IMG/VR virus record: IMGVR_UViG_3300049182_000124
Strand: one strand, 5' to 3'
Length of the DNA stretch: 64,000 bases
Source of the DNA: a virus
Of this stretch, positions 1 through 64,000 are shown in pieces; within the stretch, counting starts at the first letter, position 1, and every line of letters begins with the position of its first letter. The notes beneath the pieces were generated by a model. That model saw nothing but the letters and a program-made list of their open reading frames with translations, did no database searches and was not told where the DNA came from. Both the position numbers and the translations under genes were made by a program.

Positions 1-450
1 ACGTCGCTACTCGCTGGCTGGTGGGGTCGCAAGTGGTCGGTCGACGAGGTCTGTTCGCTGCTCGGACACAGCTCCGTAACCGTCACCGAGCGCTACGCGA
101 AGAAGCTCGACGAGACCCAGCGCGCTGCGGTTGCCGCGACTCCCGGACTGCTCCCCGCTCGCTCCCAGCTCCGCGGCGTAAGTGCCGGAGCCGATTCGGG
201 GATTCGAACCCCGGACCTGTGCTTTACGAAAGCGCTTGAGTTTGCTGCACTTACGCTAGGTTCCGCCCCCCCTGGCTCCCGCCTGGGAGCAACCCAGCCT
301 GACGACGAAGAGCGCGCGTTCCTCGTGGCGATTGCTGAGGGGCTTGAGCGAGCCGCAGCGTACCAGGCTGCACCTCTACGGCTCGCGACCAAGCGTCGAC
401 GCGTCGAGGTCAAATCGATGCGTCGCAAGGCGAAAAAGGGGGCCGCGTGA
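1..450 (+). CDS. int: tyrosine recombinase/integrase, 3' part (partial), with long C-terminal extension spanning att core
   Basis: Frame +1 reads ...DEVCSLLGHSSVTVTERYAK... (LGH...T..Y catalytic box, Tyr codon 94-96) and stays open to TGA 448-450; not in the ORF track because the start is off-window. Confidence 0.9.
   Translation, partial: TSLLAGWWGRKWSVDEVCSLLGHSSVTVTERYAKKLDETQRAAVAATPGLLPARSQLRGVSAGADSGIRTPDLCFTKALEFAALTLGSAPPGSRLGATQPDDEERAFLVAIAEGLERAAAYQAAPLRLATKRRRVEVKSMRRKAKKGAA
140..290. repeat. candidate integrase arm-type sites flanking the att core
   Basis: CTCCC at 140, 151, 162 (11-bp period); inverted pair GCTCCC 275-280 / GGGAGC 285-290. Confidence 0.45.
187..233 (-). other. 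attP-like core: 3' half of tRNA-Thr(CGT)
   Basis: Minus strand reads GCT-TTCGTAA-AGCAC-AGGTC-CGGGG-TTCGAAT-CCCCG-AATCGGC-T-CC(G): anticodon loop CGT, T arm, acceptor 3' strand; D arm and 5' acceptor strand absent. Confidence 0.9.
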
Positions 451-659
451 CTGGCACGGTTGTGCCGTTCCGGCGCCCAGGCCGGCCGCTGCAGAACGAG
501 TCCGGCGCCGGCGCCGTAGCCGTCACGCTGTTCGTCAGCGACGGAGACGTCGTGTTGGCCCTGGACGGGTACGAAGTCGAACTCTCGGCCGAGCAGGCGC
601 GGGAACTCTCGCGGGAACTCGCCGAGGTGGCGTCCGACGCGGAGGCCGATCGTGGCTAA
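447..659 (+). CDS. hypothetical protein
   Basis: GTG overlaps int stop (GTGA); GC3-rich 70-aa ORF. Confidence 0.7.
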   Translation: MTGTVVPFRRPGRPLQNESGAGAVAVTLFVSDGDVVLALDGYEVELSAEQARELSRELAEVASDAEADRG

Positions 660-924
660 CACCCCCATCGACCTCGAGGCCTACCGATCCCGCCGCCTCG
701 CCGCCCTCTCGCGAACCGCCGACCCCCGCCCCTGCCACCTCTCGGCCGCGCCTGACCGCGTCCTGCTCCTGTTTACGACCGGAGCGGAGCTCGACCTCTC
801 GCCGGCCCACGCGCGGGTCTGGGCGGAGCGGCTGGCGGCGATGGCTGACGTTGCCGAGGCGCTCGGGCGGGATGAGCGGGCGCTGCTGAGTCGGGGTGAG
901 GAGGGAGGGCCGGATGCCTCGTAG
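652..924 (+). CDS. hypothetical protein
   Basis: 90-aa ORF overlapping the previous stop, GGAGG upstream. Confidence 0.7.
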   Translation: MANTPIDLEAYRSRRLAALSRTADPRPCHLSAAPDRVLLLFTTGAELDLSPAHARVWAERLAAMADVAEALGRDERALLSRGEEGGPDAS

Positions 925-1219
925 GCTACTCACCTGCCGCCAGCTCGCTCAGCGAGCCGAGGTTGCCCTCAAGGCGCTCGAGCTCGGCGTAACCACCCGG
1001 GTTGGCACCGAGCGTATCGCGCTCGTCTGGAGCGGCCTGCGTGCGCTCGACGACGAGCAGTGCGCGATCAAGGACCGGATCACCGAGCTGCTCGACTCGC
1101 TCGACACCGGCTACACCGTGCCCGAGGTCATCGAAGACCTGCGTGAGCTGGTCAAGGCCTGGGAAGCCGCGGCGAAGAGCACGAAGCGGGCGGAGAAATG
1201 GAGGCAGTCCCGTGGGTAG
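914..1219 (+). CDS. hypothetical helical protein
   Basis: ATG at 914 after GGAGGG; MPRRLLTC... Confidence 0.7.
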   Translation: MPRRLLTCRQLAQRAEVALKALELGVTTRVGTERIALVWSGLRALDDEQCAIKDRITELLDSLDTGYTVPEVIEDLRELVKAWEAAAKSTKRAEKWRQSRG

Positions 1220-1514
1220 CCTCGCAGAGCGCATCACCCGCGCTGCCATTCGCGCGCTTGCTCTCTGGGGGCGCGCTTCCCAGTTGCGCATGGTCCAGGA
1301 GGAGTGCGGCGAGCTCATCGCCGCGATCAACCGATTCGATCGCGGACGTCCGGGCGCGCGAGACAACCTCATTGAGGAGATCGCTGACGCACACATCATG
1401 CTCGCTCAGGCGCGCGTGGCGTTTGGCGAGGATGAAATCGACGCCGCCATCCGCCGTAAGTTGGCGCGGTTCGAAGAGCGCCTGACGGGCGCGGAAGAGA
1501 GGGCGCGTGGCTAG
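1212..1514 (+). CDS. MazG-like nucleotide pyrophosphohydrolase domain protein
   Basis: QEECGELIAAI...NLIEEIADAHIML: EExxE...EExD acidic helices of MazG/all-alpha NTP-PPases. Confidence 0.8.
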   Translation: MGSLAERITRAAIRALALWGRASQLRMVQEECGELIAAINRFDRGRPGARDNLIEEIADAHIMLAQARVAFGEDEIDAAIRRKLARFEERLTGAEERARG

Positions 1515-1662
1515 CCGCAACCCCACCCCCAACGTCACCTACGCCTGCCAGCTCTGCTCGACGAAATGCTCGGAGCATCCCGATCGGCCGCGGGCGCTTC
1601 TGCTGCTTTGTGGTGAGTGCTTTGACAAGCGGTTTGCGAAGGGGATGGCGGGCAATGGCTAA
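1507..1662 (+). CDS. small CxxC...CxxC zinc-binding protein (51 aa)
   Basis: Manual translation MASRNPTPNVTYACQLCSTKC...LCGECFDK; overlaps both neighbours. Confidence 0.55.
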   Translation: MASRNPTPNVTYACQLCSTKCSEHPDRPRALLLLCGECFDKRFAKGMAGNG

Positions 1663-1879
1663 AACCCTCCTCCTGCTCGAGATCAACCGAGGCGACGTCA
1701 CCGACGATTTGTGCGGAGGGTGTCGGTTCGCCAAACCCGTCGCGAGCCGTAATAGCGCTGGCCGCAAATCTTGCGTCCGCATGTGGTGCGGCGCGTTCAT
1801 GGAGGCCTGTGCTGGCACGTTCGACCAACCGCGGCGCCTTGAGGTTTGTGAACAGGCGGAAGCGGAGGCGTTCAAGTGA
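1655..1879 (+). CDS. Cys-rich hypothetical protein
   Basis: ATG overlapping the previous stop; ends with GTGA coupling to the next gene. Confidence 0.6.
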   Translation: MAKTLLLLEINRGDVTDDLCGGCRFAKPVASRNSAGRKSCVRMWCGAFMEACAGTFDQPRRLEVCEQAEAEAFK

Positions 1880-2349
1880 CCACCAAGCGCACCGCAGTTC
1901 TCGTCACGGGTTCGCGCGATTGGGCCGACTACGCTCCGATCCGCGAGCGCCTGCGCCTCTACCCAGAGGGAACGATCCTGCTACATGGGGACTGTGGGCG
2001 GCTCGGTGAGCGGCAGGAAGGCCGAGCGCTGCGACCCATCGTCGGCGCCGACTGGATCGCTCGCGACCTCGCCGGCCCATGCGGATTCGTTTGCTGGCCG
2101 CTCCCCTACTTTTCCGACCTTGGTAAACGCGGCGGTCCGGCTCGTAACGCAGCCATGTTTGATGTCCTGCTCGCACTGAAGGAAGCGGGCTTCGCTTGCT
2201 TCGTCGAAGCATTCCCGATCGGCAAGTCGCCCGGCACGCGCGGCATGCTGCGCATCGTCCAGAGCTTCAACGACGCCGCCTTCTACGACGCGCACAAGCG
2301 CGAGAAGCACCACGACCCGATCCCGGTTTGCGTGACGGAGGGCACATGA
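1876..2349 (+). CDS. SLOG-family (DUF2493/YspA-like) protein
   Basis: VLVTGSRDW...LLHGDC...GADWIA...RNAAM Rossmannoid motifs. Confidence 0.75.
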   Translation: MTTKRTAVLVTGSRDWADYAPIRERLRLYPEGTILLHGDCGRLGERQEGRALRPIVGADWIARDLAGPCGFVCWPLPYFSDLGKRGGPARNAAMFDVLLALKEAGFACFVEAFPIGKSPGTRGMLRIVQSFNDAAFYDAHKREKHHDPIPVCVTEGT

Positions 2350-3782
2350 TCCGCCCCACCCTCGCCCGCTACCGCATCGAGCACGGCGACTGCCTCGACC
2401 TGCTCAAGCGCGAACCGGCGAACAGCTGGGACGCCATGGTCACCGATCCTCCTGGGGGAATTTCCTTCATGTCGAGGGCTTGGGATGGCGACAAGGGCGG
2501 CCGGAAGCAATGGGTCCGTTTCATGTCGAAGCGCTTCAAAGCCGCGCTTCGAGTACTCAAGCCGGGCGCGCACGCGCTCGTGTGGGCGCTGCCCCGCACG
2601 TCGCACTGGACGGGCTGCGCACTGGAAGACGCCGGTTTCGAGGTGCGTGACGGACTTTCGCACGCGTTCGGGTCGGGCTTTCCCAAGAGCCACAACCTCC
2701 CGGGCGGGCTCGGTACCGCGCTGAAGCCCTCTCACGAGCTCTGGTTCTTGGTGCGCAAGCCGCTCGAGAAGGGGCTGACCGTCGAGCAGAACCACGCCAA
2801 GTGGGGAACGGGCGTACTGAACATCGACGCCTGCCGGGTGGGCATCGCAAGCGTCGACCTCGCGGACATGGTTGGGCGCTCAGGCGCTTCGACCGCGAAC
2901 AACGTCTACGGCGCCGGAGTCGGTCACGACGTCACGTGGTCGCCCGACTCGAGCGGCCGGTGGCCCCCCAACCTGCTCCTGACCCACGACGCCCGCTGCC
3001 ATTGCATCGGTACCCGCGCGGTCAAAGCCAACCCGACTTGGGACACGCCAAACCGCGATACGGCGCCAAGCGCGTTCACGGGTGGGGAAGTCTCACCGGT
3101 GAAGCACGGCGACGGCGCTGAGGACGTTCCGGCTTGGGAGTGCGTCGAGGGCTGCCCGGTGCTCCTGCTCGACCGGCAGAGCGGGGAGCGGACAAGCGGC
3201 TCTGGGGCGAAGGCTGTGAGCGGTGCGACTAACTGGGGTCGTGAGTCGGAGCGCAGAGACGTGGGTGCGCTTTGGAGCGGCGACTCCGGTACCGCCTCCC
3301 GCTTCTTCCCCCAATTCCAGTGGGACCCCGAACTCGACGACCTGGAGCCCTTCATCTACGCCGCCAAGGCTTCCCGGGGCGAGCGCGACAAGGGGCTCGA
3401 GCACTTCAAGGGAGCCGCCGCGCAGCGCGACACGCCGAACCCTGGAGGCATCGACGCTGGCTCTCGGAACGTTCACCCGACCGTCAAGAGCGTCGAGCTG
3501 ATCCGCTACTTCGTTCGCCTCGTCACGCCGCGCGGAGGCGAGGTTCGTCCCAAGGTCGGCGACATCTTCATGGGCTCCGGTACCGGTGGCGTCGCTGCGC
3601 TCTTGGAGGGCTGCGACTTCGTCGGCTTCGAGCGGGAGGACACCGACGAGGAGCCTTTCGTCAGCATCGCGCGAGCGCGATGCGAGCACGTGGTGGGTGG
3701 GCACTTCGTGCCGCGAGCGTCGCTTCGGACCGATTCGCCGCCGCCACAGCGCGGCCTCTTCGACACCCGGGAGACCGCATGA
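2346..3782 (+). CDS. DNA N6A/N4C methyltransferase (beta class)
   Basis: HGDCLDLL, motif IV-like VTDPPG, HPTVKSVELIRY, motif I DIFMGSGTG near the C-terminus; ATG overlaps the previous stop. Confidence 0.9.
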   Translation: MIRPTLARYRIEHGDCLDLLKREPANSWDAMVTDPPGGISFMSRAWDGDKGGRKQWVRFMSKRFKAALRVLKPGAHALVWALPRTSHWTGCALEDAGFEVRDGLSHAFGSGFPKSHNLPGGLGTALKPSHELWFLVRKPLEKGLTVEQNHAKWGTGVLNIDACRVGIASVDLADMVGRSGASTANNVYGAGVGHDVTWSPDSSGRWPPNLLLTHDARCHCIGTRAVKANPTWDTPNRDTAPSAFTGGEVSPVKHGDGAEDVPAWECVEGCPVLLLDRQSGERTSGSGAKAVSGATNWGRESERRDVGALWSGDSGTASRFFPQFQWDPELDDLEPFIYAAKASRGERDKGLEHFKGAAAQRDTPNPGGIDAGSRNVHPTVKSVELIRYFVRLVTPRGGEVRPKVGDIFMGSGTGGVAALLEGCDFVGFEREDTDEEPFVSIARARCEHVVGGHFVPRASLRTDSPPPQRGLFDTRETA

Positions 3783-4009
3783 CCCGCACCGAGCTCGTCC
3801 CCCAAATCACCCACTACGTGCCCGTCGCCGATCCTGAGCGCCACCCGTCAACACGCCGCGCCGTCTGCGGCGTCGTCACCGTCACGGGCGGGAGTCAGCG
3901 CGTGCCGCCGGAGGCGGCGGGATCGAGTCGGGTGGAGTTTGTTTCGTGTTGTGAGTGCTTGGATGTGATCGAGGCGCTCAGGCGCATTGAGGAGGTTGGC
4001 TGTGTCTGA
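3779..4009 (+). CDS. small H/C-motif (putative Zn-binding) protein
   Basis: ATGA coupling; THY...VCG...VSCCECL. Confidence 0.6.
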   Translation: MTRTELVPQITHYVPVADPERHPSTRRAVCGVVTVTGGSQRVPPEAAGSSRVEFVSCCECLDVIEALRRIEEVGCV

Positions 4010-4508
4010 CGAACGAACCGTGATTCTGGTGCCGCCAGCGCTCGTCGCGGCCATCAAGAACGTAACCACCGACTACGCCAACGCAACGGGACAGACGGAA
4101 GAAGAATGCCAGCGGCTGGTCGAACTGGGCGTGCTGACGCGCGGGATCGAAGCGATGCGCAGGCAGGTGGAGATCGAGCGTGCGACAGCGAGGAAGGCGG
4201 GGTGGGCCAGCTGCGGCGCCTGGCGAATTGGCGCGGTGCCGGTGGGCATCGATCAGCAACAGCAAATCTGCGGGCGCCGCGTGGACTTTACATTCTTCAC
4301 TGAGGACCATCGGGCCATGGTTGCCATCGAACTCGATGGGCATGAGTTTCACGAGCGCAGCAAAGCTCAGGCGTCCAAGGACAAGTCGAACGACCGCAAG
4401 ATTCAAGAGGCCGGCTGGCTTGTGCTTCGATTTACCGGTTCCGAGATCTGGCGCGACCCATTTGCGTGTGTCGACGAGGTTGCCCGCATCGTCAGGAGCA
4501 AGCTTTGA
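4002..4508 (+). CDS. DUF559/Vsr-like PD-(D/E)xK endonuclease domain protein
   Basis: RVDF...AIELDGHEFHE...DRKIQEAGWLVLRFTGSEIW. Confidence 0.8.
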   Translation: MSDERTVILVPPALVAAIKNVTTDYANATGQTEEECQRLVELGVLTRGIEAMRRQVEIERATARKAGWASCGAWRIGAVPVGIDQQQQICGRRVDFTFFTEDHRAMVAIELDGHEFHERSKAQASKDKSNDRKIQEAGWLVLRFTGSEIWRDPFACVDEVARIVRSKL

Positions 4509-5377
4509 GCCGAATCCGATCCATCAAGTCCGAGTGGCTCGACGACGAGATGATGGCCATGGCCTCACCGGAGGCGCGCGTGCTGTCGATCGCGCTGATC
4601 CTCCTTGCAGATGATTACGGCAACGGGCGCGCCGGGGCCCCGTTGCTGGCAGGACGTGTGTTCCCCGGCAAGGCGATCGAGACGCTGACCCGTGCCCTGG
4701 ATGAGCTCGTGAGTTTCCGCTACGTGCGCCTCTACGACCTCGACGGACAGCGCTACTTCTCGATCAGGAAATGGTCCGAGCACCAGCGAGTGGACAAGCC
4801 CGGGGCGCCCAAAGTGCCCGGGCCACCCCCACTGCTAATTGTGCAGGATGATTATGGAAACACAATCCCAGAAAAACCTCGCGAGGATTCCGGAGGGTCC
4901 CAAGAAATCCCTCGGGAGATCTCTGCCTCGCGCGCGTCCTCTCCCACTCTCTTCTCTCTATCTGCTCTTCCGGATCAACCTGAGAAGTCTGGATCTGCGC
5001 GGGCGGGCGCGGGCGCGCGAAGCAAACCCCAGGCCAGCGACATGGTGCCGAAGCCACTCGCCGCGGACTGGCAGCCGAGTGCGGCTCAGGTCGAAGCGCT
5101 GGCGGCAAAGTTCTCCGTGCCAGAGGACCGCATCCGAGCGACGGTGCCCGAGTTTCGGGTTTACTGGCGCGAGCAACGCTCAGGGGATCGGAAGACGCTG
5201 CGAGGCTGGTCCCAGGCGTTCGGACACAACATCGACCGCTTAGCCGTGAACAAGACGCTGTTCGTCGGTGTGCCGCCGCAGCAGTCCGGCGGTAGCAACG
5301 ACGCCGACGCTCGCCGCAAGCGCGCCGCCGAAGTCGAAGCTCGCGCCAAGGCCACCAACGGAGGGGCCCGCCCATGA
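4505..5377 (+). CDS. phage replication initiator (N-terminal wHTH, C-terminal DnaT-like domain)
   Basis: SRIRSIKSEW...ADDYGNG...WSEHQRVDKP N-terminus; LAADWQPS...EFRVYW...W C-terminus; directly upstream of DnaB; TTG start overlapping the previous stop. Confidence 0.75.
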   Translation: MSRIRSIKSEWLDDEMMAMASPEARVLSIALILLADDYGNGRAGAPLLAGRVFPGKAIETLTRALDELVSFRYVRLYDLDGQRYFSIRKWSEHQRVDKPGAPKVPGPPPLLIVQDDYGNTIPEKPREDSGGSQEIPREISASRASSPTLFSLSALPDQPEKSGSARAGAGARSKPQASDMVPKPLAADWQPSAAQVEALAAKFSVPEDRIRATVPEFRVYWREQRSGDRKTLRGWSQAFGHNIDRLAVNKTLFVGVPPQQSGGSNDADARRKRAAEVEARAKATNGGARP

Positions 5378-6831
5378 CCGAGGGTCGCATCCCGCCTAGC
5401 GATCTGGACGCCGAGTCGGCTGTGCTCAGCGCCATCATGTTCAAAGCGACCGCGCTCGACGACTGCGAAACCGTGCTCCGTCCGGAGCACTTTTACGCTG
5501 ACGCCAACCGGCGGATCTTCGAAGCCGCACGTGCCTGCGCGGCCACGGGGCGCCCCACGGACATCACGGCCATCACGGGCGCGCTGCGGGACGCGGGCAA
5601 GCTGCAAGCGGTTGGCGGGACCCCGTACCTGGCGGAGATCATCGGGACGCCGTCGGTGGCCAAGGTGGAGCCCTACGCGCGACGTATCGTCGAAAAGTGG
5701 CGCCTGCGGGAGCTCATTCGACACTGTCAGGAGATCGAAGCTGAGGCTTACGCGGACACCGGCGACGTGAACGCTTTCGTGCAAGCTGCCGAGGCACGCA
5801 TCTACGCGGTGGCCGAGCAAAGCGACCGGCCGACGACGCTACATGGTGCGCGAGCGATCATGCAGCAGTGTTTCAACGAGACGAAGGACGCTCGGTACAT
5901 CGGCAAGAACACGGGTGCCTCGACAGGATTTCTCTCGCTCGACAACCGCATCGGTGGCCTCAAGCCAGGGCGCGTGTACGTCGGCGCAGGACGCCCAGGC
6001 ATGGGCAAGACGTCCTTCTTGGCGGCGGCCGCAAAGGCGGTGGCGACATCGAAGAGCGAGGCACGTGGCGTCTACCTAGCGTCGATCGAGATGCCGGCCA
6101 AACAGATCGGCGATCGCTTTATTGCCGTCGAGACTGGCATCGACACGCGGGCGATTGAAAACGGCAAACTCAGCGCGCGACAGTGGGAGCAATACTCGGC
6201 TGCCGTGCAGACCATCGGTGGATGGCCGATGCTCATTGAGGAACAGGGTGGCATCAGTGTGCCGCGTCTGCGGAGCTCGATCCGGCGCGCAGCAAGGGCG
6301 CTCGAGCGGGATCACGGCACCAAGCTCGGTCTCATAGGGGTCGACTATCTGCAGCTCATGAGCGAGGACTCGAGTGGGCGCAACAGCTTCAACGAGAACG
6401 ACCGTCTCACCAAGATCAGCGCGGGGCTCGTGGGTATCGCGAAAGAGTTCAACGTGCCGCTGATTCTGCTCAGCCAGCTAAATCGCGACTGCGAGAAGCG
6501 CCCCGACAAGCGTCCCCAGCTCGGTGACCTGCGCGGCTCAGGCGCCATCGAGCAGGATGCGCACACCATCATCTTCTTTTTCCGCGAGGACATGTACCGG
6601 CCCGCCAAGGAGCAGAAGGATCGCACGGCGGAGTTCATCATCGCTAAGTGCCGCGGCGGCCGCATGGGGACGGTGCGACTTGGTTACCTCGACTACTGCA
6701 CCAAGTTCGTCGACGAGCGCGACGATGATCCTGACGATGAGTACGCGGACCACGCCAACGTGCATGCGGCGCAGGGCTCGCAGCCGCTTCGCGACACCAG
6801 TTACGACTACCTAGACCAGCAAACGCTCTGA
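5374..6831 (+). CDS. dnaB: replicative DNA helicase DnaB
   Basis: GRPGMGKT Walker A, IGVDYLQL, LSQLNRDCEKR, LRGSGAIEQDA. Confidence 0.97.
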   Translation: MTEGRIPPSDLDAESAVLSAIMFKATALDDCETVLRPEHFYADANRRIFEAARACAATGRPTDITAITGALRDAGKLQAVGGTPYLAEIIGTPSVAKVEPYARRIVEKWRLRELIRHCQEIEAEAYADTGDVNAFVQAAEARIYAVAEQSDRPTTLHGARAIMQQCFNETKDARYIGKNTGASTGFLSLDNRIGGLKPGRVYVGAGRPGMGKTSFLAAAAKAVATSKSEARGVYLASIEMPAKQIGDRFIAVETGIDTRAIENGKLSARQWEQYSAAVQTIGGWPMLIEEQGGISVPRLRSSIRRAARALERDHGTKLGLIGVDYLQLMSEDSSGRNSFNENDRLTKISAGLVGIAKEFNVPLILLSQLNRDCEKRPDKRPQLGDLRGSGAIEQDAHTIIFFFREDMYRPAKEQKDRTAEFIIAKCRGGRMGTVRLGYLDYCTKFVDERDDDPDDEYADHANVHAAQGSQPLRDTSYDYLDQQTL

Positions 6832-6846
6832 CCACTGGGAGAGAAA

Positions 6847-7494
6847 ATGGAAAACACCACCACCGACACCGCCGCATTCCCCGACGCCATCCAAGACGAA
6901 ACGATCGAGCAGCCCGCCGCCACCGAGCCCCGCGACACCTACGAAGAGCTCGTCGAGCACGAGCTCAGCGAGGAAGACAAGGCCGCCCGCCGCATCGAGC
7001 TCGAGTCGATCGACCGCGAGATCATCCGGCTCGAGGAGCAGAAGAAGTCCGACAACAAGGTCGTCAACGGTGAGATCAAAGTCCAGAAGGCGCGCAAGGA
7101 TTCGATCCTCCAGGCGCTCGACTCCGGCACCGAGAAGCGCCTGACGCAAGTCTATGAGAAGGTCGTCGAGGACAACGCGGGCAACATCGTGCGAATCGAG
7201 GTGCGCAGCGTCGACGATGACCGCCTGGTCGACGACCGTGCCGCCACCGAGAGCGAGTTGCGAGAGCATGCGGCGTCGAAGCAGGGCGACCTCTTCGGCT
7301 CGCGCGACAGCGAGCCCGCACCGGAGTACGTCTCGGACCCCGCGGACGAGGACGGCAGCGACGAGGATCTCGAGCCTGACCCCGCGTTCATCGCGCAGGG
7401 CGCCGAGGACGAAGGGCGCGTCGTCCGCACCACGTCGAAAGAAGTTCGCCGCAAGACTCGCCGGTCGCAGACCGAGGAGAACAGCGAGGCGTGA
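6847..7494 (+). CDS. acidic coiled-coil hypothetical protein
   Basis: GGGAGA RBS; heptad-rich core; internal QGDLF motif. Confidence 0.8.
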   Translation: MENTTTDTAAFPDAIQDETIEQPAATEPRDTYEELVEHELSEEDKAARRIELESIDREIIRLEEQKKSDNKVVNGEIKVQKARKDSILQALDSGTEKRLTQVYEKVVEDNAGNIVRIEVRSVDDDRLVDDRAATESELREHAASKQGDLFGSRDSEPAPEYVSDPADEDGSDEDLEPDPAFIAQGAEDEGRVVRTTSKEVRRKTRRSQTEENSEA

Positions 7495-8072
7495 GCGAGC
7501 CGGACCTGATCGCTTCGGTCGATCCTGGCCTGGCCCATGTGGGCTGGGCCATCGGCGGACGCTACGGAGCGCGCCCGGAGATCGTCGAGAGCGGCTACAT
7601 CCCTACCGACCCGAAGGCGGAGCTCGACGATCGCCTGCGTGAGATCTGGCTCGGGTTGGTCAGGCCGTTCAAGGTCTACCGCCCGAAAGTCGTGGCGATT
7701 GAAAACCAGGGACCAGCGTCGATCGGCAAGCGCAAGAAGCAACTCGAGGCCGCCGCGAAGGGCGAGAAAGCGGGCGGCTGGAACGCGAGCAACGATCACG
7801 TGTTCGAGGTTGTTGGGATCGCCAAAGCGGTCGCGTGGTCTTACGGCGCGCGCGTCGTCATGTACGCGGTGCAGACGGCAAAGAAGGTCGCGGCCGACAA
7901 TGGCAACGCGACCAAGCAAGAGGTCATCAACGCGATCCGGCGCATCTGGTTTCCTGGGATCGAGAACGATGGCCAACCGCTGAGCGAGCATGAGGCGGAC
8001 GCGATCGCGGGATTCATTTGCGTGGAGCGTACGCTGCACATGCAGAGCAAAGTGCGGAGGAGGTCAGCATGA
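7491..8072 (+). CDS. ruvC: RuvC-like Holliday junction resolvase
   Basis: SVDPGLAHVGW, VVAIE, ATKQEV, HEADAIA catalytic D/E/D pattern. Confidence 0.9.
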   Translation: MSEPDLIASVDPGLAHVGWAIGGRYGARPEIVESGYIPTDPKAELDDRLREIWLGLVRPFKVYRPKVVAIENQGPASIGKRKKQLEAAAKGEKAGGWNASNDHVFEVVGIAKAVAWSYGARVVMYAVQTAKKVAADNGNATKQEVINAIRRIWFPGIENDGQPLSEHEADAIAGFICVERTLHMQSKVRRRSA

Positions 8073-8329
8073 CGACATTCAACGGCAGCCTTTGGCGCTC
8101 CCTAGCCCAGTTCACCTTGCTCAAGCGCTTCGCCCAGCGCGACGCAGAGGAGTTCATCCTGCGTTTCCTGGCACCACGACGACTCTGGGAGCGTATGCGC
8201 AACCGCGTCGCCGAAAACTGCGAGGTGTGCGGTCGCGTCATCGAGCCTGGTGCGGAGCGGTATCAGGATTGGGTGAGCGGGCATTTGCGCCGGCACGTGG
8301 AGTGTCACGAGCGAGAGGAGGCGAGCTAA
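8069..8329 (+). CDS. hypothetical protein with CxxC...HxxC
   Basis: ATGA coupling; CEVCG...HVECH. Confidence 0.65.
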   Translation: MTTFNGSLWRSLAQFTLLKRFAQRDAEEFILRFLAPRRLWERMRNRVAENCEVCGRVIEPGAERYQDWVSGHLRRHVECHEREEAS

Positions 8330-8622
8330 TGACGGACGTTTACCGAGACACCGACGAGCGCTACCAACGAGACCCCGCCTTCCACGCGGCGGTCCGCACC
8401 ATGGAGGCGATTGCGCGCGAGCACGGATTCACGCCGGGCGAGCTGAAGCAGATCGCGTTCAAGGCGGCGTTGAATCTCGAGGAGCGGCAACGTTTCGTGT
8501 CTGGAGAGCGCACCGTGTTCGTTCTGCGGCGGGCCCGTGTCGCCGCTCTTGTCGTACACGGGTGTCAACGGGCGTGTGCGGGTGGCAAGTACGAGCCGAG
8601 CGAGGAGGTGGAGGAGACATGA
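8329..8622 (+). CDS. hypothetical protein
   Basis: TAATG coupling; ends KYEPSEEVEET. Confidence 0.65.
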   Translation: MTDVYRDTDERYQRDPAFHAAVRTMEAIAREHGFTPGELKQIAFKAALNLEERQRFVSGERTVFVLRRARVAALVVHGCQRACAGGKYEPSEEVEET

Positions 8623-8834
8623 GCAAACCCCAACTCTACATCCCTGCCCACCGCGAAGAGCTCACAGTCGTGGACTGGTTCGTCATCGTCGGCCAGACGT
8701 TGCTCGCGTTCTGGCTGGCGTGGCGAGGGTACGCCACCGAGAGCGGCGTTCACAGTGTCGCCGCGGCGGGCTGGCTGTTTTCCGCATCGAACTACTACAC
8801 GGCGCGGAAGCGTTACAACCCGAGGTTGCATTGA
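8619..8834 (+). CDS. small membrane protein
   Basis: MSKPQLYIPAHREELTVVDWFVIVGQTLLAFWLAW..., two hydrophobic segments. Confidence 0.7.
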   Translation: MSKPQLYIPAHREELTVVDWFVIVGQTLLAFWLAWRGYATESGVHSVAAAGWLFSASNYYTARKRYNPRLH

Positions 8835-8959
8835 TGCGAGATGCCGAAACGGACCGCTACGAGGCTATCGGTCGACTGGTGAGCGTAAAAATTGAGCGAC
8901 ACCCAGAGACTCACAAGGTGCTGAAGCTTGTGGCTCATGTCGAGGAGGCGAAGCTATGA
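8834..8959 (+). CDS. 41-aa hypothetical protein
   Basis: TGATG and ATGA coupling on both sides. Confidence 0.5.
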   Translation: MRDAETDRYEAIGRLVSVKIERHPETHKVLKLVAHVEEAKL

Positions 8960-9351
8960 AGCCGAGCGAGGTTCTACTGCAGCGTGTGATGGCGATTCAC
9001 GAGGAGCAACTCAACGGCCACGCCTTGAGCACGACGGGTGGTGGGAGCCCCAGCGAGGCGCATCGTTCAATCCTCGTTGCTCACGCCGTTCGGCGCGCCG
9101 CTGGTGAGCTGTTCGACGAATTGTTCGAGCGGTTGGCGAAGCTCGAGGCAGCCCACCCGAAAGCGCGAGACATCGTGGGTTCGACGGCAAGCGGGGAGAT
9201 GGTGCATGGGCTTGCCATCACCGGCCCCGATACCGTCGGCCCCGCCGATGCGAGCACGCCGGAGCGGATGCGGGTGACGGTCGCTGGTGTGGCTCCAAGC
9301 GAGGACGTGGTGAGCATGGGTCGGTACGAGCCAAGTGAGGAGGCGGAGTAG
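8956..9351 (+). CDS. hypothetical protein
   Basis: 131-aa ORF, ends RYEPSEEAE. Confidence 0.7.
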   Translation: MKPSEVLLQRVMAIHEEQLNGHALSTTGGGSPSEAHRSILVAHAVRRAAGELFDELFERLAKLEAAHPKARDIVGSTASGEMVHGLAITGPDTVGPADASTPERMRVTVAGVAPSEDVVSMGRYEPSEEAE

Positions 9352-9353
9352 TC

Positions 9354-9428
9354 GTGAACAAACCTCAACTGTACGTCCCAGCCCGCGAGGAACTCACAGT
9401 CGTGGACTGGCTCGTCATCGTCGGCTAG
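9354..9428 (+). pseudogene. truncated paralog of the 8619 membrane protein
   Basis: MNKPQLYVPAREELTVVDWLVIVG* ; CAG(Q) of the first copy is TAG here. Confidence 0.7.
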
Positions 9429-9457
9429 GCATCGTGGATGCCGGGAGAGCCGACGTG

Positions 9458-9706
9458 ATGAACAGCGAAGAAACCGCGGCGTGGCGCGCGGCACAAATGG
9501 CCACGACAACCGGCGAGCGCTGCGAAGACTGCGGTTGCTTGATCACAACGAGCGCCGAAGCGTTTCGGAACCAATGGCGCTACGGGCCCCCGGATATTGA
9601 GAGGCTCGAAACCGACAACCTGTGTTTTCCCGCCGAGCGTTACAACTGCGACGAGGGAGACTGTGAATGCGTGCGGCGAGCGAAGGCGAGGCGGCGAAGC
9701 CGATGA
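9458..9706 (+). CDS. Cys-rich hypothetical protein
   Basis: CEDCGC...CDEGDCEC. Confidence 0.6.
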   Translation: MNSEETAAWRAAQMATTTGERCEDCGCLITTSAEAFRNQWRYGPPDIERLETDNLCFPAERYNCDEGDCECVRRAKARRRSR

Positions 9707-10065
9707 AACCCTCAAAGGAAACGAAGCGCTACCGCCGTGAGCTCGCAACTAGGATCCTTCGCAGCAAGCAAGCGCTCGGTCGCCACGACCGCTGCTGGTG
9801 CGTCGCTTTGGGTTTGGAAGCCCACCGTCTGGCCGCCTCTGGACTCACGAAGATCAAACTCAACGCGTGCGGCGAAGCGTTCCTGTTACGTGTCTTATAT
9901 CTCCCGGCGCACGTGGAAGAGTTCGACGGTGGCGGCGTGACTTTTGTCTGGGCCGCACGGGAGCGCGCGGGTGGCCACTATCCAAGCTGGGACCCGAAGT
10001 CGCGAGCGCGTAAGAACGAGACCGCGGACATGGTTCGCCGGAAAGTCGAAGCGCGGAAGCCCTAG
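9703..10065 (+). CDS. basic hypothetical protein
   Basis: ATGA coupling, 120 aa. Confidence 0.6.
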   Translation: MKPSKETKRYRRELATRILRSKQALGRHDRCWCVALGLEAHRLAASGLTKIKLNACGEAFLLRVLYLPAHVEEFDGGGVTFVWAARERAGGHYPSWDPKSRARKNETADMVRRKVEARKP

Positions 10066-10154
10066 CCATCGCTGACCAGGGCTCCGGAGTCGATTGCCGC
10101 CGACAGCCGGAACCTAGCACGAGCGAGCGGGCCTCGCTCAAGGAGAGCGCAGCG

Positions 10155-11150
10155 ATGTCGACCGAAGCAATCACGAAGGGTGACACCAGCACACACGGCC
10201 GCGCGCGCGGCGCCCTCGACCGAGAGCTCTACTGCCCGCGGCTCGAGCGCCTGCTGATGGGCGCGGCGTCCGAGCTCGGCCAGCGCGGCAACCTCGCCCA
10301 GGTGGTGGCGAGCATCGAACGAGGCGGCGTTGGCGGAGCCGGCGAGGATCCCAACCTCGGGATGCTGCGCAGGTTGGGCGCCACCGACAACCGCGGCATC
10401 GACGGCCGGGTCGGTCAGATCCGGGAGCTAGAGCTGCGCTGGCGAGCGCTGGATCGCAAACACCAGGCGACCGCGCTGGCCGAATACCTGGGCACGTCGC
10501 GGGCGGACCCGACGATCCGGGCCCACTTTGGCGAGGGGCAAGGCGGGCTCGCTGGGGTCGTGCTCCACAAGTGGCAGCAGAAGCAGGCGAAGGGCCGGGC
10601 TCGAGATGCCAGCGCCGGCAACGGAAGACTTTCGGTTGAGCTTGAACGCGTGCGGCGCGACCTGCTGCCGCTCGAGCAGGCGATCGCCAGGCTCGCGAAC
10701 GACCGACCATCGGTGGCTACGGCGCGTGAACCCGAGCCCGAGCGGCCCTACGTCCCGCTGGTGCTGAGCCGCCGCGCCCGCCGCGAGGTCCTTGCCCCGT
10801 ACCGAGCCGCGCGGGCTGCCTACCGTGCAGCCGAGGCCGCTCGCCGCGCTGACTTGGTGGCATGGCTGGTAGAGCGAGATGCGCGCCTGCCTGAGCTCCA
10901 GGCTACCGCGGCCTCGCTCCGAGCCGAACAGGCGCGTCTCTGCGCCCAGCAGGCCAGCCTGGCCGCCGCCGGCGACACCGTGGACGATGAGCTCGCTCTC
11001 GTGAAGCTCTGCCGTGGTGGCCTCACCAGGGAGGCCAGGGACGCCATGGTGGCCGCCGCCACGGCCGATGTGAGGGCGCTCCACCGGGCGTGGTACGCGA
11101 CCGCCAAGCGGGCCGCCAAGGCCTGGGCCGACGAGGAGACGGCGGCCTGA
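10155..11150 (+). CDS. coiled-coil hypothetical protein; possible late-gene regulator by position
   Basis: AAGGAG RBS; helical ORF two genes upstream of terminase; function from synteny only. Confidence 0.7.
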   Translation: MSTEAITKGDTSTHGRARGALDRELYCPRLERLLMGAASELGQRGNLAQVVASIERGGVGGAGEDPNLGMLRRLGATDNRGIDGRVGQIRELELRWRALDRKHQATALAEYLGTSRADPTIRAHFGEGQGGLAGVVLHKWQQKQAKGRARDASAGNGRLSVELERVRRDLLPLEQAIARLANDRPSVATAREPEPERPYVPLVLSRRARREVLAPYRAARAAYRAAEAARRADLVAWLVERDARLPELQATAASLRAEQARLCAQQASLAAAGDTVDDELALVKLCRGGLTREARDAMVAAATADVRALHRAWYATAKRAAKAWADEETAA

Positions 11151-11503
11151 GCCGCCAACGTCGCACCAAGCTCACGGACGAATGGGTGCCGCTCGCCGAG
11201 CACGCCAGGGAGATAGGCATGCCCGAGCGCACCCTTCGCCGGCAGCTCTACGCGCTCCACCAGCGCATGGGTGGCGGTGTGCTCCGCTCCTACAACGTGC
11301 CCGGCACCCGAGTCGGAAAGTGGTTCTTCAATCGCGCCGTGACCCGCGCCGTACTCGCCCGCGAGCCCGACGACACCGAGGTCGCGCTCGGTGAGCATCT
11401 GACGCGTATCGAGAAAACGGAAAATCGACTCGCGGCACTGCGCCAATCCCTCAAGTCCTTGAGAGCGCTCGTGAATACGCTGCAAAACCAGGCAAAGGTC
11501 TGA
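11147..11503 (+). CDS. HTH DNA-binding protein with C-terminal coiled coil (probable CTG start)
   Basis: WVPLAEHAREIGMPERTLRRQL HTH; CTGA overlap with upstream stop and GAGGAG SD. Confidence 0.65.
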   Translation: MSRQRRTKLTDEWVPLAEHAREIGMPERTLRRQLYALHQRMGGGVLRSYNVPGTRVGKWFFNRAVTRAVLAREPDDTEVALGEHLTRIEKTENRLAALRQSLKSLRALVNTLQNQAKV

Positions 11504-11509
11504 TCGGTT

Positions 11510-11552
11510 TGCGGCCATCTGCGGCCATTCCCGGCCACGGGGCGCCTAACCT
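11510..11552 (+). promoter_or_regulatory. candidate late promoter/packaging-region tandem sites
   Basis: CGGCCA at 11512, 11522, 11532 (10-bp period) followed by TAACCT 11547-11552; starts a 335-bp gap before terS. Confidence 0.35.
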
Positions 11553-11838
11553 CTATGTACGCGCCGGCAGACACAAGCCGGCCAAGCCCGAGGCCAACCC
11601 CCGACGAGCCCTCACACGGCGGCCGGTGGGAGCAACGAGCCCGGGCGAGCCTGGACGGTCGCCACCGGACGAACCGGCGCCTCGTCGTCGGACCTGGTCA
11701 CCGGGACCAAGCGCAACGGCGCGGCAGGACGCACCGGGGCCCAGCGGCTGAAGTCCTCCCAATCGGGAGGCGCGATGCGCGGGGTTTCGGGGGCGAAGGC
11801 CATGGCACGGTGGCGAGTATAGCAAACGGTAGGCCAGC

Positions 11839-12321
11839 GTGGCCGGCAAGACGCGGCTCGATAACAAGCTCATCGCCAGGATCTGCAAGCACGTCGAAGG
11901 CGGCAGCTATCCGGACGACGCCGCGGTCGCCGAAGGTGTGCCGCTCCGCACGTACCAGCATTGGGTGAGCCTCGGAACAGCCGAGGATGCCCCCGAAGAC
12001 TCTCCGTACGCGGCCTTCGTCTTTGCGCTAGATCGCGCGCGCGCGCGAGGGAGGGTAGCCCTTGTCAAGGACGTCCGGTCCGGCGACACCCAAACCCGCA
12101 GAAAAGCCAAGGCTGCGGCCTGGTTGCTTGAGCGCACCCACTCCAAGCGCTTCGGCGCAATTATCCGCCACAAGGTCGAGGACGAGCTGAAGCGCCTGCT
12201 CGAGGTGGCGAAGAAGACGCTCGACCCTGGTCAGTACCGCAAGCTCTGCGAGGCGCTCAGTGGCCTTGATGAAATGGACGAACGGGTAGCGGGCGGCACG
12301 GACCCCGCGTCGCTGCAGTGA
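11839..12321 (+). CDS. terS: terminase small subunit
   Basis: N-terminal HTH (AAVAEGVPLRTYQHW), AAAWLLER motif, immediately before TerL. Confidence 0.8.
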   Translation: MAGKTRLDNKLIARICKHVEGGSYPDDAAVAEGVPLRTYQHWVSLGTAEDAPEDSPYAAFVFALDRARARGRVALVKDVRSGDTQTRRKAKAAAWLLERTHSKRFGAIIRHKVEDELKRLLEVAKKTLDPGQYRKLCEALSGLDEMDERVAGGTDPASLQ

Positions 12322-12325
12322 CGCC

Positions 12326-13960
12326 ATGAGCTACGTCGCCGAGGCGATCCGTAACCAAAACCGTCGCAGGTCGCTCTGGCCCGACCTGGCCCGCGCTGAG
12401 CTCGCCGAGCTGAACGTCGCTGCTGAGGCCGAGGCTGCCAATCAGCCCAAGCCGGCCGGCTATATCGACCGCAACTCGGTCCTCACCGACTACGCGGACC
12501 GCCCCGTCGAATTCATCCGCGACGTGCTGGGCGTCGAGCTCACGCCCCAGCAGATTCCGATCGCCCGGTGCCTCGTCGACCACGACAAGGTCGCGGTCAA
12601 GTCCGGGCAGAAGACCGGCAAGACGCTCCTCGACATTTGCCTGGCCGTCTGGTGGTGCTGCACGCGCCGCCGCGGCAAGGTGATCTTCACATCCAGCTCC
12701 TTCGAGCAGGTGAAGGATCCGATGTGGTCCGAGCTCACGGCGCTGTGGCAGCGGCTACAGGACCGCGGCATCGACCTGTTCCCCGAGCCTGCGCTCGACC
12801 CACGCACGGGCGTCCGCTGGCGCGATGGTCGGAGTATCCGCGGCCTCTCGACCAAGAAGAAAGAGCGAGCGGCCGGCAAGTCCGGCGCCGAGCAGCTCAT
12901 CATCTTGGACGAAACGTCCGGCATCGACGCCGCCATCTGCGAGGCCTTCGAGGGCAACACGCTCGGCGGTGGCAAGCTGCTCTGCACGACGAACCCCACC
13001 GAGGTGAGCGGGTTCCTGTTCGAGTGCTTCCACAGCATGCGTGAGTTCTGGAAGTGCTTCACGCTCAGCGCGCGCGAAACTCCCAACTACGTCAACGACA
13101 ACGACCTGATCCCGGGCCTCGCCCGCAGGCTCGACGTTGACCGCCTCATCAAGGCGTACGGCGAAGGTAGCCCCTTCGTGCAGGTGCGCGTCGATGGCGA
13201 ATTCCCGACGACGTCCAGCAACGCCGTCATCACGCTGGGCCAGGTAGAAAAAGCTCTCAAGCGCTGGGCTTTGCTGCCCGAAGACTTGGCCGGCGGCACC
13301 ACGCTCGATCTGGGCGTCGATGTGGCGCGCTTTGGCGCGGACGACTCCGCGATCACAGGTCGACGAGGGCTCCGGCTTTACAGCCCCGAGTGGTTCAAGG
13401 TCGAAAAGGACGTCGAAGCGGTCGTCCACGGCTACGACTCGCACGAGGTTGCTGGCGTGGTGTTGCGCTGCATGCGCGCGCTGCGAAGACCGGGCAACGA
13501 GCACGTTCGCATCAAGCTCGATGCCGCGGGCGGCTACGGAACCGCGGTGGCCGACGTGCTGCGGCACTTGCAAGCCGAGGGCAAAACCGAAGGTCTCGAC
13601 CAGTTCGTGCAGATCATCGAAGTCAACGTCTCGGAAGCGTCGAGCGAGCCGGAGAAATACCCCAGGCTGCGCAGCGAGGTCTGGTTCAGTGGGCGACTCT
13701 TCTTCCAGGCGGGCGGCGTCATGTACGGCGATCCGCAGCTCGAGAGCGAGCTCATCGCGCCGATCTACAAGGTGACCCCCAAGGGGCAGCTAGAGGTCGA
13801 GAAGAAAGAAGACACGAAGAAGCGCCTTGGTCGTTCCCCCGACCGCGCCGACTCCGCGCTGCTCGCAATCTACGAGACGGGCCTCGGGCTCGCTGACGTC
13901 AAGCTCCCGGTCGTGGTGCCCTCCCGCTGGGGTGACAGCGCGAGCCGCGGATTCGGATGA
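12326..13960 (+). CDS. terL: terminase large subunit
   Basis: VAVKSGQKTGKT Walker A, IILDE Walker B, LGVDVARFGADDS and RSPDRADS nuclease motifs. Confidence 0.95.
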   Translation: MSYVAEAIRNQNRRRSLWPDLARAELAELNVAAEAEAANQPKPAGYIDRNSVLTDYADRPVEFIRDVLGVELTPQQIPIARCLVDHDKVAVKSGQKTGKTLLDICLAVWWCCTRRRGKVIFTSSSFEQVKDPMWSELTALWQRLQDRGIDLFPEPALDPRTGVRWRDGRSIRGLSTKKKERAAGKSGAEQLIILDETSGIDAAICEAFEGNTLGGGKLLCTTNPTEVSGFLFECFHSMREFWKCFTLSARETPNYVNDNDLIPGLARRLDVDRLIKAYGEGSPFVQVRVDGEFPTTSSNAVITLGQVEKALKRWALLPEDLAGGTTLDLGVDVARFGADDSAITGRRGLRLYSPEWFKVEKDVEAVVHGYDSHEVAGVVLRCMRALRRPGNEHVRIKLDAAGGYGTAVADVLRHLQAEGKTEGLDQFVQIIEVNVSEASSEPEKYPRLRSEVWFSGRLFFQAGGVMYGDPQLESELIAPIYKVTPKGQLEVEKKEDTKKRLGRSPDRADSALLAIYETGLGLADVKLPVVVPSRWGDSASRGFG

Positions 13961-13963
13961 TGA

Positions 13964-15325
13964 ATGAGTTTTTTCGGACGCCTCAAAGACTTGGTGTCAC
14001 CACCCAAGGTGACGACCACGCGCGTCAACCTGCGTGAGAAGCCGCTCCACGAGCAGTTTCAACGCATCGGCGGCGGCCTGTCGCCAGCCGACGTTTCGCG
14101 CATCTTGCAGCGCGCTGACATGGGGCAGCCGGCCACGCTGATCGATCTCTTCAACGAGGGTCGACAGAAGGACGGCCACCTCCAGGGCATTTGCTACACC
14201 CGCGACATCGCAGTCTCGCTCTGTGGGCTCGAGTTCGTCGACCCCACGCCAGCGAAGGGCAAGGAAAAGCCGGCCCGGAAAGATCAGAAGGCGATCGACC
14301 TGTGCCGCCGCGCGCGGGACAAGTTTGACGACTTCCCGCGGCTGGTCGAGCACCTCACGGGTGCCTACGTGCCAGGGCACGCAACGGCAACGGTGCGGTG
14401 GGAGAAGACGAAAGACGGCCTCTTGCTCCCCGCGGAAGCTGAGCTCCTCAGTCCGCGCGACTTCATCTTCGCGCAGAAGACCGGCAAGCTCCGTTACCAG
14501 CGCGACCCCTTCGATCTCGAAGGCATCGACATCCTGGCCGAGAACCCCGGCCGCGTTGTGCAGGTGCAGCGTCGCATCACCGGCGACGTGCAGGTCCGCG
14601 AGGGCCTGATCCGCTGCCTGGTGTGGGCCGCGCTGTTCCGCAACTGGTCGCTCAAAGACTGGATCGCGCTCGGCGAAATCGGCTGGAAGCCCTGGCGGCT
14701 CGCCTCGTACAAGAAGGGCGCGAGTCAGAAGGACATCGACGAACTCATCGCGATGCTCGAGCGCCTCGGCGCTACCGGTGTCGCGGCGATCCCTGAGACC
14801 ACCGACATCAAGGTCGAGTGGCCCAAGGGCATGGCGCCCGGTACCGGCGGCTCGAGCACGCACCGTGAGCTGCTCGACACCATGGGCCGCGAGATGTCCA
14901 AGGCCGTACTCGGCCAGACGACGTCAGCAGAGCCTGGACCGAACGGTAGCCGCGCCTCGGATGAAGTGCGCGATAAGGTGCGTGCCGACATTCGCGAAGA
15001 AGACGCGATCGCCACCGCCGCAGCGCTCTACAAGCACCTGTTCCGCCTTGTCGTGTCCGTGAACCTTGGCCCTGATGTCGAGTGTCCGGTGCCGTGGTTC
15101 CAGACTGACGAGTCCGTCGATCAGCTCGCGTTCGCGCAAGCCGTGAAGAACCTAGCCGACGCCAAGGTGCGGATCCCCCAGAAGTGGATTCGCGACGAGC
15201 TTGGCGCACCGGAGCCCAAGGAGGGCGAGGAGTGCATCGGTGAGGCTGAGCCTGAGCCGGAGCCCGATGGCGAAGACCCCGAAAAAGACCCTGAAGCGGA
15301 CGACGCAGAAAAAGCCGCTGCCTGA
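13964..15325 (+). CDS. portal protein (Mu gp29/DUF935-like)
   Basis: GLIRCLVW...KDWIALGEIGWKPWRLASY, EMSKAVLGQT; follows TerL. Confidence 0.9.
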   Translation: MSFFGRLKDLVSPPKVTTTRVNLREKPLHEQFQRIGGGLSPADVSRILQRADMGQPATLIDLFNEGRQKDGHLQGICYTRDIAVSLCGLEFVDPTPAKGKEKPARKDQKAIDLCRRARDKFDDFPRLVEHLTGAYVPGHATATVRWEKTKDGLLLPAEAELLSPRDFIFAQKTGKLRYQRDPFDLEGIDILAENPGRVVQVQRRITGDVQVREGLIRCLVWAALFRNWSLKDWIALGEIGWKPWRLASYKKGASQKDIDELIAMLERLGATGVAAIPETTDIKVEWPKGMAPGTGGSSTHRELLDTMGREMSKAVLGQTTSAEPGPNGSRASDEVRDKVRADIREEDAIATAAALYKHLFRLVVSVNLGPDVECPVPWFQTDESVDQLAFAQAVKNLADAKVRIPQKWIRDELGAPEPKEGEECIGEAEPEPEPDGEDPEKDPEADDAEKAAA

Positions 15326-15340
15326 GGACGCGACCACCGA

Positions 15341-16450
15341 ATGGCTACGCAGCAACAGCAAGAGCCGGCCCAAAAGTGGGACCGTGTCGTACGGCGATCG
15401 ATCGATTTCGACATCAAAGCTTTCGACCCGGAAAAGCGGTCGTTTGACGTAGTCGCATCGACCGACACCATCGACGGGCACGGGGACATCGTCGAGCAGT
15501 CTTTCGACCTCAAGCGCTACAAGAAGAACCCGGTTGTGCTGTGGATGCACAACTCGTTCGGCTTCCTCGATGGCTCGCGAGCGGAGGACTTCCTCCCGAT
15601 CGGTCGCGCCGAGAACGTCAAGGTCACTGACGGCCAACTCGAGGCGCGAATCATCCTCGCGACTGCCGATGCCAATCCGATCGCCGAAAAGGTCTTCCTG
15701 CTCTGGCAGCAGAAGATCTTGCGCGCCGTCTCCATTGGTTTCCGCCCCGGGAAGGTCACGCGCGAAGAGAATAACGACACCGGCAAGGTGACGTACCGGC
15801 TCGCCAACAACGAGCTGTTCGAGATCAGCGTCGTTGCGATTCCCAGCAACCCCGACGCCGTAGCCAAAGCGCTTCACGCGGCGGAGCGTGAAGAGTTCAG
15901 CCGCCTGGCGGCCCCAACCGCCGCTAAGGGCGGCACCCGAGAGAAAAAGCCCATGAACGAGGAACTGCAGAAGGCGCTCGAAGCGAAGGCCGTCGCGGAG
16001 CAGAAGGCGAAAGACGCCGAGGCTCGTGCCACCAAGGCCGAAGACCGCATCAAGGAGCTCGAGAAGCTGCTGGGCGACGAAAAGCTCGTCAGCAAGAAGC
16101 TCGAGGGTGAGCTCGACGCCGAGCGTGCCGAGACCAAGAAGCTCAAAGGCGAGGTCTCCAAGGGCACGCTTGACGCGCTCCAGGGCGTCAAGTTCGAGCC
16201 GGCCGAGCGCAAGGAGCTCGACGAGCTCGTCGACACCGTCGGCATCGAGCGCGTGAAGAAGCTGCTCGAGAAACGCACGGATATCCCGCTCACGAAGCCG
16301 GTCACGGTCGACGGCAAGGCCGTGGGCGAGAAGCCAAAGACCGCACCGGAGCCCGTTGAGCAGAAGGCCGGCGAGGGCGCAGCAGATGCGCTCCTCGGTG
16401 AGGTCGAAACCCGCGCGTCGAAGGACGAAGGCACCATTTTCGCGGCCTGA
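15341..16450 (+). CDS. prohead protease with C-terminal scaffold coiled coil
   Basis: VVLWMHN, AVSIGF, ELFEISVVAIPSNPDA (HK97-type protease) plus long K/E heptad tail. Confidence 0.9.
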   Translation: MATQQQQEPAQKWDRVVRRSIDFDIKAFDPEKRSFDVVASTDTIDGHGDIVEQSFDLKRYKKNPVVLWMHNSFGFLDGSRAEDFLPIGRAENVKVTDGQLEARIILATADANPIAEKVFLLWQQKILRAVSIGFRPGKVTREENNDTGKVTYRLANNELFEISVVAIPSNPDAVAKALHAAEREEFSRLAAPTAAKGGTREKKPMNEELQKALEAKAVAEQKAKDAEARATKAEDRIKELEKLLGDEKLVSKKLEGELDAERAETKKLKGEVSKGTLDALQGVKFEPAERKELDELVDTVGIERVKKLLEKRTDIPLTKPVTVDGKAVGEKPKTAPEPVEQKAGEGAADALLGEVETRASKDEGTIFAA

Positions 16451-16485
16451 GCCGCTCACATCCTAAAGCACGGAGCTGAAGAGCA

Positions 16486-16926
16486 ATGGCTACCAGAGCA
16501 GATATGGATCTCCAGCGCGCGATCATCGTCACGCGCAAAGTTGTCGTCGGCGCAGTCGCCCTCGGCATGCCCGTCAAGGACGGCACCAATGACCACGAGG
16601 TCCAGCCCTGCGCTGACGGCGTGGATATGATCGGCGTCGTCGTCGCCCTCGGCAACGGCGCGAAGGTCAGCGGTGGCACGCCCGGCGGCGTCAACGACGA
16701 GGTGCAGATCGCGTACCTTGCTGGCGCTTGCGTCATCAAGGTCAAGGTCGGTACTGGTGGCGCCGTTCGCGGCAAGTTCGCCAAGGTCGTCTCGGATGGC
16801 TTCACCAGCGCGACGCCGGACGTCGCAACGCCTGCTGCGATGAATGTCGCCGGCTTCTTTACACAGTCCGGCAGCGCTGGCGACTACGTCGGCCTGGTGC
16901 CGAGCAAGAGCTGGCTCACCGAGTGA
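16486..16926 (+). CDS. capsid decoration/cement protein (DUF2190-like)
   Basis: Gly/Val-rich beta protein between protease and MCP. Confidence 0.7.
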   Translation: MATRADMDLQRAIIVTRKVVVGAVALGMPVKDGTNDHEVQPCADGVDMIGVVVALGNGAKVSGGTPGGVNDEVQIAYLAGACVIKVKVGTGGAVRGKFAKVVSDGFTSATPDVATPAAMNVAGFFTQSGSAGDYVGLVPSKSWLTE

Positions 16927-16966
16927 GCGGGCGCACACCGACTCCATCTCCTGAGGATCACCACCC

Positions 16967-18109
16967 ATGAATATGATGATTCAGCACCCCGGCGCTCGCA
17001 CGAGCAAGGGCCTGTCCTTCGAACGCTACCAGCGCGCCCTGTCGTCGCTGTTCACGAGCACCAAGGCCGAAGACCGCGCCAAGGTGAAGGCGGCCAACGA
17101 CGCTTTCATCACCGGGCTGCGAAACCCGCAGTTCACCGACAAGCGCCTCGACGACGCAGTTGGGCAACTGGTCAAGGCGCTCACGCCGGCCAATGTGCAC
17201 GTCGACAAGGTGCTGTCGAGCTTCTCGGTGGCCTACGCCAACGACGAGTTCATCGGCGAGCGCATCATGCCGGTGGTACCGGTCGACAACCGGAGCGACA
17301 AGTTCGCGGTTTTCTCGAAGCGCGACCGCTTGGCGGCACCGGACGATCGCATCGGGTTCCGGTCGAGTCCCAACGAGGTCGAGCAGAACTTCAGCTACGA
17401 CAACTACTCGCTGAGCGACTACGGCCTCAAGGGCTACCTCGATCTGGAGATGGTTCAGAACGCGGACAACGTGCTCCGCGAGATGCTGAACACGATCGAG
17501 TTCATCAACAGCCAGTTGGCCTTCCGGCGCGAGATGCGCATCGCCGCGATCGCGCAGACCTCCAGCAACTTCACGACCGCGAACGCCACGACGAAGTGGG
17601 ACACCGCCAACACCGGCGGTTCCATCATAGCCGATATCCTGGCCGCGAAGGCTGCGCTCTGGAACGGTCCGGCTCCTACGCGCCTCGTCGGGTTCACGAC
17701 GCTCGAGGTTTGGAACGCCTCGATCATCAACAACCCCGCCCTCAAGGCGCTCTACTCGGGCGTCCGGGATGGCTTGGTCACGCAAGACATCGTTGCCGCG
17801 TACTTCGGCCTCGACGAGATCGTGATCGCAAACGGTCGCCAGGACACCGCGAACGAAGGCCAGACGGCGAGCTACGGCAAGCTGTGGACGTCGGACAACT
17901 TCGGCATCGTGCGCGTGGCCCGCAACCCGAACACGCGAGCCCTGCAGTGGGGTGTCACCTTCCGTGAGAAGGGCGACCCCTTCACCACGGAGTGGACCGA
18001 CCCGAGCATCGGCAAGCGCGGCGGCATCTACGGTCGCGTCTCGGTGTCCGAGGACCACAAGGTCGTGTCCAAGGACGCCGGTTACCTGATCACCGACGTG
18101 CTCACCTGA
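16967..18109 (+). CDS. major capsid protein
   Basis: 380 aa; LSSFSVAYAN...IGERIMPVVPV, RREMRIA; position after decoration gene. Confidence 0.85.
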   Translation: MNMMIQHPGARTSKGLSFERYQRALSSLFTSTKAEDRAKVKAANDAFITGLRNPQFTDKRLDDAVGQLVKALTPANVHVDKVLSSFSVAYANDEFIGERIMPVVPVDNRSDKFAVFSKRDRLAAPDDRIGFRSSPNEVEQNFSYDNYSLSDYGLKGYLDLEMVQNADNVLREMLNTIEFINSQLAFRREMRIAAIAQTSSNFTTANATTKWDTANTGGSIIADILAAKAALWNGPAPTRLVGFTTLEVWNASIINNPALKALYSGVRDGLVTQDIVAAYFGLDEIVIANGRQDTANEGQTASYGKLWTSDNFGIVRVARNPNTRALQWGVTFREKGDPFTTEWTDPSIGKRGGIYGRVSVSEDHKVVSKDAGYLITDVLT

Positions 18110-18120
18110 GCGGTAGCGCC

Positions 18121-18633
18121 ATGAGCAGCAAGAAGAGCCAGGGGCACGGCGGGCAACCGCCTCCTGCCCCGCCCGAAGAGCCGCTCGCGCCGCTCACGCC
18201 AGCGCCGGTGGCGCCCGGGACCGTCACCACGGAGACGCCCATCGGCACACTGGCGGCAGATCCGTTCGAGCCGCCACTGCCTGTGCCGCCTGTGGACCCG
18301 TCTGCAGGCACAGAGGCCGCACGAGAAGCGCTCACGAAGCTCGAAGACGACCGCAAACAGGTCGAAGAAGAGCGAGAAAACCTCGCAAAAGAGCGTGAAG
18401 CGCTCGAAAAGGCACGCCTACAGCTCGAGGAGGACCGAAAGGCACTTCAGGGGCGCAATGGCGCGCCGCCAGCGCCAGTGCGACCCGAAGACGAGCGACT
18501 GGTGGAGGTGCGCGCGGTCGTCGACATGATCGACCCGCTGCGCGTGCAGCATCGCTTCGCGGGTGACGAGTTTCGTCTGCGGGCTCGTGACGCTGAGGAG
18601 TTCGAGGAGCGCGGCCTCGTCGAGATCTTGTGA
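18121..18633 (+). CDS. Pro-rich/coiled-coil virion accessory protein
   Basis: Pro-rich N-terminus, heptads, small C-terminal GDEF...GLVE domain; follows MCP. Confidence 0.7.
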   Translation: MSSKKSQGHGGQPPPAPPEEPLAPLTPAPVAPGTVTTETPIGTLAADPFEPPLPVPPVDPSAGTEAAREALTKLEDDRKQVEEERENLAKEREALEKARLQLEEDRKALQGRNGAPPAPVRPEDERLVEVRAVVDMIDPLRVQHRFAGDEFRLRARDAEEFEERGLVEIL

Positions 18634-18641
18634 GCTGAGCC

Positions 18642-19103
18642 ATGGCCGAGCCGATCATCACCAAGCAGCAGCTTGTAGCACGTCTCGGCCTAGTGCAGTT
18701 CACGCGAGTCTTTGACGACAACAACGACGGCGCGGCGGACAAGCTCTCCGAAGAGCAGATCCGAAAGGATGCCTCTGGCAAGGTTCGCGGAGCGCTCGGA
18801 CTGGTCTACGACGCCGCGCTGTTGAACGCGGATACCTCCGACGAGCTTGTAAGGGTCACGCTCGACGTGGCCGAAGCCATGGCCACGAAACGCCGTCCTT
18901 CGATTTTGAAGGGCGGCGACTGGGTCGAGATGATGAAACAGGCCGACAAGGATCTGGAGATGCTACGCAAGGGCGTCGCCAATCTCGGCATCACGACCGC
19001 CCCGGAGCCTGCTGCCAATCACGGCGTTCGCATCACGAGCGGCAACCCGGCCAACCCGACGTGTCTGCCGGCGAAGATGTCGGACAACTGGGGCGATTTC
19101 TAG
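18642..19103 (+). CDS. head-tail adaptor (Mu gp36/DUF1320-like)
   Basis: ITKQQLVARLG...DLEMLRKGVANLG; synteny. Confidence 0.75.
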   Translation: MAEPIITKQQLVARLGLVQFTRVFDDNNDGAADKLSEEQIRKDASGKVRGALGLVYDAALLNADTSDELVRVTLDVAEAMATKRRPSILKGGDWVEMMKQADKDLEMLRKGVANLGITTAPEPAANHGVRITSGNPANPTCLPAKMSDNWGDF

Positions 19104-19111
19104 GCGGCACC

Positions 19112-19678
19112 GTGTCCGCCCACCTCACCTACACCTTCGACACCTCCGACTTTCGCACCAAGGCCGTCGGCACGCGCCACGTCATGGCGCTCGGGACGAA
19201 GCGCGCCGTCCAGGTAGCGGGCGAAGCGGCCGCGGTCCGAGCGAGGAGCGAGCACCCGCACAAGCGGCGCACGGGACGGCTTACAAGCCCTGCTGAGCTC
19301 AAGTTTGAACTCCGCCAGGCCGACGACGGCGGCTCCTGGGGCTACCTCGTCAACTACACGCCGTACGGCGCGTACGTCGAGTACGGGACCAAGCCGCACA
19401 AGATCTACCCGAAAGCCGCGCATGGCTTGATCGGTCCAGTCCGCGAGGGCCAAACCCGTCGCGCCACCGGCAAAGGGCCGCACGAGCACATCGTCGGGCG
19501 TGGCATCGCGCTTCGCTTCCGGGTCGGCGGCGTCATCGTCTTCGCCAAGTACGTCGACCACCCCGGCACGCAGCCGCTGCCATTTATGTATCCCGCGGCC
19601 CTGTACGCCGAGACGGTGCTCGCTCGCGAGACCGAGCTCGTCACGTTCGAGATGGTGCGGAAACTTTGGGAGTCTTAG
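19112..19678 (+). CDS. neck/tail-completion protein (HK97 gp10-like)
   Basis: RTGRL, YGAYVEYGTKPHKIYPK, VDHPGTQPLPFMYPA. Confidence 0.8.
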   Translation: MSAHLTYTFDTSDFRTKAVGTRHVMALGTKRAVQVAGEAAAVRARSEHPHKRRTGRLTSPAELKFELRQADDGGSWGYLVNYTPYGAYVEYGTKPHKIYPKAAHGLIGPVREGQTRRATGKGPHEHIVGRGIALRFRVGGVIVFAKYVDHPGTQPLPFMYPAALYAETVLARETELVTFEMVRKLWES

Positions 19679-19866
19679 TGCTGATCTCCTATTCGTACCT
19701 GCTCCTCGCGTGCTTTCTATTCTGGTTCGTTGGTTGCTGGATCTTAGGCGCGCTTCGCGGCAAGCAGTTTGCATTCGTCGCGTTCCTGATGCGTCCGACG
19801 CACGTCCCACTGATCACCTGGTGGACCCTGGGCGCGTTGCTGGTGCTTCGAACCCTCGGTCGCTGA
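19678..19866 (+). CDS. small two-TM membrane protein
   Basis: TAGTG coupling; YLLLACFLFWFVGCWILGAL and LITWWTLGALLVL hydrophobic runs. Confidence 0.5.
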   Translation: MLISYSYLLLACFLFWFVGCWILGALRGKQFAFVAFLMRPTHVPLITWWTLGALLVLRTLGR

Positions 19867-19884
19867 CGGGTACTGACCTGATCC

Positions 19885-20679
19885 ATGTCTCACCGCGTCG
19901 GCGCACTGCTCTTACCGGTGCCTCCGCCGGCGTTCGGTCCGACCAGGCCCAACCAGCCAGCGGTCGCGCCGATCCTCGACCCCGCATTGGACGTGCTGGG
20001 TGCCTTCTTCGCAGCGATGCTGGACCACTACTGTGGGCAAGCGTGGGGCTCGATCGCTCCGGGTGAACCGCTCGTTCGGAAGCTCTCGGTCGGCCACGAC
20101 CCAGAAGAGCTCGACTTCAGCGACAGCGACATTCCACTTCTGGCGCTCTGGCGTGATGGGGATGGGCAACCAACGCGCCTGCAGGACGGCAACGTCCAGA
20201 CAGCCACGCAGGTGAACATCCTTTGGGTGGCGGCGCCGGCGGATGAGCAAAAGCTCGCGGCTCGCTCCCCGTTTTTCAACGCCTTCTGCAAGATGATGGC
20301 ACTCGCGTTCCAACAGGAGCGCGACCCCTGCTGGATCAAGCCTGGCGAACAGGACAACGTCGTGGCCCGAACGTACGGCTCGTACGTCTGGGGCCACGCT
20401 GGTATCGACGGCTGGAACTACGGCGGCACGAAGCGCGTGCCGGTCGTGATCGCGGCTGCCGGTGAGCAGTACCAGTACGCCGGCTATCTCGCGACTTGGA
20501 CCATCCAAGAGAGCACGTCCACTGACGGCTCGGCATTCGGTTCGACCATCAACGGTCAGCGCGTGGGCGTGGAGCCAACGTCGCTGCTCCTGAATCTCAC
20601 GACGTCGACCGACGTCACCGAAGACGATCCGCCACCGCTCGTCGTCCAGCAGGCGCTCATTGGGCCTGGCGACGACTGA
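19885..20679 (+). CDS. putative tail terminator/completion protein
   Basis: 264 aa, GC3-rich, between neck and sheath; function by synteny. Confidence 0.65.
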   Translation: MSHRVGALLLPVPPPAFGPTRPNQPAVAPILDPALDVLGAFFAAMLDHYCGQAWGSIAPGEPLVRKLSVGHDPEELDFSDSDIPLLALWRDGDGQPTRLQDGNVQTATQVNILWVAAPADEQKLAARSPFFNAFCKMMALAFQQERDPCWIKPGEQDNVVARTYGSYVWGHAGIDGWNYGGTKRVPVVIAAAGEQYQYAGYLATWTIQESTSTDGSAFGSTINGQRVGVEPTSLLLNLTTSTDVTEDDPPPLVVQQALIGPGDD

Positions 20680-20690
20680 CCAGGACCTCG

Positions 20691-21377
20691 ATGCAAGTAC
20701 TCCGAGTTTTCCCGAATCCGTTCGCCGCAACGGATAAGGACGGCGTTCCGTGTGCCGTCTGCCCCCGTGACCCGGACGCCGATGGCGGCGGGCCCGCGTC
20801 GTTTGTCGGCGCGCGCGTTTCGCGTAGCGGCACACAGGTGCTGCAGGACTTCAGCAAGCAGGGGCGTGTCGGGACGCTGAATATCGGCGACTACGAGCTT
20901 CGCAGCCCGATTCAGCGCACCCGGTACGAATACCTGGGCATCCAGTCCACCGATCCGGAGCTTGCGAGGAAGCTCTCCGAGAAGGCCCCGATCGAGCTGC
21001 CGGCGACGAAATACTACAAGGACCGGCTGCGCGAAGGCGCGCTGTTGCCCGCCGATGCAGAGACGGCGCACGTGGCGAAGCTGGCGGGCTTCGTCGATCC
21101 CAAGGTGGTGTTCGCGCGCTACGCACCCGCGCCCGAGTTGCCAGCAACGCCGGGCCTCGATCTGCTCCCGCAGTCGCCCGACGCGCAAGGCAACGTGCTC
21201 GAGGCGCCCGCGCTGCCCGACGGCGCGAGCCGCGGAGCCATCGACCTCCCCGCGGACGGCGAGTTTCGGTCGCTCGATCTCGATGCGCCGCTCGGAGGCC
21301 GTTCAGAAGCCGCTCCGGCTGACACGAGCGCCAAGTCGACCAAGCCCAAGAAGCCGAACCAGGAGTCCGCGAAGTGA
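20691..21377 (+). CDS. hypothetical tail-region protein
   Basis: 228-aa ORF coupled (GTGA) to the sheath gene. Confidence 0.7.
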   Translation: MQVLRVFPNPFAATDKDGVPCAVCPRDPDADGGGPASFVGARVSRSGTQVLQDFSKQGRVGTLNIGDYELRSPIQRTRYEYLGIQSTDPELARKLSEKAPIELPATKYYKDRLREGALLPADAETAHVAKLAGFVDPKVVFARYAPAPELPATPGLDLLPQSPDAQGNVLEAPALPDGASRGAIDLPADGEFRSLDLDAPLGGRSEAAPADTSAKSTKPKKPNQESAK

Positions 21378-23137
21378 CCTTCATCATTCCCGGCTTTACG
21401 CCTGACGACCGCGTCCCCGGTGTCGTTGCTCGCAACGAGTGGGGCGCCGGAAAACAGAGCAGCGGATCCGCTGTGCTGTATTGCGTCCTGTTCGGCAACC
21501 CCGGTGCAAGCGCCCCGATGACACTCGAGCAGCGCTACCCGATCACGACGCCGGAAGAGGTGGACGCGCTCGCTGATGCGCGCTCCGAGCTCGCGCGCAT
21601 GGCCCACGCTGCGCTCGACATCCCGGGTGTCACTTTGATGATCGTCGGAGTCGATGAGGTTACGGGCGGCACCGCCGCTACCTGGACGATCGACTTCGGT
21701 GGCACGTGGACGACGGGCGGCGAGATCGCGCTGCAGCTCGATGAGGAAGTGATCCGCGTGGCGGTCGCGGCCTCCCATACCCCGACCACGTTCGGCGACG
21801 CTTTCGAAGACGCCGTCAACCAGGCCCAAGACGGGCGCTTGTTTTGCACGGCCGTCAATACGGCTGGTCGTGTCGTCCTCACCGTGTACAACGCCGGTGT
21901 TCGCGGCAATCAGCACATCGGCTTCGTCAACACGTCGCTCAAGCCATCGGGCATGACCGTGACGATCGACCAACTCTCCGACGTCGTGAAAGCCGGCTCC
22001 GGCTCCGGCCCAGCGATGACGGCCACCGGTACGGACACTGCCGACCACACGTACGTCCTCACCATCTCGACGGGCGGAGCAAACAGCGGCACCGCGCAGT
22101 ACACGCTCACCGTGGATGGCGGTACGCCCACCGCTCCGGCAACGCTCCCGAGCGGTAACTTCGCCCTGCCGGGACACACGGGCATCACCATGAACGCGCC
22201 CGCCGGCACCTACGTGCTCGCCAACACCTACACGTTCAGCGGCGTAGCGGCGCTCGCGAATGGCGGCGTGCCCTTCATGGGCGGCGCTGGCACCGATGAC
22301 ATCGATGCGGCGCTCGACGCCACGGAGAGCGTCACGAACGACTACATTGGCCTGGCCCACAACGATGCCACGAACCTCGGCAAGGTCGAGACCAAGTGCA
22401 ACGAGAAGGCCGCGTTCGACGTGGGCCGTCTCGAGCAATACATCACCTGCGCTCACCGGGGCCTGACCGCTGCGATCGCGATTGGCCAAACGGCCATGAA
22501 CGACCAACTCGGGCAATGCCTCTGGGTGCAAAACGGCGTCGAGCACCCGAGCCGCGTGGCGGCCCGCATGGCCGCGCTCCGCAGCGTGCTGGAGGCCGCG
22601 CAGCCCAACACCAATTACGATGACATGGTGCTCCCGGGCGCCGCGCCGCAGTTCCGTGACGCCGATGTGCCCAACCGGTCGACGCTCAAGAGCGCGCTCA
22701 ACAACAGCCTGACACCGCTCGTCACCGTGGATGGCGACCTGCAGATCGTTCGCTCGATCTGCTCGCGAAGCCTCAAGGGCGCGACGCCGGACTACCGGAC
22801 GTACGACACCGGTGATGTCTCGGTGCCGATCCGCATCCGCAAGGATTTGGTCGCGCTCGGCCGCGACATGAAGTCGGGCAACCCGTTCGCGGGTCCCGAT
22901 CCCGAGGAGGGCCTGCCGCCGGCGGGGACCTTCACGCCGAACCTGTGGAAGGGCCAGGCCGAGGCGTACATGCGCGAGCGCGCAACCGAACGGTACAACT
23001 GGGTCACCGACGTCGACAGCAATCTCCCTCAGGCCGAGTGGGATCCGGACGCGAAGCGCGTCATGTCGCTCGTCCCGCCCGTCGTCAAACCGCAAAACCA
23101 CCAACTCGGGATCATCGTTCGCCAGACGGCGGCGTGA
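21374..23137 (+). CDS. contractile tail sheath protein (Mu gpL-like)
   Basis: N-terminal DRVPGV, SELARMAHAA, ALNNSLTPL, HQLGIIV C-terminus; 587 aa. Confidence 0.9.
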   Translation: MTFIIPGFTPDDRVPGVVARNEWGAGKQSSGSAVLYCVLFGNPGASAPMTLEQRYPITTPEEVDALADARSELARMAHAALDIPGVTLMIVGVDEVTGGTAATWTIDFGGTWTTGGEIALQLDEEVIRVAVAASHTPTTFGDAFEDAVNQAQDGRLFCTAVNTAGRVVLTVYNAGVRGNQHIGFVNTSLKPSGMTVTIDQLSDVVKAGSGSGPAMTATGTDTADHTYVLTISTGGANSGTAQYTLTVDGGTPTAPATLPSGNFALPGHTGITMNAPAGTYVLANTYTFSGVAALANGGVPFMGGAGTDDIDAALDATESVTNDYIGLAHNDATNLGKVETKCNEKAAFDVGRLEQYITCAHRGLTAAIAIGQTAMNDQLGQCLWVQNGVEHPSRVAARMAALRSVLEAAQPNTNYDDMVLPGAAPQFRDADVPNRSTLKSALNNSLTPLVTVDGDLQIVRSICSRSLKGATPDYRTYDTGDVSVPIRIRKDLVALGRDMKSGNPFAGPDPEEGLPPAGTFTPNLWKGQAEAYMRERATERYNWVTDVDSNLPQAEWDPDAKRVMSLVPPVVKPQNHQLGIIVRQTAA

Positions 23138-23149
23138 GGAACAACGCAG

Positions 23150-23533
23150 ATGGCAAACCCTCGCGTCAAGCCGGGCTCGATCTTCTACGGCACGTCCAAC
23201 AAGCGCATCGGCACCCTTCAGGGCTTCAAGTACACGATCACCAACGGGTCGGGTCAGGAGCTCGCGGACGCCGGCGCCTTCAACACCGACGGCCAGATCA
23301 CGACCAAGCTCCAGGCCGACAACATCTCCCCGCTGCCGGGCTTCGATGCTCCGATGATCGAGGACTTGATCAACCAGCAGAATGCCTCCATCAGCCTCGG
23401 CTACATCGGCGGCAAGATCCACGTGATCGACGACATGCGCCCGGTCGAGGTCGAGGTCTCCGGCGAGGTCGCATCTGGCAAGCAGACGGCCAGCTTCAAT
23501 TGGCAGGGCGGCAAGCCGAAGTTGGTCGGCTGA
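23150..23533 (+). CDS. tail tube protein
   Basis: 127-aa beta-rich ORF directly after the sheath. Confidence 0.8.
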   Translation: MANPRVKPGSIFYGTSNKRIGTLQGFKYTITNGSGQELADAGAFNTDGQITTKLQADNISPLPGFDAPMIEDLINQQNASISLGYIGGKIHVIDDMRPVEVEVSGEVASGKQTASFNWQGGKPKLVG

Positions 23534-23630
23534 GGGTAGCGACAGCATTCCAATAGAAGCGGCGCCGGGAAGGCGTCCATGAAGCTGCGGCGCGCCGCGG
23601 TGGGCTTCGTTCTGACGAGCGAAACGCACC

Positions 23631-24326
23631 ATGGGCAAACTGCAGAACATCATCAAGGGAACGCGCGCCGTGAAGGCCGTGCCGTTCCGCTTGGCTGATG
23701 CCCCGCCCCTCCAGTTCGGCGAGGAGACCGACGAGCACACCATGATGGTGGGCTTGCGCGTGCTCACGCCGGCTGAGATCGGTGACGTTTACGAAAAGGC
23801 GATGGCTGACGCCGCGAAAGCGGGTGTCACCCAATGGCTCGACACGCATCCGCTGTGTCGACTGCACGAGATGATCCACACGGTGGCGCTCGCGGCGGTC
23901 GACGTCGACAGTCCGGATCGTGCCGAGCCTTTTTTCGTTGGCGGCGCCGAAACTGTTCGCACGCACCCTGGCATGTGCGGCGACAACCTCGCTTACCTGT
24001 ACGAGCAACACCGGATCTGGCAGGACGAATGCAGTCCACGCGGACCCGCTAAGACCATCGGCGAACTCGTCGCCATGGTGGCAGAGGAGGCGGCGCGCCC
24101 GGAAAATGCGCCCGACGGCCCTTTCTCGCGATTGCGGCCCAGTGCTCTCAAGAGCTCGCTGCACTCTATATGCGTCCTGCTATCGAGCTCACTCGTGGAC
24201 AAGTTGCAGTCTTCCTCTGGGGGCGGCACGAGTTCCGACAATGGCGGGAGCGAGAGCGAAAGTCCGGTAAGCCCGGCCTCATCGGAGCCATTGGCGACGA
24301 CGACGACCGGTAGCGAGGATCCGTGA
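23631..24326 (+). CDS. tail assembly chaperone G (unshifted product, 231 aa)
   Basis: Between tube and tape measure; VGLRVL...LYEQH...ECSP; Ser-rich, rare-codon tail after the slip site. Confidence 0.8.
   Translation: MGKLQNIIKGTRAVKAVPFRLADAPPLQFGEETDEHTMMVGLRVLTPAEIGDVYEKAMADAAKAGVTQWLDTHPLCRLHEMIHTVALAAVDVDSPDRAEPFFVGGAETVRTHPGMCGDNLAYLYEQHRIWQDECSPRGPAKTIGELVAMVAEEAARPENAPDGPFSRLRPSALKSSLHSICVLLSSSLVDKLQSSSGGGTSSDNGGSESESPVSPASSEPLATTTTGSEDP
24119..24313 (+). CDS. -1 programmed frameshift site and GT extension (C-CCT-TTC; FLAIAAQCSQELAALY...DDDDR*)
   Basis: X-XXY-YYZ heptamer 24119-24125 in phase with frame 0; -1 frame open for 63 codons to TAG 24311-24313. Confidence 0.8.
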   Translation, partial: PFLAIAAQCSQELAALYMRPAIELTRGQVAVFLWGRHEFRQWRERERKSGKPGLIGAIGDDDDR

Positions 24327-24922
24327 CGACGTTCGAGAGAGCTGTCGCCAAGGCGCGAGCACCCGGGGCGACGCTTGTCCTTCAGCCCTGGTGCTTTGCC
24401 GACGAGTGGTCGAAAAAGCCAACGACTCCGGTCTGCGTGGGGCTGCGTCTGCTCGCCGACAGCGAAAAGACCAAGGCGAGGCTCACGGCCGAGGAGCTTG
24501 CCGACCAGGTGCATCCGCAACGCGGGCCGAATTGGATCGACAGCTTCAACGACGCCCTGATTCGTCAGGTGGTGGCGCTCGCGCTCTGTGACCCCAATGA
24601 CGTCAAGAAACCATTCGACCTGATGCCCTTCCCCGAGTCGGACGTCAGCGATGCCTTCACGTCGCGCGGCGCCGCGCTCGTGTTCGAAGCCATCGACAGC
24701 TACGAAATCAACTCGAGCCCCATCGGAATTGCCGCCGATCGTCCGGAACTCGACAAGCTCGCTCACCTCGTCAGGCTCGTCGACCCGAAAAGACTGCCGA
24801 TGCCATTGCGGCGCATGATCGGGCACGTTGTTGGTGAGCTCGATCAGCTCGTGGATGAAGATTCAGTGGACGCCGCCGGCATCAACGACACGGGCAACGA
24901 AGTCGCTCCCGTCGTCAGTTAG
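24323..24922 (+). CDS. second tail assembly chaperone-like protein (paralog of 23631)
   Basis: VGLRLL / W.D / VVALALCD..PF / LVFE...SSP align with the upstream chaperone. Confidence 0.7.
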   Translation: MTTFERAVAKARAPGATLVLQPWCFADEWSKKPTTPVCVGLRLLADSEKTKARLTAEELADQVHPQRGPNWIDSFNDALIRQVVALALCDPNDVKKPFDLMPFPESDVSDAFTSRGAALVFEAIDSYEINSSPIGIAADRPELDKLAHLVRLVDPKRLPMPLRRMIGHVVGELDQLVDEDSVDAAGINDTGNEVAPVVS

Positions 24923-25396
24923 CAGAGTCTCGTCGGCAACCTGCTCGGGTCGAGTCAGGTCGATGTAGAGCAGGCAGGAGCTCACGTCGAAGCCGAGCGC
25001 ACGGGCTCGCTCGTGCAGCACAGCGAACTTGGCGCGACCATCGGTGAGCAGCGATCGCAAGTGCAGCTCGTCAGCGTGGAGCAGCACCAACTCGGCCCGC
25101 GCCTCCTGCAACTGACCCTCCATGCGGCCGCAGATCCTGGCCACGTCCGCAGCGAGCTCCGGATCGCGGAGCGCTGCTGGTGCCGCCGACCGCATCTCCC
25201 AGACACGTGAGTCGCGCTCCAGGCGCTCAATGCGCTGCTCGAGCAGGACGGCGCGCGAGACCACCGTCCGGAAGCGGGCGGCCTTGTCGTTGAGCTGCTC
25301 GGCCAGCCGCTGCAGGTAGCGCGCCACCTCTGGCTCGACCGGTCTGCGGGGCTCGTAGCCCAGGCGCGCCAGTAGTCGTTTCAGCACTCCCCCCAC
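24863..25396 (-). CDS. PspA/IM30 (ESCRT-III superfamily)-like coiled-coil protein, C-terminally truncated, antisense moron
   Basis: GGAGG-6nt-GTG; GC3-rich; MGGVLKRL, EPE, LEQRIE-x8-W, ELA, ELVLL, ERARAL spaced as in PspA helices 0-2. Confidence 0.75.
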   Translation of the reverse strand: MGGVLKRLLARLGYEPRRPVEPEVARYLQRLAEQLNDKAARFRTVVSRAVLLEQRIERLERDSRVWEMRSAAPAALRDPELAADVARICGRMEGQLQEARAELVLLHADELHLRSLLTDGRAKFAVLHERARALGFDVSSCLLYIDLTRPEQVADETLLTDDGSDFVARVVDAGGVH

Positions 25397-25416
25397 CGTA
25401 AGCCTCCCCCGGACCC

Positions 25417-27645
25417 GTGGCCAGCCCCATCCGCATCAGAATCGGCGCCAGCCTCGAGGCCAGCGTGGATAGGGCCTTCCAGTCCGCCGTCCAGAAGGCT
25501 GGGCAGGCCGAAAAGGCCATGCAGCGCCAGAAGCGAGAAACTGCCAGCGTTGCCGACCAAGAGGCGAAGCGCCAGCTCAAGGCACAGGAGCGGCTCAACA
25601 AGGTCGCCGAGACCCTCGACCGGCAGCGCTCCCGCGGTCTCTTCCAGCAGTACCGGGCCCAAGAGGCGGCGGCCGAGCGCGCTGCCAAGGTCCAAGAGCG
25701 CGCCACGGCGCGCGCTCACGCTGCCGAGCGGCGGGAGATCGACAAGACGTGGCGGGCGCTCGAACGCTCGCTCTCACAGGCACAGCGCAAGCGCGAGGCG
25801 GCAGACCGCCAGGCACAGCGGGTCTCGGCTCGCCAAGGGGAGAGCTTCGCGCGCCGCACCAGCCACCGCGCCAGCCGCTTTCTGATGCCGGAGGCGCCGC
25901 TCGGCCCGATGGCGCTGCGCGCGCTCGGTGGCGTTGCGCAGGGCGCGGGTATCGACTTCAGCATCGCCGGCGCCGTCGGACGCGTCGTCGACCTCGAGCA
26001 GACCGCCCAAGACCTCAGCAACTCAGGCTACCAGGCAGGAGCCACGGGAGCGAACGGAAAGCGCGTCGATCCCCGCGAACTCGTGGCCCAAGCGCGCTCA
26101 GTGGCCGGCACCTACGGCATGGACGCCGGGGACGTGATCGGTGGCCTCGTCCAGTACCAGAAGATCGCGGGCGACCTCGAGACGGGCCGTCAGAACCTCG
26201 CCCAGATGGCCGCTCTGGCCAAGGCGACGGGCACCAACCTGACCGACATGGCTGCGGCTACTGCCAACGTCTCGAACGGCCTGGGCGAAATCCCGAACAA
26301 GGCCGAGGCAATCGACTCGGTCATGCGCACCATCGCCGGGCAAGGCAAGCTCGGCGCCGTCGAGATCTCCGACATGGCGACGCACATGGCGCGCATCGCG
26401 GCCGCAGCGTCCAACTTCAGTGGCGACCGCGCGTCGAATATCTCGACGTTCGGTGCGCTGGCGCAGATCGCTAGAGCCGAGGGCGGAGCACCGAGCGCCG
26501 CGGAGGCGGCCCGCTCGATGGGCGGCTTCGCCAACACGTTCAAGAAGAGCGCACGCAACAAGGAGTTCCAGGCGATCGTCGGCAAGAGCGCCTTCACGGA
26601 CAAGAGCAATCAGTTCCTGCGCGGCCCGCTCGATCTCATCAAGGATGCTCTGCTCGCCACCAAGGGCGACCAGATCAAGATGAACAAGATCTTCATGGAC
26701 GTCGTCGGCGCCCGCACGATCACGGGTCTCACCAAGACGTTCACGGGCGCCGGCGGTGGCGCTGGCGGTATTGCAGCCGTCGACAAGCAACTCGAGCGCA
26801 TGCTCAAGGCGCAGATGTCGAAGGACGAGGTCAAGGACTCGGCCGCTCGCGCTGCTGCCACCACCAAATCGCGCGCGGCCCGCTTCCAGAACGCCTGGGA
26901 CAGCGTGGCCGACCAGACGATGTCTGAGCTACTGCCCTCCCTCGAGGACGCGAGCGACGGGATTCTCAAGTTCGCTAAGGTCGCGGGCGCTGTGGCGACT
27001 TGGATGGTCCAGAACCCCAAGTCCGCAATCGCCGGCGCCATCAGTGTTTCCATCGCGCGCGCCGGACTCGAGTCCGCTTTCCGGGCTGGCATTGAGCGCG
27101 TCATTCTTGGAGCCAACAACTCACGCGCTAGCAACGTGGGAAACATCGCCAGCGCTCTCGGCGGGGCCTTTACGATCGCCTCGATCGCAGCGTCCGTCAT
27201 TACGGTGGCGCAACTCTACGCCGAGAAGATGTACGACCAGTCCGGCAAGGACTTCTCGGAGGGCATCGACAAGTCCGCGCGCGCCGACGACCTAACCAAG
27301 CAGATCCAGCAAGCGATGGCCGCTGGCGACATGGCCAAGGCCGAAAAGCTTGCTGAAAAGCAGGTGCAGCTGCGCAAGGAGGGCGCGCAGAAGGTCGCCG
27401 ACAGTGAGAATTTCACCGGCATCGACAAGTACCTCGACCAGATGGCGCGCGGCGCGCTCGTCACCTTCGGGCAAGGCGACGTCGTGCGCAATTCTGACAA
27501 GGCCGTGGCCGAGCAGTTGCGACAGAACATCGTCGAGCTCCAAAACTCCAAGGCACTACTGGCCGAGATCAGGGACGCAATCCGTGAGTCCAAGCCGCCT
27601 GTTGGTGACGGAGCTGCACCTGGTGACGGGCGCGGGTCGCAGTAG
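25417..27645 (+). CDS. tail tape measure protein
   Basis: 742-aa Ala-rich helical ORF with TMP-like core (GKLGAVEISDMA); synteny. Confidence 0.9.
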   Translation: MASPIRIRIGASLEASVDRAFQSAVQKAGQAEKAMQRQKRETASVADQEAKRQLKAQERLNKVAETLDRQRSRGLFQQYRAQEAAAERAAKVQERATARAHAAERREIDKTWRALERSLSQAQRKREAADRQAQRVSARQGESFARRTSHRASRFLMPEAPLGPMALRALGGVAQGAGIDFSIAGAVGRVVDLEQTAQDLSNSGYQAGATGANGKRVDPRELVAQARSVAGTYGMDAGDVIGGLVQYQKIAGDLETGRQNLAQMAALAKATGTNLTDMAAATANVSNGLGEIPNKAEAIDSVMRTIAGQGKLGAVEISDMATHMARIAAAASNFSGDRASNISTFGALAQIARAEGGAPSAAEAARSMGGFANTFKKSARNKEFQAIVGKSAFTDKSNQFLRGPLDLIKDALLATKGDQIKMNKIFMDVVGARTITGLTKTFTGAGGGAGGIAAVDKQLERMLKAQMSKDEVKDSAARAAATTKSRAARFQNAWDSVADQTMSELLPSLEDASDGILKFAKVAGAVATWMVQNPKSAIAGAISVSIARAGLESAFRAGIERVILGANNSRASNVGNIASALGGAFTIASIAASVITVAQLYAEKMYDQSGKDFSEGIDKSARADDLTKQIQQAMAAGDMAKAEKLAEKQVQLRKEGAQKVADSENFTGIDKYLDQMARGALVTFGQGDVVRNSDKAVAEQLRQNIVELQNSKALLAEIRDAIRESKPPVGDGAAPGDGRGSQ

Positions 27646-27647
27646 TC

Positions 27648-28559
27648 ATGCCCGCCTTCGATAGCGCACAGCGCGCGAGCTTCAATGGGATCGCCTTCCC
27701 GGTGAAGACCATCTCGATCAAGGGCAAATATCGGCACGCCGACCACGAGTATCTGCGCGTGCCCGGCGCCGTCATCGAGAAGCTCGAGCGCTCCGTCTAC
27801 AGCATCGAGATGCAGGCGGTGTTCGACACGAACATCCGCGGCTACGGGCAGCTCTGGCCTAACGGCGTCCAGGCGCTGCGCGCGCTGTACGAAGCCGGTA
27901 CGACCGGGCCGCTCGTGGTGCCCACCATCGGAACACTGCCGGCCTTTCAGCCCGACTGGGACCAGAACATTGAGATCGCTAAGGTCCGCTCAGGCGAGAC
28001 CATCAAGCTGAGCTTCAAAGAGGATCAGACCCAGAAGTTTCTGCAGCTCGCGCTTGTCCAGACACAGCAGCAGTCGCTGGCCACGACGACGGGCAACCTC
28101 GCGACGGTGCTGGCGAGCCTGAATCCTCCACCTGAGGATCAGTCGCTATTCGATGGCATCGTGAGCAGCGCGAACAGCATTTTGGCCATCAAAGATCAGG
28201 CGGATCTTTACGGTGGACTGCTGTCCGTGAAGCTGCAGACGCTAACTTCGTTGTTCGACCAAGCCGATAAGCAGCTCGAATCACTGAAGGACCCCGCGAA
28301 CTTCGAAGCGCTCGATGCGTTCCTCGAGATGTGGAACGCGGCCGTCAGGATGGCCACGAATCTTGCCGATAGCCCACGCGGCCCGCGCTCGTACACGACG
28401 CCGCGACAGATGAGCGTCTCGGACATCGCGACCGCCATCTACGGGAGCAGCGAACGGGCCCCCGAAATCATGATGAACAACCGGTTTTCTGACCCGTTTG
28501 CCGTGCCAGCGGGTGAAAAAGTCATCTATTTCGAGGACGCGGGCCTGCTCGCGGCGTGA
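27648..28559 (+). CDS. Mu gpN/DNA-circularisation-like tail tube initiator with C-terminal LysM/tail-X-like motif
   Basis: RASFNGIAFPV N-terminus; SVSDIATAIYG...IMMNN..DPFAVPAG C-terminus. Confidence 0.85.
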   Translation: MPAFDSAQRASFNGIAFPVKTISIKGKYRHADHEYLRVPGAVIEKLERSVYSIEMQAVFDTNIRGYGQLWPNGVQALRALYEAGTTGPLVVPTIGTLPAFQPDWDQNIEIAKVRSGETIKLSFKEDQTQKFLQLALVQTQQQSLATTTGNLATVLASLNPPPEDQSLFDGIVSSANSILAIKDQADLYGGLLSVKLQTLTSLFDQADKQLESLKDPANFEALDAFLEMWNAAVRMATNLADSPRGPRSYTTPRQMSVSDIATAIYGSSERAPEIMMNNRFSDPFAVPAGEKVIYFEDAGLLAA

Positions 28560-28562
28560 TCC

Positions 28563-30002
28563 GTGGGGCACGCCGTCAACGAGGACCGATTCCGTCTGGT
28601 GGTCGACGGGAAGGACTGCCCGATCGCCTCGCGGTACAGCGCAGCCGCGGGCGTCTTCGATGTCCCATCGCAGTTCGACATGCAGGTCGGCCACAACGGC
28701 CTGCTGACGGAGCTGCTGCACAACTATTGCGAGTTCACGCCCTTCGAGCTGTACGTCAACGATGTGCAGGTCATGGTGGGCGACATCGACGAGCTCACGG
28801 GAGCCGGCGGCGATGGCACGGAGCTCAAGATCGATGGTCGCGACCGGCTCAAGTACATCGTCGACTGCGAAGTCGAAAACGACGAAGAGGTCAAGGACGT
28901 CACCTTTGCCGAGCTGACCGAGCTAGCGATGAAGCGCGTCGGTCTCGGCGACGTCTCGCTCGTCAGCGACAACTTGGCCAACCGGAAGGCCATCACCGGA
29001 AAGTTCAAAATCACCGAAACGGTGAAGCCAAACACCGAGGAGACCGACAGCGAGATCGCTCAGACCGTCGAGACTCGCACGCGCCTGGTGCACAAATCGC
29101 TCGAGCTCGAGGCAGGCTCGACCTGGTGGGACATCCTTATCCCGCAATACCGGCGCGGCGGGTTGTTCCTGTGGGCCGACGTTTTCGGCGGCTTCGTGCT
29201 GGCGCAACCGAACGGCAAGCAGTCGCCGCTTGGTCGGGTCCTTCGTCGCCGGAGTGGAAACGGTGAGTCCGGTGAGGTCACGATCCTGGGACAGCCGGAC
29301 TTCATGCGGTCGGCGAAGCCGCGCTACACCGCCGTACAGGTGCTCGGTCGCAAGGGATCAGGCGCCGACGGTCGCGGTACCGCCAAGAGCAAGCGCCTCG
29401 ACCAAGAGATGATCGCGCTGCTGAACCCGCTCGAGGCGGACCGCGCGAACGGTGGCAAGCGGCAGAAGGTCAAAACCTACCGGGACGACAAGGTCAAGAC
29501 GCCAGAGCAGGCAGACTTCTTGGCACTCCGGCAGCTGGCCGACAGCCGCCGCAATGGCTTCCGCCTCGTGTACACCGTCTCGGGACACACGTTTCAGTCG
29601 ATCACTGGCAGCGGTCGCCTCGTCTGGCAACCCGACACGGTGATGCATGTCGTTGACGACGAGCTTGGGATCGATGGGCCGATGTACGTCGACGACTGCA
29701 AATACTCGAAAGACGTCCGTGGCCGCACGCAGACGCGCGTGAGTCTGATGCGTTGCGAAGACCTGATCTTCGGCGAAGAAGACCTCCTCAACCCACCGCG
29801 CACGGCGAGCAAAAGGGGCCTCGTGCGGATCGGACGCACCGAAGTGTTCCGGCCCCAATGGGTCAAGGATCCGAACTGGGGCGGACTCCCGACACTGCGC
29901 GGCGTGCACCTCGACGACGATCCCAGCTTTTCAAATCGAGGGCAGGTTCCAACCGGAGGCACGGGCTTCGTGGTGGACAAGGGCCTTCGCAGGCGTCAGT
30001 GA
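28563..30002 (+). CDS. baseplate hub (Mu gp44/P-like)
   Basis: IDGRD, YTVSGH, VWQPDTVMHVVDDELGIDGPMYV. Confidence 0.85.
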   Translation: MGHAVNEDRFRLVVDGKDCPIASRYSAAAGVFDVPSQFDMQVGHNGLLTELLHNYCEFTPFELYVNDVQVMVGDIDELTGAGGDGTELKIDGRDRLKYIVDCEVENDEEVKDVTFAELTELAMKRVGLGDVSLVSDNLANRKAITGKFKITETVKPNTEETDSEIAQTVETRTRLVHKSLELEAGSTWWDILIPQYRRGGLFLWADVFGGFVLAQPNGKQSPLGRVLRRRSGNGESGEVTILGQPDFMRSAKPRYTAVQVLGRKGSGADGRGTAKSKRLDQEMIALLNPLEADRANGGKRQKVKTYRDDKVKTPEQADFLALRQLADSRRNGFRLVYTVSGHTFQSITGSGRLVWQPDTVMHVVDDELGIDGPMYVDDCKYSKDVRGRTQTRVSLMRCEDLIFGEEDLLNPPRTASKRGLVRIGRTEVFRPQWVKDPNWGGLPTLRGVHLDDDPSFSNRGQVPTGGTGFVVDKGLRRRQ

Positions 30003-30868
30003 TGGGCGGCTACGTCGGCATCACCTTCGAGCTGGGGCAGATCCAGTTCACCGAGTACGACGACCGGGACGTGCTTCGCGCGCAGCCTGACGGCCTGGGC
30101 GAGGCGCCGCGCGTCGGCAGCAAGCAGCTGCACCACACGCTGGGTTTCACCGCGCGAGCTCTCGATCCAGACACTGACAGCGACGGAAAAATCATCGAGG
30201 GCTCGGGCGGCCTGGCCCTCATCGGCAAGGATGGCATCGAGCGCTTCATCGTCCCGCTCGGGGATCCGCGCAATCTCGCGAAGCTCCCGATCCTAAAGAA
30301 GGGCGAGGCCATGATGTATGGCCCTGCTGGCAACTTTGCCCGCTGCCATGCAGACGGCTCGGTCAGCGTCTTCACGACGACCGATGGTACGCTCGACGGC
30401 AAGAGCGTTTTCTTTCAGGTTCGCCCCGATGGCTTCGTTCTCGTTGCGCCCTGGGGAAAACTCACGTTCGACGACGAAGGCTTTCACATGCTCCACAGTA
30501 GTGGGGCACGCATGGAAGCCGGAGCGATCGGCGGTCTACCCGACCCGCTCACGGACCTGATCGGCAGCTACTTCAAGATCGGCGCGGCATCGGTCGAGAT
30601 TGACGCCGCGCTGACAACCATCGGCGCGGCGGGCGGTGTCCCGGATTCAGCCGCGAAGTCCACGCCGGTCATCGCGGCGCTTGCTGCGATCGGCTCCGCG
30701 CTCAGTGCGATTCAGGCCGCGCTCGTGGCGATTCCGCCCGGTCTCACCGAGCCAGCGAAGACCGCGGCGGCGGGTCTCGTGACAACAGCTGGCGGCTTCG
30801 TCGTTCCAGCGGCCGCCGCGTGCGCCGCTTCTGCGGCAGCGGTCCCTTCGAGCACCACGGTCACCTGA
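30002..30868 (+). CDS. baseplate spike (Mu gp45-like)
   Basis: TGATG coupling; GFTARALDP, LKKGEAMMYG; follows hub. Confidence 0.75.
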   Translation: MGGYVGITFELGQIQFTEYDDRDVLRAQPDGLGEAPRVGSKQLHHTLGFTARALDPDTDSDGKIIEGSGGLALIGKDGIERFIVPLGDPRNLAKLPILKKGEAMMYGPAGNFARCHADGSVSVFTTTDGTLDGKSVFFQVRPDGFVLVAPWGKLTFDDEGFHMLHSSGARMEAGAIGGLPDPLTDLIGSYFKIGAASVEIDAALTTIGAAGGVPDSAAKSTPVIAALAAIGSALSAIQAALVAIPPGLTEPAKTAAAGLVTTAGGFVVPAAAACAASAAAVPSSTTVT

Positions 30869-30870
30869 CA

Positions 30871-31125
30871 ATGGCCTGCATTCCAGCACCGACTCTGCCT
30901 GAGCCGCCTTCGATCTTCCCGCTCACGCTCACGCCGCCAACGACTCCCGACCCGGGCTTTCAGGCTGCGTGGTGCTGCAAGCAACTCGCGTTCGAAATAC
31001 CGACACCGCCAATCCCGCTTCCGCCATTCACCGCGAACGCAGCGACGGCGGGGATCATCAAGGCTGCGATGGCGACGATTCAGGCCTACCTCGACGCGAG
31101 AAGCTTCGACTGCCCCCGAGAATGA
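30871..31125 (+). CDS. Pro/Cys-rich small baseplate-region protein
   Basis: MACIPAP...WCCK...FDCPRE, 84 aa. Confidence 0.6.
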   Translation: MACIPAPTLPEPPSIFPLTLTPPTTPDPGFQAAWCCKQLAFEIPTPPIPLPPFTANAATAGIIKAAMATIQAYLDARSFDCPRE

Positions 31126-31126
31126 C

Positions 31127-31570
31127 ATGGGTTTCGGATCCTCAGGTGCTGGCACAACTCCAGCCGGCTTCGATGCGCCTACGACGACCGAGGAGCGCCG
31201 ACTCACCAAGATCGCTGCCTACAAGGTCGATGGCGCGACCCTCGATTACGTGCGGGACGACGCTGGTCGACTCGTTGGCGAGCACCCGATCGATGCCAAG
31301 GTATTTCATCGGCTGAGAATCCGTGCGCGCTCGGTGCGCTCGGCGCCGGGCACGGGAAACGAGTCGGGCAACAGATTCTACGTCAACCCGTCTACGCTCG
31401 AAGCCGAGGTCCGCGACGACGTCAACCAGGCGCTCGGTGACATGCTCGCCTCCGGCGAGATCGCTGACCGTGGAATCGAGTTCGATCGCTCCGTGCCGAC
31501 TCGAACCGCCTACCGCTACCACTACGTGAACCTGAAGACAGGCAAGCGGCAGTTCGTGCCCTCCACCTGA
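31127..31570 (+). CDS. baseplate wedge/sheath initiator (Mu gp46/gp25-like)
   Basis: Synteny; EVRDDVNQALGDML pattern. Confidence 0.7.
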   Translation: MGFGSSGAGTTPAGFDAPTTTEERRLTKIAAYKVDGATLDYVRDDAGRLVGEHPIDAKVFHRLRIRARSVRSAPGTGNESGNRFYVNPSTLEAEVRDDVNQALGDMLASGEIADRGIEFDRSVPTRTAYRYHYVNLKTGKRQFVPST

Positions 31571-31571
31571 C

Positions 31572-33074
31572 ATGCCCACCGTCGACCAGCTCCCCGCGCC
31601 CATCCCGACCACGACGCGGGATCGCGAGATCGAGAAGATCAAGCGCAGCTATCTCGTGCGCGTGCCCGACGCGGACACGGGCGACAACTCCCCGGTCGAT
31701 ACCGACGCGCGCATGCTCGCTGACATGCTGATGCCGCTCTACGCTGCGGCGCGCATCAACAACGACCAGACGGTTCTCGAGAACGCCCGCGGCGAAGCGC
31801 TCGACGCATGGGCGGCACGCCATGGAGTCGAGCCGCGCCGGGAGGAGTTTGGGGCTTCTGGGGCCGTCATCTTTGCGGGCGGCGCCGGTGGCGCCACCAT
31901 CGCAGCCGACGACGAGATCAAGCACGAGGCATCGGGCGTGCGGTACAGCGTGCTGACGACTGACCACTACGTCCCCGGTGACCCCGTGAGCATAGTCGGC
32001 AAAGACACCGGCCCCGCGACGAATCTGCCAGCGGGCACACAGCTCAAGTGGACGTCTCCGCGGTCCGGTTGCAGCGACTACGCTCTCGTGGCCTCGGGTG
32101 GCCTAAGCGGAGGACGCGACAAGGAGAACGACGCCGAGTTCTACTCGCGCATCAAGAACGAGATCCAGACACGCGCCGCCTCTGGCAACGACGCCGAGTA
32201 TCAATTGGAAGCCGAGAAGACGCCTGGCGTGGCGATGCAGAAGTCGTTCACGTACCCGGGGATCTTGGGCTCGGGCACAACGTGCCTGGTCTTCACGATG
32301 CTTCCGGAGCACCCAGGCGGTTCCCGCGTTCCCAACAGCACACAGGTAGGCCTCGTTGAGGCGCACGTTGTCGGACAGTTCCCCGGCGACGACGGCGCGA
32401 TGTTTGGCTTGGTCGCCAGTGAGAACGCCGACGTCGTCTACGAAATGGACTTCGTCAACGGCTGGGCAGATCTCGCACCATGGCCGCGCTACTACGCCGT
32501 TGCGCCATCGAGTGGGCCAGGCGCCGTCAGGGTGACGGCCGCCACGAGCCCAACGTCTTTTACGCTTGGCACGTCCAATGGCATCTACACGGGCGCGCAG
32601 CAGCCCGTGGTCGGGCAAACCATCGGCTTCTACGACTCGCCCAACTTTACCTTTCGACACAAGCGGATCCTGAACGTGGCCGGCACGGGGCCCTGGGTCA
32701 TCACCTGCGACACCACCAACAACGCCAGCGACGCCAGCTACGCGCCTGTTGTCGGGCAACGCGCCTGCCCGTGGTCGGATTCACTCGACGCGCCCGTAGC
32801 CGGGGTGCTGGCCTACTTCGACACGCTGGGGCCCGGTGAACAGGTCTCGACCTTCTACGACGAGGGCACGCGACAGCGTCGACAGCCGCAGCCACCAGCG
32901 TTCTGGCCGCACCGGATCACGACACGAGGCTTGATTGATGCGATCACCTCGCCTGAGGTCGAGGACGTTGACGTCCTGGAGGGTGACGGCGTGACACCTT
33001 CGGTGGGAACTCCGGGCGTGCTCAGTCGGCTCCTGCAACTCCGCTGGTTGAGCGTTTTTCCGAAAACCATCTGA
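31572..33074 (+). CDS. baseplate J-like wedge protein (Mu gp47)
   Basis: ARGEALDAWA...G, ASGAV, GPATNLPAG, GGRDKENDAEFYSRI, SGNDAEY. Confidence 0.9.
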   Translation: MPTVDQLPAPIPTTTRDREIEKIKRSYLVRVPDADTGDNSPVDTDARMLADMLMPLYAAARINNDQTVLENARGEALDAWAARHGVEPRREEFGASGAVIFAGGAGGATIAADDEIKHEASGVRYSVLTTDHYVPGDPVSIVGKDTGPATNLPAGTQLKWTSPRSGCSDYALVASGGLSGGRDKENDAEFYSRIKNEIQTRAASGNDAEYQLEAEKTPGVAMQKSFTYPGILGSGTTCLVFTMLPEHPGGSRVPNSTQVGLVEAHVVGQFPGDDGAMFGLVASENADVVYEMDFVNGWADLAPWPRYYAVAPSSGPGAVRVTAATSPTSFTLGTSNGIYTGAQQPVVGQTIGFYDSPNFTFRHKRILNVAGTGPWVITCDTTNNASDASYAPVVGQRACPWSDSLDAPVAGVLAYFDTLGPGEQVSTFYDEGTRQRRQPQPPAFWPHRITTRGLIDAITSPEVEDVDVLEGDGVTPSVGTPGVLSRLLQLRWLSVFPKTI

Positions 33075-33077
33075 GCC

Positions 33078-33587
33078 ATGAGCGCCCCCGACTTCCTCGT
33101 ATTTGATGGCGGAACCGATGAGACCGGCACCGTCGTACCGCGTAGGCCTTCCACGGATGACCTCGGCGGCGACGAGAAGGTCGACGACGCTATCTTTCCG
33201 CCGGATGAGACCGAGCACCCGACGTCAGCAGGCTGGAACCAGCTCGTCAAGGTCGTGGCGGCACTCTCGCGGACCGCGCCAGCGTGCAAGCTCGAGGTTC
33301 GCTACAACGCTGGGGCGCCGTACATCGCGCGCGTGGCCGCGCTGAGCGGCAACGTTGCGCTCTCGACGTTCGGGACCCCGACTGACAACGGGACCGGCGA
33401 CGTCAGTATCACGTGGCCAGCGAACACGTTCCCGACACCCACGCTATCGCCGTCGGGCCTGACGCCGTTGTCGAGCTCGAGCGCATCGATTGACGGCCAC
33501 GTCGAAGAGATCACTAACGGCATACGCGTCCGCATGTTCTCGGGCGGCGCCGCCGCGGACATCCCGTTCACGATCGAGCTGAACTAG
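33078..33587 (+). CDS. hypothetical baseplate-associated protein
   Basis: 169-aa GC3-rich ORF inserted between J and gp48-like genes. Confidence 0.7.
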   Translation: MSAPDFLVFDGGTDETGTVVPRRPSTDDLGGDEKVDDAIFPPDETEHPTSAGWNQLVKVVAALSRTAPACKLEVRYNAGAPYIARVAALSGNVALSTFGTPTDNGTGDVSITWPANTFPTPTLSPSGLTPLSSSSASIDGHVEEITNGIRVRMFSGGAAADIPFTIELN

Positions 33588-33593
33588 GCGACC

Positions 33594-34532
33594 ATGCCGG
33601 TTTTCTCCGCCTTCACGCCATTCGGAGCGCTCCGCTTCTCGTCACGCCCTTCGCACGGTGAGCAGTTCTACCGCGAGATGGTGAAGTCGCTGGGTAGCGG
33701 CGCCAACTACTCCGACGACTTTGACAGCCTCGTAGCCGCCAGGCTCTATGCCTGGGCGATGGCGCTTGGGCGCTGCAAGTACGAGATCGAGCGACTCGGT
33801 CACCAATGGGACCCGCGCCGCGCGCTGGAGGGTCTGCCGGTGCTCGAGCGCGAACTCGGCATCGTTCCTGACCGGGGCGCAACCATCGCGCAGCGGCGCG
33901 CCGAAGTGGTGGTTGCGAGCCGCATCGCGCGCGGCGGCAACCGATCGAACGTCGAGGCGGTGCTCGGTGAGCTCTTCGGCGCTGACTTCGTTGCGTACGT
34001 CACCACACCGCCGGCCGATGCTGTGGTGTGGCCCGAGAATCCGCCCGACACGGGTGTTTACGACCGCCCCGGCTCGCCGCGCGCAGTCCTGCAGGCGCTC
34101 GATTCGGTCATTCACAACCACGCGCCCGTCGATGTGCGTTGCGAGCTCGTGGCCGGTGAGATCGGTAGCGTCAGGGCCGGGCGTCGGTTTGTGATCGACT
34201 CCGGCAACTACGCTCGGGTTGAGGCAGTCGAGATCGACAGCGTGAGTTCTGCAGGCGGCAATATCGTCATCACGGCAACCTTTACCCGTCCGCATACCAA
34301 GGGTGTGCTGCTCGCCACGGGGCGACAACCCAATCAGGCGACGAGCCGGCGCCACAACCTTTTCGTCATGTCCGCAACAGCTGCCGCAGATGCCAAGAAA
34401 CGCCGCCGCCTCCACAAGGCGGCGCACCGCTTGGTGCGCAGCATCAGCACATGGTCGGTTACGGACGGGTCCGGGCCATTCCTAGCCGGCGTTAGCCTGC
34501 CTGGTATCACCACGATCGGGGCACTGCCGTGA
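33594..34532 (+). CDS. baseplate wedge protein (Mu gp48/YmfQ/DUF2313-like)
   Basis: LPVLERELGI...TIAQRRAEV. Confidence 0.8.
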   Translation: MPVFSAFTPFGALRFSSRPSHGEQFYREMVKSLGSGANYSDDFDSLVAARLYAWAMALGRCKYEIERLGHQWDPRRALEGLPVLERELGIVPDRGATIAQRRAEVVVASRIARGGNRSNVEAVLGELFGADFVAYVTTPPADAVVWPENPPDTGVYDRPGSPRAVLQALDSVIHNHAPVDVRCELVAGEIGSVRAGRRFVIDSGNYARVEAVEIDSVSSAGGNIVITATFTRPHTKGVLLATGRQPNQATSRRHNLFVMSATAAADAKKRRRLHKAAHRLVRSISTWSVTDGSGPFLAGVSLPGITTIGALP

Positions 34533-35410
34533 CGATCGCTCGCAGGCGCAACCCCGGACTCTGGCTCGATATCGTCGCGGTTTCTGGTGCCGACTTCGAG
34601 CACTTCGACGCTAACCTTGCTGAGGCGGTCGACGGGCGCGGCGGAGCATATATCCTTGTTGAGGATCTGGAGTTCGGCGGCGCTGACCTGATCCTTGGCG
34701 ACAACCTCGAGGTTGGTAACGATTTGAGCGTGGGCGGCGACCTACAGGTGTCCGGCAACGCGATCATGGTCGGCGACCTCACGGTCGGCGTAGACGACAC
34801 CGACGTTTTCACGACCGAGGCTACGACATCGTTCTTGGGGCCCAGCACGTTCGCGCGCGAGGTCACGTTTGCCGATCTCGTGATTGCCGAAGCCGACTGG
34901 ACTTTCGAGCAAGACGTTGACGTGGGCGGCAACCTCGACGTTGGAGGCGACATCGCGCTGACGGGTAGCCTTACGGTGGGCGGTGGCCTGTACGTGGCTG
35001 GCTCTCTGGACGCTGACGGCAACTGCTACTTGGGCGGCGCGAGCGGAATCGTCGAAGTGCTAGGGACCACCACGATCCGTAAGCCAGTTAGCTTCGGCAA
35101 CGAGGGTAAGCTCCGTTGGCGACAACAGCTCGTCGCGACTGACGCGAATCAAACCTGCCTCGGAGCGCAAGTAGATTCGTTCATCTTACCCAACGGCGTT
35201 TTCACTGCTGCCCGGAGCGTCACAATCGACGACACTGGCGCCACGGATGGGATGCGAATCAACTTTCGCAGCCGTGACACGTCGTTTCTTCTCACCGTGA
35301 AGGACCCGGGTGGCAACAACCTGGACACGCTGGCTGGTGCCACGCTGCCATGGGGCTACGCTGAGCGGATCGGCGGCTCCTGGGTGTGGCAGCGCGGCGG
35401 CATCCCCTAG
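34529..35410 (+). CDS. tail fibre with 6-residue (L/V)xVGG beta repeats
   Basis: NLEVGNDLSVGGDLQVSG..., DVGGNLDVGGDIALTGSLTVGG; GTGA coupling to gp48-like gene. Confidence 0.75.
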   Translation: MTIARRRNPGLWLDIVAVSGADFEHFDANLAEAVDGRGGAYILVEDLEFGGADLILGDNLEVGNDLSVGGDLQVSGNAIMVGDLTVGVDDTDVFTTEATTSFLGPSTFAREVTFADLVIAEADWTFEQDVDVGGNLDVGGDIALTGSLTVGGGLYVAGSLDADGNCYLGGASGIVEVLGTTTIRKPVSFGNEGKLRWRQQLVATDANQTCLGAQVDSFILPNGVFTAARSVTIDDTGATDGMRINFRSRDTSFLLTVKDPGGNNLDTLAGATLPWGYAERIGGSWVWQRGGIP

Positions 35411-35772
35411 CCAGCATCACAGCAGTACATCACGAGCCTGTCGTCTCGGTAGCAGATACCCGATTGCACAATCGGCACATCGCACAAGAGGAACTGTCGC
35501 TTGCCCGTCGGACAGCGATCAGCGGCGCTCTCCAGGTCCACCGGTTTCACTTCCGTGCGACACGAGACATCGGGGCTCGACGCGACCTGATCGACCACCG
35601 CACACTGACACGCACTCCAGCCGGAGCCGTCCGACTTGCAGGTCTGCGTGGCCTCGCCGCCGGTCGCGCATGGGCAGACTTCAACCTTGCCCGCCTCGCA
35701 GACTGGTTCGTCGGCCACGTCAGCGGCACACCCCGATAGCAACACCAGCCCCGCGAGCAAGACTCTGAGCAT
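35407..35772 (-). CDS. Cys-rich lipoprotein (antisense moron)
   Basis: MLRVLLAGLVLLSG|C lipobox; CEAGKVEVCPC...CKSDGSGWSACQC repeat typical of myxobacterial lipoproteins. Confidence 0.8.
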   Translation of the reverse strand: MLRVLLAGLVLLSGCAADVADEPVCEAGKVEVCPCATGGEATQTCKSDGSGWSACQCAVVDQVASSPDVSCRTEVKPVDLESAADRCPTGKRQFLLCDVPIVQSGICYRDDRLVMYCCDAG

Positions 35773-35782
35773 GAGGCCCAGG

Positions 35783-36856
35783 CTAAAGACGGTCAGCCGG
35801 CTGCACAAGGGGGGAGTCAACGGCGTGGAGTTCTCGCCCGGATTCCGCGGGCTTGGGCGCGCGCTCGAGAAAGTGGCGCACGAACTGGTCGACGATGTGG
35901 CGAACGAACGGCTTCTCGACGTGGCGCTTGTCACCTCGCCAAACGGTAGCCGGATCGGCCAGCGTCGCCATCTCGTACGACGGAAAATAGACGACGTCAC
36001 CATGGTCACGGCAAAACTCACCCGCGGCAGCGCGCAGGGTGGCCTTTGACTCTGCGTTCGCTTCGATGACGTCTCGGTCGGTGTAGGTGAACGTCAGCGG
36101 GATCGGCGACACGGTCACGACAAAGAGCGCGCCCGGTTTGCAGTGTTCGCGGATCAAAGAGTGCATCGCGTTCAGGTGGGAGAGGGTCTCGGCAAACGAA
36201 AGCACGTGGAGCTCGACCGTGTGCTGTCGCCGCATCTCGCGAGCGGTCGGCGACACATTTCGGTACAGCCCAGAGTGCGGGTCGTAGCCAGCCTCCGTGA
36301 GCCCCAGAGTCACGACGATCACATCTGCGCTTCGCAGGCCCTGCTGATCTCTCCAGAAGCGGTGACGCCTCTCTATCACCGCCGCGGGCGCATCCGGTAA
36401 AACCTGGTGGTAGTGGGCGTCGAACCACTTCCCGTCGCCGGTCTCCACCAGCAGGGCGTCGTCCGGCACGACATGCGAGCCCTCCAATAGCCTTCGAAAC
36501 TCGAGCAGCATCGACGCAGTGTTGTAGCGGTTGAGAAGTCCAGATTCGGGTACGCCCGAATCGTCGATCGAGTGGGCTCCCTCTACGCGGCTCATGATTT
36601 CGAGCCCACGCGCGGCGCAAACCCTCTCGATCTCACGAGCGAAGCAACTGCCCATCGCGAAGAGTGAACCAGAGCGGTTGATGGTGTGCGCCGTGCCGGA
36701 AAGCCGCATCGGCAACGTGGACTTGTACAGCCGCGCGCTCGCGCAATGGGGATCGCTGCCCGGCTCGCTCGAATCCTTCCCCTTTCCCCACTGATTGTGG
36801 GTGTTCCTGCGGAAGTTCGACCACATCTGCTGCACCGACAACGAAGCGCGACTCAT
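35783..36856 (-). CDS. GSCFA-domain (SGNH-like esterase) protein, antisense moron
   Basis: LFAMGSCFAREIE, RYNT, VVTLGLTE, VTVSPIPL, EANAESKATLRAAA, YFPSYE, DKRHV; real start probably ATG 36856, not 37510. Confidence 0.9.
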   Translation of the reverse strand: MSRASLSVQQMWSNFRRNTHNQWGKGKDSSEPGSDPHCASARLYKSTLPMRLSGTAHTINRSGSLFAMGSCFAREIERVCAARGLEIMSRVEGAHSIDDSGVPESGLLNRYNTASMLLEFRRLLEGSHVVPDDALLVETGDGKWFDAHYHQVLPDAPAAVIERRHRFWRDQQGLRSADVIVVTLGLTEAGYDPHSGLYRNVSPTAREMRRQHTVELHVLSFAETLSHLNAMHSLIREHCKPGALFVVTVSPIPLTFTYTDRDVIEANAESKATLRAAAGEFCRDHGDVVYFPSYEMATLADPATVWRGDKRHVEKPFVRHIVDQFVRHFLERAPKPAESGRELHAVDSPLVQPADRL

Positions 36857-36919
36857 GCGCCGCAACGCTAGCGGCACGCGCCCAAAACCGCCACCGCGGC
36901 TTGAAAAAGTACCAGAACC

Positions 36920-37336
36920 ATGGCCGAAGACGTCATCCAATTCCAGCTTCCCGCACCGATCAGGCTCGGCGCGGCCCCTACGCCAGGCAGACCCGACGAG
37001 CGTCACGAGTACTCCCTTAGCGACATGGTGGCCCACTTCGGGCGCCGCGCGCGCGAGTACAACGAAAACGCCGAGGCGGCCCGCATGTACCGCCGCACGC
37101 AGAGCGCGATCGATAACCCGGACAAGAAGAACCAGGTGACGCTCGAGCGGGAAGATCTGCGAGTGCTCAAAGCGCTGGCGGAAGCGCCGCGCTGCGGTTG
37201 GGCGGAGGCTGTCGTCGCCTTCGAAGAGGAGGTCGACGACGGAAAGGGAGGAACCCGCATCCGCAAAGGAAAACGGCGCGTCAACCTTGCCGCGCACGTC
37301 TTTCTGCCGCTCATCGACGCGATCCCAGCTCCCTAG
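36920..37336 (+). CDS. hypothetical protein (possible tail-spike chaperone/adaptor)
   Basis: 138-aa GC3-rich ORF preceding the tailspike. Confidence 0.7.
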   Translation: MAEDVIQFQLPAPIRLGAAPTPGRPDERHEYSLSDMVAHFGRRAREYNENAEAARMYRRTQSAIDNPDKKNQVTLEREDLRVLKALAEAPRCGWAEAVVAFEEEVDDGKGGTRIRKGKRRVNLAAHVFLPLIDAIPAP

Positions 37337-37376
37337 TGGTCCTGCAAGGTTTCCGCCACCGCTGTTCGGACTCGCA

Positions 37377-39956
37377 ATGTCTACTCCTGCAAACGTACAA
37401 CTCCTGATCACGCTGGACGGTGGTCCGCCGCAGAGCGGCAAAGTCACCGCTGCGCATGACGATGTTGTCGTGCTCAAGCTCGCCAGCACCAGTGGTGTCA
37501 AAAAGGCCAAGTACCGTATTCGGGACTACCCGGAGGGGTTCGCCTGCCCCGCAGGCTGGACGAACGAAAACGGTAGGTACGTCGCGGTAACGACCAATGG
37601 CGCCGACGCGCCTCCCTTCACGCTGCCAGCGGCGCTCTACGCTGAGCAGGCCGGAAAGTATGCGTTCGACGTCGAGGTCAACGACCGTCGCCGCAATGGC
37701 GCGATCGCCAGCGACCTTTACTACAAGCATACGAACCTTGAGATTCCGTTCCCTACGGGTGTCGAAGATGTCTTCTTCGAAGAAGAGGACGAATTCGAGG
37801 AGGCCAGCACTTCGATCCTGAAGCGTTCGTGGACTCGCGCGATCAAGGCGCTGGTGCGGCGCTACAACGAAGGCCTTCCAGGAACGGGCGACATGTCCGG
37901 CCCCGCTTCGTCGGTGTCGGGGCGCATCGCTTTGATGAGCGGCACCAGCGGCAAGCTCATCGCCCAGAGCGCGCGCAGCATCGCTGAGATTCAGCGGACC
38001 GACTTCAATGTTGTCTATTATGGCGCTTCTACCGCGGCGACCGGCGCGACAAACAGAGCCGCCTTTAACGCCGCGATCGTTGCCGCCAACGCGGCCTACG
38101 TGGCGACGGGAGCGCAGCAAGTCGTGCTCGTGCCGCCCGGCCGATACCGGCTCGAGCCGAGCGCATCGTCGTCGTGGAACTTGCCGCTGTATGGCTCAAC
38201 GGCGCAGATGCACATCGCCGTCAATCTGCTTTCTGGAGTCACGATCATCTTTGATGAGGCCGAGATCGTGGCCGTCCCGCCAGCGGGCGCCGACTCGAGC
38301 TGGTACTACGCCTTGTTCGGCACCGCCCTCAACATGACGGTCGGCACCTTGAAGAGCGTCAAGCTCCTGGGGCTCCGAATGGACTTCACGACGGTCTACT
38401 GGACGTCGGACCACACCAATCTCGTTGGCATCGTTGCAGTTGGGGTCGACGATCTCGAGGTGCGCGATGTGCTTTGCGTGCGCACCGCCGGAACCGCCGG
38501 CGCAACGGGACGCATCGCCAAGGTGATGAACTGCAAGCGCGTCAAGCTCACGGGCCTCGATGCGCGCGATATCTCACAGGCTGTCTACCTGAACTACTGC
38601 TCCGACGTCGAGATCCGCGGGCGCGCAGAAGGTACCCACGAGGGATTCGATATCGATCAGCCGTGCCAGCGCGTTAAGTGCTTTTTCAGCATGATCAACG
38701 GCACGGGCAACGAGCAGCAATGCGCCGACATCGCTGGTGTAACGGACGGCTACTTCGAGCTCTTTTGCGAGAACATTGGTCAAGCCTTCAACGTCTACAC
38801 AAAGCCGGACTGCCACCCGACCTTCGCGGACTGGGTGACAAAGTTCCCGACTGCCACGAACGCTGTGGCCCCCGTCCACCCAAAGCGCGTCAAGATCGTC
38901 GCGCGCGGCAAGAATATTCACAGTTCGCGCACGCGCGCGGGTCAGGTGAGTAACCGTCGAGACGACACCTTTGGCGCCGGCTACTGGAACGGAACAGGGA
39001 TCGCAACAGACATCACGCTCGACGTGGCGTTTGAAGATTCCGATCCGGTCGTTGTTTTCGAGTGCGAAAATTTGACGACCGACATCGCGCTCGATTACAC
39101 GAACCTGGACGGGGAAGCGGCCAGCGCGAACAACAACAACTTCGCTCTCATCCTCCGGTCCGAGCATGTGGGCGGGGCCACGGTGTTGAACGAGAGCAAG
39201 CTGAGTGGTCGCGTCCGCGCAACCATCCGCGGCTCTGAGCGCGGCGGTATCCTGGTGCTGGCACCGACCGATCTTGAACTCGAGGCGAACATCGACGGGT
39301 ACAACTCCATCGAGGACGCCACGTCTAACTCGAATTGCGGCTTACGCGCCGAGCGCTTGGCGGCAAAGCCCGGTGTGTTCACGTACAAGAACCTGCGTAT
39401 CAAAGGCGGCGACCTGGCTCCCGTAGTGCCAGTCGATGTGAGCATCAGCAATGACTCCGCCACTGGCGCCACCGGCTACACCCGCCTTCGGGACCTCGGC
39501 GGCCACCGGCTGAGCAGCGGCGGGACGCCCATGTCGGTTGCATCCAGCCCTGAGTTTCAGGGTCAGAAGACCTACGAGACCACGATCTCGATCGACACGA
39601 CGACCGCCACCAACGACATCAAGGTGAAGCTCGTCAAGGAGGGCGGCCTTCGTCTGCTCGCGGCCTACGCGACCAGCCTGGGCGCCATCACCGGAACCAG
39701 CGGAACGAACTACACCTCGCTGTCGATGCGTCGCATTCGCGCTGGGGTTACGAGCTCAGCCATCGGCACCGACACGCCCTACGACAACGCGAACCGTGCC
39801 GCCTGGGAGGAAGTCAGTCTGCAGGTCGACGGCACCGATGCCGACGGTGTTTTCATCGCGGGCGACCACATCGCGGTGCGCGCGAGCAAGCAGGGCGCCG
39901 GCTCGTCGCGGGCCAACATTCAGATTCGCCTCGTGTTCGCCGAATACTCCCTCTAA
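37377..39956 (+). CDS. tailspike/depolymerase with right-handed beta-helix (pectate_lyase_3-like)
   Basis: GDMSGPASS...GTSGKLI fibre motif; FNVVYYGA...RAAFNAAI...VLVPPGRY beta-helix cap. Confidence 0.85.
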   Translation: MSTPANVQLLITLDGGPPQSGKVTAAHDDVVVLKLASTSGVKKAKYRIRDYPEGFACPAGWTNENGRYVAVTTNGADAPPFTLPAALYAEQAGKYAFDVEVNDRRRNGAIASDLYYKHTNLEIPFPTGVEDVFFEEEDEFEEASTSILKRSWTRAIKALVRRYNEGLPGTGDMSGPASSVSGRIALMSGTSGKLIAQSARSIAEIQRTDFNVVYYGASTAATGATNRAAFNAAIVAANAAYVATGAQQVVLVPPGRYRLEPSASSSWNLPLYGSTAQMHIAVNLLSGVTIIFDEAEIVAVPPAGADSSWYYALFGTALNMTVGTLKSVKLLGLRMDFTTVYWTSDHTNLVGIVAVGVDDLEVRDVLCVRTAGTAGATGRIAKVMNCKRVKLTGLDARDISQAVYLNYCSDVEIRGRAEGTHEGFDIDQPCQRVKCFFSMINGTGNEQQCADIAGVTDGYFELFCENIGQAFNVYTKPDCHPTFADWVTKFPTATNAVAPVHPKRVKIVARGKNIHSSRTRAGQVSNRRDDTFGAGYWNGTGIATDITLDVAFEDSDPVVVFECENLTTDIALDYTNLDGEAASANNNNFALILRSEHVGGATVLNESKLSGRVRATIRGSERGGILVLAPTDLELEANIDGYNSIEDATSNSNCGLRAERLAAKPGVFTYKNLRIKGGDLAPVVPVDVSISNDSATGATGYTRLRDLGGHRLSSGGTPMSVASSPEFQGQKTYETTISIDTTTATNDIKVKLVKEGGLRLLAAYATSLGAITGTSGTNYTSLSMRRIRAGVTSSAIGTDTPYDNANRAAWEEVSLQVDGTDADGVFIAGDHIAVRASKQGAGSSRANIQIRLVFAEYSL

Positions 39957-40060
39957 CGCAACTGACAACCTGACTCGGGCCTAACCGGCCGCGCAAACCC
40001 AACGACCCGGAATTCACCGGGCGACCGAACCGTCGGCGCGTGCGTGGGAAAGAAATCGCC

Positions 40061-40318
40061 ATGACCAAAGAACAAATGGAAACGAAGCTATCGCTGTTGC
40101 CGCTGCTCATCCCGTGCACGGCATCGTATTCCGAAGCAGATGGCATGCCTCAGATTCAGATCAGCTTCGCGTCGATCCCGGGCCCCGGCACAGCTGTGGC
40201 CAGTGTCGACCTGGATCCATCTGAAGCGCAGTTGCAGGAGCTAGCGAGTTTCCTCCCACTGCTCGCAGCGGACCGATTGGCTGCGCTCGCGATCCTGTTG
40301 GCTGCCCCGCTCCCGTGA
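40061..40318 (+). CDS. hypothetical protein
   Basis: 85-aa ORF after the tailspike. Confidence 0.55.
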   Translation: MTKEQMETKLSLLPLLIPCTASYSEADGMPQIQISFASIPGPGTAVASVDLDPSEAQLQELASFLPLLAADRLAALAILLAAPLP

Positions 40319-40326
40319 GTTGACGC

Positions 40327-41106
40327 ATGGGAAATTTCTCCGACTACGCGGCCCACAAGCTGCTTGACCTGACTCTTGGCGCCGCCGCTTTCACGTCACC
40401 AGCGACCGGCTACAACTCCTTGCACACCGCAACGCTGAACGGCTCTGGCGGCGGCACGGAGGTCAGCGGAAACAACTACAGTCGCAAGTCGACCACCCTG
40501 AACACAACGAACTTTCCCGCAGCATCAGCAGGAGCGATCGCGCTCGCGGTGCGCCAAACGTTCGCCACGGCGTCAGGATCGTGGGGCACGGTAACGGACG
40601 GTGGCCTCTGGGACGCATCGAGCGCCGGCAACCTGCTCGTTTACGACGTTCTCGCTACAGCCCAAGCGATCGTCAGCGGTGACGCACCTTACCTCGAAGC
40701 CGCCACCGGGCTACTCGTCAGCCTCACGGGCGACTTGTCGACGTACCTGGCGAACAAGTGGCTCGATCACCTGCTCAACGGGACGGCGTTTTCGCCGCCC
40801 GGCACGCTCTACCTCGGGCTATTCGTGAGCAATGTGGAGGTGAGCGGCAACAGCTACAGCCGCAAGTCTGTGACCAACAACGCGACCAATTTCCCGGCCG
40901 CGTCGGGTCGCGCGAAGTCGCTGGCCACCGAGCAGCTGTTCGCCGATCCATCCGGCTCATGGGGCACAGTCGACGAGGTGCGGATCTTCGACGCCTTGAG
41001 CGGCGGCAACGCGCTCTTCAGCAAGTCGCTGACCACGCCGCGAGCGATCGGCGTCTCGAACCCGGGCCGCTTCGCCGCTGGTAGTCTGACGTTCACCGTG
41101 AACTGA
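40327..41106 (+). CDS. virion fibre-associated protein made of two tandem homologous domains
   Basis: EVSGNNYSRKSTT.N.TNFPAAS...SGSWGTV...DA..GN twice. Confidence 0.8.
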   Translation: MGNFSDYAAHKLLDLTLGAAAFTSPATGYNSLHTATLNGSGGGTEVSGNNYSRKSTTLNTTNFPAASAGAIALAVRQTFATASGSWGTVTDGGLWDASSAGNLLVYDVLATAQAIVSGDAPYLEAATGLLVSLTGDLSTYLANKWLDHLLNGTAFSPPGTLYLGLFVSNVEVSGNSYSRKSVTNNATNFPAASGRAKSLATEQLFADPSGSWGTVDEVRIFDALSGGNALFSKSLTTPRAIGVSNPGRFAAGSLTFTVN

Positions 41107-41112
41107 GGGCCC

Positions 41113-42282
41113 GTGGCCGGCATTACATCCCGAATCACCGACGTACCAGGCATCACGTCGGTCATCTCAGATGCGCCATTGCAATTCAGTCGGTTGCTGG
41201 CGGCAGCGATTGGGATCTCCCCGTCTGTCGCCGCGCAACTAACTGTAGCGGTGCCACTGGCCGGCGGAGTAGGGATCTCCCCGTCTGTCGCCGCGCAGCT
41301 CACGGTAGCGCGCCAACTAGCTGCTGGCCTGGGTCTTTCGCCAGACGTAGTCGCGACGCTGATCAACCCACGGCTGCTGGCAGCGGCGCCGTCCATTGTG
41401 TCAACGGTGGCGGCGACGCTGACCAACCCGAAAGCGCTGGCGGCAGCCGTTGGGGTCACGCCGAGCGTCTCAATGGCGCTCACGAATGCGCGCGCGTTGG
41501 CCGCCGCTCTTGGTGTTTCGCCAGCCGTCGCGGCGACGCTGTCCAATCCGCTATCAAGCCCGCTCAACATTGCAGGATGCGTTGCGTGGTTCGACATGCA
41601 GGACGCAGCCAGCTACACGCAAGCTGGCACCGTCACATCGATCACTAATAAGGCGAGTTCAGTTGCGTGGAACACAGCTCAGACCGCCTTCCCGAACTAT
41701 TCCGCCGCGGGCCTCAACGGTCATCCGTGCATGGACCTAAACGGCGTCACGATGGGCATTTCCTCAACGGAAGCCGCCGTGGTGTCAGCCTTCACCAATA
41801 CGCCGGCCTACACAGTTCTGGGCGTAGTGCAGCAGGATCTAGTCGATAGCGTCAATGCCTGGTTCGGCTTCGGATCTTCAGCCGTATCGGGTGTTCCAAA
41901 CTCTGGCTACTTCGGCACGAACACGACGGCCGCCGGCGTTTGGATTGCAGCGGTCCGTACCTCTGCCGGGACTGCGATCAATGCCGAGTCGTCGGCCACG
42001 GCTAACTCAAACGCTAACGTCCAGGAAGTTTGGCACACAGGCACCATGGTCTCCTGGTCGAGCAATGGCGCAGCGGCTGACCCGAGCGCCATTGCTCAGG
42101 ACTCTGCGTCGGTGGCTCCAAATAGGTGCGCCATAGGCTGCAATCCTCGACAGACCCCCGTCGCTTTCCTGGACGGGAAGATCGGCGAGATTGTGATTTA
42201 CAACACCGAACTCAGCGCCGCTCTCAGGTCTCGAGTTCGTCAGTACCTCGGGACCAAGTGGGGGATCTCGGTCGCAGCATGA
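41113..42282 (+). CDS. fibre protein: six ~20-aa repeats plus LamG/ConA-like lectin head
   Basis: LAAA(I/V/L)G(I/V)SPSVAA.LT repeats; CVAWFD...VTSITNK and FLDGKIGEIVIYNTELS...YLGTKWGI. Confidence 0.8.
   Translation: MAGITSRITDVPGITSVISDAPLQFSRLLAAAIGISPSVAAQLTVAVPLAGGVGISPSVAAQLTVARQLAAGLGLSPDVVATLINPRLLAAAPSIVSTVAATLTNPKALAAAVGVTPSVSMALTNARALAAALGVSPAVAATLSNPLSSPLNIAGCVAWFDMQDAASYTQAGTVTSITNKASSVAWNTAQTAFPNYSAAGLNGHPCMDLNGVTMGISSTEAAVVSAFTNTPAYTVLGVVQQDLVDSVNAWFGFGSSAVSGVPNSGYFGTNTTAAGVWIAAVRTSAGTAINAESSATANSNANVQEVWHTGTMVSWSSNGAAADPSAIAQDSASVAPNRCAIGCNPRQTPVAFLDGKIGEIVIYNTELSAALRSRVRQYLGTKWGISVAA
41185..41550 (+). repeat. 60-bp coding tandem repeat (~6 units)
   Basis: gggatctccccgtctgtcgccgcgca identical at 41212 and 41272; degenerate further units. 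Confidence 0.85.
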
Positions 42283-42548
42283 CCAGAGGCGAAGCGATCG
42301 CAAGGTTGGCTAGGGTGGACCCGCGCGCAAGTGTCGCGGTGGACGAGTTCGTCGAGAATGGCGCCGCCAGGCACCGCTACCGCTACGTCAACCCTGACGG
42401 AGCTGGAGTTTGCACCATTGAGATCGACGCCGAGCCGGGCGATCTACAAGTCGCGGAACTGGTCAAGAATCTCCCTATCCCTGCGGACCGACGCTCTGAG
42501 GCGGCGGCCATCATGAGCGGCAGGGCGCCAGTCGCCGCGCCCCGTTGA
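42279..42548 (+). CDS. hypothetical protein
   Basis: ATGA coupling, 89 aa. Confidence 0.6.
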   Translation: MTRGEAIARLARVDPRASVAVDEFVENGAARHRYRYVNPDGAGVCTIEIDAEPGDLQVAELVKNLPIPADRRSEAAAIMSGRAPVAAPR

Positions 42549-42562
42549 AACGAAGCACCTAG

Positions 42563-42925
42563 ATGGCCAAACCGATCAACGAAGACATCTCGGTCGTGCG
42601 CGGCGATGATGACGATAAGTTCGTCGACTTCAGCGTCGACGTCTCCGAGCTCGATGAGGTTTGGTTCACGGTCCGCGAGGAGTGGCGCACTGAGAGCGAC
42701 GCCAGCGATGGCGCCGTGGTGTTCCAGGCCAAGATGAGCACTGGCGGGATGCAGGCTGGTAGCACCAGCAAGCAGCTGCGGTTGCCCCTGCCGAGTGCGC
42801 AGACCACCACCTGGTGGTTTTCCCAGTACGTCTACGACGTGCAGGTCTCCGCGGGCGGGAAGATCACGACGACACAGCGGGGGATCCTCCGTGTTGAGCC
42901 GGACGTTACGGCGTCGCTTGCGTAG
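42563..42925 (+). CDS. Ig-like/BppU-N-like virion protein
   Basis: VVRGD...YVYDVQV..G.ITT..RGILRVEPDVT pattern. Confidence 0.7.
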   Translation: MAKPINEDISVVRGDDDDKFVDFSVDVSELDEVWFTVREEWRTESDASDGAVVFQAKMSTGGMQAGSTSKQLRLPLPSAQTTTWWFSQYVYDVQVSAGGKITTTQRGILRVEPDVTASLA

Positions 42926-43012
42926 CGCGCCAATCACCTCACCGCCGCGCTCGGCTCGCCCGTCGCCTCCCACGCCAGGCGGTGAGCGCGTGCGGTTCTT
43001 TTGGAGACAGAA

Positions 43013-43654
43013 ATGGAAACCGAAGCCATCGGCGCCATCGCGCGCGAAGTGTCACCCGCTGCCATAGCCGGAGCGATCGTCGCCGTCCTGCTGGCATTCA
43101 GCCGCAAGGCTCCGCTCATGACTCGACTGTGGGCGATGCTCCCGCACCCGTGGCCTGTCGTGATACCGGCGCTCGTCGCGCTGATCCCGCAGATCGTCGA
43201 TGTCATGAAGGACGTTTCGACCTGGGGAGGCTTCGCGCTCTCGCTGTTTACGGCGTTCTCGATCGCGGCGCCCGGCTTCGAGGCTGCGCGACCCAAGGAC
43301 AAGGATGACAAGGGACCGCCGAGCGGAAAGCCCGTTGGCCCCTGGGTGGATGTCGACGCCGAGAAGACGCCGCCGAGTTTGCCGGGCGTAACCCGCTTCA
43401 TCGCGATCGGCTGGATGCTGCTCGCTTGCGCGCTGCTCGGCGGCTGCGGCCTCTTCACGGCACAGGGCGCCAAGAGCGCGCAAGATCTCGCTCACGACCT
43501 CTGCGTACTGCACTACGGCAAGGCTAAGCCCGCGTTGTCGCTCGATGACGTCGCGCGCACGTATTGCAAAGACGTCGACCCCTGGCTCGAGGCCATCGTT
43601 GGCGCTGAAAAGCTGGGCGCCGCCAAGGCTGCGGCGAAGGCGCCGAAACGATGA
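43013..43654 (+). CDS. holin-like multi-TM protein with internal lipobox
   Basis: Three hydrophobic segments in the N-terminal half, then FIAIGWMLLACALLGG|C (Cys145). Confidence 0.65.
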   Translation: METEAIGAIAREVSPAAIAGAIVAVLLAFSRKAPLMTRLWAMLPHPWPVVIPALVALIPQIVDVMKDVSTWGGFALSLFTAFSIAAPGFEAARPKDKDDKGPPSGKPVGPWVDVDAEKTPPSLPGVTRFIAIGWMLLACALLGGCGLFTAQGAKSAQDLAHDLCVLHYGKAKPALSLDDVARTYCKDVDPWLEAIVGAEKLGAAKAAAKAPKR

Positions 43655-44379
43655 TCCGCCGCGGTCTCGGCTACCTGCCCGACGCGCCCAGCATCCACGA
43701 TCGGCTGTTCCGCGCGCACCCGAAGTCAGCAATCTCCCTGCCCGCGTCCGTTTCGCTCTGGGATGACCGCTGCGAGATCAAAGATCAGGGGCAGACAAAC
43801 AGCTGCGTCGGGCAGGCCTTCAGTCAAGGCATCCGTCTGGCGTATCTGTTCGCCGGCATCGACTGCCCGGAGCTGAGCGCGGAGTTCGTGTACTACCTCG
43901 CGCGTCTCCAGCACGGTGGCGAGAATGAGGACGTCGGCACATACCTGCGGTCAGGCGCTCAGGCCGTGAAGAAGTTCGGCGCGGCCACCGAGGAATCGTG
44001 GTCATTCGAAGAATGGCGCATCAACGAGAAGCCTAGCTTGGGCGCGCTCCAAAGCGCTTACGACCGCATGCGGGGCTACTACCGCATTGAGGAAGGCGAC
44101 ATCGACGGCGTGCGCAGGGCGCTTGCCGCTGGCTGTCCCGTCGTTGGCGGCTGGCAAGTATCGGAGTCCTTCCTTTATTGGGAAGGAGGAACGATCCCCG
44201 AGCAGACGAGCGATACCGTCGGTGGGCACGCGCTCTGTCTCGATGGGTACGACTCCGACGGCACCTTCACGGGAGTCAACTCGTGGGCCAGAGACTGGGC
44301 TGACGAAGGCCGCTTTCGGGCGAGTGAGCGTTTCGTAAAACAAGCAAATGACCTTTGGGCCCTGGACGTGACGCCATGA
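43651..44379 (+). CDS. papain-like C1A cysteine peptidase
   Basis: KDQGQTNSC (Cys52), GGHAL (His193), VNSWA..W (Asn210); N-terminal GLGYLPD..D. Confidence 0.92.
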   Translation: MIRRGLGYLPDAPSIHDRLFRAHPKSAISLPASVSLWDDRCEIKDQGQTNSCVGQAFSQGIRLAYLFAGIDCPELSAEFVYYLARLQHGGENEDVGTYLRSGAQAVKKFGAATEESWSFEEWRINEKPSLGALQSAYDRMRGYYRIEEGDIDGVRRALAAGCPVVGGWQVSESFLYWEGGTIPEQTSDTVGGHALCLDGYDSDGTFTGVNSWARDWADEGRFRASERFVKQANDLWALDVTP

Positions 44380-44639
44380 AAAGCCCGCTCATTGCTTTCC
44401 TCGCGCTGGCTTGCAGTACCGCTCCGCTGCCGCCCGTGCCGCCGGTGCCCGCGGGCGAAGCGTCGTGCGCTACCGCCTGCCGTCGCATGCAGGATTTGCG
44501 GTGCCCAGAGGGCGACAACACTCCAGCCGGCGCTTCATGCCTCAACGTCTGCTGGAACGCGGAGGAGAACGGCCTCACGTTGCCCGTGCGCTGCCTGACC
44601 GAGGCCAGGAGCTGCGACGCAGCGGAGCGCTGCCAATGA
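44376..44639 (+). CDS. Cys-rich lipoprotein (o-spanin candidate)
   Basis: MKSPLIAFLALA|C, Pro-rich linker, multiple Cys. Confidence 0.7.
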   Translation: MKSPLIAFLALACSTAPLPPVPPVPAGEASCATACRRMQDLRCPEGDNTPAGASCLNVCWNAEENGLTLPVRCLTEARSCDAAERCQ

Positions 44640-44803
44640 CCATCGCCGCCCTCCTGATCGCGCTCGTGATCATCGGCGTGGCAATGGCGCTCCTGCCAAT
44701 GGAACAGACGGTCCGTCGCCTGATCCTGGTGATCGTCGTGGTCGTGGCGCTGGTCTGGCTGCTCTCGGCGCTGGGTATCTTGCCGGCTGTGAGGTTTCGG
44801 TGA
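44636..44803 (+). CDS. two-TM small membrane protein (holin candidate)
   Basis: MTIAALLIALVIIGVAMALL...LILVIVVVVALVWLLSALG. Confidence 0.7.
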   Translation: MTIAALLIALVIIGVAMALLPMEQTVRRLILVIVVVVALVWLLSALGILPAVRFR

Positions 44804-44895
44804 GACGCGCGTTTGACAAAGTGCGCACGGGCATCGCGCTCGCACAGGTCGTTGGAAGCCTGCTGGCCTGGGTGATCCTGGAGACTAGACGGTGA
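44800..44895 (+). CDS. 31-aa single-TM peptide
   Basis: MRRAFDKVRTGIALAQVVGSLLAWVILETRR*; GTGA coupling at both ends. Confidence 0.5.
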   Translation: MRRAFDKVRTGIALAQVVGSLLAWVILETRR

Positions 44896-45650
44896 TCGCC
44901 AGGTACCTCCCCGACAAGCTCACGCCGCTCACGCCAGCGCAAGCAATCGTGGCGCTTCGCAGGGCGTACGAGGCTGTTGAGGGAGAGCGCCCGTCGCCGG
45001 ATTGTCTCGCGATCCACACGGCACAGAGTGCACTTGAGGCGGCCCGGTGGAAGTCGCTGCACAACTTCTGCTTCACGAATGCCAAGGCGAGCGCGAGCTA
45101 TCCAGGGCTCTTCTCTTGCTACAAGTGCAACGAGAAGCTGAAGGATGGGTGGCACTGGTACGTGCCGGAGGGTGAGCTCGTCGGTGGCTTCGGTACAGCG
45201 CTGAAAGGAGCGCCGCTTCCAGTGCCCGACGGTCACCCACAGACGCGCTTCCGTGCCTTCACCAACATCAACGCGGGCGCTCTTGACCACATGCAGCTCG
45301 TGAGGCGTAAGTGGCCCGAAGCGTGGACGGCCGCGCGTGGCGGTGACGTTGCGGGATTCGTCCACGGTCTCAAGATGCGCAACTTCTTCACCGCCGATGA
45401 GGCTCCTTATCTCAAGGGTGTGGCCAGCTTGATGCGCGAGTTCCTGCCACTGGTGAACCAGTCGAGCGCGACGCCGCCTGAGCCGCCCCCAGACGACGAG
45501 CAGACGCGCTGCGAGGCGCTTGCGTGCGTCGCACCGGATCCGGATCGGTATCTCCACACCGAGGCAGTAATCGCCAGCATGAACAGCATGGGTGGCGTGT
45601 GGGATGCTATCCGCAACGAACGAAACGCCGCGATGCGTGAGCCTGACTGA
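44892..45650 (+). CDS. endolysin, GH73 glucosaminidase/FlgJ-like
   Basis: AQSALE (catalytic Glu), FRAF, FVHGLK...FFTAD..Y. Confidence 0.8.
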   Translation: MIARYLPDKLTPLTPAQAIVALRRAYEAVEGERPSPDCLAIHTAQSALEAARWKSLHNFCFTNAKASASYPGLFSCYKCNEKLKDGWHWYVPEGELVGGFGTALKGAPLPVPDGHPQTRFRAFTNINAGALDHMQLVRRKWPEAWTAARGGDVAGFVHGLKMRNFFTADEAPYLKGVASLMREFLPLVNQSSATPPEPPPDDEQTRCEALACVAPDPDRYLHTEAVIASMNSMGGVWDAIRNERNAAMREPD

Positions 45651-45696
45651 GCAGCTTCGAAAACTCCTGATTCTTGCATCGGCGGGGGCCAATCCA

Positions 45697-46653
45697 ATGA
45701 CCCCCATGAGCGCACTGGCTCTCGCCACCTACACCCGCCCACGCTTGCGACTGATCATGCCCGAAGACACCGACCGCGTGACTCCCACTGATATCGCTCC
45801 GCCGCCCAGCGTGGACGAAGTTCCAATCACGCAGCCGCCGGGCAAGCTGGAGACGATGCTGCCAGCGCGCACGCCGAGCGACTTCAAGGAGGTCGCGGTC
45901 AACGATGTCCTTGCTGCGCAGCGCCAACTCCAGCGGGGGCTCGACGACTTGCTTGGACCCGGCGGGAGACTCGAGGCCCAGACCGCAGCCATCGCCGCCG
46001 TTGTCGACAACGCGGCCGCCAAGTGGGACGGAACCTACCGGCTACTTGCCGGCGAGATGCAAACGTTTCGCCAGCAGGTTGAGGCCAAAGACCGCGAGCA
46101 AGACACCAAGCTCGAGCGCGTCATGAGCGAGCTGGTGGCGTTGCGAGCGCGCGTCGAGGTGCTTGAGCGCGAACGCGGAGGCGGACGCGAGCTCAGCGAG
46201 GTTAAGTCGCTGCTCACGGCGCTGTTCCTACGCATGGAGATGCAGGAGGCCAACGGGGCGCCCGCCAAGGCGACGCTTTCGGGTCGCGTGATCCTCGTCG
46301 TCGAAAACGAGGACTTACTCGTCCGTACGCTCAAGCGCGTCCTGGTCAGCCGTGGCGCTCAGGTACTCACCGCGCGCAACTTCGACGAGGTCCGCACCGA
46401 GCTCAGCTCCTCGGCAACCGACTGCGTGCTACTCGACATCCGACTCGAGGCCGACGACGGGATGGAGATCGCCAAGTGGTTGATCGCTCAGCGCGCACTG
46501 CCCAAGGAGAGGATATTGCTCCTGACCGGGCACGCCAACCCCGAGCACCAGGCGGCGGCCAAGCGACTCGGGCTCGTGGTCCTCGAGAAGCCGATCGCTG
46601 CCGCGGATTTGGTTGCCGCGATCCTGTCGAGCATCGAGACTCCCTCCAACTAA
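45697..46653 (+). CDS. coiled-coil + C-terminal response-regulator receiver (REC) protein; start uncertain (45697-45757)
   Basis: VILVVENE, VLLDIRL (phospho-Asp), GMEIA, LLTGH, EKPI: complete REC fold motifs at ~46285-46650. Confidence 0.85.
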   Translation: MTPMSALALATYTRPRLRLIMPEDTDRVTPTDIAPPPSVDEVPITQPPGKLETMLPARTPSDFKEVAVNDVLAAQRQLQRGLDDLLGPGGRLEAQTAAIAAVVDNAAAKWDGTYRLLAGEMQTFRQQVEAKDREQDTKLERVMSELVALRARVEVLERERGGGRELSEVKSLLTALFLRMEMQEANGAPAKATLSGRVILVVENEDLLVRTLKRVLVSRGAQVLTARNFDEVRTELSSSATDCVLLDIRLEADDGMEIAKWLIAQRALPKERILLLTGHANPEHQAAAKRLGLVVLEKPIAAADLVAAILSSIETPSN

Positions 46654-46662
46654 CGATCACCG

Positions 46663-47526
46663 ATGACCCCGCCCGCACCGGGAGACAAGCCGCCCGGGCC
46701 GCGACGCGTTCCCACCGACCCGCAAATCATCGACCTAGAGCCGGAGCCCGAGGTGCTGGCTCGCCGGCGGTTCGACCGCCCGCAACCTCGCAGGGCGACG
46801 ATGCCGGGGCTGGCGCCGGTTAGACTGCCGGGGGCGCCGGAGCTGCCGGCCGAGTTGGCCCCGACCAAACCGGCCCCGTCAGCCGCAAAGGCTGGCCCTA
46901 CGCTGCGCGTGACGCCCGCGTCGGGGCAAGACGTCGCCCGCGTTGAGCCACCAGCCAGCGGGCGCGCAGAGGCCCGCGAGGCCCTGCTCGAAAGCGAGCT
47001 GACGAAGGCGCGTGCGCAGGTCGCGGAGCTCGAGCGGCAGGCCCGCGTCCGCACCGAGTCGCAGGGCCCTGGCCCCTACCAGGCCCCCGTCGTCGCCCAG
47101 GAGCGCCCCACCAGCGCCCCCGAGAGCGCCGCTGGAGATGGGTCGACCAAGGCGCTACGGAGCGCACTGACCAAGCTCGTGCTGGCCCTGGCGGCGTTCC
47201 TGGCGCTCCTGGGCGTGCCGCTGACCGCCTACATCCAGTCGCTCACTGCCAAGATCGACCGCTCGACCGCGCAGGCCGCCCAGGCCAACGCGCGCGCCGA
47301 CGCCGTCGAGGCCAGGGCAGAGACCAAGATCAAAGAACAGGTGGCCTCCGACAAGGAGTTCAGGCAGTACCGAGCGAACACCCGCGAGGTGTGGCGGCTG
47401 CTCGGGGTCGAAATGCCGAAGACCGAGGGCGATCCGGACCCGAATGACCTGGAGCCCTACACGCCATTGTGCGCTCCGGGAAAGGTTTGCCCGGGGCCGC
47501 AGCTGATTCTCAGGCGGGCACCGTGA
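46663..47526 (+). CDS. Pro-rich/coiled-coil/TM/coiled-coil membrane protein (i-spanin-like candidate)
   Basis: Single TM KLVLALAAFLALLGVPL mid-protein, heptads on both sides, C-terminal CAPGKVC. Confidence 0.6.
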   Translation: MTPPAPGDKPPGPRRVPTDPQIIDLEPEPEVLARRRFDRPQPRRATMPGLAPVRLPGAPELPAELAPTKPAPSAAKAGPTLRVTPASGQDVARVEPPASGRAEAREALLESELTKARAQVAELERQARVRTESQGPGPYQAPVVAQERPTSAPESAAGDGSTKALRSALTKLVLALAAFLALLGVPLTAYIQSLTAKIDRSTAQAAQANARADAVEARAETKIKEQVASDKEFRQYRANTREVWRLLGVEMPKTEGDPDPNDLEPYTPLCAPGKVCPGPQLILRRAP

Positions 47527-47738
47527 CCCCTCGCCGCAAGCCCGCCGTCCACATCCAGGACGAGGCGCTACCCATCCTGGCGCTCTGCGGCGCCCGATGG
47601 GAGTTGACACAGCATGGCGGCCGCGTGGCGAGCTCGACTGAGCCACCGGTCGTGATCGACGAGGTCGGCAGTGTGAACGCTGTGACTTGTCGCACGTGCC
47701 TCGACGTGCATCGGCGGCGGCTGCGCGCCAAGAAGTAG
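47523..47738 (+). CDS. small H/C-motif protein, last late gene
   Basis: GTGA coupling; VHI...LCG...VTCRTCL. Confidence 0.65.
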   Translation: MTPRRKPAVHIQDEALPILALCGARWELTQHGGRVASSTEPPVVIDEVGSVNAVTCRTCLDVHRRRLRAKK

Positions 47739-47773
47739 CTCGCCTCACCTCTCCGGTAATTCCGGATACCTCA

Positions 47774-47805
47774 CCCCTGTCACCTCACGGTGGCGGGGGA
47801 TTTTT
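47774..47805 (+). terminator. intrinsic terminator of the late operon
   Basis: CCCCTGTCACC-TCAC-GGTGGCGGGGG 11-bp stem (two G-U pairs) then ATTTTT. Confidence 0.75.
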
Positions 47806-47902
47806 CGCGTTTTGTCAGCGCCAGCCCGACGCTCCACCCCGCTGGATCTGACGGGTCAAGGATTGCGGAGCGGGGCTGGCTCCTACCTATCGGGCGGGGG
47901 AG

Positions 47903-48730
47903 TCACCCAGTTGCGTACCGCTTGCGATCTTTTCCGTCAGTGAGGTGTTTCCAGCGCCGTCCCGTGACGGCTTGCCAAAGCGCTCCGTAACGGACGCCCA
48001 ATTCACGAGCAACCTCGGAGAGTCTCTCGCCGGCATCCCAGCGCTCGCGCGCCAGGAGGATCGTTGCGTCACTTAGAACGTGGTTGACTCGACTTTCTCC
48101 TGGTGCTCGGTTGCCGTTGCCGCGCCCCTTGGCAGCCATGTCGTCGGAGTTGTCTTGGGTGGTGCCCACGAATAGGTGGTCTGGCCGCACACAGGCACGG
48201 TTGTCGCACTTGTGGCAAACCAGTAGACCGGTAGGGATAATGCCAACGAACAGCTCGTACGACACGCGGTGCGCTGGTCTTCGTCTCGTGCTGCCGTAGC
48301 GTTCCGGATCCTTGATGCCTTTCCAGACCCAGCACGGTCCCAGCTCGGCACGGACAACTGGCCCGGCCTTGTTAACGCGAGACATGAAACGCTCCTCCGT
48401 GAGTGCGACTGAGCACCTTTTGCTGCAGTGCTTCACACGGCCGCGTCGCACATCGTTCAGCCAAGCTCGAAACTCTTTCTTGCAGACCGGACACACGCGC
48501 ATAGCGCTGCCCCAGCTCTGGAAGTGCGCCACTCTGGCGGCCTCCTTTTCGGCAGTCTTGAGCTTTTCGGCTGCGCGGCGAGCAATTGCGGCAGGCGTTG
48601 CCTTTTTAGCTCTCCTGTACGCTCGATAGCATTCGCGACAGGTCCCGCGCAGGCCGCTGCTATTGCAGGCGTCGCGAGCCATCTCCAGCACTGACTTGTC
48701 CTCACCGCACTTGTTGCAAGTTAATCCCAT
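47903..48730 (-). CDS. HNH (HNH_3) homing endonuclease with N-terminal Zn fingers and C-terminal HTH
   Basis: AHRVSYELF...VCHKCDNRACVRPDHLFVGTTQDNSDDM. Confidence 0.9.
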   Translation of the reverse strand: MGLTCNKCGEDKSVLEMARDACNSSGLRGTCRECYRAYRRAKKATPAAIARRAAEKLKTAEKEAARVAHFQSWGSAMRVCPVCKKEFRAWLNDVRRGRVKHCSKRCSVALTEERFMSRVNKAGPVVRAELGPCWVWKGIKDPERYGSTRRRPAHRVSYELFVGIIPTGLLVCHKCDNRACVRPDHLFVGTTQDNSDDMAAKGRGNGNRAPGESRVNHVLSDATILLARERWDAGERLSEVARELGVRYGALWQAVTGRRWKHLTDGKDRKRYATG

Positions 48731-48731
48731 G

Positions 48732-49157
48732 CTACCGCCCAAGCGCCCTTTCCAGCGCCTCTCGCACGAGAGTCGTCCGGGGTTCCCCGCGGCGTTTGCA
48801 GGCTTCGTCCAGCTCGCGCACGAGCGCGGCCGGCAACCAGAGCCCCTGCACGAGCTCTAGCCCGTTGGCCCGACGCTCGGCCGCTGTCAGGCTGCGACCA
48901 GACGGGCGCGGTTCCAGTTCGACAACGCGCGTGTCCGAGAGCGCCGCCCCCTCTCGCCGAATGAGCCGCAGCGCTTCGGCGGCAGCCCGCTTGCTCGTGA
49001 ATGTGCTAGCCGCGGCGTCCGTCTCGTTGGTCTGGTTCAGGGTTCCGGTGATGCCTGGGCGCCAGCCCGTGCCGGTGGCGTTCCCACCGCGATAGCCGCC
49101 GCTGGTCGCCACGAAACCGAACGTGCCACGAACCTGAACCTGGTAGCGGCGAGTCAC
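48732..49157 (-). CDS. protein with C-terminal ribbon-helix-helix DNA-binding domain
   Basis: LWLPAALVRELDEACKRRGEPRTTLVREALER. Confidence 0.7.
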   Translation of the reverse strand: MTRRYQVQVRGTFGFVATSGGYRGGNATGTGWRPGITGTLNQTNETDAAASTFTSKRAAAEALRLIRREGAALSDTRVVELEPRPSGRSLTAAERRANGLELVQGLWLPAALVRELDEACKRRGEPRTTLVREALERALGR

Positions 49158-49474
49158 GGTGCACCCACGCGGCGAGCGAGCTCGGTAGCGATGTCATCGA
49201 CGTACGCATTCTCCGCGTTCACGACAACTTGACGGTCGATGTCCCAGTACGCGCCCGAAACGTCGAGGACCATCTGCCCGGCGAGCCGATTCGAGATCTT
49301 CTCACCGTCGAGTGTGGCGGAGGAGATGTTTCCGGTCCCGTAGCGGTTGACCCGTAGCCCGAGCAGGTCCTCAGCCACCTGGCCCAGGTAGACGCGACGG
49401 CGTCCGGCTTTTTCCCAGAGTTTGCAGCCGTTGGCGAGCAGATAGCTGTCGGTGGCGCTCAGCGTCGTTTGCAT
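49154..49474 (-). CDS. conserved phage hypothetical protein
   Basis: WEKAGRRRVY...YGTGNISSATLDGEKISN motif; GTGA coupling to the RHH gene. Confidence 0.75.
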   Translation of the reverse strand: MQTTLSATDSYLLANGCKLWEKAGRRRVYLGQVAEDLLGLRVNRYGTGNISSATLDGEKISNRLAGQMVLDVSGAYWDIDRQVVVNAENAYVDDIATELARRVGAP

Positions 49475-49480
49475 ACCCAG

Positions 49481-49513
49481 ATGATAGCGCGCTGGTATAC
49501 CAGCGCAAGTCAA
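49481..49513 (-). promoter_or_regulatory. sigma70-like promoter with perfect 18-bp palindrome; probably leaderless transcript
   Basis: TTGACT/TTGCGC ... GCGCTGGTATACCAGCGC (49489-49506) ... TATCAT, 6 nt, ATG. Confidence 0.6.
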
Positions 49514-49715
49514 CGCTGTGTCGAAAGTCCGAATCCGGCAGAAAACATGCTGGTCCGTGACGTCGATTTGTTCGCGCTACCTAACCGGCTCCCGCTCTAC
49601 CGTCCAAACGCCTCCGTGCACCCGCTGCAGCATCGCCGCCTCGGTCCGCGCCCTCACCTCGGCGCCGACCCACGGGTGCGCGCCGGCCATGTGAGTGACC
49701 CGGGCTCGGTGTACG

Positions 49716-50198
49716 TCACTTGTCCTCGCTCCCCATAAACGCCGACGTCGTCATCCCGACCGGTCCTGGCGCCGGCGTTGGCGCCGCCTCCCGCTGCTCC
49801 GGCGGGAGCAGCAACCCAGCCTCGGCATCGGCTGCCAGCTGCGCTGCCCGCACTACGTCGCGGATTTGTTTGTTCGACGCATCGCCCTTGGTCACGTATT
49901 CCGTCCACACCCACGAGGTCTCCGTCGTGGCCGGCAACATCACGCGCACCGCCGCGGCTCGGTGACGCTGGCGCACCGGAGCGTGCTCGCCCTGTGCCCA
50001 CCTGACGGGCTGCTCGAGCTCGCGGACACGCTCGGCCAGGGCCAGCGCCGTCTCGCGCTGTATCGTCGCCTCGCGCACGAGGCCTGCGGGGTCTGCAATC
50101 GTCTCGAGGTTGATCACGTAGCGCCGGAGCGGTGCCGGGAGCGCGTTCACGGCTTCCGCGGTCGGCTGCCAATCATCCGGGATGTCGATACTGGGCAT
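49716..50198 (-). CDS. hypothetical protein
   Basis: GC3-rich ORF MPSIDIPDDW... Confidence 0.65.
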   Translation of the reverse strand: MPSIDIPDDWQPTAEAVNALPAPLRRYVINLETIADPAGLVREATIQRETALALAERVRELEQPVRWAQGEHAPVRQRHRAAAVRVMLPATTETSWVWTEYVTKGDASNKQIRDVVRAAQLAADAEAGLLLPPEQREAAPTPAPGPVGMTTSAFMGSEDK

Positions 50199-50234
50199 CC
50201 GGAGCTGTAGCACGTGAGGCGATTGGGCTCTGCT

Positions 50235-50501
50235 CTACCACACGTCCTCCGAAAAGAGCTTGCCGAGCCGCTCGCCCATCCCGCCCGGTTTGAGCTGACC
50301 GCACCGCTTGGCATGGGCAAACGCCGCCCCGCGCCTGGCGTACTGCTCGCCGTCGATCAGGAACCCCTGGTCGTCCTCACGGGCAGCGACGCTCTTGACG
50401 CCGGTCTGCTCGACAATGAGCCGGATCACGTCGTGGTGACGGTTCGGCGGCGGGAGCGAGTAGGTGACGCCCTGGAAGCGGATGGCGACGTGCGTGATCA
50501 T
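50235..50501 (-). CDS. conserved phage hypothetical protein
   Basis: ITHVAI...SLPPPNRHHDVIR...QGFL...LFSEDVW. Confidence 0.75.
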   Translation of the reverse strand: MITHVAIRFQGVTYSLPPPNRHHDVIRLIVEQTGVKSVAAREDDQGFLIDGEQYARRGAAFAHAKRCGQLKPGGMGERLGKLFSEDVW

Positions 50502-50572
50502 CGGCTCACCAATTCGCACAGCAGGTAGGCAATGAAGGCGGCGGACCAGGCGTGGACGAACCAGTGTCTCAC
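50498..50572 (-). CDS. 24-aa hydrophobic peptide
   Basis: MRHWFVHAWSAAFIAYLLCELVSR*; overlaps both neighbours by 4 nt. Confidence 0.45.
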   Translation of the reverse strand: MRHWFVHAWSAAFIAYLLCELVSR

Positions 50573-50700
50573 GTCCCCGGCTCCTCGCTCACGCCATCAT
50601 CCAAATCCGTCGCGTAGTACTCCTGCCAGCAGTCGTCGCAGACGTCCCCCTGGGTAGCCACCTCGGCTTCGCAGCGGTCGCAGAGAATGGGTTCGCTCAC
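50569..50700 (-). CDS. 43-aa CxxC...CxxC microprotein
   Basis: LCDRCE...VCDDCW; GTGA coupling. Confidence 0.6.
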   Translation of the reverse strand: MSEPILCDRCEAEVATQGDVCDDCWQEYYATDLDDGVSEEPGT

Positions 50701-50906
50701 GTCCTCGGCCCCTCGGGCTTGGTCAGTTTGCGAATCGCGCCGTAGAACGCCCCTTGCGGCGCGCACTCCTCGCACACGTAGAAGCGCTCGCCGTAGTCGT
50801 ATTCCCAGGCCGCCGGTCCCTGGCATTCGCAGCACTGGTGCGGTTGCGCAAGCCTCTGTGCCGTTGCGGCGTCAATCTCGCGGGCGCGGGCGAATAAATC
50901 GGTCAT
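50697..50906 (-). CDS. CxxC...CxxC microprotein
   Basis: CCECQ...VCEEC; ATGA coupling. Confidence 0.65.
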   Translation of the reverse strand: MTDLFARAREIDAATAQRLAQPHQCCECQGPAAWEYDYGERFYVCEECAPQGAFYGAIRKLTKPEGPRT

Positions 50907-50949
50907 GGCTCCTCGGGCTTGGTGGTGTAGGCGGGCTCCGCCGTGAGCT

Positions 50950-51279
50950 TCACTCGATGCGGACCAGCGTGGCCGTATCGCAGATAGCACCAGCCACGGT
51001 TCTTTCGGGCTTCCCGGAACGGAGAGCGTCGAGGGCGGAGCGGGCCTCCTTGTATCGGTCGACGCGGGCGCGCATTAGCATCGTGGTTGTGTCGACGTAG
51101 ACCTCGTCCGCCGCTTCCACGCACCGCCGGAGCGCCTCGAGCTCCTCTGTCGCAGCGATGAGGGCTTCGCGGTTGTTCCAGAGCCAGTCCTCCAAAGCCG
51201 AAACGCTGGTGTCGTAGCCGGTAGGGCTTGCGGCGCGGAGCAACCGCCTCCCATCGCTCACATCTAGCTTGTCTGTCAC
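50950..51279 (-). CDS. hypothetical protein
   Basis: Coupled ORF, 109 aa. Confidence 0.65.
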   Translation of the reverse strand: MTDKLDVSDGRRLLRAASPTGYDTSVSALEDWLWNNREALIAATEELEALRRCVEAADEVYVDTTTMLMRARVDRYKEARSALDALRSGKPERTVAGAICDTATLVRIE

Positions 51280-51674
51280 GTCGTCTCCTTCGCGCCGGTC
51301 GGCAGCAGGTTGAGCTTGCGGGCCAAGTCGATGGCGGCAGCCTGCGGGGTCGGTCCTTCGCCGTACCAGTAGGGACCGGTCGCATGTGTCCCGCCGTACA
51401 CGTGGGCCCGCATGCTGTAGCGCACAGGCGCGCCGTCGCTGCTCGCGAGCATTGCGCCGGTAACGTCACAGAATTCGCGCTGCCCCCAATCGTTCAGCGC
51501 CCTCCACGCCTCGTTCTCTGCCCGCGCCGACGCAAGCTCGGACTCGAGGCGAGCGACGCGCTCCTTCAGCAAGCGCGACCGTTCCGCTTGGTCCGATGGT
51601 TGTGAATACCAACACCAGCAACGGCCCTTGTCGTCGTAACCCATTCTGCAATCCGGGCAGGTCTCCTGGCTCAC
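51276..51674 (-). CDS. hypothetical protein with N-terminal CxxC...CxC and coiled coil
   Basis: TCPDC...RCWCW; coupled. Confidence 0.7.
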   Translation of the reverse strand: MSQETCPDCRMGYDDKGRCWCWYSQPSDQAERSRLLKERVARLESELASARAENEAWRALNDWGQREFCDVTGAMLASSDGAPVRYSMRAHVYGGTHATGPYWYGEGPTPQAAAIDLARKLNLLPTGAKETT

Positions 51675-51862
51675 CGCTCCTCCTCCCGGTGCCCCAGGTA
51701 GCGCAGCTGAGCCAGAATGACATCCAACGTCCGAGCTGTCATCGTTCCATTGATGTGCTCACGACGCGCATACCGAGCCGCGCGGTCAAGAACTGCAACA
51801 CTGGTGTTCCTCAGCGCCATCACTAATTTCACTGCGTCCACTTCGCATTTGTCAGCGCTCAC
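51671..51862 (-). CDS. hypothetical protein
   Basis: 63 aa, GTGA coupling on both sides. Confidence 0.55.
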   Translation of the reverse strand: MSADKCEVDAVKLVMALRNTSVAVLDRAARYARREHINGTMTARTLDVILAQLRYLGHREEER

Positions 51863-52674
51863 CGCTCCCCCTTTGCGCCGCGCTCCAGCCGCTCAAGAGC
51901 CGACGCTATCCGCTCGTACAGCTCCAGACCACGACGAGCGACGAGCACAGCCTCGGCACTGTTCGCCAGGAACTGGCTCTGGAAGTCCACAAGCGGCATC
52001 CCCTCCCCGCCGTCGAGTCGCGCTGTGGGGAGAGCGGGCTCTGTTGGTTTTGGCTCAACAACCCCGCGACCTCCGCACGTCCGACACCTAACCTGACTGG
52101 TGTTGCCGTCCTCGAAACAGGAGCCCTTGCAGTTCGGGCAGGTGGGTCTGCTGGGCCAGTGCTCCGCTGGCTTTGGCTCGGCGGGGGCGCCGCACCAGTC
52201 GCAACCAGAGCAAGGCGCTGCCCAGTGTCTCTCCCAGTTTGCATTCTCGGTCTTCACCCGCTCCAGCTCGGCTTGCGTGCGTCGCAATTCGCTGAGCGCC
52301 TCGCCCAGCTCAGCGGAAGCGGCATCGATACTAACGGAACGCTCCAGCTCAGCCCGCGCCGCCTCCAGCTGCCCCCGTAGCTCCTCGGCTTGGCGCTCGG
52401 CGACTTCGGCGCGCTTGGTGGCCACCAGTGCCGACCTCGCGTGCATGGCACAAGTCTGACCAGCGGCAAACTCCGGCAACGCGGCGAGGACGATAGCCCG
52501 CAACTCGGGGTCGGCGGAAAGCGCGGCGATGAGGTCGGCGGGCGTGGCATCGCGCTCGTCGGGCTCCGACCCGCCATAGTCGCCACAGGGCGACTCAAAC
52601 GACACCATGAGGTGACACACGCAACCGTCCCTTTCGAACGTGATCGCCTGCTCTGCCCCGCTGGGTTCGGTCAC
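51859..52674 (-). CDS. coiled-coil protein with DnaJ-like CxxCxG Zn motifs
   Basis: CSGCDWC, CPNCKG, CRTCGGRG; start GTG 52674 overlaps the previous stop. Confidence 0.7.
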   Translation of the reverse strand: MTEPSGAEQAITFERDGCVCHLMVSFESPCGDYGGSEPDERDATPADLIAALSADPELRAIVLAALPEFAAGQTCAMHARSALVATKRAEVAERQAEELRGQLEAARAELERSVSIDAASAELGEALSELRRTQAELERVKTENANWERHWAAPCSGCDWCGAPAEPKPAEHWPSRPTCPNCKGSCFEDGNTSQVRCRTCGGRGVVEPKPTEPALPTARLDGGEGMPLVDFQSQFLANSAEAVLVARRGLELYERIASALERLERGAKGER

Positions 52675-52895
52675 AGCGACTCCTCGAAGTGGGAACAGCG
52701 CTGGCAGTAACGAATGCCGTTTGAGCCGAGCATCTTTCCCTTGGTACAAACTGGGCACTTGCTGCGCGTGTTGTGCTCACGAATGTAACCGGTCATCTCG
52801 TTGCCGAGGATGGCGGCGATGCCGACCAGCGCAGCCAGCGTGCCCAATTTCTTGCGCTTCTCGCCTGTGCGGGCGGTGGGGGTTTCGGGTGTCAT
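52671..52895 (-). CDS. small TM + Zn-ribbon protein
   Basis: KLGTLAALVGIAAILG then CPVC...YCQRC. Confidence 0.6.
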   Translation of the reverse strand: MTPETPTARTGEKRKKLGTLAALVGIAAILGNEMTGYIREHNTRSKCPVCTKGKMLGSNGIRYCQRCSHFEESL

Positions 52896-53131
52896 GGTGA
52901 TACGTCCTCGGTGTCTTTCACGAGCTGCTGCCCAGCCTCGGTCAGGTGCCACGTGCGCATGCAGATACCATCGCGAAACTCGACCGCGTAACCGGCGCGC
53001 TCCAGCAACATCCAGAGTGCATCTTCCTCGGTTCCTTTGGCGGCGCAGTAGTGGTTTCGGTGCCAGCGCTGGCCAACGGCGTGCCGCATCATCTTCAGTT
53101 GTTTGGCGGAAACGGGAGGCGGGCTGCTCAT
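52892..53131 (-). CDS. small winged-helix-like protein
   Basis: RNHYC...LWMLLERAGY...WHLTEAG. Confidence 0.65.
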   Translation of the reverse strand: MSSPPPVSAKQLKMMRHAVGQRWHRNHYCAAKGTEEDALWMLLERAGYAVEFRDGICMRTWHLTEAGQQLVKDTEDVSP

Positions 53132-53352
53132 CGCGCTTTCGCCTTCTTGCGGGCCTTGGTGAGAGACGATGCCAAGGCACTCCAGTGCCGAGCTGACCTG
53201 TCATGCTCCTCCGCCTCGGCGTTGGCTCGGTCTTGGGCGAAGATGTTGCCACTGCTGGCGTGGTCTGCGGCGTCAGCGTGCGCGTTGTTTCGCTGCTTAC
53301 GGTGCCAGCGCGCGACATGGCGCAGGGTGAACGGGTCGAGCGTAATCCTCAC
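53128..53352 (-). CDS. hypothetical protein
   Basis: 74 aa, coupled. Confidence 0.6.
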   Translation of the reverse strand: MRITLDPFTLRHVARWHRKQRNNAHADAADHASSGNIFAQDRANAEAEEHDRSARHWSALASSLTKARKKAKAR

Positions 53353-53881
53353 GGCTGCTGCTCCTTCGGGTCGGCTGGTGCTGACGCCGCCGACAACGCC
53401 TGCTCCGCTTGAAACGCGCGATGCAACAGGCGCCCATTCACGGTGCCTTGCATGATTTCACGGACAAGCGACGGTATCGTCTTCGCGGCCTGGCGCGTGC
53501 TGAGCGAATACAAACCGAGGTCCACCATCAGCGACTCCAGCGCATCGAGAGCGTCGTGAAGTTCCCAGCGGTGCTCGTACAGCAGGACCATCGCCTCTTG
53601 TCTCGACGACTCTCCGCCGTTGTCAGCGTTGTTTAGCGCATGCTGCAGTGGCCCAGATCTTAGATCGCTCACGGCTGCTGCTCCGTCGGCCCAGTGCGTG
53701 GGCTGGTAGTAGACATACATGCTGCCGCCAATCCAGTAGAGCCGCCCGCGGCGCGTGAGCACCTGGACGTTGCGCTCACCGTCGGCGTCGAGGATTCGCG
53801 TCAGCACGGGACGCCCCTCCGGCATGGTGGCGATCGGTTGCCAGTTCGGCTCGCTCACGGCTGCTCCTTCGGGTCGGCTGG
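53348..53881. repeat. three copies of a gene-junction motif GGAGCAGC(AGC)CGTGAG
   Basis: 53348-53378, 53666-53684, 53854-53881; outer copies share ctcacggctgct(gct)ccttcgggtcggctgg. Confidence 0.85.
53349..53858 (-). CDS. DUF551-like N-terminal module fused to a second hypothetical module
   Basis: WQPIATMP...PTHW, then internal SD+GTG at 53672 in frame. Confidence 0.65.
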   Translation of the reverse strand: MSEPNWQPIATMPEGRPVLTRILDADGERNVQVLTRRGRLYWIGGSMYVYYQPTHWADGAAAVSDLRSGPLQHALNNADNGGESSRQEAMVLLYEHRWELHDALDALESLMVDLGLYSLSTRQAAKTIPSLVREIMQGTVNGRLLHRAFQAEQALSAASAPADPKEQQP

Positions 53882-54490
53882 AGGCGGATTGGGTGGCAGC
53901 ATCTCCAGGACACCGCAAGCGTGGCGCGCAGCCTCAAGAATCGTTTTGAAGGTCTTCGGGCTTACTGGTTTGCCGAAGACGCTGAAGAAGTATTCGCCGC
54001 TCTCCGAGCCTCGATGCAGGACCGCACGGAGGCTGAATAGGGCGACTAGCATCTCGCTGTCCGACACAGCCTGCCCCGTCTCCCCAGCACGGCCGATGGC
54101 GGATGCGGCGCCCCTTGCCTCTGCGGCGGCGAAGGCTTGGGTAACTACGTGCACGTCAGCCGTGGACATCGGTAGTCGCTGGTGCTCGCCATCATGACCG
54201 GGCGCCAGCTGACACGCCCCGATGGTGGTCTGCCCGTCGCGAATCAGGTGTCCGCAGAGTAGGCCCATGTCCGCCTCGTGCCGCAGGCGACGCTCGTAGC
54301 CGGCTTGAAACCCCGCCTCGAAGCGCTCGCAGTCGCGCTTGGCCTGCGCAATGGCTTCCGACGTGAAGGCGTCGTCTGCGACTGTGGGAGCGGGGGCGGA
54401 TTCGGCGGGGGCTAGCAACTGCCGAGTCATAACCAGCGTCTCCAGCGGGGTCTCGTTGCCTTCGATGTCGTAGAACTTCAGGTCAGTCAT
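53855..54490 (-). CDS. hypothetical protein
   Basis: 211-aa coupled ORF; C-x-L-x-x-GH-x-G-x-H motif. Confidence 0.65.
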   Translation of the reverse strand: MTDLKFYDIEGNETPLETLVMTRQLLAPAESAPAPTVADDAFTSEAIAQAKRDCERFEAGFQAGYERRLRHEADMGLLCGHLIRDGQTTIGACQLAPGHDGEHQRLPMSTADVHVVTQAFAAAEARGAASAIGRAGETGQAVSDSEMLVALFSLRAVLHRGSESGEYFFSVFGKPVSPKTFKTILEAARHACGVLEMLPPNPPPADPKEQP

Positions 54491-54888
54491 TTGCCTTGCC
54501 CTTTTGGTGACCAGCCGAGTTCGCCGGTTTTCTCGTCGTATTCGGGATACCCAAGGTGCTCACCGAGCAACTCGCCAAGCTCTGGCAGCGCCTCGTTTAC
54601 GCGGTCCGACTGGCACCACGACTCAGCGCCACTGACGCGCTTCTCCAGCATCCAGGCGCGCAGGTCGGTCTCCATCGTTTCGAGCCGCTTTGCCTTCTCG
54701 AGCAGAGCTCGGAGAGCGTTGCGGCTGGCGCAAATAAATTGCGCATCCAGAGGCGCACCGAAAACGTCGCAGATAGGTGCCGCGCTCATGTCGTCGCGCC
54801 GATAGACGCGGCCCGGTGCTGTGCACCACGGCCCCGGCGTAGCTTCCGCCTCCAGCTTCGACAGGGCTTCGATATCGAGGTCAGTCAC
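54487..54888 (-). CDS. Ead/Ea22-like protein
   Basis: IEALSKLEAEATPGPW...DAQFICASRNAL..LL. Confidence 0.75.
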   Translation of the reverse strand: MTDLDIEALSKLEAEATPGPWCTAPGRVYRRDDMSAAPICDVFGAPLDAQFICASRNALRALLEKAKRLETMETDLRAWMLEKRVSGAESWCQSDRVNEALPELGELLGEHLGYPEYDEKTGELGWSPKGQGK

Positions 54889-55541
54889 GTCCCGACCCCC
54901 CGAAACGGGCTCGGTGTCCAGGAGTAGTCGGGCAGCACAGGGACCGACGGGAACTTCTTTAGGCCCTTCATGTGCACAGGGTCGGGGGACTGGTTCCGAG
55001 CTCGGCACCACTGCGCGTAACTGGCGCGCCAGTCCCAATCGGTGGAGCCGTTCACACCGAATCCGGCCACGTAGAGAGCCAAGCCCTTGGGGTAAAGATG
55101 GGTGTTGGTCTCGAACTGAATCCGAGGGATGGCATCTATCTGCACCTTCCCCCTCAGCAAGAGCTGGAACCAGTCAGCGTCGTGGCTCGAGGGGGCGAGC
55201 ATCACGGTCCAACGGGTGAGCCAGCGGCACTCGGCGAGCTTCTTGGCCCAGGGCTTGAGGTTAGAGAACGGAGGGTTACAGAAGGCCAATCGCACGTGGC
55301 GCTCCCGCTCGTGGAGGCCGGGGTTCTCGATGGCGAAGATACTGGACCAGTCGCTCTTCAGCGCGTTGTCACCCTTGGTCCAGTAGTCCGGAGCCTTCGC
55401 GTTCTCTGCCGTAGCCGCCAGGTCGAAGTCCACCGGCACCCCGAAGCGCTGCTCCAAAGCGTGGATGAAAGGCCAAGGCGTGGCGATGCTTTGCTTCACC
55501 TCGTCGCTGCGGGTGTTGGTGTTGATGATCGAACGGGTCAT
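54885..55541 (-). CDS. dam: phage DNA N6-adenine methyltransferase (Dam, lambda-like family)
   Basis: ATPW...FDLAA...DNAL..DW...FCNPPFS...WF. Confidence 0.85.
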   Translation of the reverse strand: MTRSIINTNTRSDEVKQSIATPWPFIHALEQRFGVPVDFDLAATAENAKAPDYWTKGDNALKSDWSSIFAIENPGLHERERHVRLAFCNPPFSNLKPWAKKLAECRWLTRWTVMLAPSSHDADWFQLLLRGKVQIDAIPRIQFETNTHLYPKGLALYVAGFGVNGSTDWDWRASYAQWCRARNQSPDPVHMKGLKKFPSVPVLPDYSWTPSPFRGVGT

Positions 55542-55750
55542 GGTGTCTTGGGCTCCAGGTTCAGCGAGGCCTGCCCGCCGGTGGGTGTTGCCGCCTCTGC
55601 GGGCGGAATGAACGCGCCGGCCTGCACGTCGCGACCCCAGAGGTGTGACCAGGCGGCTGCCTCGGCTTCGTTGGCGTGGATGGTGACGACGATGAAGCCC
55701 GGTCTATTCTCCGGCGCTTCGAGCGCGACCACTTTGCCGAGAGCGCTCAC
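55538..55750 (-). CDS. hypothetical protein
   Basis: 70 aa coupled; ends QASLNLEPKTP. Confidence 0.55.
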   Translation of the reverse strand: MSALGKVVALEAPENRPGFIVVTIHANEAEAAAWSHLWGRDVQAGAFIPPAEAATPTGGQASLNLEPKTP

Positions 55751-56097
55751 CGGTACACCCGTGCCCTTTGGTGGTCTCGATCCAGCATCGCCCGATCCTC
55801 CTCAAGCCCGAACAGCGTTTCGAATTGCGCGTACGTCCAGCCCACGGCGTCATTGCAGGTCGTGCAGCGCGCTCCGTACTTGGCCGTGTCGCGAGAGACG
55901 ATGATGCGCGGGCCGGTAGCGATCCGAAACTCGCTTTGCGGCTTGCGGCCGAGCGCCACCTCGCAGCCGGGGCAAGTGCCCTCGACCACGCCATAGAGCC
56001 CGTTTGGGCCCGGGGTGACGGTGCGGGTTTCGTTGTCGCTCTCTCGCTCGATGACGAGCCAGATGCGCTTGCAGCCGAGGTTGTGATCGCCGCTCAC
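55747..56097 (-). CDS. Zn-binding hypothetical protein
   Basis: TCPGC...ARCTTC. Confidence 0.7.
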   Translation of the reverse strand: MSGDHNLGCKRIWLVIERESDNETRTVTPGPNGLYGVVEGTCPGCEVALGRKPQSEFRIATGPRIIVSRDTAKYGARCTTCNDAVGWTYAQFETLFGLEEDRAMLDRDHQRARVYR

Positions 56098-56420
56098 GGC
56101 TGGCCTCCGCTGATGCCCGGTAGGCGTTGCTCAGCCAGGGACAGCGAGCTGAGCAGCTCTTTGATGGACTGGTCGCGCGCTTCGACCTGAAGCCGCGTGC
56201 CGGCGAGCTCGGCTTCGAGTGACTCGATGCGCTGCACCAGCCAGGCGATGGTTCCGCCTTGGAACAGCTTCCCGGCGACTGCGTCGCGCTTCAGGCTCTC
56301 GAAGTAGTGCGGCGTTCCCGGTGCCTCGGCGGCGTACCGAGGACAGGCTGTCCCGTGGTAGCCCAGGAGGCGGACGTAGTTGCCGTCACAAATGCAATCG
56401 GGGTGCTGAGGCGCGGTCAC
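56094..56420 (-). CDS. hypothetical protein with CxC/HxxxC and coiled coil
   Basis: GTGA coupling; HPDCIC...HGTAC. Confidence 0.65.
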   Translation of the reverse strand: MTAPQHPDCICDGNYVRLLGYHGTACPRYAAEAPGTPHYFESLKRDAVAGKLFQGGTIAWLVQRIESLEAELAGTRLQVEARDQSIKELLSSLSLAEQRLPGISGGQP

Positions 56421-56590
56421 TTCTTCGGCTCCTGGTGGTGGGCCGCGTGGGCCTCCGTCCACCGCGTGGTGAGCGTGAAGAGCTTCTCGGACAGGTAGCC
56501 AGCGGCGGCTTCCTGCGGCAGCTCGACGTAAAGGGTGGCGCCGCAGCTGCAGCGCAGGTCGAGCGTTATGTAGGGCTTCGGCTTGGCCAT
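56417..56590 (-). CDS. small CxC protein
   Basis: MAKPKPYITLDLRCSCGA... Confidence 0.55.
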   Translation of the reverse strand: MAKPKPYITLDLRCSCGATLYVELPQEAAAGYLSEKLFTLTTRWTEAHAAHHQEPKK

Positions 56591-56700
56591 CAGCGAACAC
56601 CTCCCGCCACGGCGCAAAGCACCGTCCAGTAGCCGGGAGTCGTGAGCCAGTCCGAAGTAGCTGTGAGCGGGGCGGCGCGGGTGGCCACAGGACCAGGTGC

Positions 56701-57078
56701 TCACGGCTTCACCGCCATCTTCGCGAGCGCTTCAGCCTGCAGTTCCGCGGGCGTCATGAACGCCAATCGCGCTAGCTCAGGCGGAGGCTCTTCGCCCCAA
56801 CGTTCCTGGTACGAGTGTCCGCAATTCAGCATCAAGTCCGGCGTCTCGTCGCCAAGCGTGCCGGCTGCTCGCATCCTCTCTGTCAGAGCGTCATACAGTG
56901 CCTCACAACGGAGGCACCGCTTTACGTACTCCGTCGTCCCCTCGTACAGTGTGAAATGGGTCGCGTAGATGTGCCCTCTCTGGATCGGCTCATCGCAGCA
57001 GTCGCACTTGTGTTCCTTGCGAGCTCGCTGCTTCTTGCGCGTCCAGATGTCGCACATCCCGTCGCAATCGACGCTCAC
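56701..57078 (-). CDS. conserved phage Zn-binding protein
   Basis: RARKEHKCDCC...KRCLRC. Confidence 0.75.
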   Translation of the reverse strand: MSVDCDGMCDIWTRKKQRARKEHKCDCCDEPIQRGHIYATHFTLYEGTTEYVKRCLRCEALYDALTERMRAAGTLGDETPDLMLNCGHSYQERWGEEPPPELARLAFMTPAELQAEALAKMAVKP

Positions 57079-57359
57079 GGCGGAAACCCCATGCGGCGGT
57101 TGGTCTCCTCCGCCACGGCGGGGTCGATTGAGATGCCGATGTCTGTGGCCCGGTAGCCCGGGAACATGGCTTCCAGCTCGCGTTGCTTGTGCTCCCACTC
57201 CGTGACGATCTGCGCCATGAACTCGTCGACCGTGAAGAGGCGCTTCTCGATGAGCAGGGCGGTGAGCGCGTTCACTTCGACGCGCAGCATCAGGATCGCG
57301 TCGGCGCGGTCGCGGTGTGCTTTGACGCCCGGCGTGTCGGCGCTGCGCGTCCCGATCAT
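57075..57359 (-). CDS. hypothetical protein
   Basis: 94 aa; LRVEVNALTALLIEKRLFT. Confidence 0.7.
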   Translation of the reverse strand: MIGTRSADTPGVKAHRDRADAILMLRVEVNALTALLIEKRLFTVDEFMAQIVTEWEHKQRELEAMFPGYRATDIGISIDPAVAEETNRRMGFPP

Positions 57360-57411
57360 GTCGCCGCCTCGTAGGCTGCGCGGATGCCTTCGCTGTTCTG
57401 CTTATCGTTCA

Positions 57412-57594
57412 TCAGAATTCACTCCCCGCGCCCGTGGCGCGCAAGTCGTTGATCAAGTCGTGGATGAGCTGGTGCTCGTGGTCCTTCAGTCGCTTGTCGC
57501 CGGCCCAGGCCTCGACCTCTTGGAGGAAGGCCTCGCGACCCGGCGCCGCGGCGCGAACTCGGCGCGGCGCAGCGGGGCGGCCAGGCTCCGGCAC
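57412..57594 (-). pseudogene. orphan C-terminal gene fragment joined out of frame to the Dam remnant
   Basis: Protein-like REAFLQEVEAW...HDLINDLR, no clear RBS; begins at the Dam breakpoint. Confidence 0.45.
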
Positions 57595-57598
57595 GGCG

Positions 57599-57847
57599 GG
57601 CGAAGGCGAGCTTAGTGGCGCCCAGGTTCGACCAGTCCTGCTTCAGAGCGTCTTCGCCGAAGGCGGAGCCGGGACCAAACCACGCTGACGTGCGCACCTT
57701 CTTGTTGTCATCGGTGGCACAGAGATCGAAGTCCACTGGCGTCCCGAACCGCTGCTCCAGCGCGTGGATGAGGGCCCACGGGGTCGCGATGCTCTGCTTC
57801 GCCTCGTTGCCGCGAGTTGAGGTGTTGATGATGGAGCGCTTGCTCAT
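57599..57847 (-). pseudogene. truncated second Dam methyltransferase
   Basis: SIIN...KQSIATPW.LIHALEQRFG.PVDFDL matches 54885-55541; similarity ends at KLAFA, just before NPP. Confidence 0.8.
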
Positions 57848-58179
57848 TCCGCCGCCGTCCCTTCATCCACCCGCACCACACCCAGCTCCCGCCAAGCCTT
57901 CTCGCTTGCTCGGTACGCGACAGCATTTCCGCCCGCGCTCCCGGCGCGCTCTAGCCAACCATCCCGGACGAGTCGGGACGGCATGGACGTGTCGTCGACC
58001 TGAGTGATGTCCGCGATCGCCTCGCGCGTCGGGTAGCCGCCCTCGGCGATCTCGCAGGACATGACCGCGACGACGACCGCGAGCTCGTGCGGGGCGAGGC
58101 CGGTGGCGCGGCGCGTGGGCGACATGCGACCGAAGCGGGAGGCGCCGATGGGGCTGGAGGGTGGGAGGCGGGCGGTCAT
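57844..58179 (-). CDS. winged-helix DNA-binding protein (LexA-N-like)
   Basis: GYPTREAIADI...SRLVRDGWLER. Confidence 0.65.
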   Translation of the reverse strand: MTARLPPSSPIGASRFGRMSPTRRATGLAPHELAVVVAVMSCEIAEGGYPTREAIADITQVDDTSMPSRLVRDGWLERAGSAGGNAVAYRASEKAWRELGVVRVDEGTAAE

Positions 58180-58553
58180 TCGGTCACCACCACCACGACG
58201 CCCTTGTCCGGCGCCATCTCCTGTAACTCCCGCATTGGGTCGCGGCTTTCCCACTCAGCCAGCGGAGCCACCGGCAGCGTTTCCCCGAACCGAGCGACTT
58301 GTGCCGACAGCCACGCGGGGATCGTTTCGCCGTTGAGCTGCGTGTCGGGCTCGACCAGCTTGGCAAGCTGCGGGTGCTGCGCGAGCAGCGCCGGTTTGCA
58401 AGCATCGGCTGCGCGCGGCAGCTGGTGCGTGAACAGGTTGTCACCCGTCATGAAGTTCAGAATGTCGTAGACGCCGTCCATGTGACGGGTCGACACGAGG
58501 CGACCGTCCGTGATCGTGATGATGTCGCTGATGTGAAAGTGTCTCGTGGGCAT
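58176..58553 (-). CDS. conserved phage hypothetical protein
   Basis: FHISDIITITDGRLVS..HMDGVYDILNFMTGDNLFTHQLPRA; GGAGGAG RBS. Confidence 0.8.
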   Translation of the reverse strand: MPTRHFHISDIITITDGRLVSTRHMDGVYDILNFMTGDNLFTHQLPRAADACKPALLAQHPQLAKLVEPDTQLNGETIPAWLSAQVARFGETLPVAPLAEWESRDPMRELQEMAPDKGVVVVVTE

Positions 58554-58717
58554 CGTTCTCTCCTCCAAACTCCGAAGTGGGAAAACGCTCAGCGTGCGGA
58601 TCGCCAACCGTTCGCCCACTTCGAAGCCCAACCTTGCGGTTGGATCGAAGCCTGGAATCTCCGCGCATCCAGGAGCGCCTGTTCCGCCGACCGCAGCAGA
58701 CGGGCGGCGGTGGAGTC

Positions 58718-58969
58718 TTATTCGGAGTCGGGCCCGCTTTCCTCGGTGCTCATCGCGCGAGCTGCGGCCACAACAGCGGCCCGGGACGACGGGTCGAGCC
58801 CATCGAGAAGCGCCTCCCGCTTCGCCTCGTATTTCTCGCGAATTGCCTGCGGGCTCTGCGCGAGATCGCGCTCCTCGTCCGCATTGAGCGCCGCGAGCTT
58901 TTCGATGGCGCGGCCGATGATTACGCCGGTGGAGAGTTGGCGGGGTCTGGGTTTGGACTTGTCGCTCAT
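58718..58969 (-). CDS. helical hypothetical protein
   Basis: 83-aa GC3-rich ORF. Confidence 0.65.
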   Translation of the reverse strand: MSDKSKPRPRQLSTGVIIGRAIEKLAALNADEERDLAQSPQAIREKYEAKREALLDGLDPSSRAAVVAAARAMSTEESGPDSE

Positions 58970-58976
58970 TCGTCTC

Positions 58977-59444
58977 TCAAAAGTTGAATTCGTCTGGGTT
59001 CACGTCTTCGTTTGATTGCTGCTGCGGTTGCGGTCGCCGCTGCCCACCCTGGCGCGGGTATACGGTCGGCTTCGTCGTGGGCGACTTGGCCACCACTTCG
59101 TCCTCGCCGCGGGTGCCACCCCAACACTCAGACGGGAACAGCTCGCGCCAGGCGATCCACTTGTCGAGGTGACCGACGCGCTTTTTGTCTTGGTCGGCGT
59201 ACTGACCGCCGCCATTTGCGCCTTGCTGGTAGCGGTTGCGCCACCAGATCAGCCCCTCGAGCGAGTGCTCGCTGGCCCAGCTGTTCCCGCCTGACCTGTA
59301 GATCGCCATGTCGTAGCGCGGCGGCTTCGGGATCGCGGGCGCCTCCTGGGCGAGCAGAGCCCGGCTGGTCTCTTCGTCGAGGGCATCGAAGAGCAGCCGG
59401 ATCTGCAGCGCTTGCGGGAGCGCCATGAACTGCTCGCGCGTCAT
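58977..59444 (-). CDS. putative ssDNA-binding/recombination accessory protein
   Basis: Directly after RecT; Q/G-rich linker and acidic-aromatic tail EDVNPDEFNF. Confidence 0.5.
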   Translation of the reverse strand: MTREQFMALPQALQIRLLFDALDEETSRALLAQEAPAIPKPPRYDMAIYRSGGNSWASEHSLEGLIWWRNRYQQGANGGGQYADQDKKRVGHLDKWIAWRELFPSECWGGTRGEDEVVAKSPTTKPTVYPRQGGQRRPQPQQQSNEDVNPDEFNF

Positions 59445-59447
59445 GGG

Positions 59448-60284
59448 TCAGTTCTGGGGATCGCCGTCCGTGGCTTCGCCAGTCGTGTCGATGCCCTGCT
59501 TCTCCATGGCCTCGGTCACCATCGGGTCCATGGCGGCCATGATCGACGTGCCGTTCTCCGCCGCTTCTTCGATGGCTACCCCGCGCGCCAAGATGGCCTC
59601 CTTCTCGGTCTGCTTGGGGATCCACTTGAAGTGCGCGCGGACAGCTGTCTTCTGGCACATCGCCTCGTAATCGGTGATCCACGGGCCGTCGTCGGCAGAA
59701 GCCGAGCGCTTCCGGCGCGCTTCGATCTGGAGTCTCGTCAGCACCGTGAAGGACTTGCGACCGTCCGGCGTCTTGGCCACGCAATAGGCGTGCGTGATCG
59801 GCTTCGTCTCCCGATCCTCAGCCTCGCTGGGAACGTGGTGAATGTCCGGATTCAGGCCGAGCTGGTAATGGAAGTCGTCACCGTCCCGGACCACGTAGGC
59901 GTAAATGGTCGTGCCGGCGCGGCCGCCGAGCTCGATCATGCCCAGGTAACCGAGCTGCAGCGTGCACTCGACCTTGTTGGTTTTGTTGTTCTTGCGCGGG
60001 ATCAGGTAGGCGTGACCGAGCGGGGTGTTCGGCTCGAGCCCGAGCACGGCGCAGCTCAGCACGCAGCCGATGAAGCTGGCCGGCGTGCACTCAGCGAGCT
60101 TCGGCGTCATGCGGATCGCCGTGGTGACGATGCGCGCCATTCGCTGACCCGTCATGTGCTTGGGCAGCGCGCGAGCCAGGTCTGGAGTCATCTTGGTGAC
60201 GATCGCGGCCATCTTGTCGGCTGCGGATTGAGTCTCTACACGGGGCTGGATTTGCCCCGACTTGTCGGCGGCTGGTGCGGGCAT
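59448..60284 (-). CDS. recT: RecT/Bet-like ssDNA annealing protein
   Basis: KLAECTPASF...LGLEPN..LGHAYLIP, LQLGYLG, PWITDYEAMCQKT. Confidence 0.95.
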   Translation of the reverse strand: MPAPAADKSGQIQPRVETQSAADKMAAIVTKMTPDLARALPKHMTGQRMARIVTTAIRMTPKLAECTPASFIGCVLSCAVLGLEPNTPLGHAYLIPRKNNKTNKVECTLQLGYLGMIELGGRAGTTIYAYVVRDGDDFHYQLGLNPDIHHVPSEAEDRETKPITHAYCVAKTPDGRKSFTVLTRLQIEARRKRSASADDGPWITDYEAMCQKTAVRAHFKWIPKQTEKEAILARGVAIEEAAENGTSIMAAMDPMVTEAMEKQGIDTTGEATDGDPQN

Positions 60285-60302
60285 TGTGGGATCTCCCTTT
60301 GG

Positions 60303-61253
60303 CTATTGTTTGGTTGGGTGAAAACGAAGGACACGAAACGTACTCTCCGAAACTTGATGGGCGCGCGTGGTTTGAGTGCGCCATGAAACGGCCTCGCCGG
60401 ATGACCAGAGGCCGCGTTCCGCTTCTCCGAGCGTCGCCTTCAACTGCGACTCAGCGTGACGGATCTTCTTTTCGATCTCGGACTTCTCGTCCTTCAGTCG
60501 CCGCCAGTCGTAGACGGTGTCCAGGAGGACCGCCGGCATCACGACCACGGCTCCATTGTCCTTCGGGTAGAGGCGAGCTAGCGCCTCCTTCGTGGCCGCC
60601 GAGTCATCCGGCGCGGGCGGGTCACGGTCGAGTAGCCGCTGCCAGAAGCGCGAGCCGTGATAGATGATCTTGCGAATCATCTCCTCGTCGCGTGGCACGT
60701 CGCACCAGAGCAACCGATTGCCACCGAGGCAGAGAGCGCTCGTCGCCTTGCTGGCGCCCGTCACCAGGCACTGCTGCTGCAGTTGGCAGTAGTAGTAGTC
60801 CGGCGGACCATTGAGCCAGTCCTCCGCCATAAACGAGCTCACGTTTTTGATCTCGAGCGGGCGCCGCGGGCTGTTGTCGTTTTCGGCCGTCCAAAAGTCC
60901 AGGCTGCAAAGCGCCCACGGGTGCTCGACGCTGCGCAGCACTTGGAAGCGCCCACGGCGACCGCGCTCGATGTGGCGGCCCGTCTTGGCTGCGTACTGCG
61001 CCGCGATCACGGGCTCCATGATGTGACCCCACTCGATCGCCTCGACGTCGGACAGATCTTCGGGTTCCAGCGCGCCCGACTTCTCGAGGAAGACCTTCAG
61101 CGGGCTTGAGCGGTGAGCGACGCCGGGGAGGCCCATAATCCCGCCTATCTCTGATGCCCCGAGACCCGTGTTGCGATACGCAAGCCACTCTTGCTCGTCG
61201 TCGGTGTCCACGACAATCGAGTAAGGGAGCCCGGTTTGCTGCGCTGCGCTCAC
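60303..61253 (-). CDS. YqaJ-like viral recombination exonuclease
   Basis: EWLAYRNTGLGASE, EWGHIMEP, CSLDF, LEIK, YYCQLQQQ. Confidence 0.93.
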   Translation of the reverse strand: MSAAQQTGLPYSIVVDTDDEQEWLAYRNTGLGASEIGGIMGLPGVAHRSSPLKVFLEKSGALEPEDLSDVEAIEWGHIMEPVIAAQYAAKTGRHIERGRRGRFQVLRSVEHPWALCSLDFWTAENDNSPRRPLEIKNVSSFMAEDWLNGPPDYYYCQLQQQCLVTGASKATSALCLGGNRLLWCDVPRDEEMIRKIIYHGSRFWQRLLDRDPPAPDDSAATKEALARLYPKDNGAVVVMPAVLLDTVYDWRRLKDEKSEIEKKIRHAESQLKATLGEAERGLWSSGEAVSWRTQTTRAHQVSESTFRVLRFHPTKQ

Positions 61254-61906
61254 GGTGCCACCTGCTCTCTCGGCGGCTGCGTGCTGAGCCACCCCATGAA
61301 TCTGATCCACTCCTCGCACTCGACGCGACGCTGCCAGCCGAGCGCCTGCCCGAGCGTGTAGCCGGCGGGAAACTCGACCCTGGCTAGCTTGTAGAAGAGT
61401 TGCCCGGCGGCGCGGGCATCGGGGCCGGCCCCATGGGCACCGATCAGCTCGATACCGTGCCGCTTGCACGTGGCTTCTAGCCGGTGCCGACCGGCTCCCT
61501 TCGCGAAGCGGTCGACCTTGCGCACGAGAGACAGGCAATCCAGCCAGGGCCAGGTCCAATCCTCTCCGAACGGCGGCACGAAGTTCTTGTCAAAAGGCGC
61601 GTTGTACGCCGCTGGCTGCGCGCCTTCGAGCAACTCTTGGACGTCGGCTCGCGCCATGAACGACTCGATCGAAGGGGCATCCTTGACCGAGAGATCCGTG
61701 ATGCCGTGAATTGCAGTTGCTTCTGTAGGGATGGGAATCCCCGGATTGATGAAGTCTTCCGCCATGCCGACTTGGGCGCCGCGCTCGAAGCGGACCACCG
61801 CGATCTGGCAGCACCGATCCTTGCCGACCTTGGTGCCGGTTGTCTCGGTGTCGATCCACGCCGTGGGAACAGACTCCCACGGTTCATTGAAGAACTTGAT
61901 CATCAA
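61250..61906 (-). CDS. DEDDh 3'-5' exonuclease (DnaQ-like)
   Basis: IDTETTG, AIHGIT, AYNAPFD, AHGAGPDA. Confidence 0.93.
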   Translation of the reverse strand: MMIKFFNEPWESVPTAWIDTETTGTKVGKDRCCQIAVVRFERGAQVGMAEDFINPGIPIPTEATAIHGITDLSVKDAPSIESFMARADVQELLEGAQPAAYNAPFDKNFVPPFGEDWTWPWLDCLSLVRKVDRFAKGAGRHRLEATCKRHGIELIGAHGAGPDARAAGQLFYKLARVEFPAGYTLGQALGWQRRVECEEWIRFMGWLSTQPPREQVAP

Positions 61907-62115
61907 TCCCCCCGCTCCCCCGCCTCACGAGCGGCAATCATTGCATCGGCCTGCTCGTAAGCCATCGCGGCAAGGTCATCCGGCCGACCAGCGACGTCAC
62001 TGGCCGAAGCGAGCAGCCCTTGCATCGATGCCATGGCGAACCGATCCCTCAACGTCGGCATGTCCAGTTCGGCCGCCAGAGTGGCCGCGAGGTATTCGAT
62101 GTCTGCTTGGTCCAT
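61903..62115 (-). CDS. conserved phage small protein
   Basis: LRDRFAMASMQGLL...AYEQADAMIAAR. Confidence 0.8.
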   Translation of the reverse strand: MDQADIEYLAATLAAELDMPTLRDRFAMASMQGLLASASDVAGRPDDLAAMAYEQADAMIAAREAGERGD

Positions 62116-62345
62116 TACGCCGCCTCCTCGCGCCTGAGATCGCTTAAAGAATTCGTCGTCTCGCGCAGCTCACCGGCGAGCAGAAGCTCATCCTCGTCGG
62201 GTTCCCGCCACAACGTGTGAAACTGCGAGCTCGCACACTCCGGGCATTCGAAAATGATTCCGTACAACACCGCGTAGACGACGGGGCGCGGGTTGCTGGT
62301 CGGGCCGATGGTGAGCGAGCACTTACAGCAGGTGCAGCGTTTCAT
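62115..62345 (-). CDS. Zn-ribbon microprotein
   Basis: CTCC...FECPECAS. Confidence 0.65.
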   Translation of the reverse strand: MKRCTCCKCSLTIGPTSNPRPVVYAVLYGIIFECPECASSQFHTLWREPDEDELLLAGELRETTNSLSDLRREEAA

Positions 62346-62767
62346 GGGAACCCTGCCAGCAGATTGAGGCGGACGCGATCCTCCTCACCGAGCCCAAACC
62401 GAATCAGGTGGCTCAAATCATGGCTCACGACTGCGTAACCCGAACTCTGACAATCCCAGCCGGTGTAGTCACAACCAGCCGACAGGAAAGCAAAGCGGCC
62501 GTCCTTCAGGCGGAACACACCAACCCAGTTGGCACCGTCATTTTCGCCGTCGCTTGTGCCGAGCACCTCGGCGACGTCTATGCGCTGGAACGGATCTGGG
62601 GAGACGGTTGATCCAACCGCGGCGCTGACCTTTGGGTGGTTGTAGCAGGTGGCGAACTCAGGCTCATTGCCAACCATGTACGAAAGCTCTGCTGGTCCGC
62701 AGCATTGGAATGCCGCCTCCCAGTCGTATCCACGGATACGCGCATCGAGAACAGACTCGTCAATCAT
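62342..62767 (-). CDS. conserved phage hypothetical protein
   Basis: DGENDGANWVGVFRLKDGRF...AGCDYTGWDCQ. Confidence 0.75.
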   Translation of the reverse strand: MIDESVLDARIRGYDWEAAFQCCGPAELSYMVGNEPEFATCYNHPKVSAAVGSTVSPDPFQRIDVAEVLGTSDGENDGANWVGVFRLKDGRFAFLSAGCDYTGWDCQSSGYAVVSHDLSHLIRFGLGEEDRVRLNLLAGFP

Positions 62768-63006
62768 TCGCTCTGCTCCAGTTGGTCAACAACCGCACTC
62801 AGGTACCGAATCTCCGCATCCAGATCGCCCGGCGCCGCCCACCCGCTCCGGGCCTGCTTGAGCGCCTTGGTGTGAGCGAGCGCGATCCGAAACGCCTCCA
62901 GCTTCTCCCGCCGCTCGGTCTCGAGACGGAGCTGGAGGTCGACGGCGGAGGTTGAGTCAAGGCGGGTGGGGAAGCGCTGCGACAGGTTGGAGTCCTCGTG
63001 AGTCAC
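62764..63006 (-). CDS. coiled-coil hypothetical protein
   Basis: GTGA/ATGA coupling. Confidence 0.6.
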   Translation of the reverse strand: MTHEDSNLSQRFPTRLDSTSAVDLQLRLETERREKLEAFRIALAHTKALKQARSGWAAPGDLDAEIRYLSAVVDQLEQSE

Positions 63007-63320
63007 TTGGCCGCCTCCGCGCTGAACTCCTCGAACCACTCGTCGATGAGGAACGCTACGCCGGCCGTCTTGTGCTCGTGCTTCGGCTCCCAGGAGCGCA
63101 TCACGTACTCAATGTGAGCCAGCGCATCGTCGACGTTCACGCCATCGCGCGGCTTCGTTTTCAGATTCTTCAGGCCGCGGAAGAACCAACGGTCTACGAG
63201 GTCCTCTAGCTCCCGCTTGCGCGGGTAGTCTAGGATCGCGCGATATGGCGGGATCATGCCTTCCACGCTGGTCGGAAACGCACGTTCGGCTCCGCTAAGT
63301 TTCTTAATTGGAAACATCAC
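63003..63320 (-). CDS. conserved phage hypothetical protein
   Basis: WFFRGL...SWEPKHEHKTAGVAFL. Confidence 0.75.
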   Translation of the reverse strand: MMFPIKKLSGAERAFPTSVEGMIPPYRAILDYPRKRELEDLVDRWFFRGLKNLKTKPRDGVNVDDALAHIEYVMRSWEPKHEHKTAGVAFLIDEWFEEFSAEAAK

Positions 63321-63580
63321 CCTGCCCTCCTCTGCGCTTCCATGTAGTGCCTCAGCACCGCCAACCGCGTGAGCACGCCGACGTGGTCAGCTCCAATGTT
63401 GATGGCGGCCGATTGCCATTCCCCGTCACCCCAGCCGCGTACGAGCTCCGCAATGAGCAGGCCATCAGCGCTCGCGTGCAGACCGAGCAGGGAGACCATG
63501 TCGTCTATGAGGCGGGTGAGGCGACGGACCTTGAGCGCTCGATTGCGGGCCTCCCATGGATTGATGGCTGGCCTTTTCAC
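63317..63580 (-). CDS. hypothetical protein
   Basis: 87 aa coupled. Confidence 0.6.
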   Translation of the reverse strand: MKRPAINPWEARNRALKVRRLTRLIDDMVSLLGLHASADGLLIAELVRGWGDGEWQSAAINIGADHVGVLTRLAVLRHYMEAQRRAG

Positions 63581-63837
63581 GCTGCCACCTCCCTTCGGGC
63601 CTTCGTCTTCTTCGTCTCATACTCCTGCTTAGTCCCGCAGAACGGGCAGAACGTGAGCGGCGCATACGTCGTGTTCGCGTACTCCGCTTTGCAATCCTTC
63701 CCGCGCGGGAACTCGAGGATTAGCTCGTCGTGTGACTTGCCAGTTTTGAAGCTGACCACCAAGCCCCAGCGAATGCCCTGGCGAGCTTGGCGGCTGACCA
63801 CGAGCTCGAGCACAGGGCAGCAGTATTTGTGGCTCAC
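63577..63837 (-). CDS. Zn-binding hypothetical protein
   Basis: YCC...FCPFCG. Confidence 0.7.
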   Translation of the reverse strand: MSHKYCCPVLELVVSRQARQGIRWGLVVSFKTGKSHDELILEFPRGKDCKAEYANTTYAPLTFCPFCGTKQEYETKKTKARREVAA

Positions 63838-64000
63838 GGCCGCTCTCCGAGTTGCGCGCGCACGTCGGCTGGCAGGTCGCCCCAGATGGCTTCAGCGGCG
63901 GCGAGGCGGGCTGCGTCTCTCGTACGCTCCCAGCCGCACGAATCAGGGGCTCCCGTAACGCGGAACAGCTCGCCGTAGTTCGCGGCTAGCTTGCGCTCAA
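63834..64000 (-). CDS. hypothetical protein, 3' part (partial)
   Basis: ...ERKLAANYGELFRV...QLGERP*, GTGA coupling to the next gene. Confidence 0.55.
   Translation of the reverse strand, partial: ERKLAANYGELFRVTGAPDSCGWERTRDAARLAAAEAIWGDLPADVRAQLGERP

Follow-up and report, generated by a model that had tools for sequence, protein, structure and literature searches.

In PspA of Escherichia coli (PF04012), an amphipathic helix at the N-terminus leads through a (D/E)P linker into a pair of long antiparallel helices; its fragment 1-144, crystallised as 4whe, binds PspF. The hairpin core is common to Vipp1/IM30 and to ESCRT-III proteins (CHMP3, CdvB2), in which C-terminal helices build rings and tubes. 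In the tail genes of phages, the original paper on HK97 gp15 reportedly describes a membrane protein that is missing from most close relatives. This moron is located between the frameshifted tail chaperone and the tape-measure gene (TMP). The titles cited as references 27 and 28 of PMC10884400 connect gp15 with superinfection exclusion and TMP-dependent genome injection, and Tab of JBD26 demonstrates that a small phage protein can target the TMP (PMC10884400). Full-length PspA genes occur in huge phages and IMG/VR genomes, where they have been proposed to manage host membrane stress; the proteins are 200-300 aa long, pass PF04012, are encoded beside membrane-associated genes, and have a patchy distribution (bioRxiv 10.64898/2026.10.24.761521).

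Here, we describe gene X, found in the window (the whole 64,000-nucleotide stretch of viral DNA analysed, IMG/VR record IMGVR_UViG_3300049182_000124). Like E. coli PspA, the X protein is predicted to begin with an amphipathic helix that a (D/E)P linker joins to a long antiparallel hairpin, and the tip motif W-E-x-K/R...A...G-D-x-x-L-A has identical spacing in both. Unlike E. coli PspA, with which it shares 13-19% identity, X has a helix 0 of about half the length, carries an acidic tail in place of α4 and α5, and is phage-encoded, antisense within a tail module. X also has the hairpin core of Vipp1/IM30 and ESCRT-III without the C-terminal helices that build their rings and tubes. Compared with the full-length phage PspAs, X is shorter (174-177 aa), scores below the profile threshold, lies among tail genes, and occurs throughout its clade. 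A sequence-only reading of this DNA, made before our analysis, knew of no description of a phage-borne mini-PspA; full-length phage PspA is already on record (bioRxiv 10.64898/2026.10.24.761521).

X shares its slot with HK97 gp15, but gp15 is 62 aa long, is encoded on the same strand as its neighbours, is followed by a terminator, and is unrelated to X in both sequence and fold. Short PspA_IM30-like bacterial proteins in the ESM-Atlas (143-191 aa) resemble X in length and are its nearest neighbours in language-model features, with scores of 0.92-0.94 that reflect feature likeness alone. The top cluster (181 aa, PspA_IM30-bearing) scored 0.94 and shared 199 of 256 features. Unlike X, these clusters are cellular (Bacillota, Cyanobacteriota, and Gemmatimonadota), and some carry PF27865 CHP04376 or PF27863.

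Gene X is real and lies antisense within the tail module

Gene X is the sole minus-strand gene in the head-tail module, which extends from ~11.8 to 35.4 kb, and the only open frame of the ~495-bp gap from the second tail-chaperone gene to the TMP gene. The features of the locus are as follows:

24323..24922, plus strand: second chaperone-slot gene, 199 aa, convergent with X; 3' ends overlap by 60 nt
24863..25396, minus strand: gene X, coding sequence of 177 aa plus stop, GTG start (ORF call)
24923..25416, plus strand: untranslated stretch of the tail-operon strand, ~495 nt, 2-4 stops in each plus frame
25403..25407, minus strand: Shine-Dalgarno sequence GGAGG of gene X, 6 nt before the GTG at 25396
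25417..27645, plus strand: tape-measure gene (TMP), 742 aa, divergent from X; start codons 20 bp apart

This arrangement agrees with the sequence-only reading, which placed X between chaperone and tape measure, the putative chaperone label of the upstream gene being taken from synteny only. The TMP gene was identified by PF10145 (E = 9.5e-6; 26.1 bits, below the 33.2-bit cutoff) and by phrog_28. A second GTG at 25387 gives a 174-aa form of X, which is preferred by most gene callers and by the homologues.

The minus frame of X is open over 190 codons, and the plus-strand frames of the gap (24923-25416) run to 95 codons at most. The GC content of X by codon position (0.79/0.44/0.82) is gene-like, with a GC3 similar to that of neighbouring genes. 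The codon-for-codon antisense frame has a GC pattern that is just as gene-like; therefore, composition alone is not decisive. Across six loci, the minus-frame codon positions 1/2/3 accumulated 826/689/1451 substitutions, and each pair differed by 37-62 codon changes that were purely synonymous. In all six loci, the shadow frame of the plus strand contained 1-3 stops, at different places. Gene X is genuine and under purifying selection, and the third-position substitutions and the opposite-strand stops are decisive. The ORF, the Shine-Dalgarno sequence, and the codon-position pattern all bear out the earlier description of a well-formed minus-strand gene with GGAGG 6 nt before a GTG.

The alternative that X is no gene, but a shadow ORF held open by high GC opposite a real plus-strand feature, can draw on the tendency of the antisense frame of a GC-rich gene to stay open and on the gene-like GC of the plus frame. 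It is effectively refuted by the gathering of substitutions at position 3 of the minus frame and by the plus-frame stops, which vary in position and are present in six of six loci. Conservation of the X protein among homologues with as little as 25% identity also speaks against it; their indels keep the reading frame, and the C-terminal His never varies.

Transcriptional context of gene X

X is convergent with the chaperone-slot gene and divergent from the TMP gene; thus, the late tail transcript cannot yield X, and a late transcript running over the gap would be antisense to X mRNA. Among relatives, the overlap of X with the chaperone-slot gene ranges from 4 to 186 nt. With the start codons of X and TMP 20 bp apart, any X promoter must lie inside the TMP coding sequence. 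No consistent signal for a sigma70-like promoter was detected in the window, whose host is GC-rich, and nine relatives, and a scan of the same sequences found no minus-strand terminator for X. The single terminator-like match is on the plus strand, and the number of such matches equals the chance expectation. The antisense orientation of X implies that, midway through the tail genes, transcription is interrupted or there is some antisense interplay.

X is a fixed gene of an uncultured soil phage clade

We recovered ~50 homologues of X with 25-74% identity, all from metagenomes or MAGs; X-bearing relatives were reached via a neighbouring baseplate-region gene. X occupied the same antisense slot in 12 of 12 distinct related tail modules and was still in that slot in modules with X identity as low as 34%. 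Among these 12 distinct modules, none without X was found. The identity of X declines in step with that of the sheath, tube, chaperones, and TMP. As none of these modules lacks it and its divergence tracks that of the adjacent genes, X belongs to the fixed gene set of the clade and is not a moron of sporadic occurrence. A moron would be present in some genomes and absent from close relatives, with the flanking genes adjacent, an arrangement not seen for X, so the label "moron" given to it from the sequence does not hold. Whatever the function of X, it is unusual for one antisense gene to be kept at the same tail-operon junction across relatives with 25-35% identity.

The carriers of X are an uncultured soil phage clade with Mu-type head and tail genes. 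Pattern scans for X in GTDB genomes and IMG/VR gave no match, and GenBank phages contained neither X nor a homologue of the 303-aa gene downstream of TMP. In GenBank phages, the window sheath protein matched only those of Ralstonia and Yersinia phages, with ~33% identity over 30% of its length. X had no match in PHROGs, PADLOC, or NCBIfam. One MAG (G001) carries two X-bearing tail modules. Members of the clade are carried by the MAGs GCA_040383985.1 and "Proteobacteria bacterium OH_SBlB_69", whose taxa are candidate hosts. The universal presence of X and its co-divergence with the tail genes would be as consistent with a function in the tail as with one at the membrane.

X is predicted to form a hairpin with a short amphipathic helix and an acidic tail

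The AlphaFold 2 (AF2) model of X has a pLDDT of 86, with helices at residues 2-11, 23-70, and 79-133 and a non-helical tail. The latter two helices, which have a pLDDT above 90, form an antiparallel hairpin of 48 + 55 residues. The predicted protein features, all encoded on the minus strand, are as follows:

25364..25393, minus strand: residues 2-11, helix 0, predicted short cationic amphipathic helix
25187..25330, minus strand: residues 23-70, hairpin helix 1, with the invariant W66 at its end
25139..25201, minus strand: residues 66-86, hairpin tip, PspA-type W-E-x-R...A...(G)D-x-x-L-A...A
24998..25162, minus strand: residues 79-133, hairpin helix 2, with conserved GRxEGQL, E102, E110, and R114
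24866..24997, minus strand: residues 134-177, family-specific tail, acidic with a net charge of -7, modelled as non-helical

Helix 0 has a median hydrophobic moment of 0.69 and a charge of +2 to +4 in the X family and is followed by the Pro-rich linker YEPRRPVEPE. This modelled helix matches the N-terminal amphipathic, membrane-binding α0 of PspA, although it is shorter, and may likewise bind membranes. Sequence analysis identified no hydrophobic or transmembrane segment in X. The tip (residues 66-86) aligns without gaps to residues 71-91 of E. coli PspA. The sequence-only reading had X stop after the hairpin; α4 and α5 are indeed absent, but that reading missed the conserved 44-residue acidic tail (residues 134-177) that stands in their place. 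The tail does not align to PspA and contains the conserved motifs G-x-DVS-x-C-LL-x-IDL-x-x-P and, at the C-terminus, DD-x-x-(D/E)FVAR(V/I)ID-x-x-x-x-H.

Profile comparisons suggest remote kinship with PspA/IM30

When compared with PF04012 (PspA_IM30; gathering cutoff 33.9 bits), window X scored 15.0 bits (E = 0.019), below the cutoff. In a six-frame PF04012 scan of MAG G001, its X homologues (23.3 and 22.2 bits) ranked right behind the two true PspAs (178 and 97 bits); an SMC-like coiled coil in this MAG scored 21 bits, near the X homologues. The sequence-only reading had named the lack of a PspA_IM30 profile hit as grounds for rejecting its proposal, and by the Pfam cutoff such a hit is formally lacking, with scores of 15-23 bits against 33.9. 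Within the X family, PF04012 matched 22 of 37 and 7 of 19 members, and its best E-value (2.9e-5) is the best of any Pfam match. The ANG-1 coiled-coil model matched 24 of 37 members, making ANG-1 and PspA_IM30 the two commonest Pfam matches, and the CENP-F, Nuf2, and DivIC models matched similar numbers.

HMMER profiles of the family searched against PDB sequences (E ≤ 10) returned miscellaneous coiled coils and no PspA or Vipp1. A search of 1.84 billion representatives (E ≤ 1e-3) likewise yielded no PspA or Vipp1; of the 16 clusters returned, 15 belong to the X family and the last is a 667-aa protein (E = 2.2e-4). An E. coli PspA-seeded search retrieved near-identical enterobacterial PspAs only, which are of no use for profile building.

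Profile-profile alignment using hhalign gave higher values, with a probability that varied from 0.6% to 89% depending on the sequences chosen. All 50 X members against 25 PspAs yielded 78% (E = 1.7e-5, 112 columns), and 13 distant X members alone yielded 89.5% (E = 2e-6, 116 columns from residue 1). The probability was 33% with close X members only, 9% against 17 canonical PspAs alone, and 0.6% for the X family against the single E. coli PspA. These values come from comparisons among chosen PspA, coiled-coil, and shuffled profiles. Reversed profiles scored 13-16 and natural coiled coils 16-17, both with probabilities below 1%. Block shuffles scored at most 29.1 with 7- and 14-column blocks and up to 34.9 with 21-column blocks, which can leave the tip motif intact.

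The most conserved columns of X coincide with those of PspA. The alignment is gap-free at the hairpin tip and superposes the signature of PspA (DP; W-E-x-K/R; A; G-D; L-A) on X. The motif spacing given in the sequence-only reading was reproduced by the profile-profile alignment: EP21-22 corresponds to DP24-25 of PspA, W66 to W71, and L81-A82 to L86-A87, the LA pair placed at W+15 in that reading (W+15/16). The earlier proposal of a PspA-like identity is upheld in part, with hhalign probabilities of 78-89% and superposed signature residues on one side and sub-threshold Pfam and HMMER results on the other. X is probably a PspA/ESCRT-III superfamily member that has diverged very far and been remodelled at its C-terminus.

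Structural similarity extends beyond PspA

PspA 1-144 (4whe_A) aligned to the X model with a Z-score of 11.0 and an rmsd of 2.7 Å over 116 residues. Foldseek searches with the X model placed Vipp1/PspA in the top rows of the PDB results, and 6 of the top 30 AFDB clusters were named PspA; no E-value in either database was below 0.02. The top-ranked structures were 7o3w, 7o3x, 9eom, 8qhx, 7zcg, 2gd5, and 9s99, and for Vipp1/IM30 and ESCRT-III all E-values exceeded 0.04, with TM-scores of 0.3-0.5. IpaB, p85 iSH2, CT398, FliJ, and many others match the hairpin of X equally well, and structure-only searches (VIA wide, ESM-Atlas shape, and BFVD) retrieved generic hairpins and did not discriminate. 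Since many unrelated hairpins score the same, the long antiparallel hairpin is not specific to PspA. A complex prediction for an X homologue and the PspA of MAG G001 had a score of 0.08, which gives no answer either way.

Searches for PspF and lysogeny genes

We examined three pspA loci in genomes of the phylum of MAG G001. All three had a co-directional CesT_Tir_1/YbjN-like gene upstream of pspA, and a divergent pspF was not seen at any of them. We found no tyrosine integrase in two related IMG/VR records, no CI-like repressor among 10 early-region ORFs, and no Pfam match in positions 1-447 of the window, which were included in the lysogeny check. The sequencing runs listed were of soil and rhizosphere DNA, with no RNA run among them. 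Two ideas put forward from the sequence, silencing of PspF or another sigma54 activator and expression in lysogens, thus gain no support: a CesT/YbjN-like gene takes the place upstream of pspA where pspF was sought, and the integrase and repressor searches were negative.

Alternative explanations and a proposed role for X

X could be a generic antiparallel coiled-coil hairpin with no PspA ancestry, a convergent tip motif, and a clade-specific role. All sequence-to-profile scores lie below threshold, ANG-1, CENP-F, Nuf2, and DivIC models match similar numbers of members, unrelated hairpins reach equal Z in structure searches, and the hhalign probability swings with the sequences used. However, a generic hairpin would not readily account for the control profiles, in which reversed sequences and natural coiled coils stayed below 1% and short-block shuffles scored at most 29, or for the gap-free tip and the coincidence of the top conserved columns in both families. 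The language-model feature search, which makes no use of this alignment, also points to PspA_IM30-bearing clusters. We regard a generic hairpin as possible, though on the doubtful side.

Another explanation is that X serves the tail module, as an assembly timer, a Tab- or anti-Tab-like blocker, or a gp15-like exclusion protein directed at the TMP; its position beside the TMP gene would come from interacting partners being inherited together. No related module lacks X, its divergence follows that of the tail genes, its slot between frameshifted chaperone and TMP is exactly that of HK97 gp15, and Tab of JBD26 provides a precedent for a small phage protein that targets the TMP (PMC10884400). Nevertheless, X lies on the opposite strand and so does not share a transcript with the tail genes, searches of PHROGs and PADLOC gave no match to it, and no sequence feature ties it to the TMP. 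Both gp15 and Tab are unrelated to X in size and sequence and are encoded on the same strand as their neighbours. A tail-module function thus seems distinctly unlikely. Less probable by far is that the hairpin mimics PspA(1-144) and binds a PspF-like sigma54 activator of the host, silencing the envelope-stress response in lysogens. X does resemble PspA 1-144 at the hairpin level, but its helix 0 is far shorter than that of PspA, the three pspA loci lack a divergent pspF, and lysogeny genes were not found in the searches made.

The reading that we prefer, and to which we give about an even chance as a whole, is that X is a diverged PspA/ESCRT-III member, fixed in its clade in antisense orientation, made on a separate schedule, and acting at the membrane. 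X is a real, conserved, and syntenic gene whose product has a hairpin fold and profile-level similarity to PspA; we infer the timing of its expression, its membrane binding, its partners, and its biological role. X would be made off the late schedule, in the early phase of infection or by a resident prophage; such a schedule is suggested because X is unreadable from the late tail transcript and because late transcription is antisense to it. The protein may then act on the inner side of the cytoplasmic membrane, either by itself or by adding to host PspA assemblies or capping them. Its likely purpose would be to keep the membrane sealed or guarded, for example against TMP-mediated entry by a superinfecting phage. 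We consider it unlikely that X is a minimal ESCRT-III/PspA-type protein (helix 0, hairpin, and a new acidic tail), expressed while the tail operon is silent, that caps or hijacks the host PspA polymer or seals the inner membrane against penetration by the TMP. If it is, the phage would own a membrane-remodelling module with which to exclude superinfecting phages or to maintain the energy state of the infected cell.

Should both the PspA kinship and the membrane role prove true, X would be the smallest natural protein of the PspA/ESCRT-III type linked with a virus and a natural experiment on a hairpin plus helix 0 without the polymerisation helices. The phage would then have a membrane-stress module of its own within an operon of structural genes. 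In current phage annotation pipelines, X would be called just a "hypothetical protein."

Head-tail module around an antisense gene

The window (64.9% G+C) carries a co-directional, plus-strand head-tail module that spans ~11.8 to 35.4 kb. Gene X, which encodes 177 amino acids, is the sole minus-strand gene within it.

Genes of the head-tail module (window coordinates, strand, feature)
in the module, +, Mu-type portal (PF06074, 206 bits)
21374-23137, +, sheath
23150-23533, +, tube
23631-24326, +, first chaperone-slot gene
24323-24922, +, second chaperone-slot gene
24863-25396, -, X
25417-27645, +, tape-measure protein, TMP (PF10145, 26.1 bits, under the 33.2-bit cutoff; phrog_28)
downstream of TMP, +, 303-aa gene
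in the module, +, GpP-like baseplate protein gene

Mu-type morphogenesis genes (Portal_Mu, 206 bits, and the GpP-like baseplate gene) coexist with a DnaB helicase, a RecT/YqaJ pair and Dam-type methylases (window 13964-15325, 5374-6831, 59448-61559 and 54885-55541). The ORFs scanned in the window included no transposase, suggesting that the phage is non-transposing and that its virion module is Mu-like.

X is a real gene under selection

The second chaperone gene and TMP are separated by a 495-bp gap. Open stretches in its plus-strand frames all end within 95 codons, whereas a single minus-strand frame stays open over 190. X starts with GTG at 25396, 6 nt after GGAGG; an alternative GTG at 25387 gives a 174-aa form, the one used by most gene calls and homologues. 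The G+C content of codon positions 1/2/3 is 0.79/0.44/0.82. The plus frame lying codon for codon antisense to X, the same frame as that used by the upstream chaperone gene, is equally gene-like, so composition cannot arbitrate between a gene and a shadow ORF.

A word-indexed search retrieved 37 homologues with 51-74% identity; further members, with identities as low as ~25%, came from a full HMMER scan against 1.84 billion representatives. When six loci were aligned by codon, differences fell 826/689/1451 on minus-frame positions 1/2/3, and each pair of loci showed 37-62 codon changes that were purely synonymous. The plus-strand shadow frame is interrupted by 1-3 stops in each of the six loci, at differing positions. 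This substitution pattern, together with the plus-frame stops, rules out a GC-rich shadow ORF. Indels among homologues keep the frame, W66 is invariant (50/50 sequences), and nearly all members end in (V/I/L)H. Collectively, the comparative data indicate that X is a real gene, as the sequence-only reading had proposed from the ORF.

X is a fixed gene of an uncultured phage clade

Every X member is of soil or rhizosphere origin, from metagenomes or MAGs. X lay between TMP and the second chaperone-slot gene, in antisense orientation, in 12 of 12 distinct loci recovered: the window; L001, L002, L003, L004, L006/7, L008, L009/10 and L011; L013 and L014, two contigs of the MAG 'Proteobacteria bacterium OH_SBlB_69'; and L049/50, two IMG/VR records. 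No relative lacking X was found among the related modules recovered. Identity to the window copy drops from 66% to 34%, in parallel with the sheath, tube, chaperone, TMP and baseplate genes.

GenBank phages contain no homologue of X and no detectable homologue of the 303-aa gene, and the sheath protein matched only Ralstonia and Yersinia phages there, with ~33% identity over 30% of its length. Since the 303-aa gene is unmatched and the sheath weakly matched, the entire tail module (window 21374-30002) is that of a clade without a cultured representative. X, present in all loci, co-diverging with its neighbors and absent from GenBank phages, is therefore a fixed signature gene of this clade. 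The proposal that X is a moron fails on this universality. The gp15 moron of HK97 occupies the same chaperone/TMP slot; however, gp15 is on the strand of its neighbors and has a terminator, whereas X is antisense.

Two extra genes were observed in L004 (MAG GCA_040383985.1; 14714-15847 and 1659-2246). An IS605 OrfB/TnpB-like gene with a Cas12f-like TNB domain interrupts the run of head-tail genes, and an HNH endonuclease is encoded beyond the baseplate genes, downstream of them and on the other strand.

Predicted architecture of X

An AlphaFold2 model built on the 37-sequence alignment (mean pLDDT 86, pTM 0.71) starts with a helix (residues 2-11) and a Pro-rich linker, followed by an antiparallel hairpin of helices 23-70 and 79-133 with pLDDT above 90. 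The first helix (helix 0) is amphipathic and cationic (family median hydrophobic moment 0.69, charge +2 to +4), and X has no transmembrane segment. X had been described as stopping after the hairpin, which overlooked a conserved C-terminal tail of 44 residues. This tail is non-helical in the model, with 134-150 still confidently placed, has a net charge of -7, and contains the family's most strongly conserved motifs, G-x-DVS-x-C-LL-x-IDL-x-x-P and DD-x-x-(D/E)FVAR(V/I)ID. The acidic FVARVID tail may resemble the C-terminal motifs of ESCRT-III proteins.

Relationship of X to PspA

By curated criteria, X is not a member of the PspA family. PF04012 (PspA_IM30) scores 15 bits for the window X and 22-23 bits for its homologues in G001, a MAG with two X-bearing tail modules, against a cutoff of 33.9 bits; an SMC-like coiled coil of G001 reaches 21 bits. 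NCBIfam gave no match. Neither PspA nor Vipp1 was among the hits of X-family HMMER profiles, whether these were run against PDB sequences (E<=10) or against the 1.84 billion representatives (E<=1e-3). Other coiled-coil Pfam models match comparable numbers of members, with ANG-1 (24/37) slightly ahead of PF04012 (22/37 and 7/19); PF04012 has the best E-value of all Pfam matches across members. In a six-frame scan of the 5.8 Mb of G001, the X homologues rank right behind two true PspAs.

We compared profiles by hhalign, using 24 PspAs from genomes of the G001 phylum plus E. coli PspA. The 50-member X family aligned with these 25 PspAs at 78% probability (E 1.7e-5, 112 columns). Restricting the family to its 13 most divergent members gave 89.5% (E 2e-6, 116 columns from residue 1 of both), and close members only gave 33%. 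Real comparisons scored 41-47 versus 13-16 for reversed profiles. Column shuffles in 1-, 7- or 14-column blocks reached at most 29.1, and 21-column shuffles, in which the tip motif may survive intact, up to ~35; the N- and C-terminal coiled coils of TMP and that of the window REC protein scored 16.6-17.4, all below 1% probability. The alignment is gapless over the hairpin tip, and in it the best-conserved columns of both families coincide (X = PspA: E21-P22 = D24-P25; W66 = W71; E67 = E72; R69 = K74; 73 (A/V) = A78; 77 (G) = G82; L81 = L86; A82 = A87). An X homologue and a PspA from the same MAG read HWEARLQRARAFGDDELMVAAA and EWEKRAMLAVRAGDDNLAREAL, respectively.

The top Foldseek (3Di+AA) rows were Vipp1 and PspA in PDB and 'PspA/IM30 family protein' in AFDB, none with an E-value <0.02. 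The crystal structure of E. coli PspA 1-144 (4whe) superposes on the model over 116 residues (Z 11.0, rmsd 2.7 A). In an ESM-Atlas feature search, X adjoins a 181-aa cluster (score 0.94, 199/256 features common) whose only common family is PF04012. By structure alone, the hairpin fits PspA no better than it fits IpaB, p85 iSH2, CT398, HP0958, FliJ and many others, and the polymerisation helices alpha4/alpha5 of PspA are absent from X. The claimed likeness of the hairpin to PspA is probable, although the Pfam cutoff is missed, and we lean toward distant homology of the two proteins. The sequence-only interpretation is partly supported: X is a real gene, and its hairpin is probably PspA-like.

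A phage-borne PspA as such is not new, since full-length PspA has been reported from huge phages and 667 IMG/VR genomes (bioRxiv 10.64898/2026.10.24.761521). The truncated, antisense form embedded in a tail module was not found in the literature searched.

Expression layout and possible role of X

X and the second chaperone-slot gene converge, and their 3' ends overlap by 60 nt in the window (24863-24922) and by 4-186 nt in relatives (L001 6334-6519; also L003, L006, L008 and L011). Continuation of the chaperone ORF into the open shadow frame of X looks fortuitous, and the C-terminus called for the chaperone is thus unlikely to be conserved protein. TMP and X diverge from each other, their start codons being 20 bp apart in the window and 2-95 bp apart in relatives. 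The spacer (window 25397-25416, and equivalents in L001, L002 and L004) contains a conserved element that reads CTTACGG on the X strand and CCGTAAG on the TMP strand. In the window, its TAA (25399-25401) is a stop in the TMP frame, 15 nt before the GTG of TMP. A Shine-Dalgarno sequence was not recognisable before the TMP start, and scans of the window and relatives recognised no promoter or terminator for X. Searches of sequencing runs gave soil and rhizosphere DNA, and no RNA run with the sequence.

Given this arrangement, X would not be translatable from the late tail transcript, and its promoter would have to sit within the TMP coding region. The late chaperone-to-TMP transcript would cross ~495 untranslated nt antisense to X mRNA; expression of X and of the tail operon is therefore likely separated in time or mutually antagonistic. 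Because of the cationic amphipathic helix and PspA-type hairpin, the most economical function for X would be that of a peripheral inner-membrane protein. Acting by itself, or by joining or capping assemblies of host PspA, it may stabilise or protect the membrane, either in a lysogen or at an early stage of infection. Its acidic FVARVID tail could bind a partner or X itself.

The mechanism and lifestyle first suggested for X are unsupported. As to PspF/sigma54 silencing, no divergent pspF was seen in three pspA loci from the G001 phylum (L015, L021 and L027, from G001, G026 and G005); a co-directional CesT_Tir_1/YbjN-like gene precedes pspA in each. With regard to lysogeny, Pfam gave no match in window 1-447, a tyrosine integrase is absent from two related IMG/VR records, and no CI-like repressor occurs among ten early-region ORFs, which gave Dam, RecT, YqaJ-type and DnaB-type functions.

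Five genomes of the same phylum (G007, G014, G020, G026 and G032) have a second ORF 4-10 kb from pspA, on the opposite strand, that matches PspA at 53-58 bits and only over ~1-145 (28-144 in one). Judged by sequence, these ORFs are cellular hairpin-only PspA paralogues.

Elsewhere in the window, the ~230 N-terminal residues of the gene at 45592-46653 matched no family, and residues 234-344 matched Pfam Response_reg (59 bits), confirming the receiver domain that had been read beside the lysis genes.

Follow-up and report, generated by a model that had tools for sequence, protein, structure and literature searches.

A dispensable receiver domain in a conserved gene next to the endolysin gene of an uncultured soil phage: a possible adaptor for a neighbouring membrane protein

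The gene that follows the endolysin gene in a phage contig encodes a protein, referred to here as X (P0001), in which a known receiver (REC) domain occurs in a new architecture and a new genomic context. We propose, with a probability of roughly 0.4, that X is a cytoplasmic adaptor that docks on the product of the next gene, Y, and that the X–Y pair acts at the lysis stage, with the receiver as modulator.

The window, that is, the whole stretch of DNA analysed, comprises 64 kb of a 69.9-kb contig. GC3-guided ORF selection over these 64 kb gave a + strand gene block from approximately 447 to 47738, with the - strand carrying the genes between 47903 and approximately 63800. PHROGs matches in the window included a terminase, a Mu-type portal, a protease or scaffold, a major head protein, a tail sheath, a tape measure, and a baseplate, and additional Pfam matches included DnaB, RuvC, RecT/YqaJ, and methylases. 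The window DNA recurred at an identity of at least 99% in several soil and rhizosphere metagenome runs. The DNA of positions 43000–48000 had no match among 50,697 phage records, and the portal and terminase were less than 33% identical to those of any cultured phage. The phage-type genes, the recurrence in soil metagenomes, and the absence of a similar deposited phage therefore indicate that the source, judged from its sequence, is an uncultured, contractile-tailed phage of soil. No complete tRNA was found by ARAGORN. The preliminary description of this DNA had assumed a myxobacterial host, for which we obtained no support: the DNA comes from soil metagenomes, and Myxococcus phages were absent among the matches listed or tallied in the DNA, portal, terminase, and endolysin searches. 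The label “myxophage” was dropped as unsupported, without being disproved. Two host-directed scans of genome contigs gave only three distant relatives of the endolysin, all in uncultured MAGs.

The genes at the end of the + strand block are as follows.

44636..44803, + strand: holin candidate, 55 aa, two transmembrane helices (Kyte-Doolittle peaks 2.9 and 3.1)
44892..45650, + strand: GH73/FlgJ-like peptidoglycan hydrolase (endolysin), 252 aa, from profile, fold, and homologue domains
45697..46653, + strand: protein X, 318 aa
46663..47526, + strand: protein Y, 287 aa, beginning 9 nt past the X stop codon
47523..47738, + strand: small Cys-containing ORF, approximately 71 aa, the last + strand gene of the operon
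47774..47799, + strand: terminator-like hairpin of 11 pairs (8 G-C) followed by ATTTTT, the first strong one, located after the last + strand gene

The ORF of X starts with ATG at 45697, with GGGGG approximately 10 nt upstream; the N-termini of the homologues are consistent with this start. The parts and active-site residues of X are located as follows.

45697..45873, + strand: residues 1–59, disordered Pro-rich tail (AF2 pLDDT <50)
45877..46251, + strand: residues 61–185, predicted helices 61–86, 91–160, and 164–185 (AF2)
46288..46638, + strand: residues 198–314, REC domain (Pfam Response_reg, AF2, Foldseek)
46303-46305, + strand: E203, the DD1 position, by alignment to solved receivers
46306-46308, + strand: N204, the DD2 position (codon AAC), by alignment to solved receivers
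46435-46437, + strand: D247, acceptor Asp in LLDIRL, aligned with the acceptor Asp of 3jte and NtrC1
46525-46527, + strand: T277, the Thr position at the end of strand beta-4
46588-46593, + strand: K298-P299, the Lys position at the end of strand beta-5

The preliminary description had recognised a REC domain in X and had asked for a check with the Response_reg HMM. Pfam Response_reg matched residues 199–309 with E=5e-16 (59.3 bits against a cutoff of 30.2). The AF2 model of X, which was built with a nine-sequence alignment, showed a (beta-alpha)5 fold of five strands and five helices over the REC domain with a pLDDT of approximately 76–90, and its top Foldseek matches were all solved receivers (ArcA, RR468, DivK, NtrC1, PhoB, and CheY) with target TM values of 0.8–0.9. 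The presence of the domain was thus confirmed by both profile and fold. The only other Pfam match in X at E≤0.01 was cREC_REC, inside the REC domain; cREC (PF20274) was rejected as the identity of the domain, its 21 bits being below the cutoff of 27 and far under the Response_reg score. The best NCBIfam likenesses of the REC domain were the receiver of NahK/ErcS-type hybrid kinases, ActR/RegA, and the single-domain CpdR, all far below their cutoffs. PHROGs 731, 5982, and 20458 matched with E=7e-11, 8e-12, and 4e-8, respectively.

The acceptor Asp, the Thr, and the Lys reported from the sequence were found at the expected loop positions, and D247, T277, K298, and P299 were invariant in all nine aligned REC-bearing members of the family. 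Alignment also bore out the unusual acidic pocket, “EN”, as E203-N204. The DD2 residue was Asp in five of the nine members, with DD as the acidic pair in P0006, P0118, and P0127 and ED in P0106 and P0110, and Asn in the other four (the window copy, P0004, P0005, and the divergent P0109). The AAC codon of the window copy is one base from the Asp codon GAC. According to a 2025 review of the receiver field (PMC12632262), DD2 contacts the metal directly, receivers have an acidic residue at each DD position in 100% of cases, and a pseudo-receiver is a computationally recognised receiver that is missing at least one of the five active-site residues, with Asn as a common replacement at DD2. X has the acceptor Asp, Thr, and Lys of a true receiver and lacks only the second acidic residue, Asn (N204) standing in its place. 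Because DD2 is Asn, the window copy is formally a pseudo-receiver by the strict published definition, inside a family that appears to be ancestrally canonical, and for the same reason its phosphorylation is doubtful; N204 may abolish it. The phosphorylation-site residues of the family REC domain nevertheless appear, from their conservation, to be under constraint. The earlier proposal that a host kinase phosphorylates X is consequently weakened by the Asn at DD2, but it is not removed, because four of the five active-site residues are strictly conserved. As had been noted, no kinase is visible near X: Pfam scans of the neighbouring genes and of the 20 largest other ORFs detected neither a histidine kinase nor an Hpt domain, and the flanks of the relatives' loci likewise yielded no gene for a kinase or an Hpt protein.

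In regards to the N-terminal part, X was described as a long coiled coil fused to the receiver. A helical region of about 125 residues was indeed predicted (pLDDT 60–77), with a core motif that is invariant in close relatives. The coiled-coil character held only for a leucine-zipper-like stretch of about three clean heptads at approximately 139–158, and a 3.5-residue periodicity over the helical region was not significant against shuffles in a crude test. The preceding tail carries the short motifs xLRL[IM], TPTDxAPP, TQPP, and TMLP, which are kept in REC-bearing and REC-less relatives. The identity of X to the distant members P0109, P0118, and P0127 was 30–64% in the tail and 32–47% in the REC domain versus 17–28% in the helical stalk. 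Pfam gave nothing for the N-terminal 198 residues even at E≤10, apart from one chance-level match, and neither an NCBIfam family nor a usable ESM Atlas match was obtained for the N-terminal part. The sole PADLOC match to X was a weak one to PD-T4-6 (residues 138–314). X has no real transmembrane segment. Its description as an orphan protein without a DNA-binding output domain agrees with these searches, since Pfam and NCBIfam detected no domain besides REC.

X belongs to a small family that was found only in uncultured soil-phage contigs. Word-based searches gave only five relatives, and 29 proteins were obtained from 1.84 billion cluster representatives with a profile built on the N-terminal 190 residues. 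Among the profile matches that were scanned with Pfam, a C-terminal Response_reg domain was found in P0106, P0109, P0110, P0118, and P0127 and none in P0105, P0108, P0111, P0119, and P0131. P0005, which stands for the clade of the window, carries the domain too. The closest REC-less relative, P0007 (54% identity over the N-terminal part), stops cleanly where the receiver would start, and its Y gene begins 8 nt later. In the more distant phages L003, L005, and L007, the X locus is occupied by a REC-less Pro-rich helical protein of approximately 205 aa. Because REC-less orthologues occupy the same locus, the receiver appears to be a dispensable, optional part of the family. The REC-bearing members span the nearest to the most distant profile matches and share the unusual motifs DCVLLD and A-x-W-L, so that one old fusion of REC followed by repeated losses is the simplest history suggested by the sequences. 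No deposited phage with an X homologue was found by tblastn of the whole protein against the 50,697 phage records, and tblastn of the REC domain alone against the same records (E≤1) gave weak matches only, mostly to unannotated records or contigs of ordinary bacterial genes. Scans of IMG/VR with the X alignment and with the endolysin alignment found nothing.

The position of X among the surrounding genes is also conserved. The order endolysin, X, Y, and small ORF was kept in nine related contigs. In every contig with enough flank, namely L001, L002, L011, L014, L015, and a JGI contig, the endolysin gene is followed by X with or without REC, a Y-like gene of approximately 300 aa, the small ORF, and then a strand switch. 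The spacing from X to Y is 5–9 nt in most related contigs; it is 148 nt in L001, and a reverse-strand gene lies between the two in L015.

Upstream of X, the product of 44892-45650 is assigned as a GH73-type endolysin from sequence profiles and a fold model. Single-sequence searches of Pfam and PHROGs gave no match for this protein, and tblastn against the 50,697 phage records found no deposited phage. Among its 97 homologues, several carry PF01832 (glucosaminidase) or PF01471 (peptidoglycan-binding), and a 26-sequence profile (alignment A4) matched the FlgJ hydrolase 2zyc with E=1.7e-5. The AF2 model had a pLDDT of 88, its nine best Foldseek matches were all GH73 enzymes with a probability of 1.00, and Glu49 was invariant across the 26 aligned sequences. 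The ORF that ends 88 nt upstream of the endolysin gene is a candidate holin of the Thivi_2564-like family: it matched NCBIfam NF041949 with E=8e-7 and 29 bits, under the cutoff of 33, and its equivalent in the JGI relative carries PF28077.

X is co-oriented with the endolysin gene, and neither a promoter-like nor a terminator-like site was found in the gap between them. X thus lies in the same predicted transcription unit as the holin candidate and the endolysin gene, in a conserved position, and the hairpin at 47774-47799 is the putative end of this late/lysis transcription unit. A 151-nt contig from an RNA library matched 46584-46734 perfectly, across the stop of X and the start of Y, and weakly suggests co-transcription of the two genes, DNA carry-over being possible.

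Y was previously regarded as spanin-like, which placed X between an endolysin and a spanin gene; the endolysin stood up to analysis and the spanin did not. The N-terminal part of Y is Pro-rich and comprises approximately 170 residues with a short coiled coil at approximately 100–130. It is followed by a single TM helix at 173–191 and a helical C-terminal part of approximately 95 aa with two Cys. Because these N-terminal 170 residues are conserved in relatives, they are not an artefact of the start call. An i-spanin has an N-terminal anchor followed by a periplasmic coiled coil, whereas the TM helix of Y lies at 173–191 of 287 residues. In regards to a possible o-spanin, no lipobox was found among ORFs of at least 50 aa in other frames within 46663-47526; the ORF next after Y contains Cys and is not a lipoprotein, and the sole lipoprotein-like ORF (44355-44639) lies approximately 2 kb upstream of Y. 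Y was therefore rejected as a canonical spanin, its TM helix not being N-terminal and an adjacent or embedded lipoprotein partner being absent. Y has no family in Pfam, PHROGs, NCBIfam, or PADLOC, and it is kept at the locus in L001, L002, L003, L005, L011, L014, and L015. X and Y were also considered as paralogues and rejected (hhalign probability 1.9%). The start codon (GTG) of the following small ORF overlaps the stop of Y (GTGA), and its homologue in L014 (4413-4622) shares the motif PPVVIDE..SVNAV.C..CL.

We predicted the complex of X (residues 55–318) with the cytoplasmic part of Y (residues 1–172) in three runs with three controls. The median score was 0.32, against 0.01 for the best control, which falls in the class of “weak support”. 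The same interface was obtained in all three runs, between residues 135–183 of X and residues 102–130 of Y, and consists of the zipper-like segment of X laid against the short coiled coil of Y. Among 80 solved complexes, 58 attained the passing mark of this score, as did two of 110 mismatched pairs; passes at 0.60 or below comprised only seven of the 80 solved complexes and both of the passing mismatches. The value of 0.32 belongs to this weakest class of passes, and models of this kind readily place helices next to each other. The prediction is weakly in favour of binding of X to Y.

The reading that we prefer joins these observations. X would be specific to one lineage of uncultured soil phages and would be made late, sharing its transcription unit with the holin candidate and the GH73 endolysin. 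The conserved motifs of its disordered tail would serve in docking; a helical stalk follows, and then the C-terminal receiver, which would be an optional regulatory add-on. Because REC-less orthologues exist, the core function of X would not need the receiver. The distal stalk (approximately 135–183) would pair with the short cytoplasmic coiled coil of Y, giving an envelope-anchored X–Y complex at the lysis stage, and the activity of the complex would depend on the conformation or oligomeric state that the receiver imposes on X. In relatives with DD or ED, the input would probably be a phosphoryl group that the invariant Asp receives from acetyl phosphate or from a kinase or Hpt protein of the host; where DD2 is Asn, as in the clade of the window, the receiver is likely to be poorly phosphorylated or to work without phosphorylation. 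A role of X in lysis timing is suggested by gene position, and neither X nor Y showed homology to known lysis proteins in Pfam, PHROGs, NCBIfam, or PADLOC. The preliminary description went further and proposed lysis gated by host signals. The genomic side of that proposal, a conserved place by the endolysin gene with no intervening terminator, was upheld, and its signalling side was weakened by the dispensable REC domain and the Asn at DD2. We regard it as distinctly improbable that X reads phosphorylation from a host two-component system or phosphorelay and passes it to Y by coiled-coil contact, with host physiology gating the last step of infection.

Three other explanations compete with the adaptor reading. 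The receiver could mimic that of a host response regulator or hybrid kinase and act as a phosphate sink or decoy, so that a host pathway for stress, development, or defence is shut off late in infection, in which case the adjacency to lysis genes would be incidental. X is an orphan receiver without an output domain, no kinase gene was found in the phage ORFs scanned, the best NCBIfam likenesses (all far below cutoffs) include a hybrid-kinase receiver, and the Asp, Thr, and Lys are strictly conserved in the family; moreover, phage proteins that perturb host two-component systems are on record, for example PIT4 (PMC10714779). A sink, however, requires efficient phosphotransfer, and DD2 is Asn in four of the nine members, including the window copy. 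REC-less orthologues at the same locus also argue against it, late expression is an odd timing for host takeover, and the tight, conserved coupling of X and Y together with the conserved N-terminal part favours a structural partner. We consider a sink or decoy rather unlikely. A similarly low probability is given to a receiver that is independent of phosphorylation, serving only in dimerisation, docking, or ligand binding with no two-component input. Asn is the commonest replacement at DD2 in pseudo-receivers, and bacteria are known to join a pseudo-receiver to a coiled coil in one protein, as in FrzS (cited in PMC12632262); the same Asn change occurs in the divergent P0109. Against this stand the Asp, Thr, and Lys-Pro that are invariant in 9/9 members and the canonical DD or ED of five of them, a pattern expected under selection for phosphoryl chemistry. 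In addition, Asn is one base from Asp and can still give the metal an oxygen ligand.

X and Y could also form a regulatory module unrelated to lysis, with Y as an anti-sigma-like membrane sensor and X as its cytoplasmic partner, for example in a partner switch of the PhyR/NepR type that controls phage or host transcription through the ECF-like sigma factors of relatives. The genes after Y in L007 and L015 encode Sigma70_r4 proteins with weak r2 matches (E=2e-7 and 2.7e-6; ECF-like), and these neighbours hint that the role may be in regulation instead of lysis. The topology of Y, with the N-terminus inside, a single TM helix, and a periplasmic tail, is typical of anti-sigma factors, and the receiver is C-terminal in X as in PhyR. 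Yet tblastn found no sigma homologue in the window, X and Y match no sigma, anti-sigma, or NepR family in Pfam or NCBIfam, and a transcription regulator at the far end of a late operon would act very late. This explanation seems to us quite improbable.

Comparison with known systems shows where X departs from them. Canonical receivers (CheY, NtrC, PhoB, and ArcA; PF00072) share with X the fold (TM 0.8–0.9) and the loop positions of the Asp, Thr, and Lys-Pro. X differs from them in that DD2 is Asn rather than Asp or Glu and the REC domain is C-terminal to an unrelated helical region; it is also encoded by a phage, carries no DNA-binding or enzymatic output domain, and has no partner kinase that we could find. 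The Myxococcus pseudo-receivers FrzS and AglZ, like X, combine a receiver fold with a long, possibly oligomerising helical segment. The receiver is N-terminal in FrzS and C-terminal in X, and the likeness is one of architecture. Because its other four active-site residues are intact and its close relatives are canonical, X is better seen as a borderline case than as a pseudo-receiver that degenerated long ago. PhyR consists of a sigma-like domain and CheV of a CheW-like domain, each with a C-terminal REC. X resembles both in having a protein-interaction module N-terminal to the receiver, with an output that is likely to be partner binding rather than DNA binding, but no similarity to sigma or CheW domains was detected in its N-terminal part.

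T4 rIII and P1 LydB are soluble or cytoplasm-facing lysis regulators that are encoded with lysis genes and act on a membrane lysis protein. To our knowledge, no two-component receiver occurs in either of them or in N4 gp62. The latter is likewise a cytoplasm-facing regulator, encoded with lysis genes, that acts on a membrane lysis protein (PMC12642591). X resembles the three only in its proposed role on Y, and family-library searches gave no sequence or domain similarity of X to them. What the paper on N4 lysis calls a “Receiver domain” is part of the pinholin and unrelated to REC (PMC12642591). Receivers do occur in phage genomes, as in the Spo0A homologues of gut phages, which are phage-encoded response regulators (PMC10294663), and in PHROGs 731, 5982, and 20458. 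Unlike X, these combine REC with a DNA-binding or other domain and have not been described beside lysis genes. The statement that X has no described equivalent was borne out by our literature search, which found no report of a phage receiver gene linked to lysis genes.

The fitness of a phage depends strongly on when it lyses its host. The lysis regulators known to us (antiholins, T4 rI/rIII, and N4 gp62) sense superinfection or the state of the membrane, not host signalling pathways. If X does connect the two, it would found a new class among lysis regulators, and phage lysis would for the first time be seen wired directly to two-component signalling. Because the phage is uncultured, the finding is of limited practical use at present. 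The family nevertheless provides, at one locus, a natural comparison set of canonical DD/ED receivers, borderline pseudo-receivers with Asn, and REC-less orthologues, and it could show how true receivers become pseudo-receivers, which is an open question in the field (PMC12632262). A diverged phage lineage has kept a receiver under selection at the lysis end of its late operon, which points to the possibility that some phages hear or disturb host phosphorylation signals at that stage.

In the window, the following genes resemble those of phage Mu.

Window 13964-15325, 27648-28559 and 33594-34532: Mu-like morphogenesis genes (portal in phrog_113, DNA_circ_N and a sub-threshold Mu Gp48 match)

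Despite this likeness to phage Mu, DnaB, DnaT-like, RuvC and RecT/YqaJ functions are also coded for on the contig. Judged by this coexistence, the phage is a mosaic and not a transposable phage.

A holin candidate was found directly 5′ of the endolysin gene.

Window 44636-44803 (+): 55-aa protein with two transmembrane helices

The protein resembles the Thivi_2564 family (NF041949) below the cutoff (29 bits vs 33), and the relatives carry a gene for 54–55 aa at the equivalent position upstream of the endolysin. This product is likely a holin.

The junction between X (the receiver-domain protein) and Y (the single-TM protein) was examined in RNA and DNA data. A 151-nt contig from a rhizosphere metatranscriptome library gave a perfect match (window 46584-46734) that runs from the stop of X into the start of Y, and the region was present at at least 99% identity in independent soil and rhizosphere DNA runs, with no variants reported. 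In one related phage contig, L015, the junction is interrupted.

L015:6957-7913 (−, opposite to X and Y): gene for a 318-aa protein inserted between X and Y

Cys-rich motifs recur in the inserted protein, and its C-terminal motif NxxNCRW..QNxN looks like that of an HNH or homing endonuclease. This opposite-strand gene in L015 demonstrates that physical separation of X and Y is possible.

Downstream of Y, the relatives and the window carry the following genes.

L007:7071-7658 and L015:8933-9544: sigma-like proteins of ~200 aa, 3′ of the Y gene
Window 47523-47738 (+), with a counterpart at L014:4413-4622: small conserved ORF of ~70 aa with 3 or 4 Cys and a basic C-terminus

The L007 and L015 proteins look like ECF-type sigma factors, since they match Sigma70_r4 (E=2e-7 and 2.7e-6, respectively) and, weakly, Sigma70_r2; tblastn found no homologue in the window. 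The start of the small ORF overlaps the Y stop (GTGA), and it is the final gene before a terminator-like hairpin (47774-47799). Its product may be a small zinc-binding protein.

In regards to X itself, residues 138–314, which comprise the distal stalk plus the receiver, weakly match PD-T4-6, a candidate anti-phage defence protein in PADLOC (E=2.2e-5, 21.5 bits); this is probably mere receiver-to-receiver domain similarity. The disordered tail carries short motifs.

Window 45697-45873: X tail with xLRL[I/M], R-x-TPTD-x-APP, TQPP and TMLP

These motifs are kept although identity in the helical part falls to 17–28%, and they also occur in the relatives that lack the receiver (L005:5970-6587 and L007:5796-6416). 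Some FHA domains bind the pattern pT-x-x-D, which TPTD fits; this points to a docking site for some partner protein.
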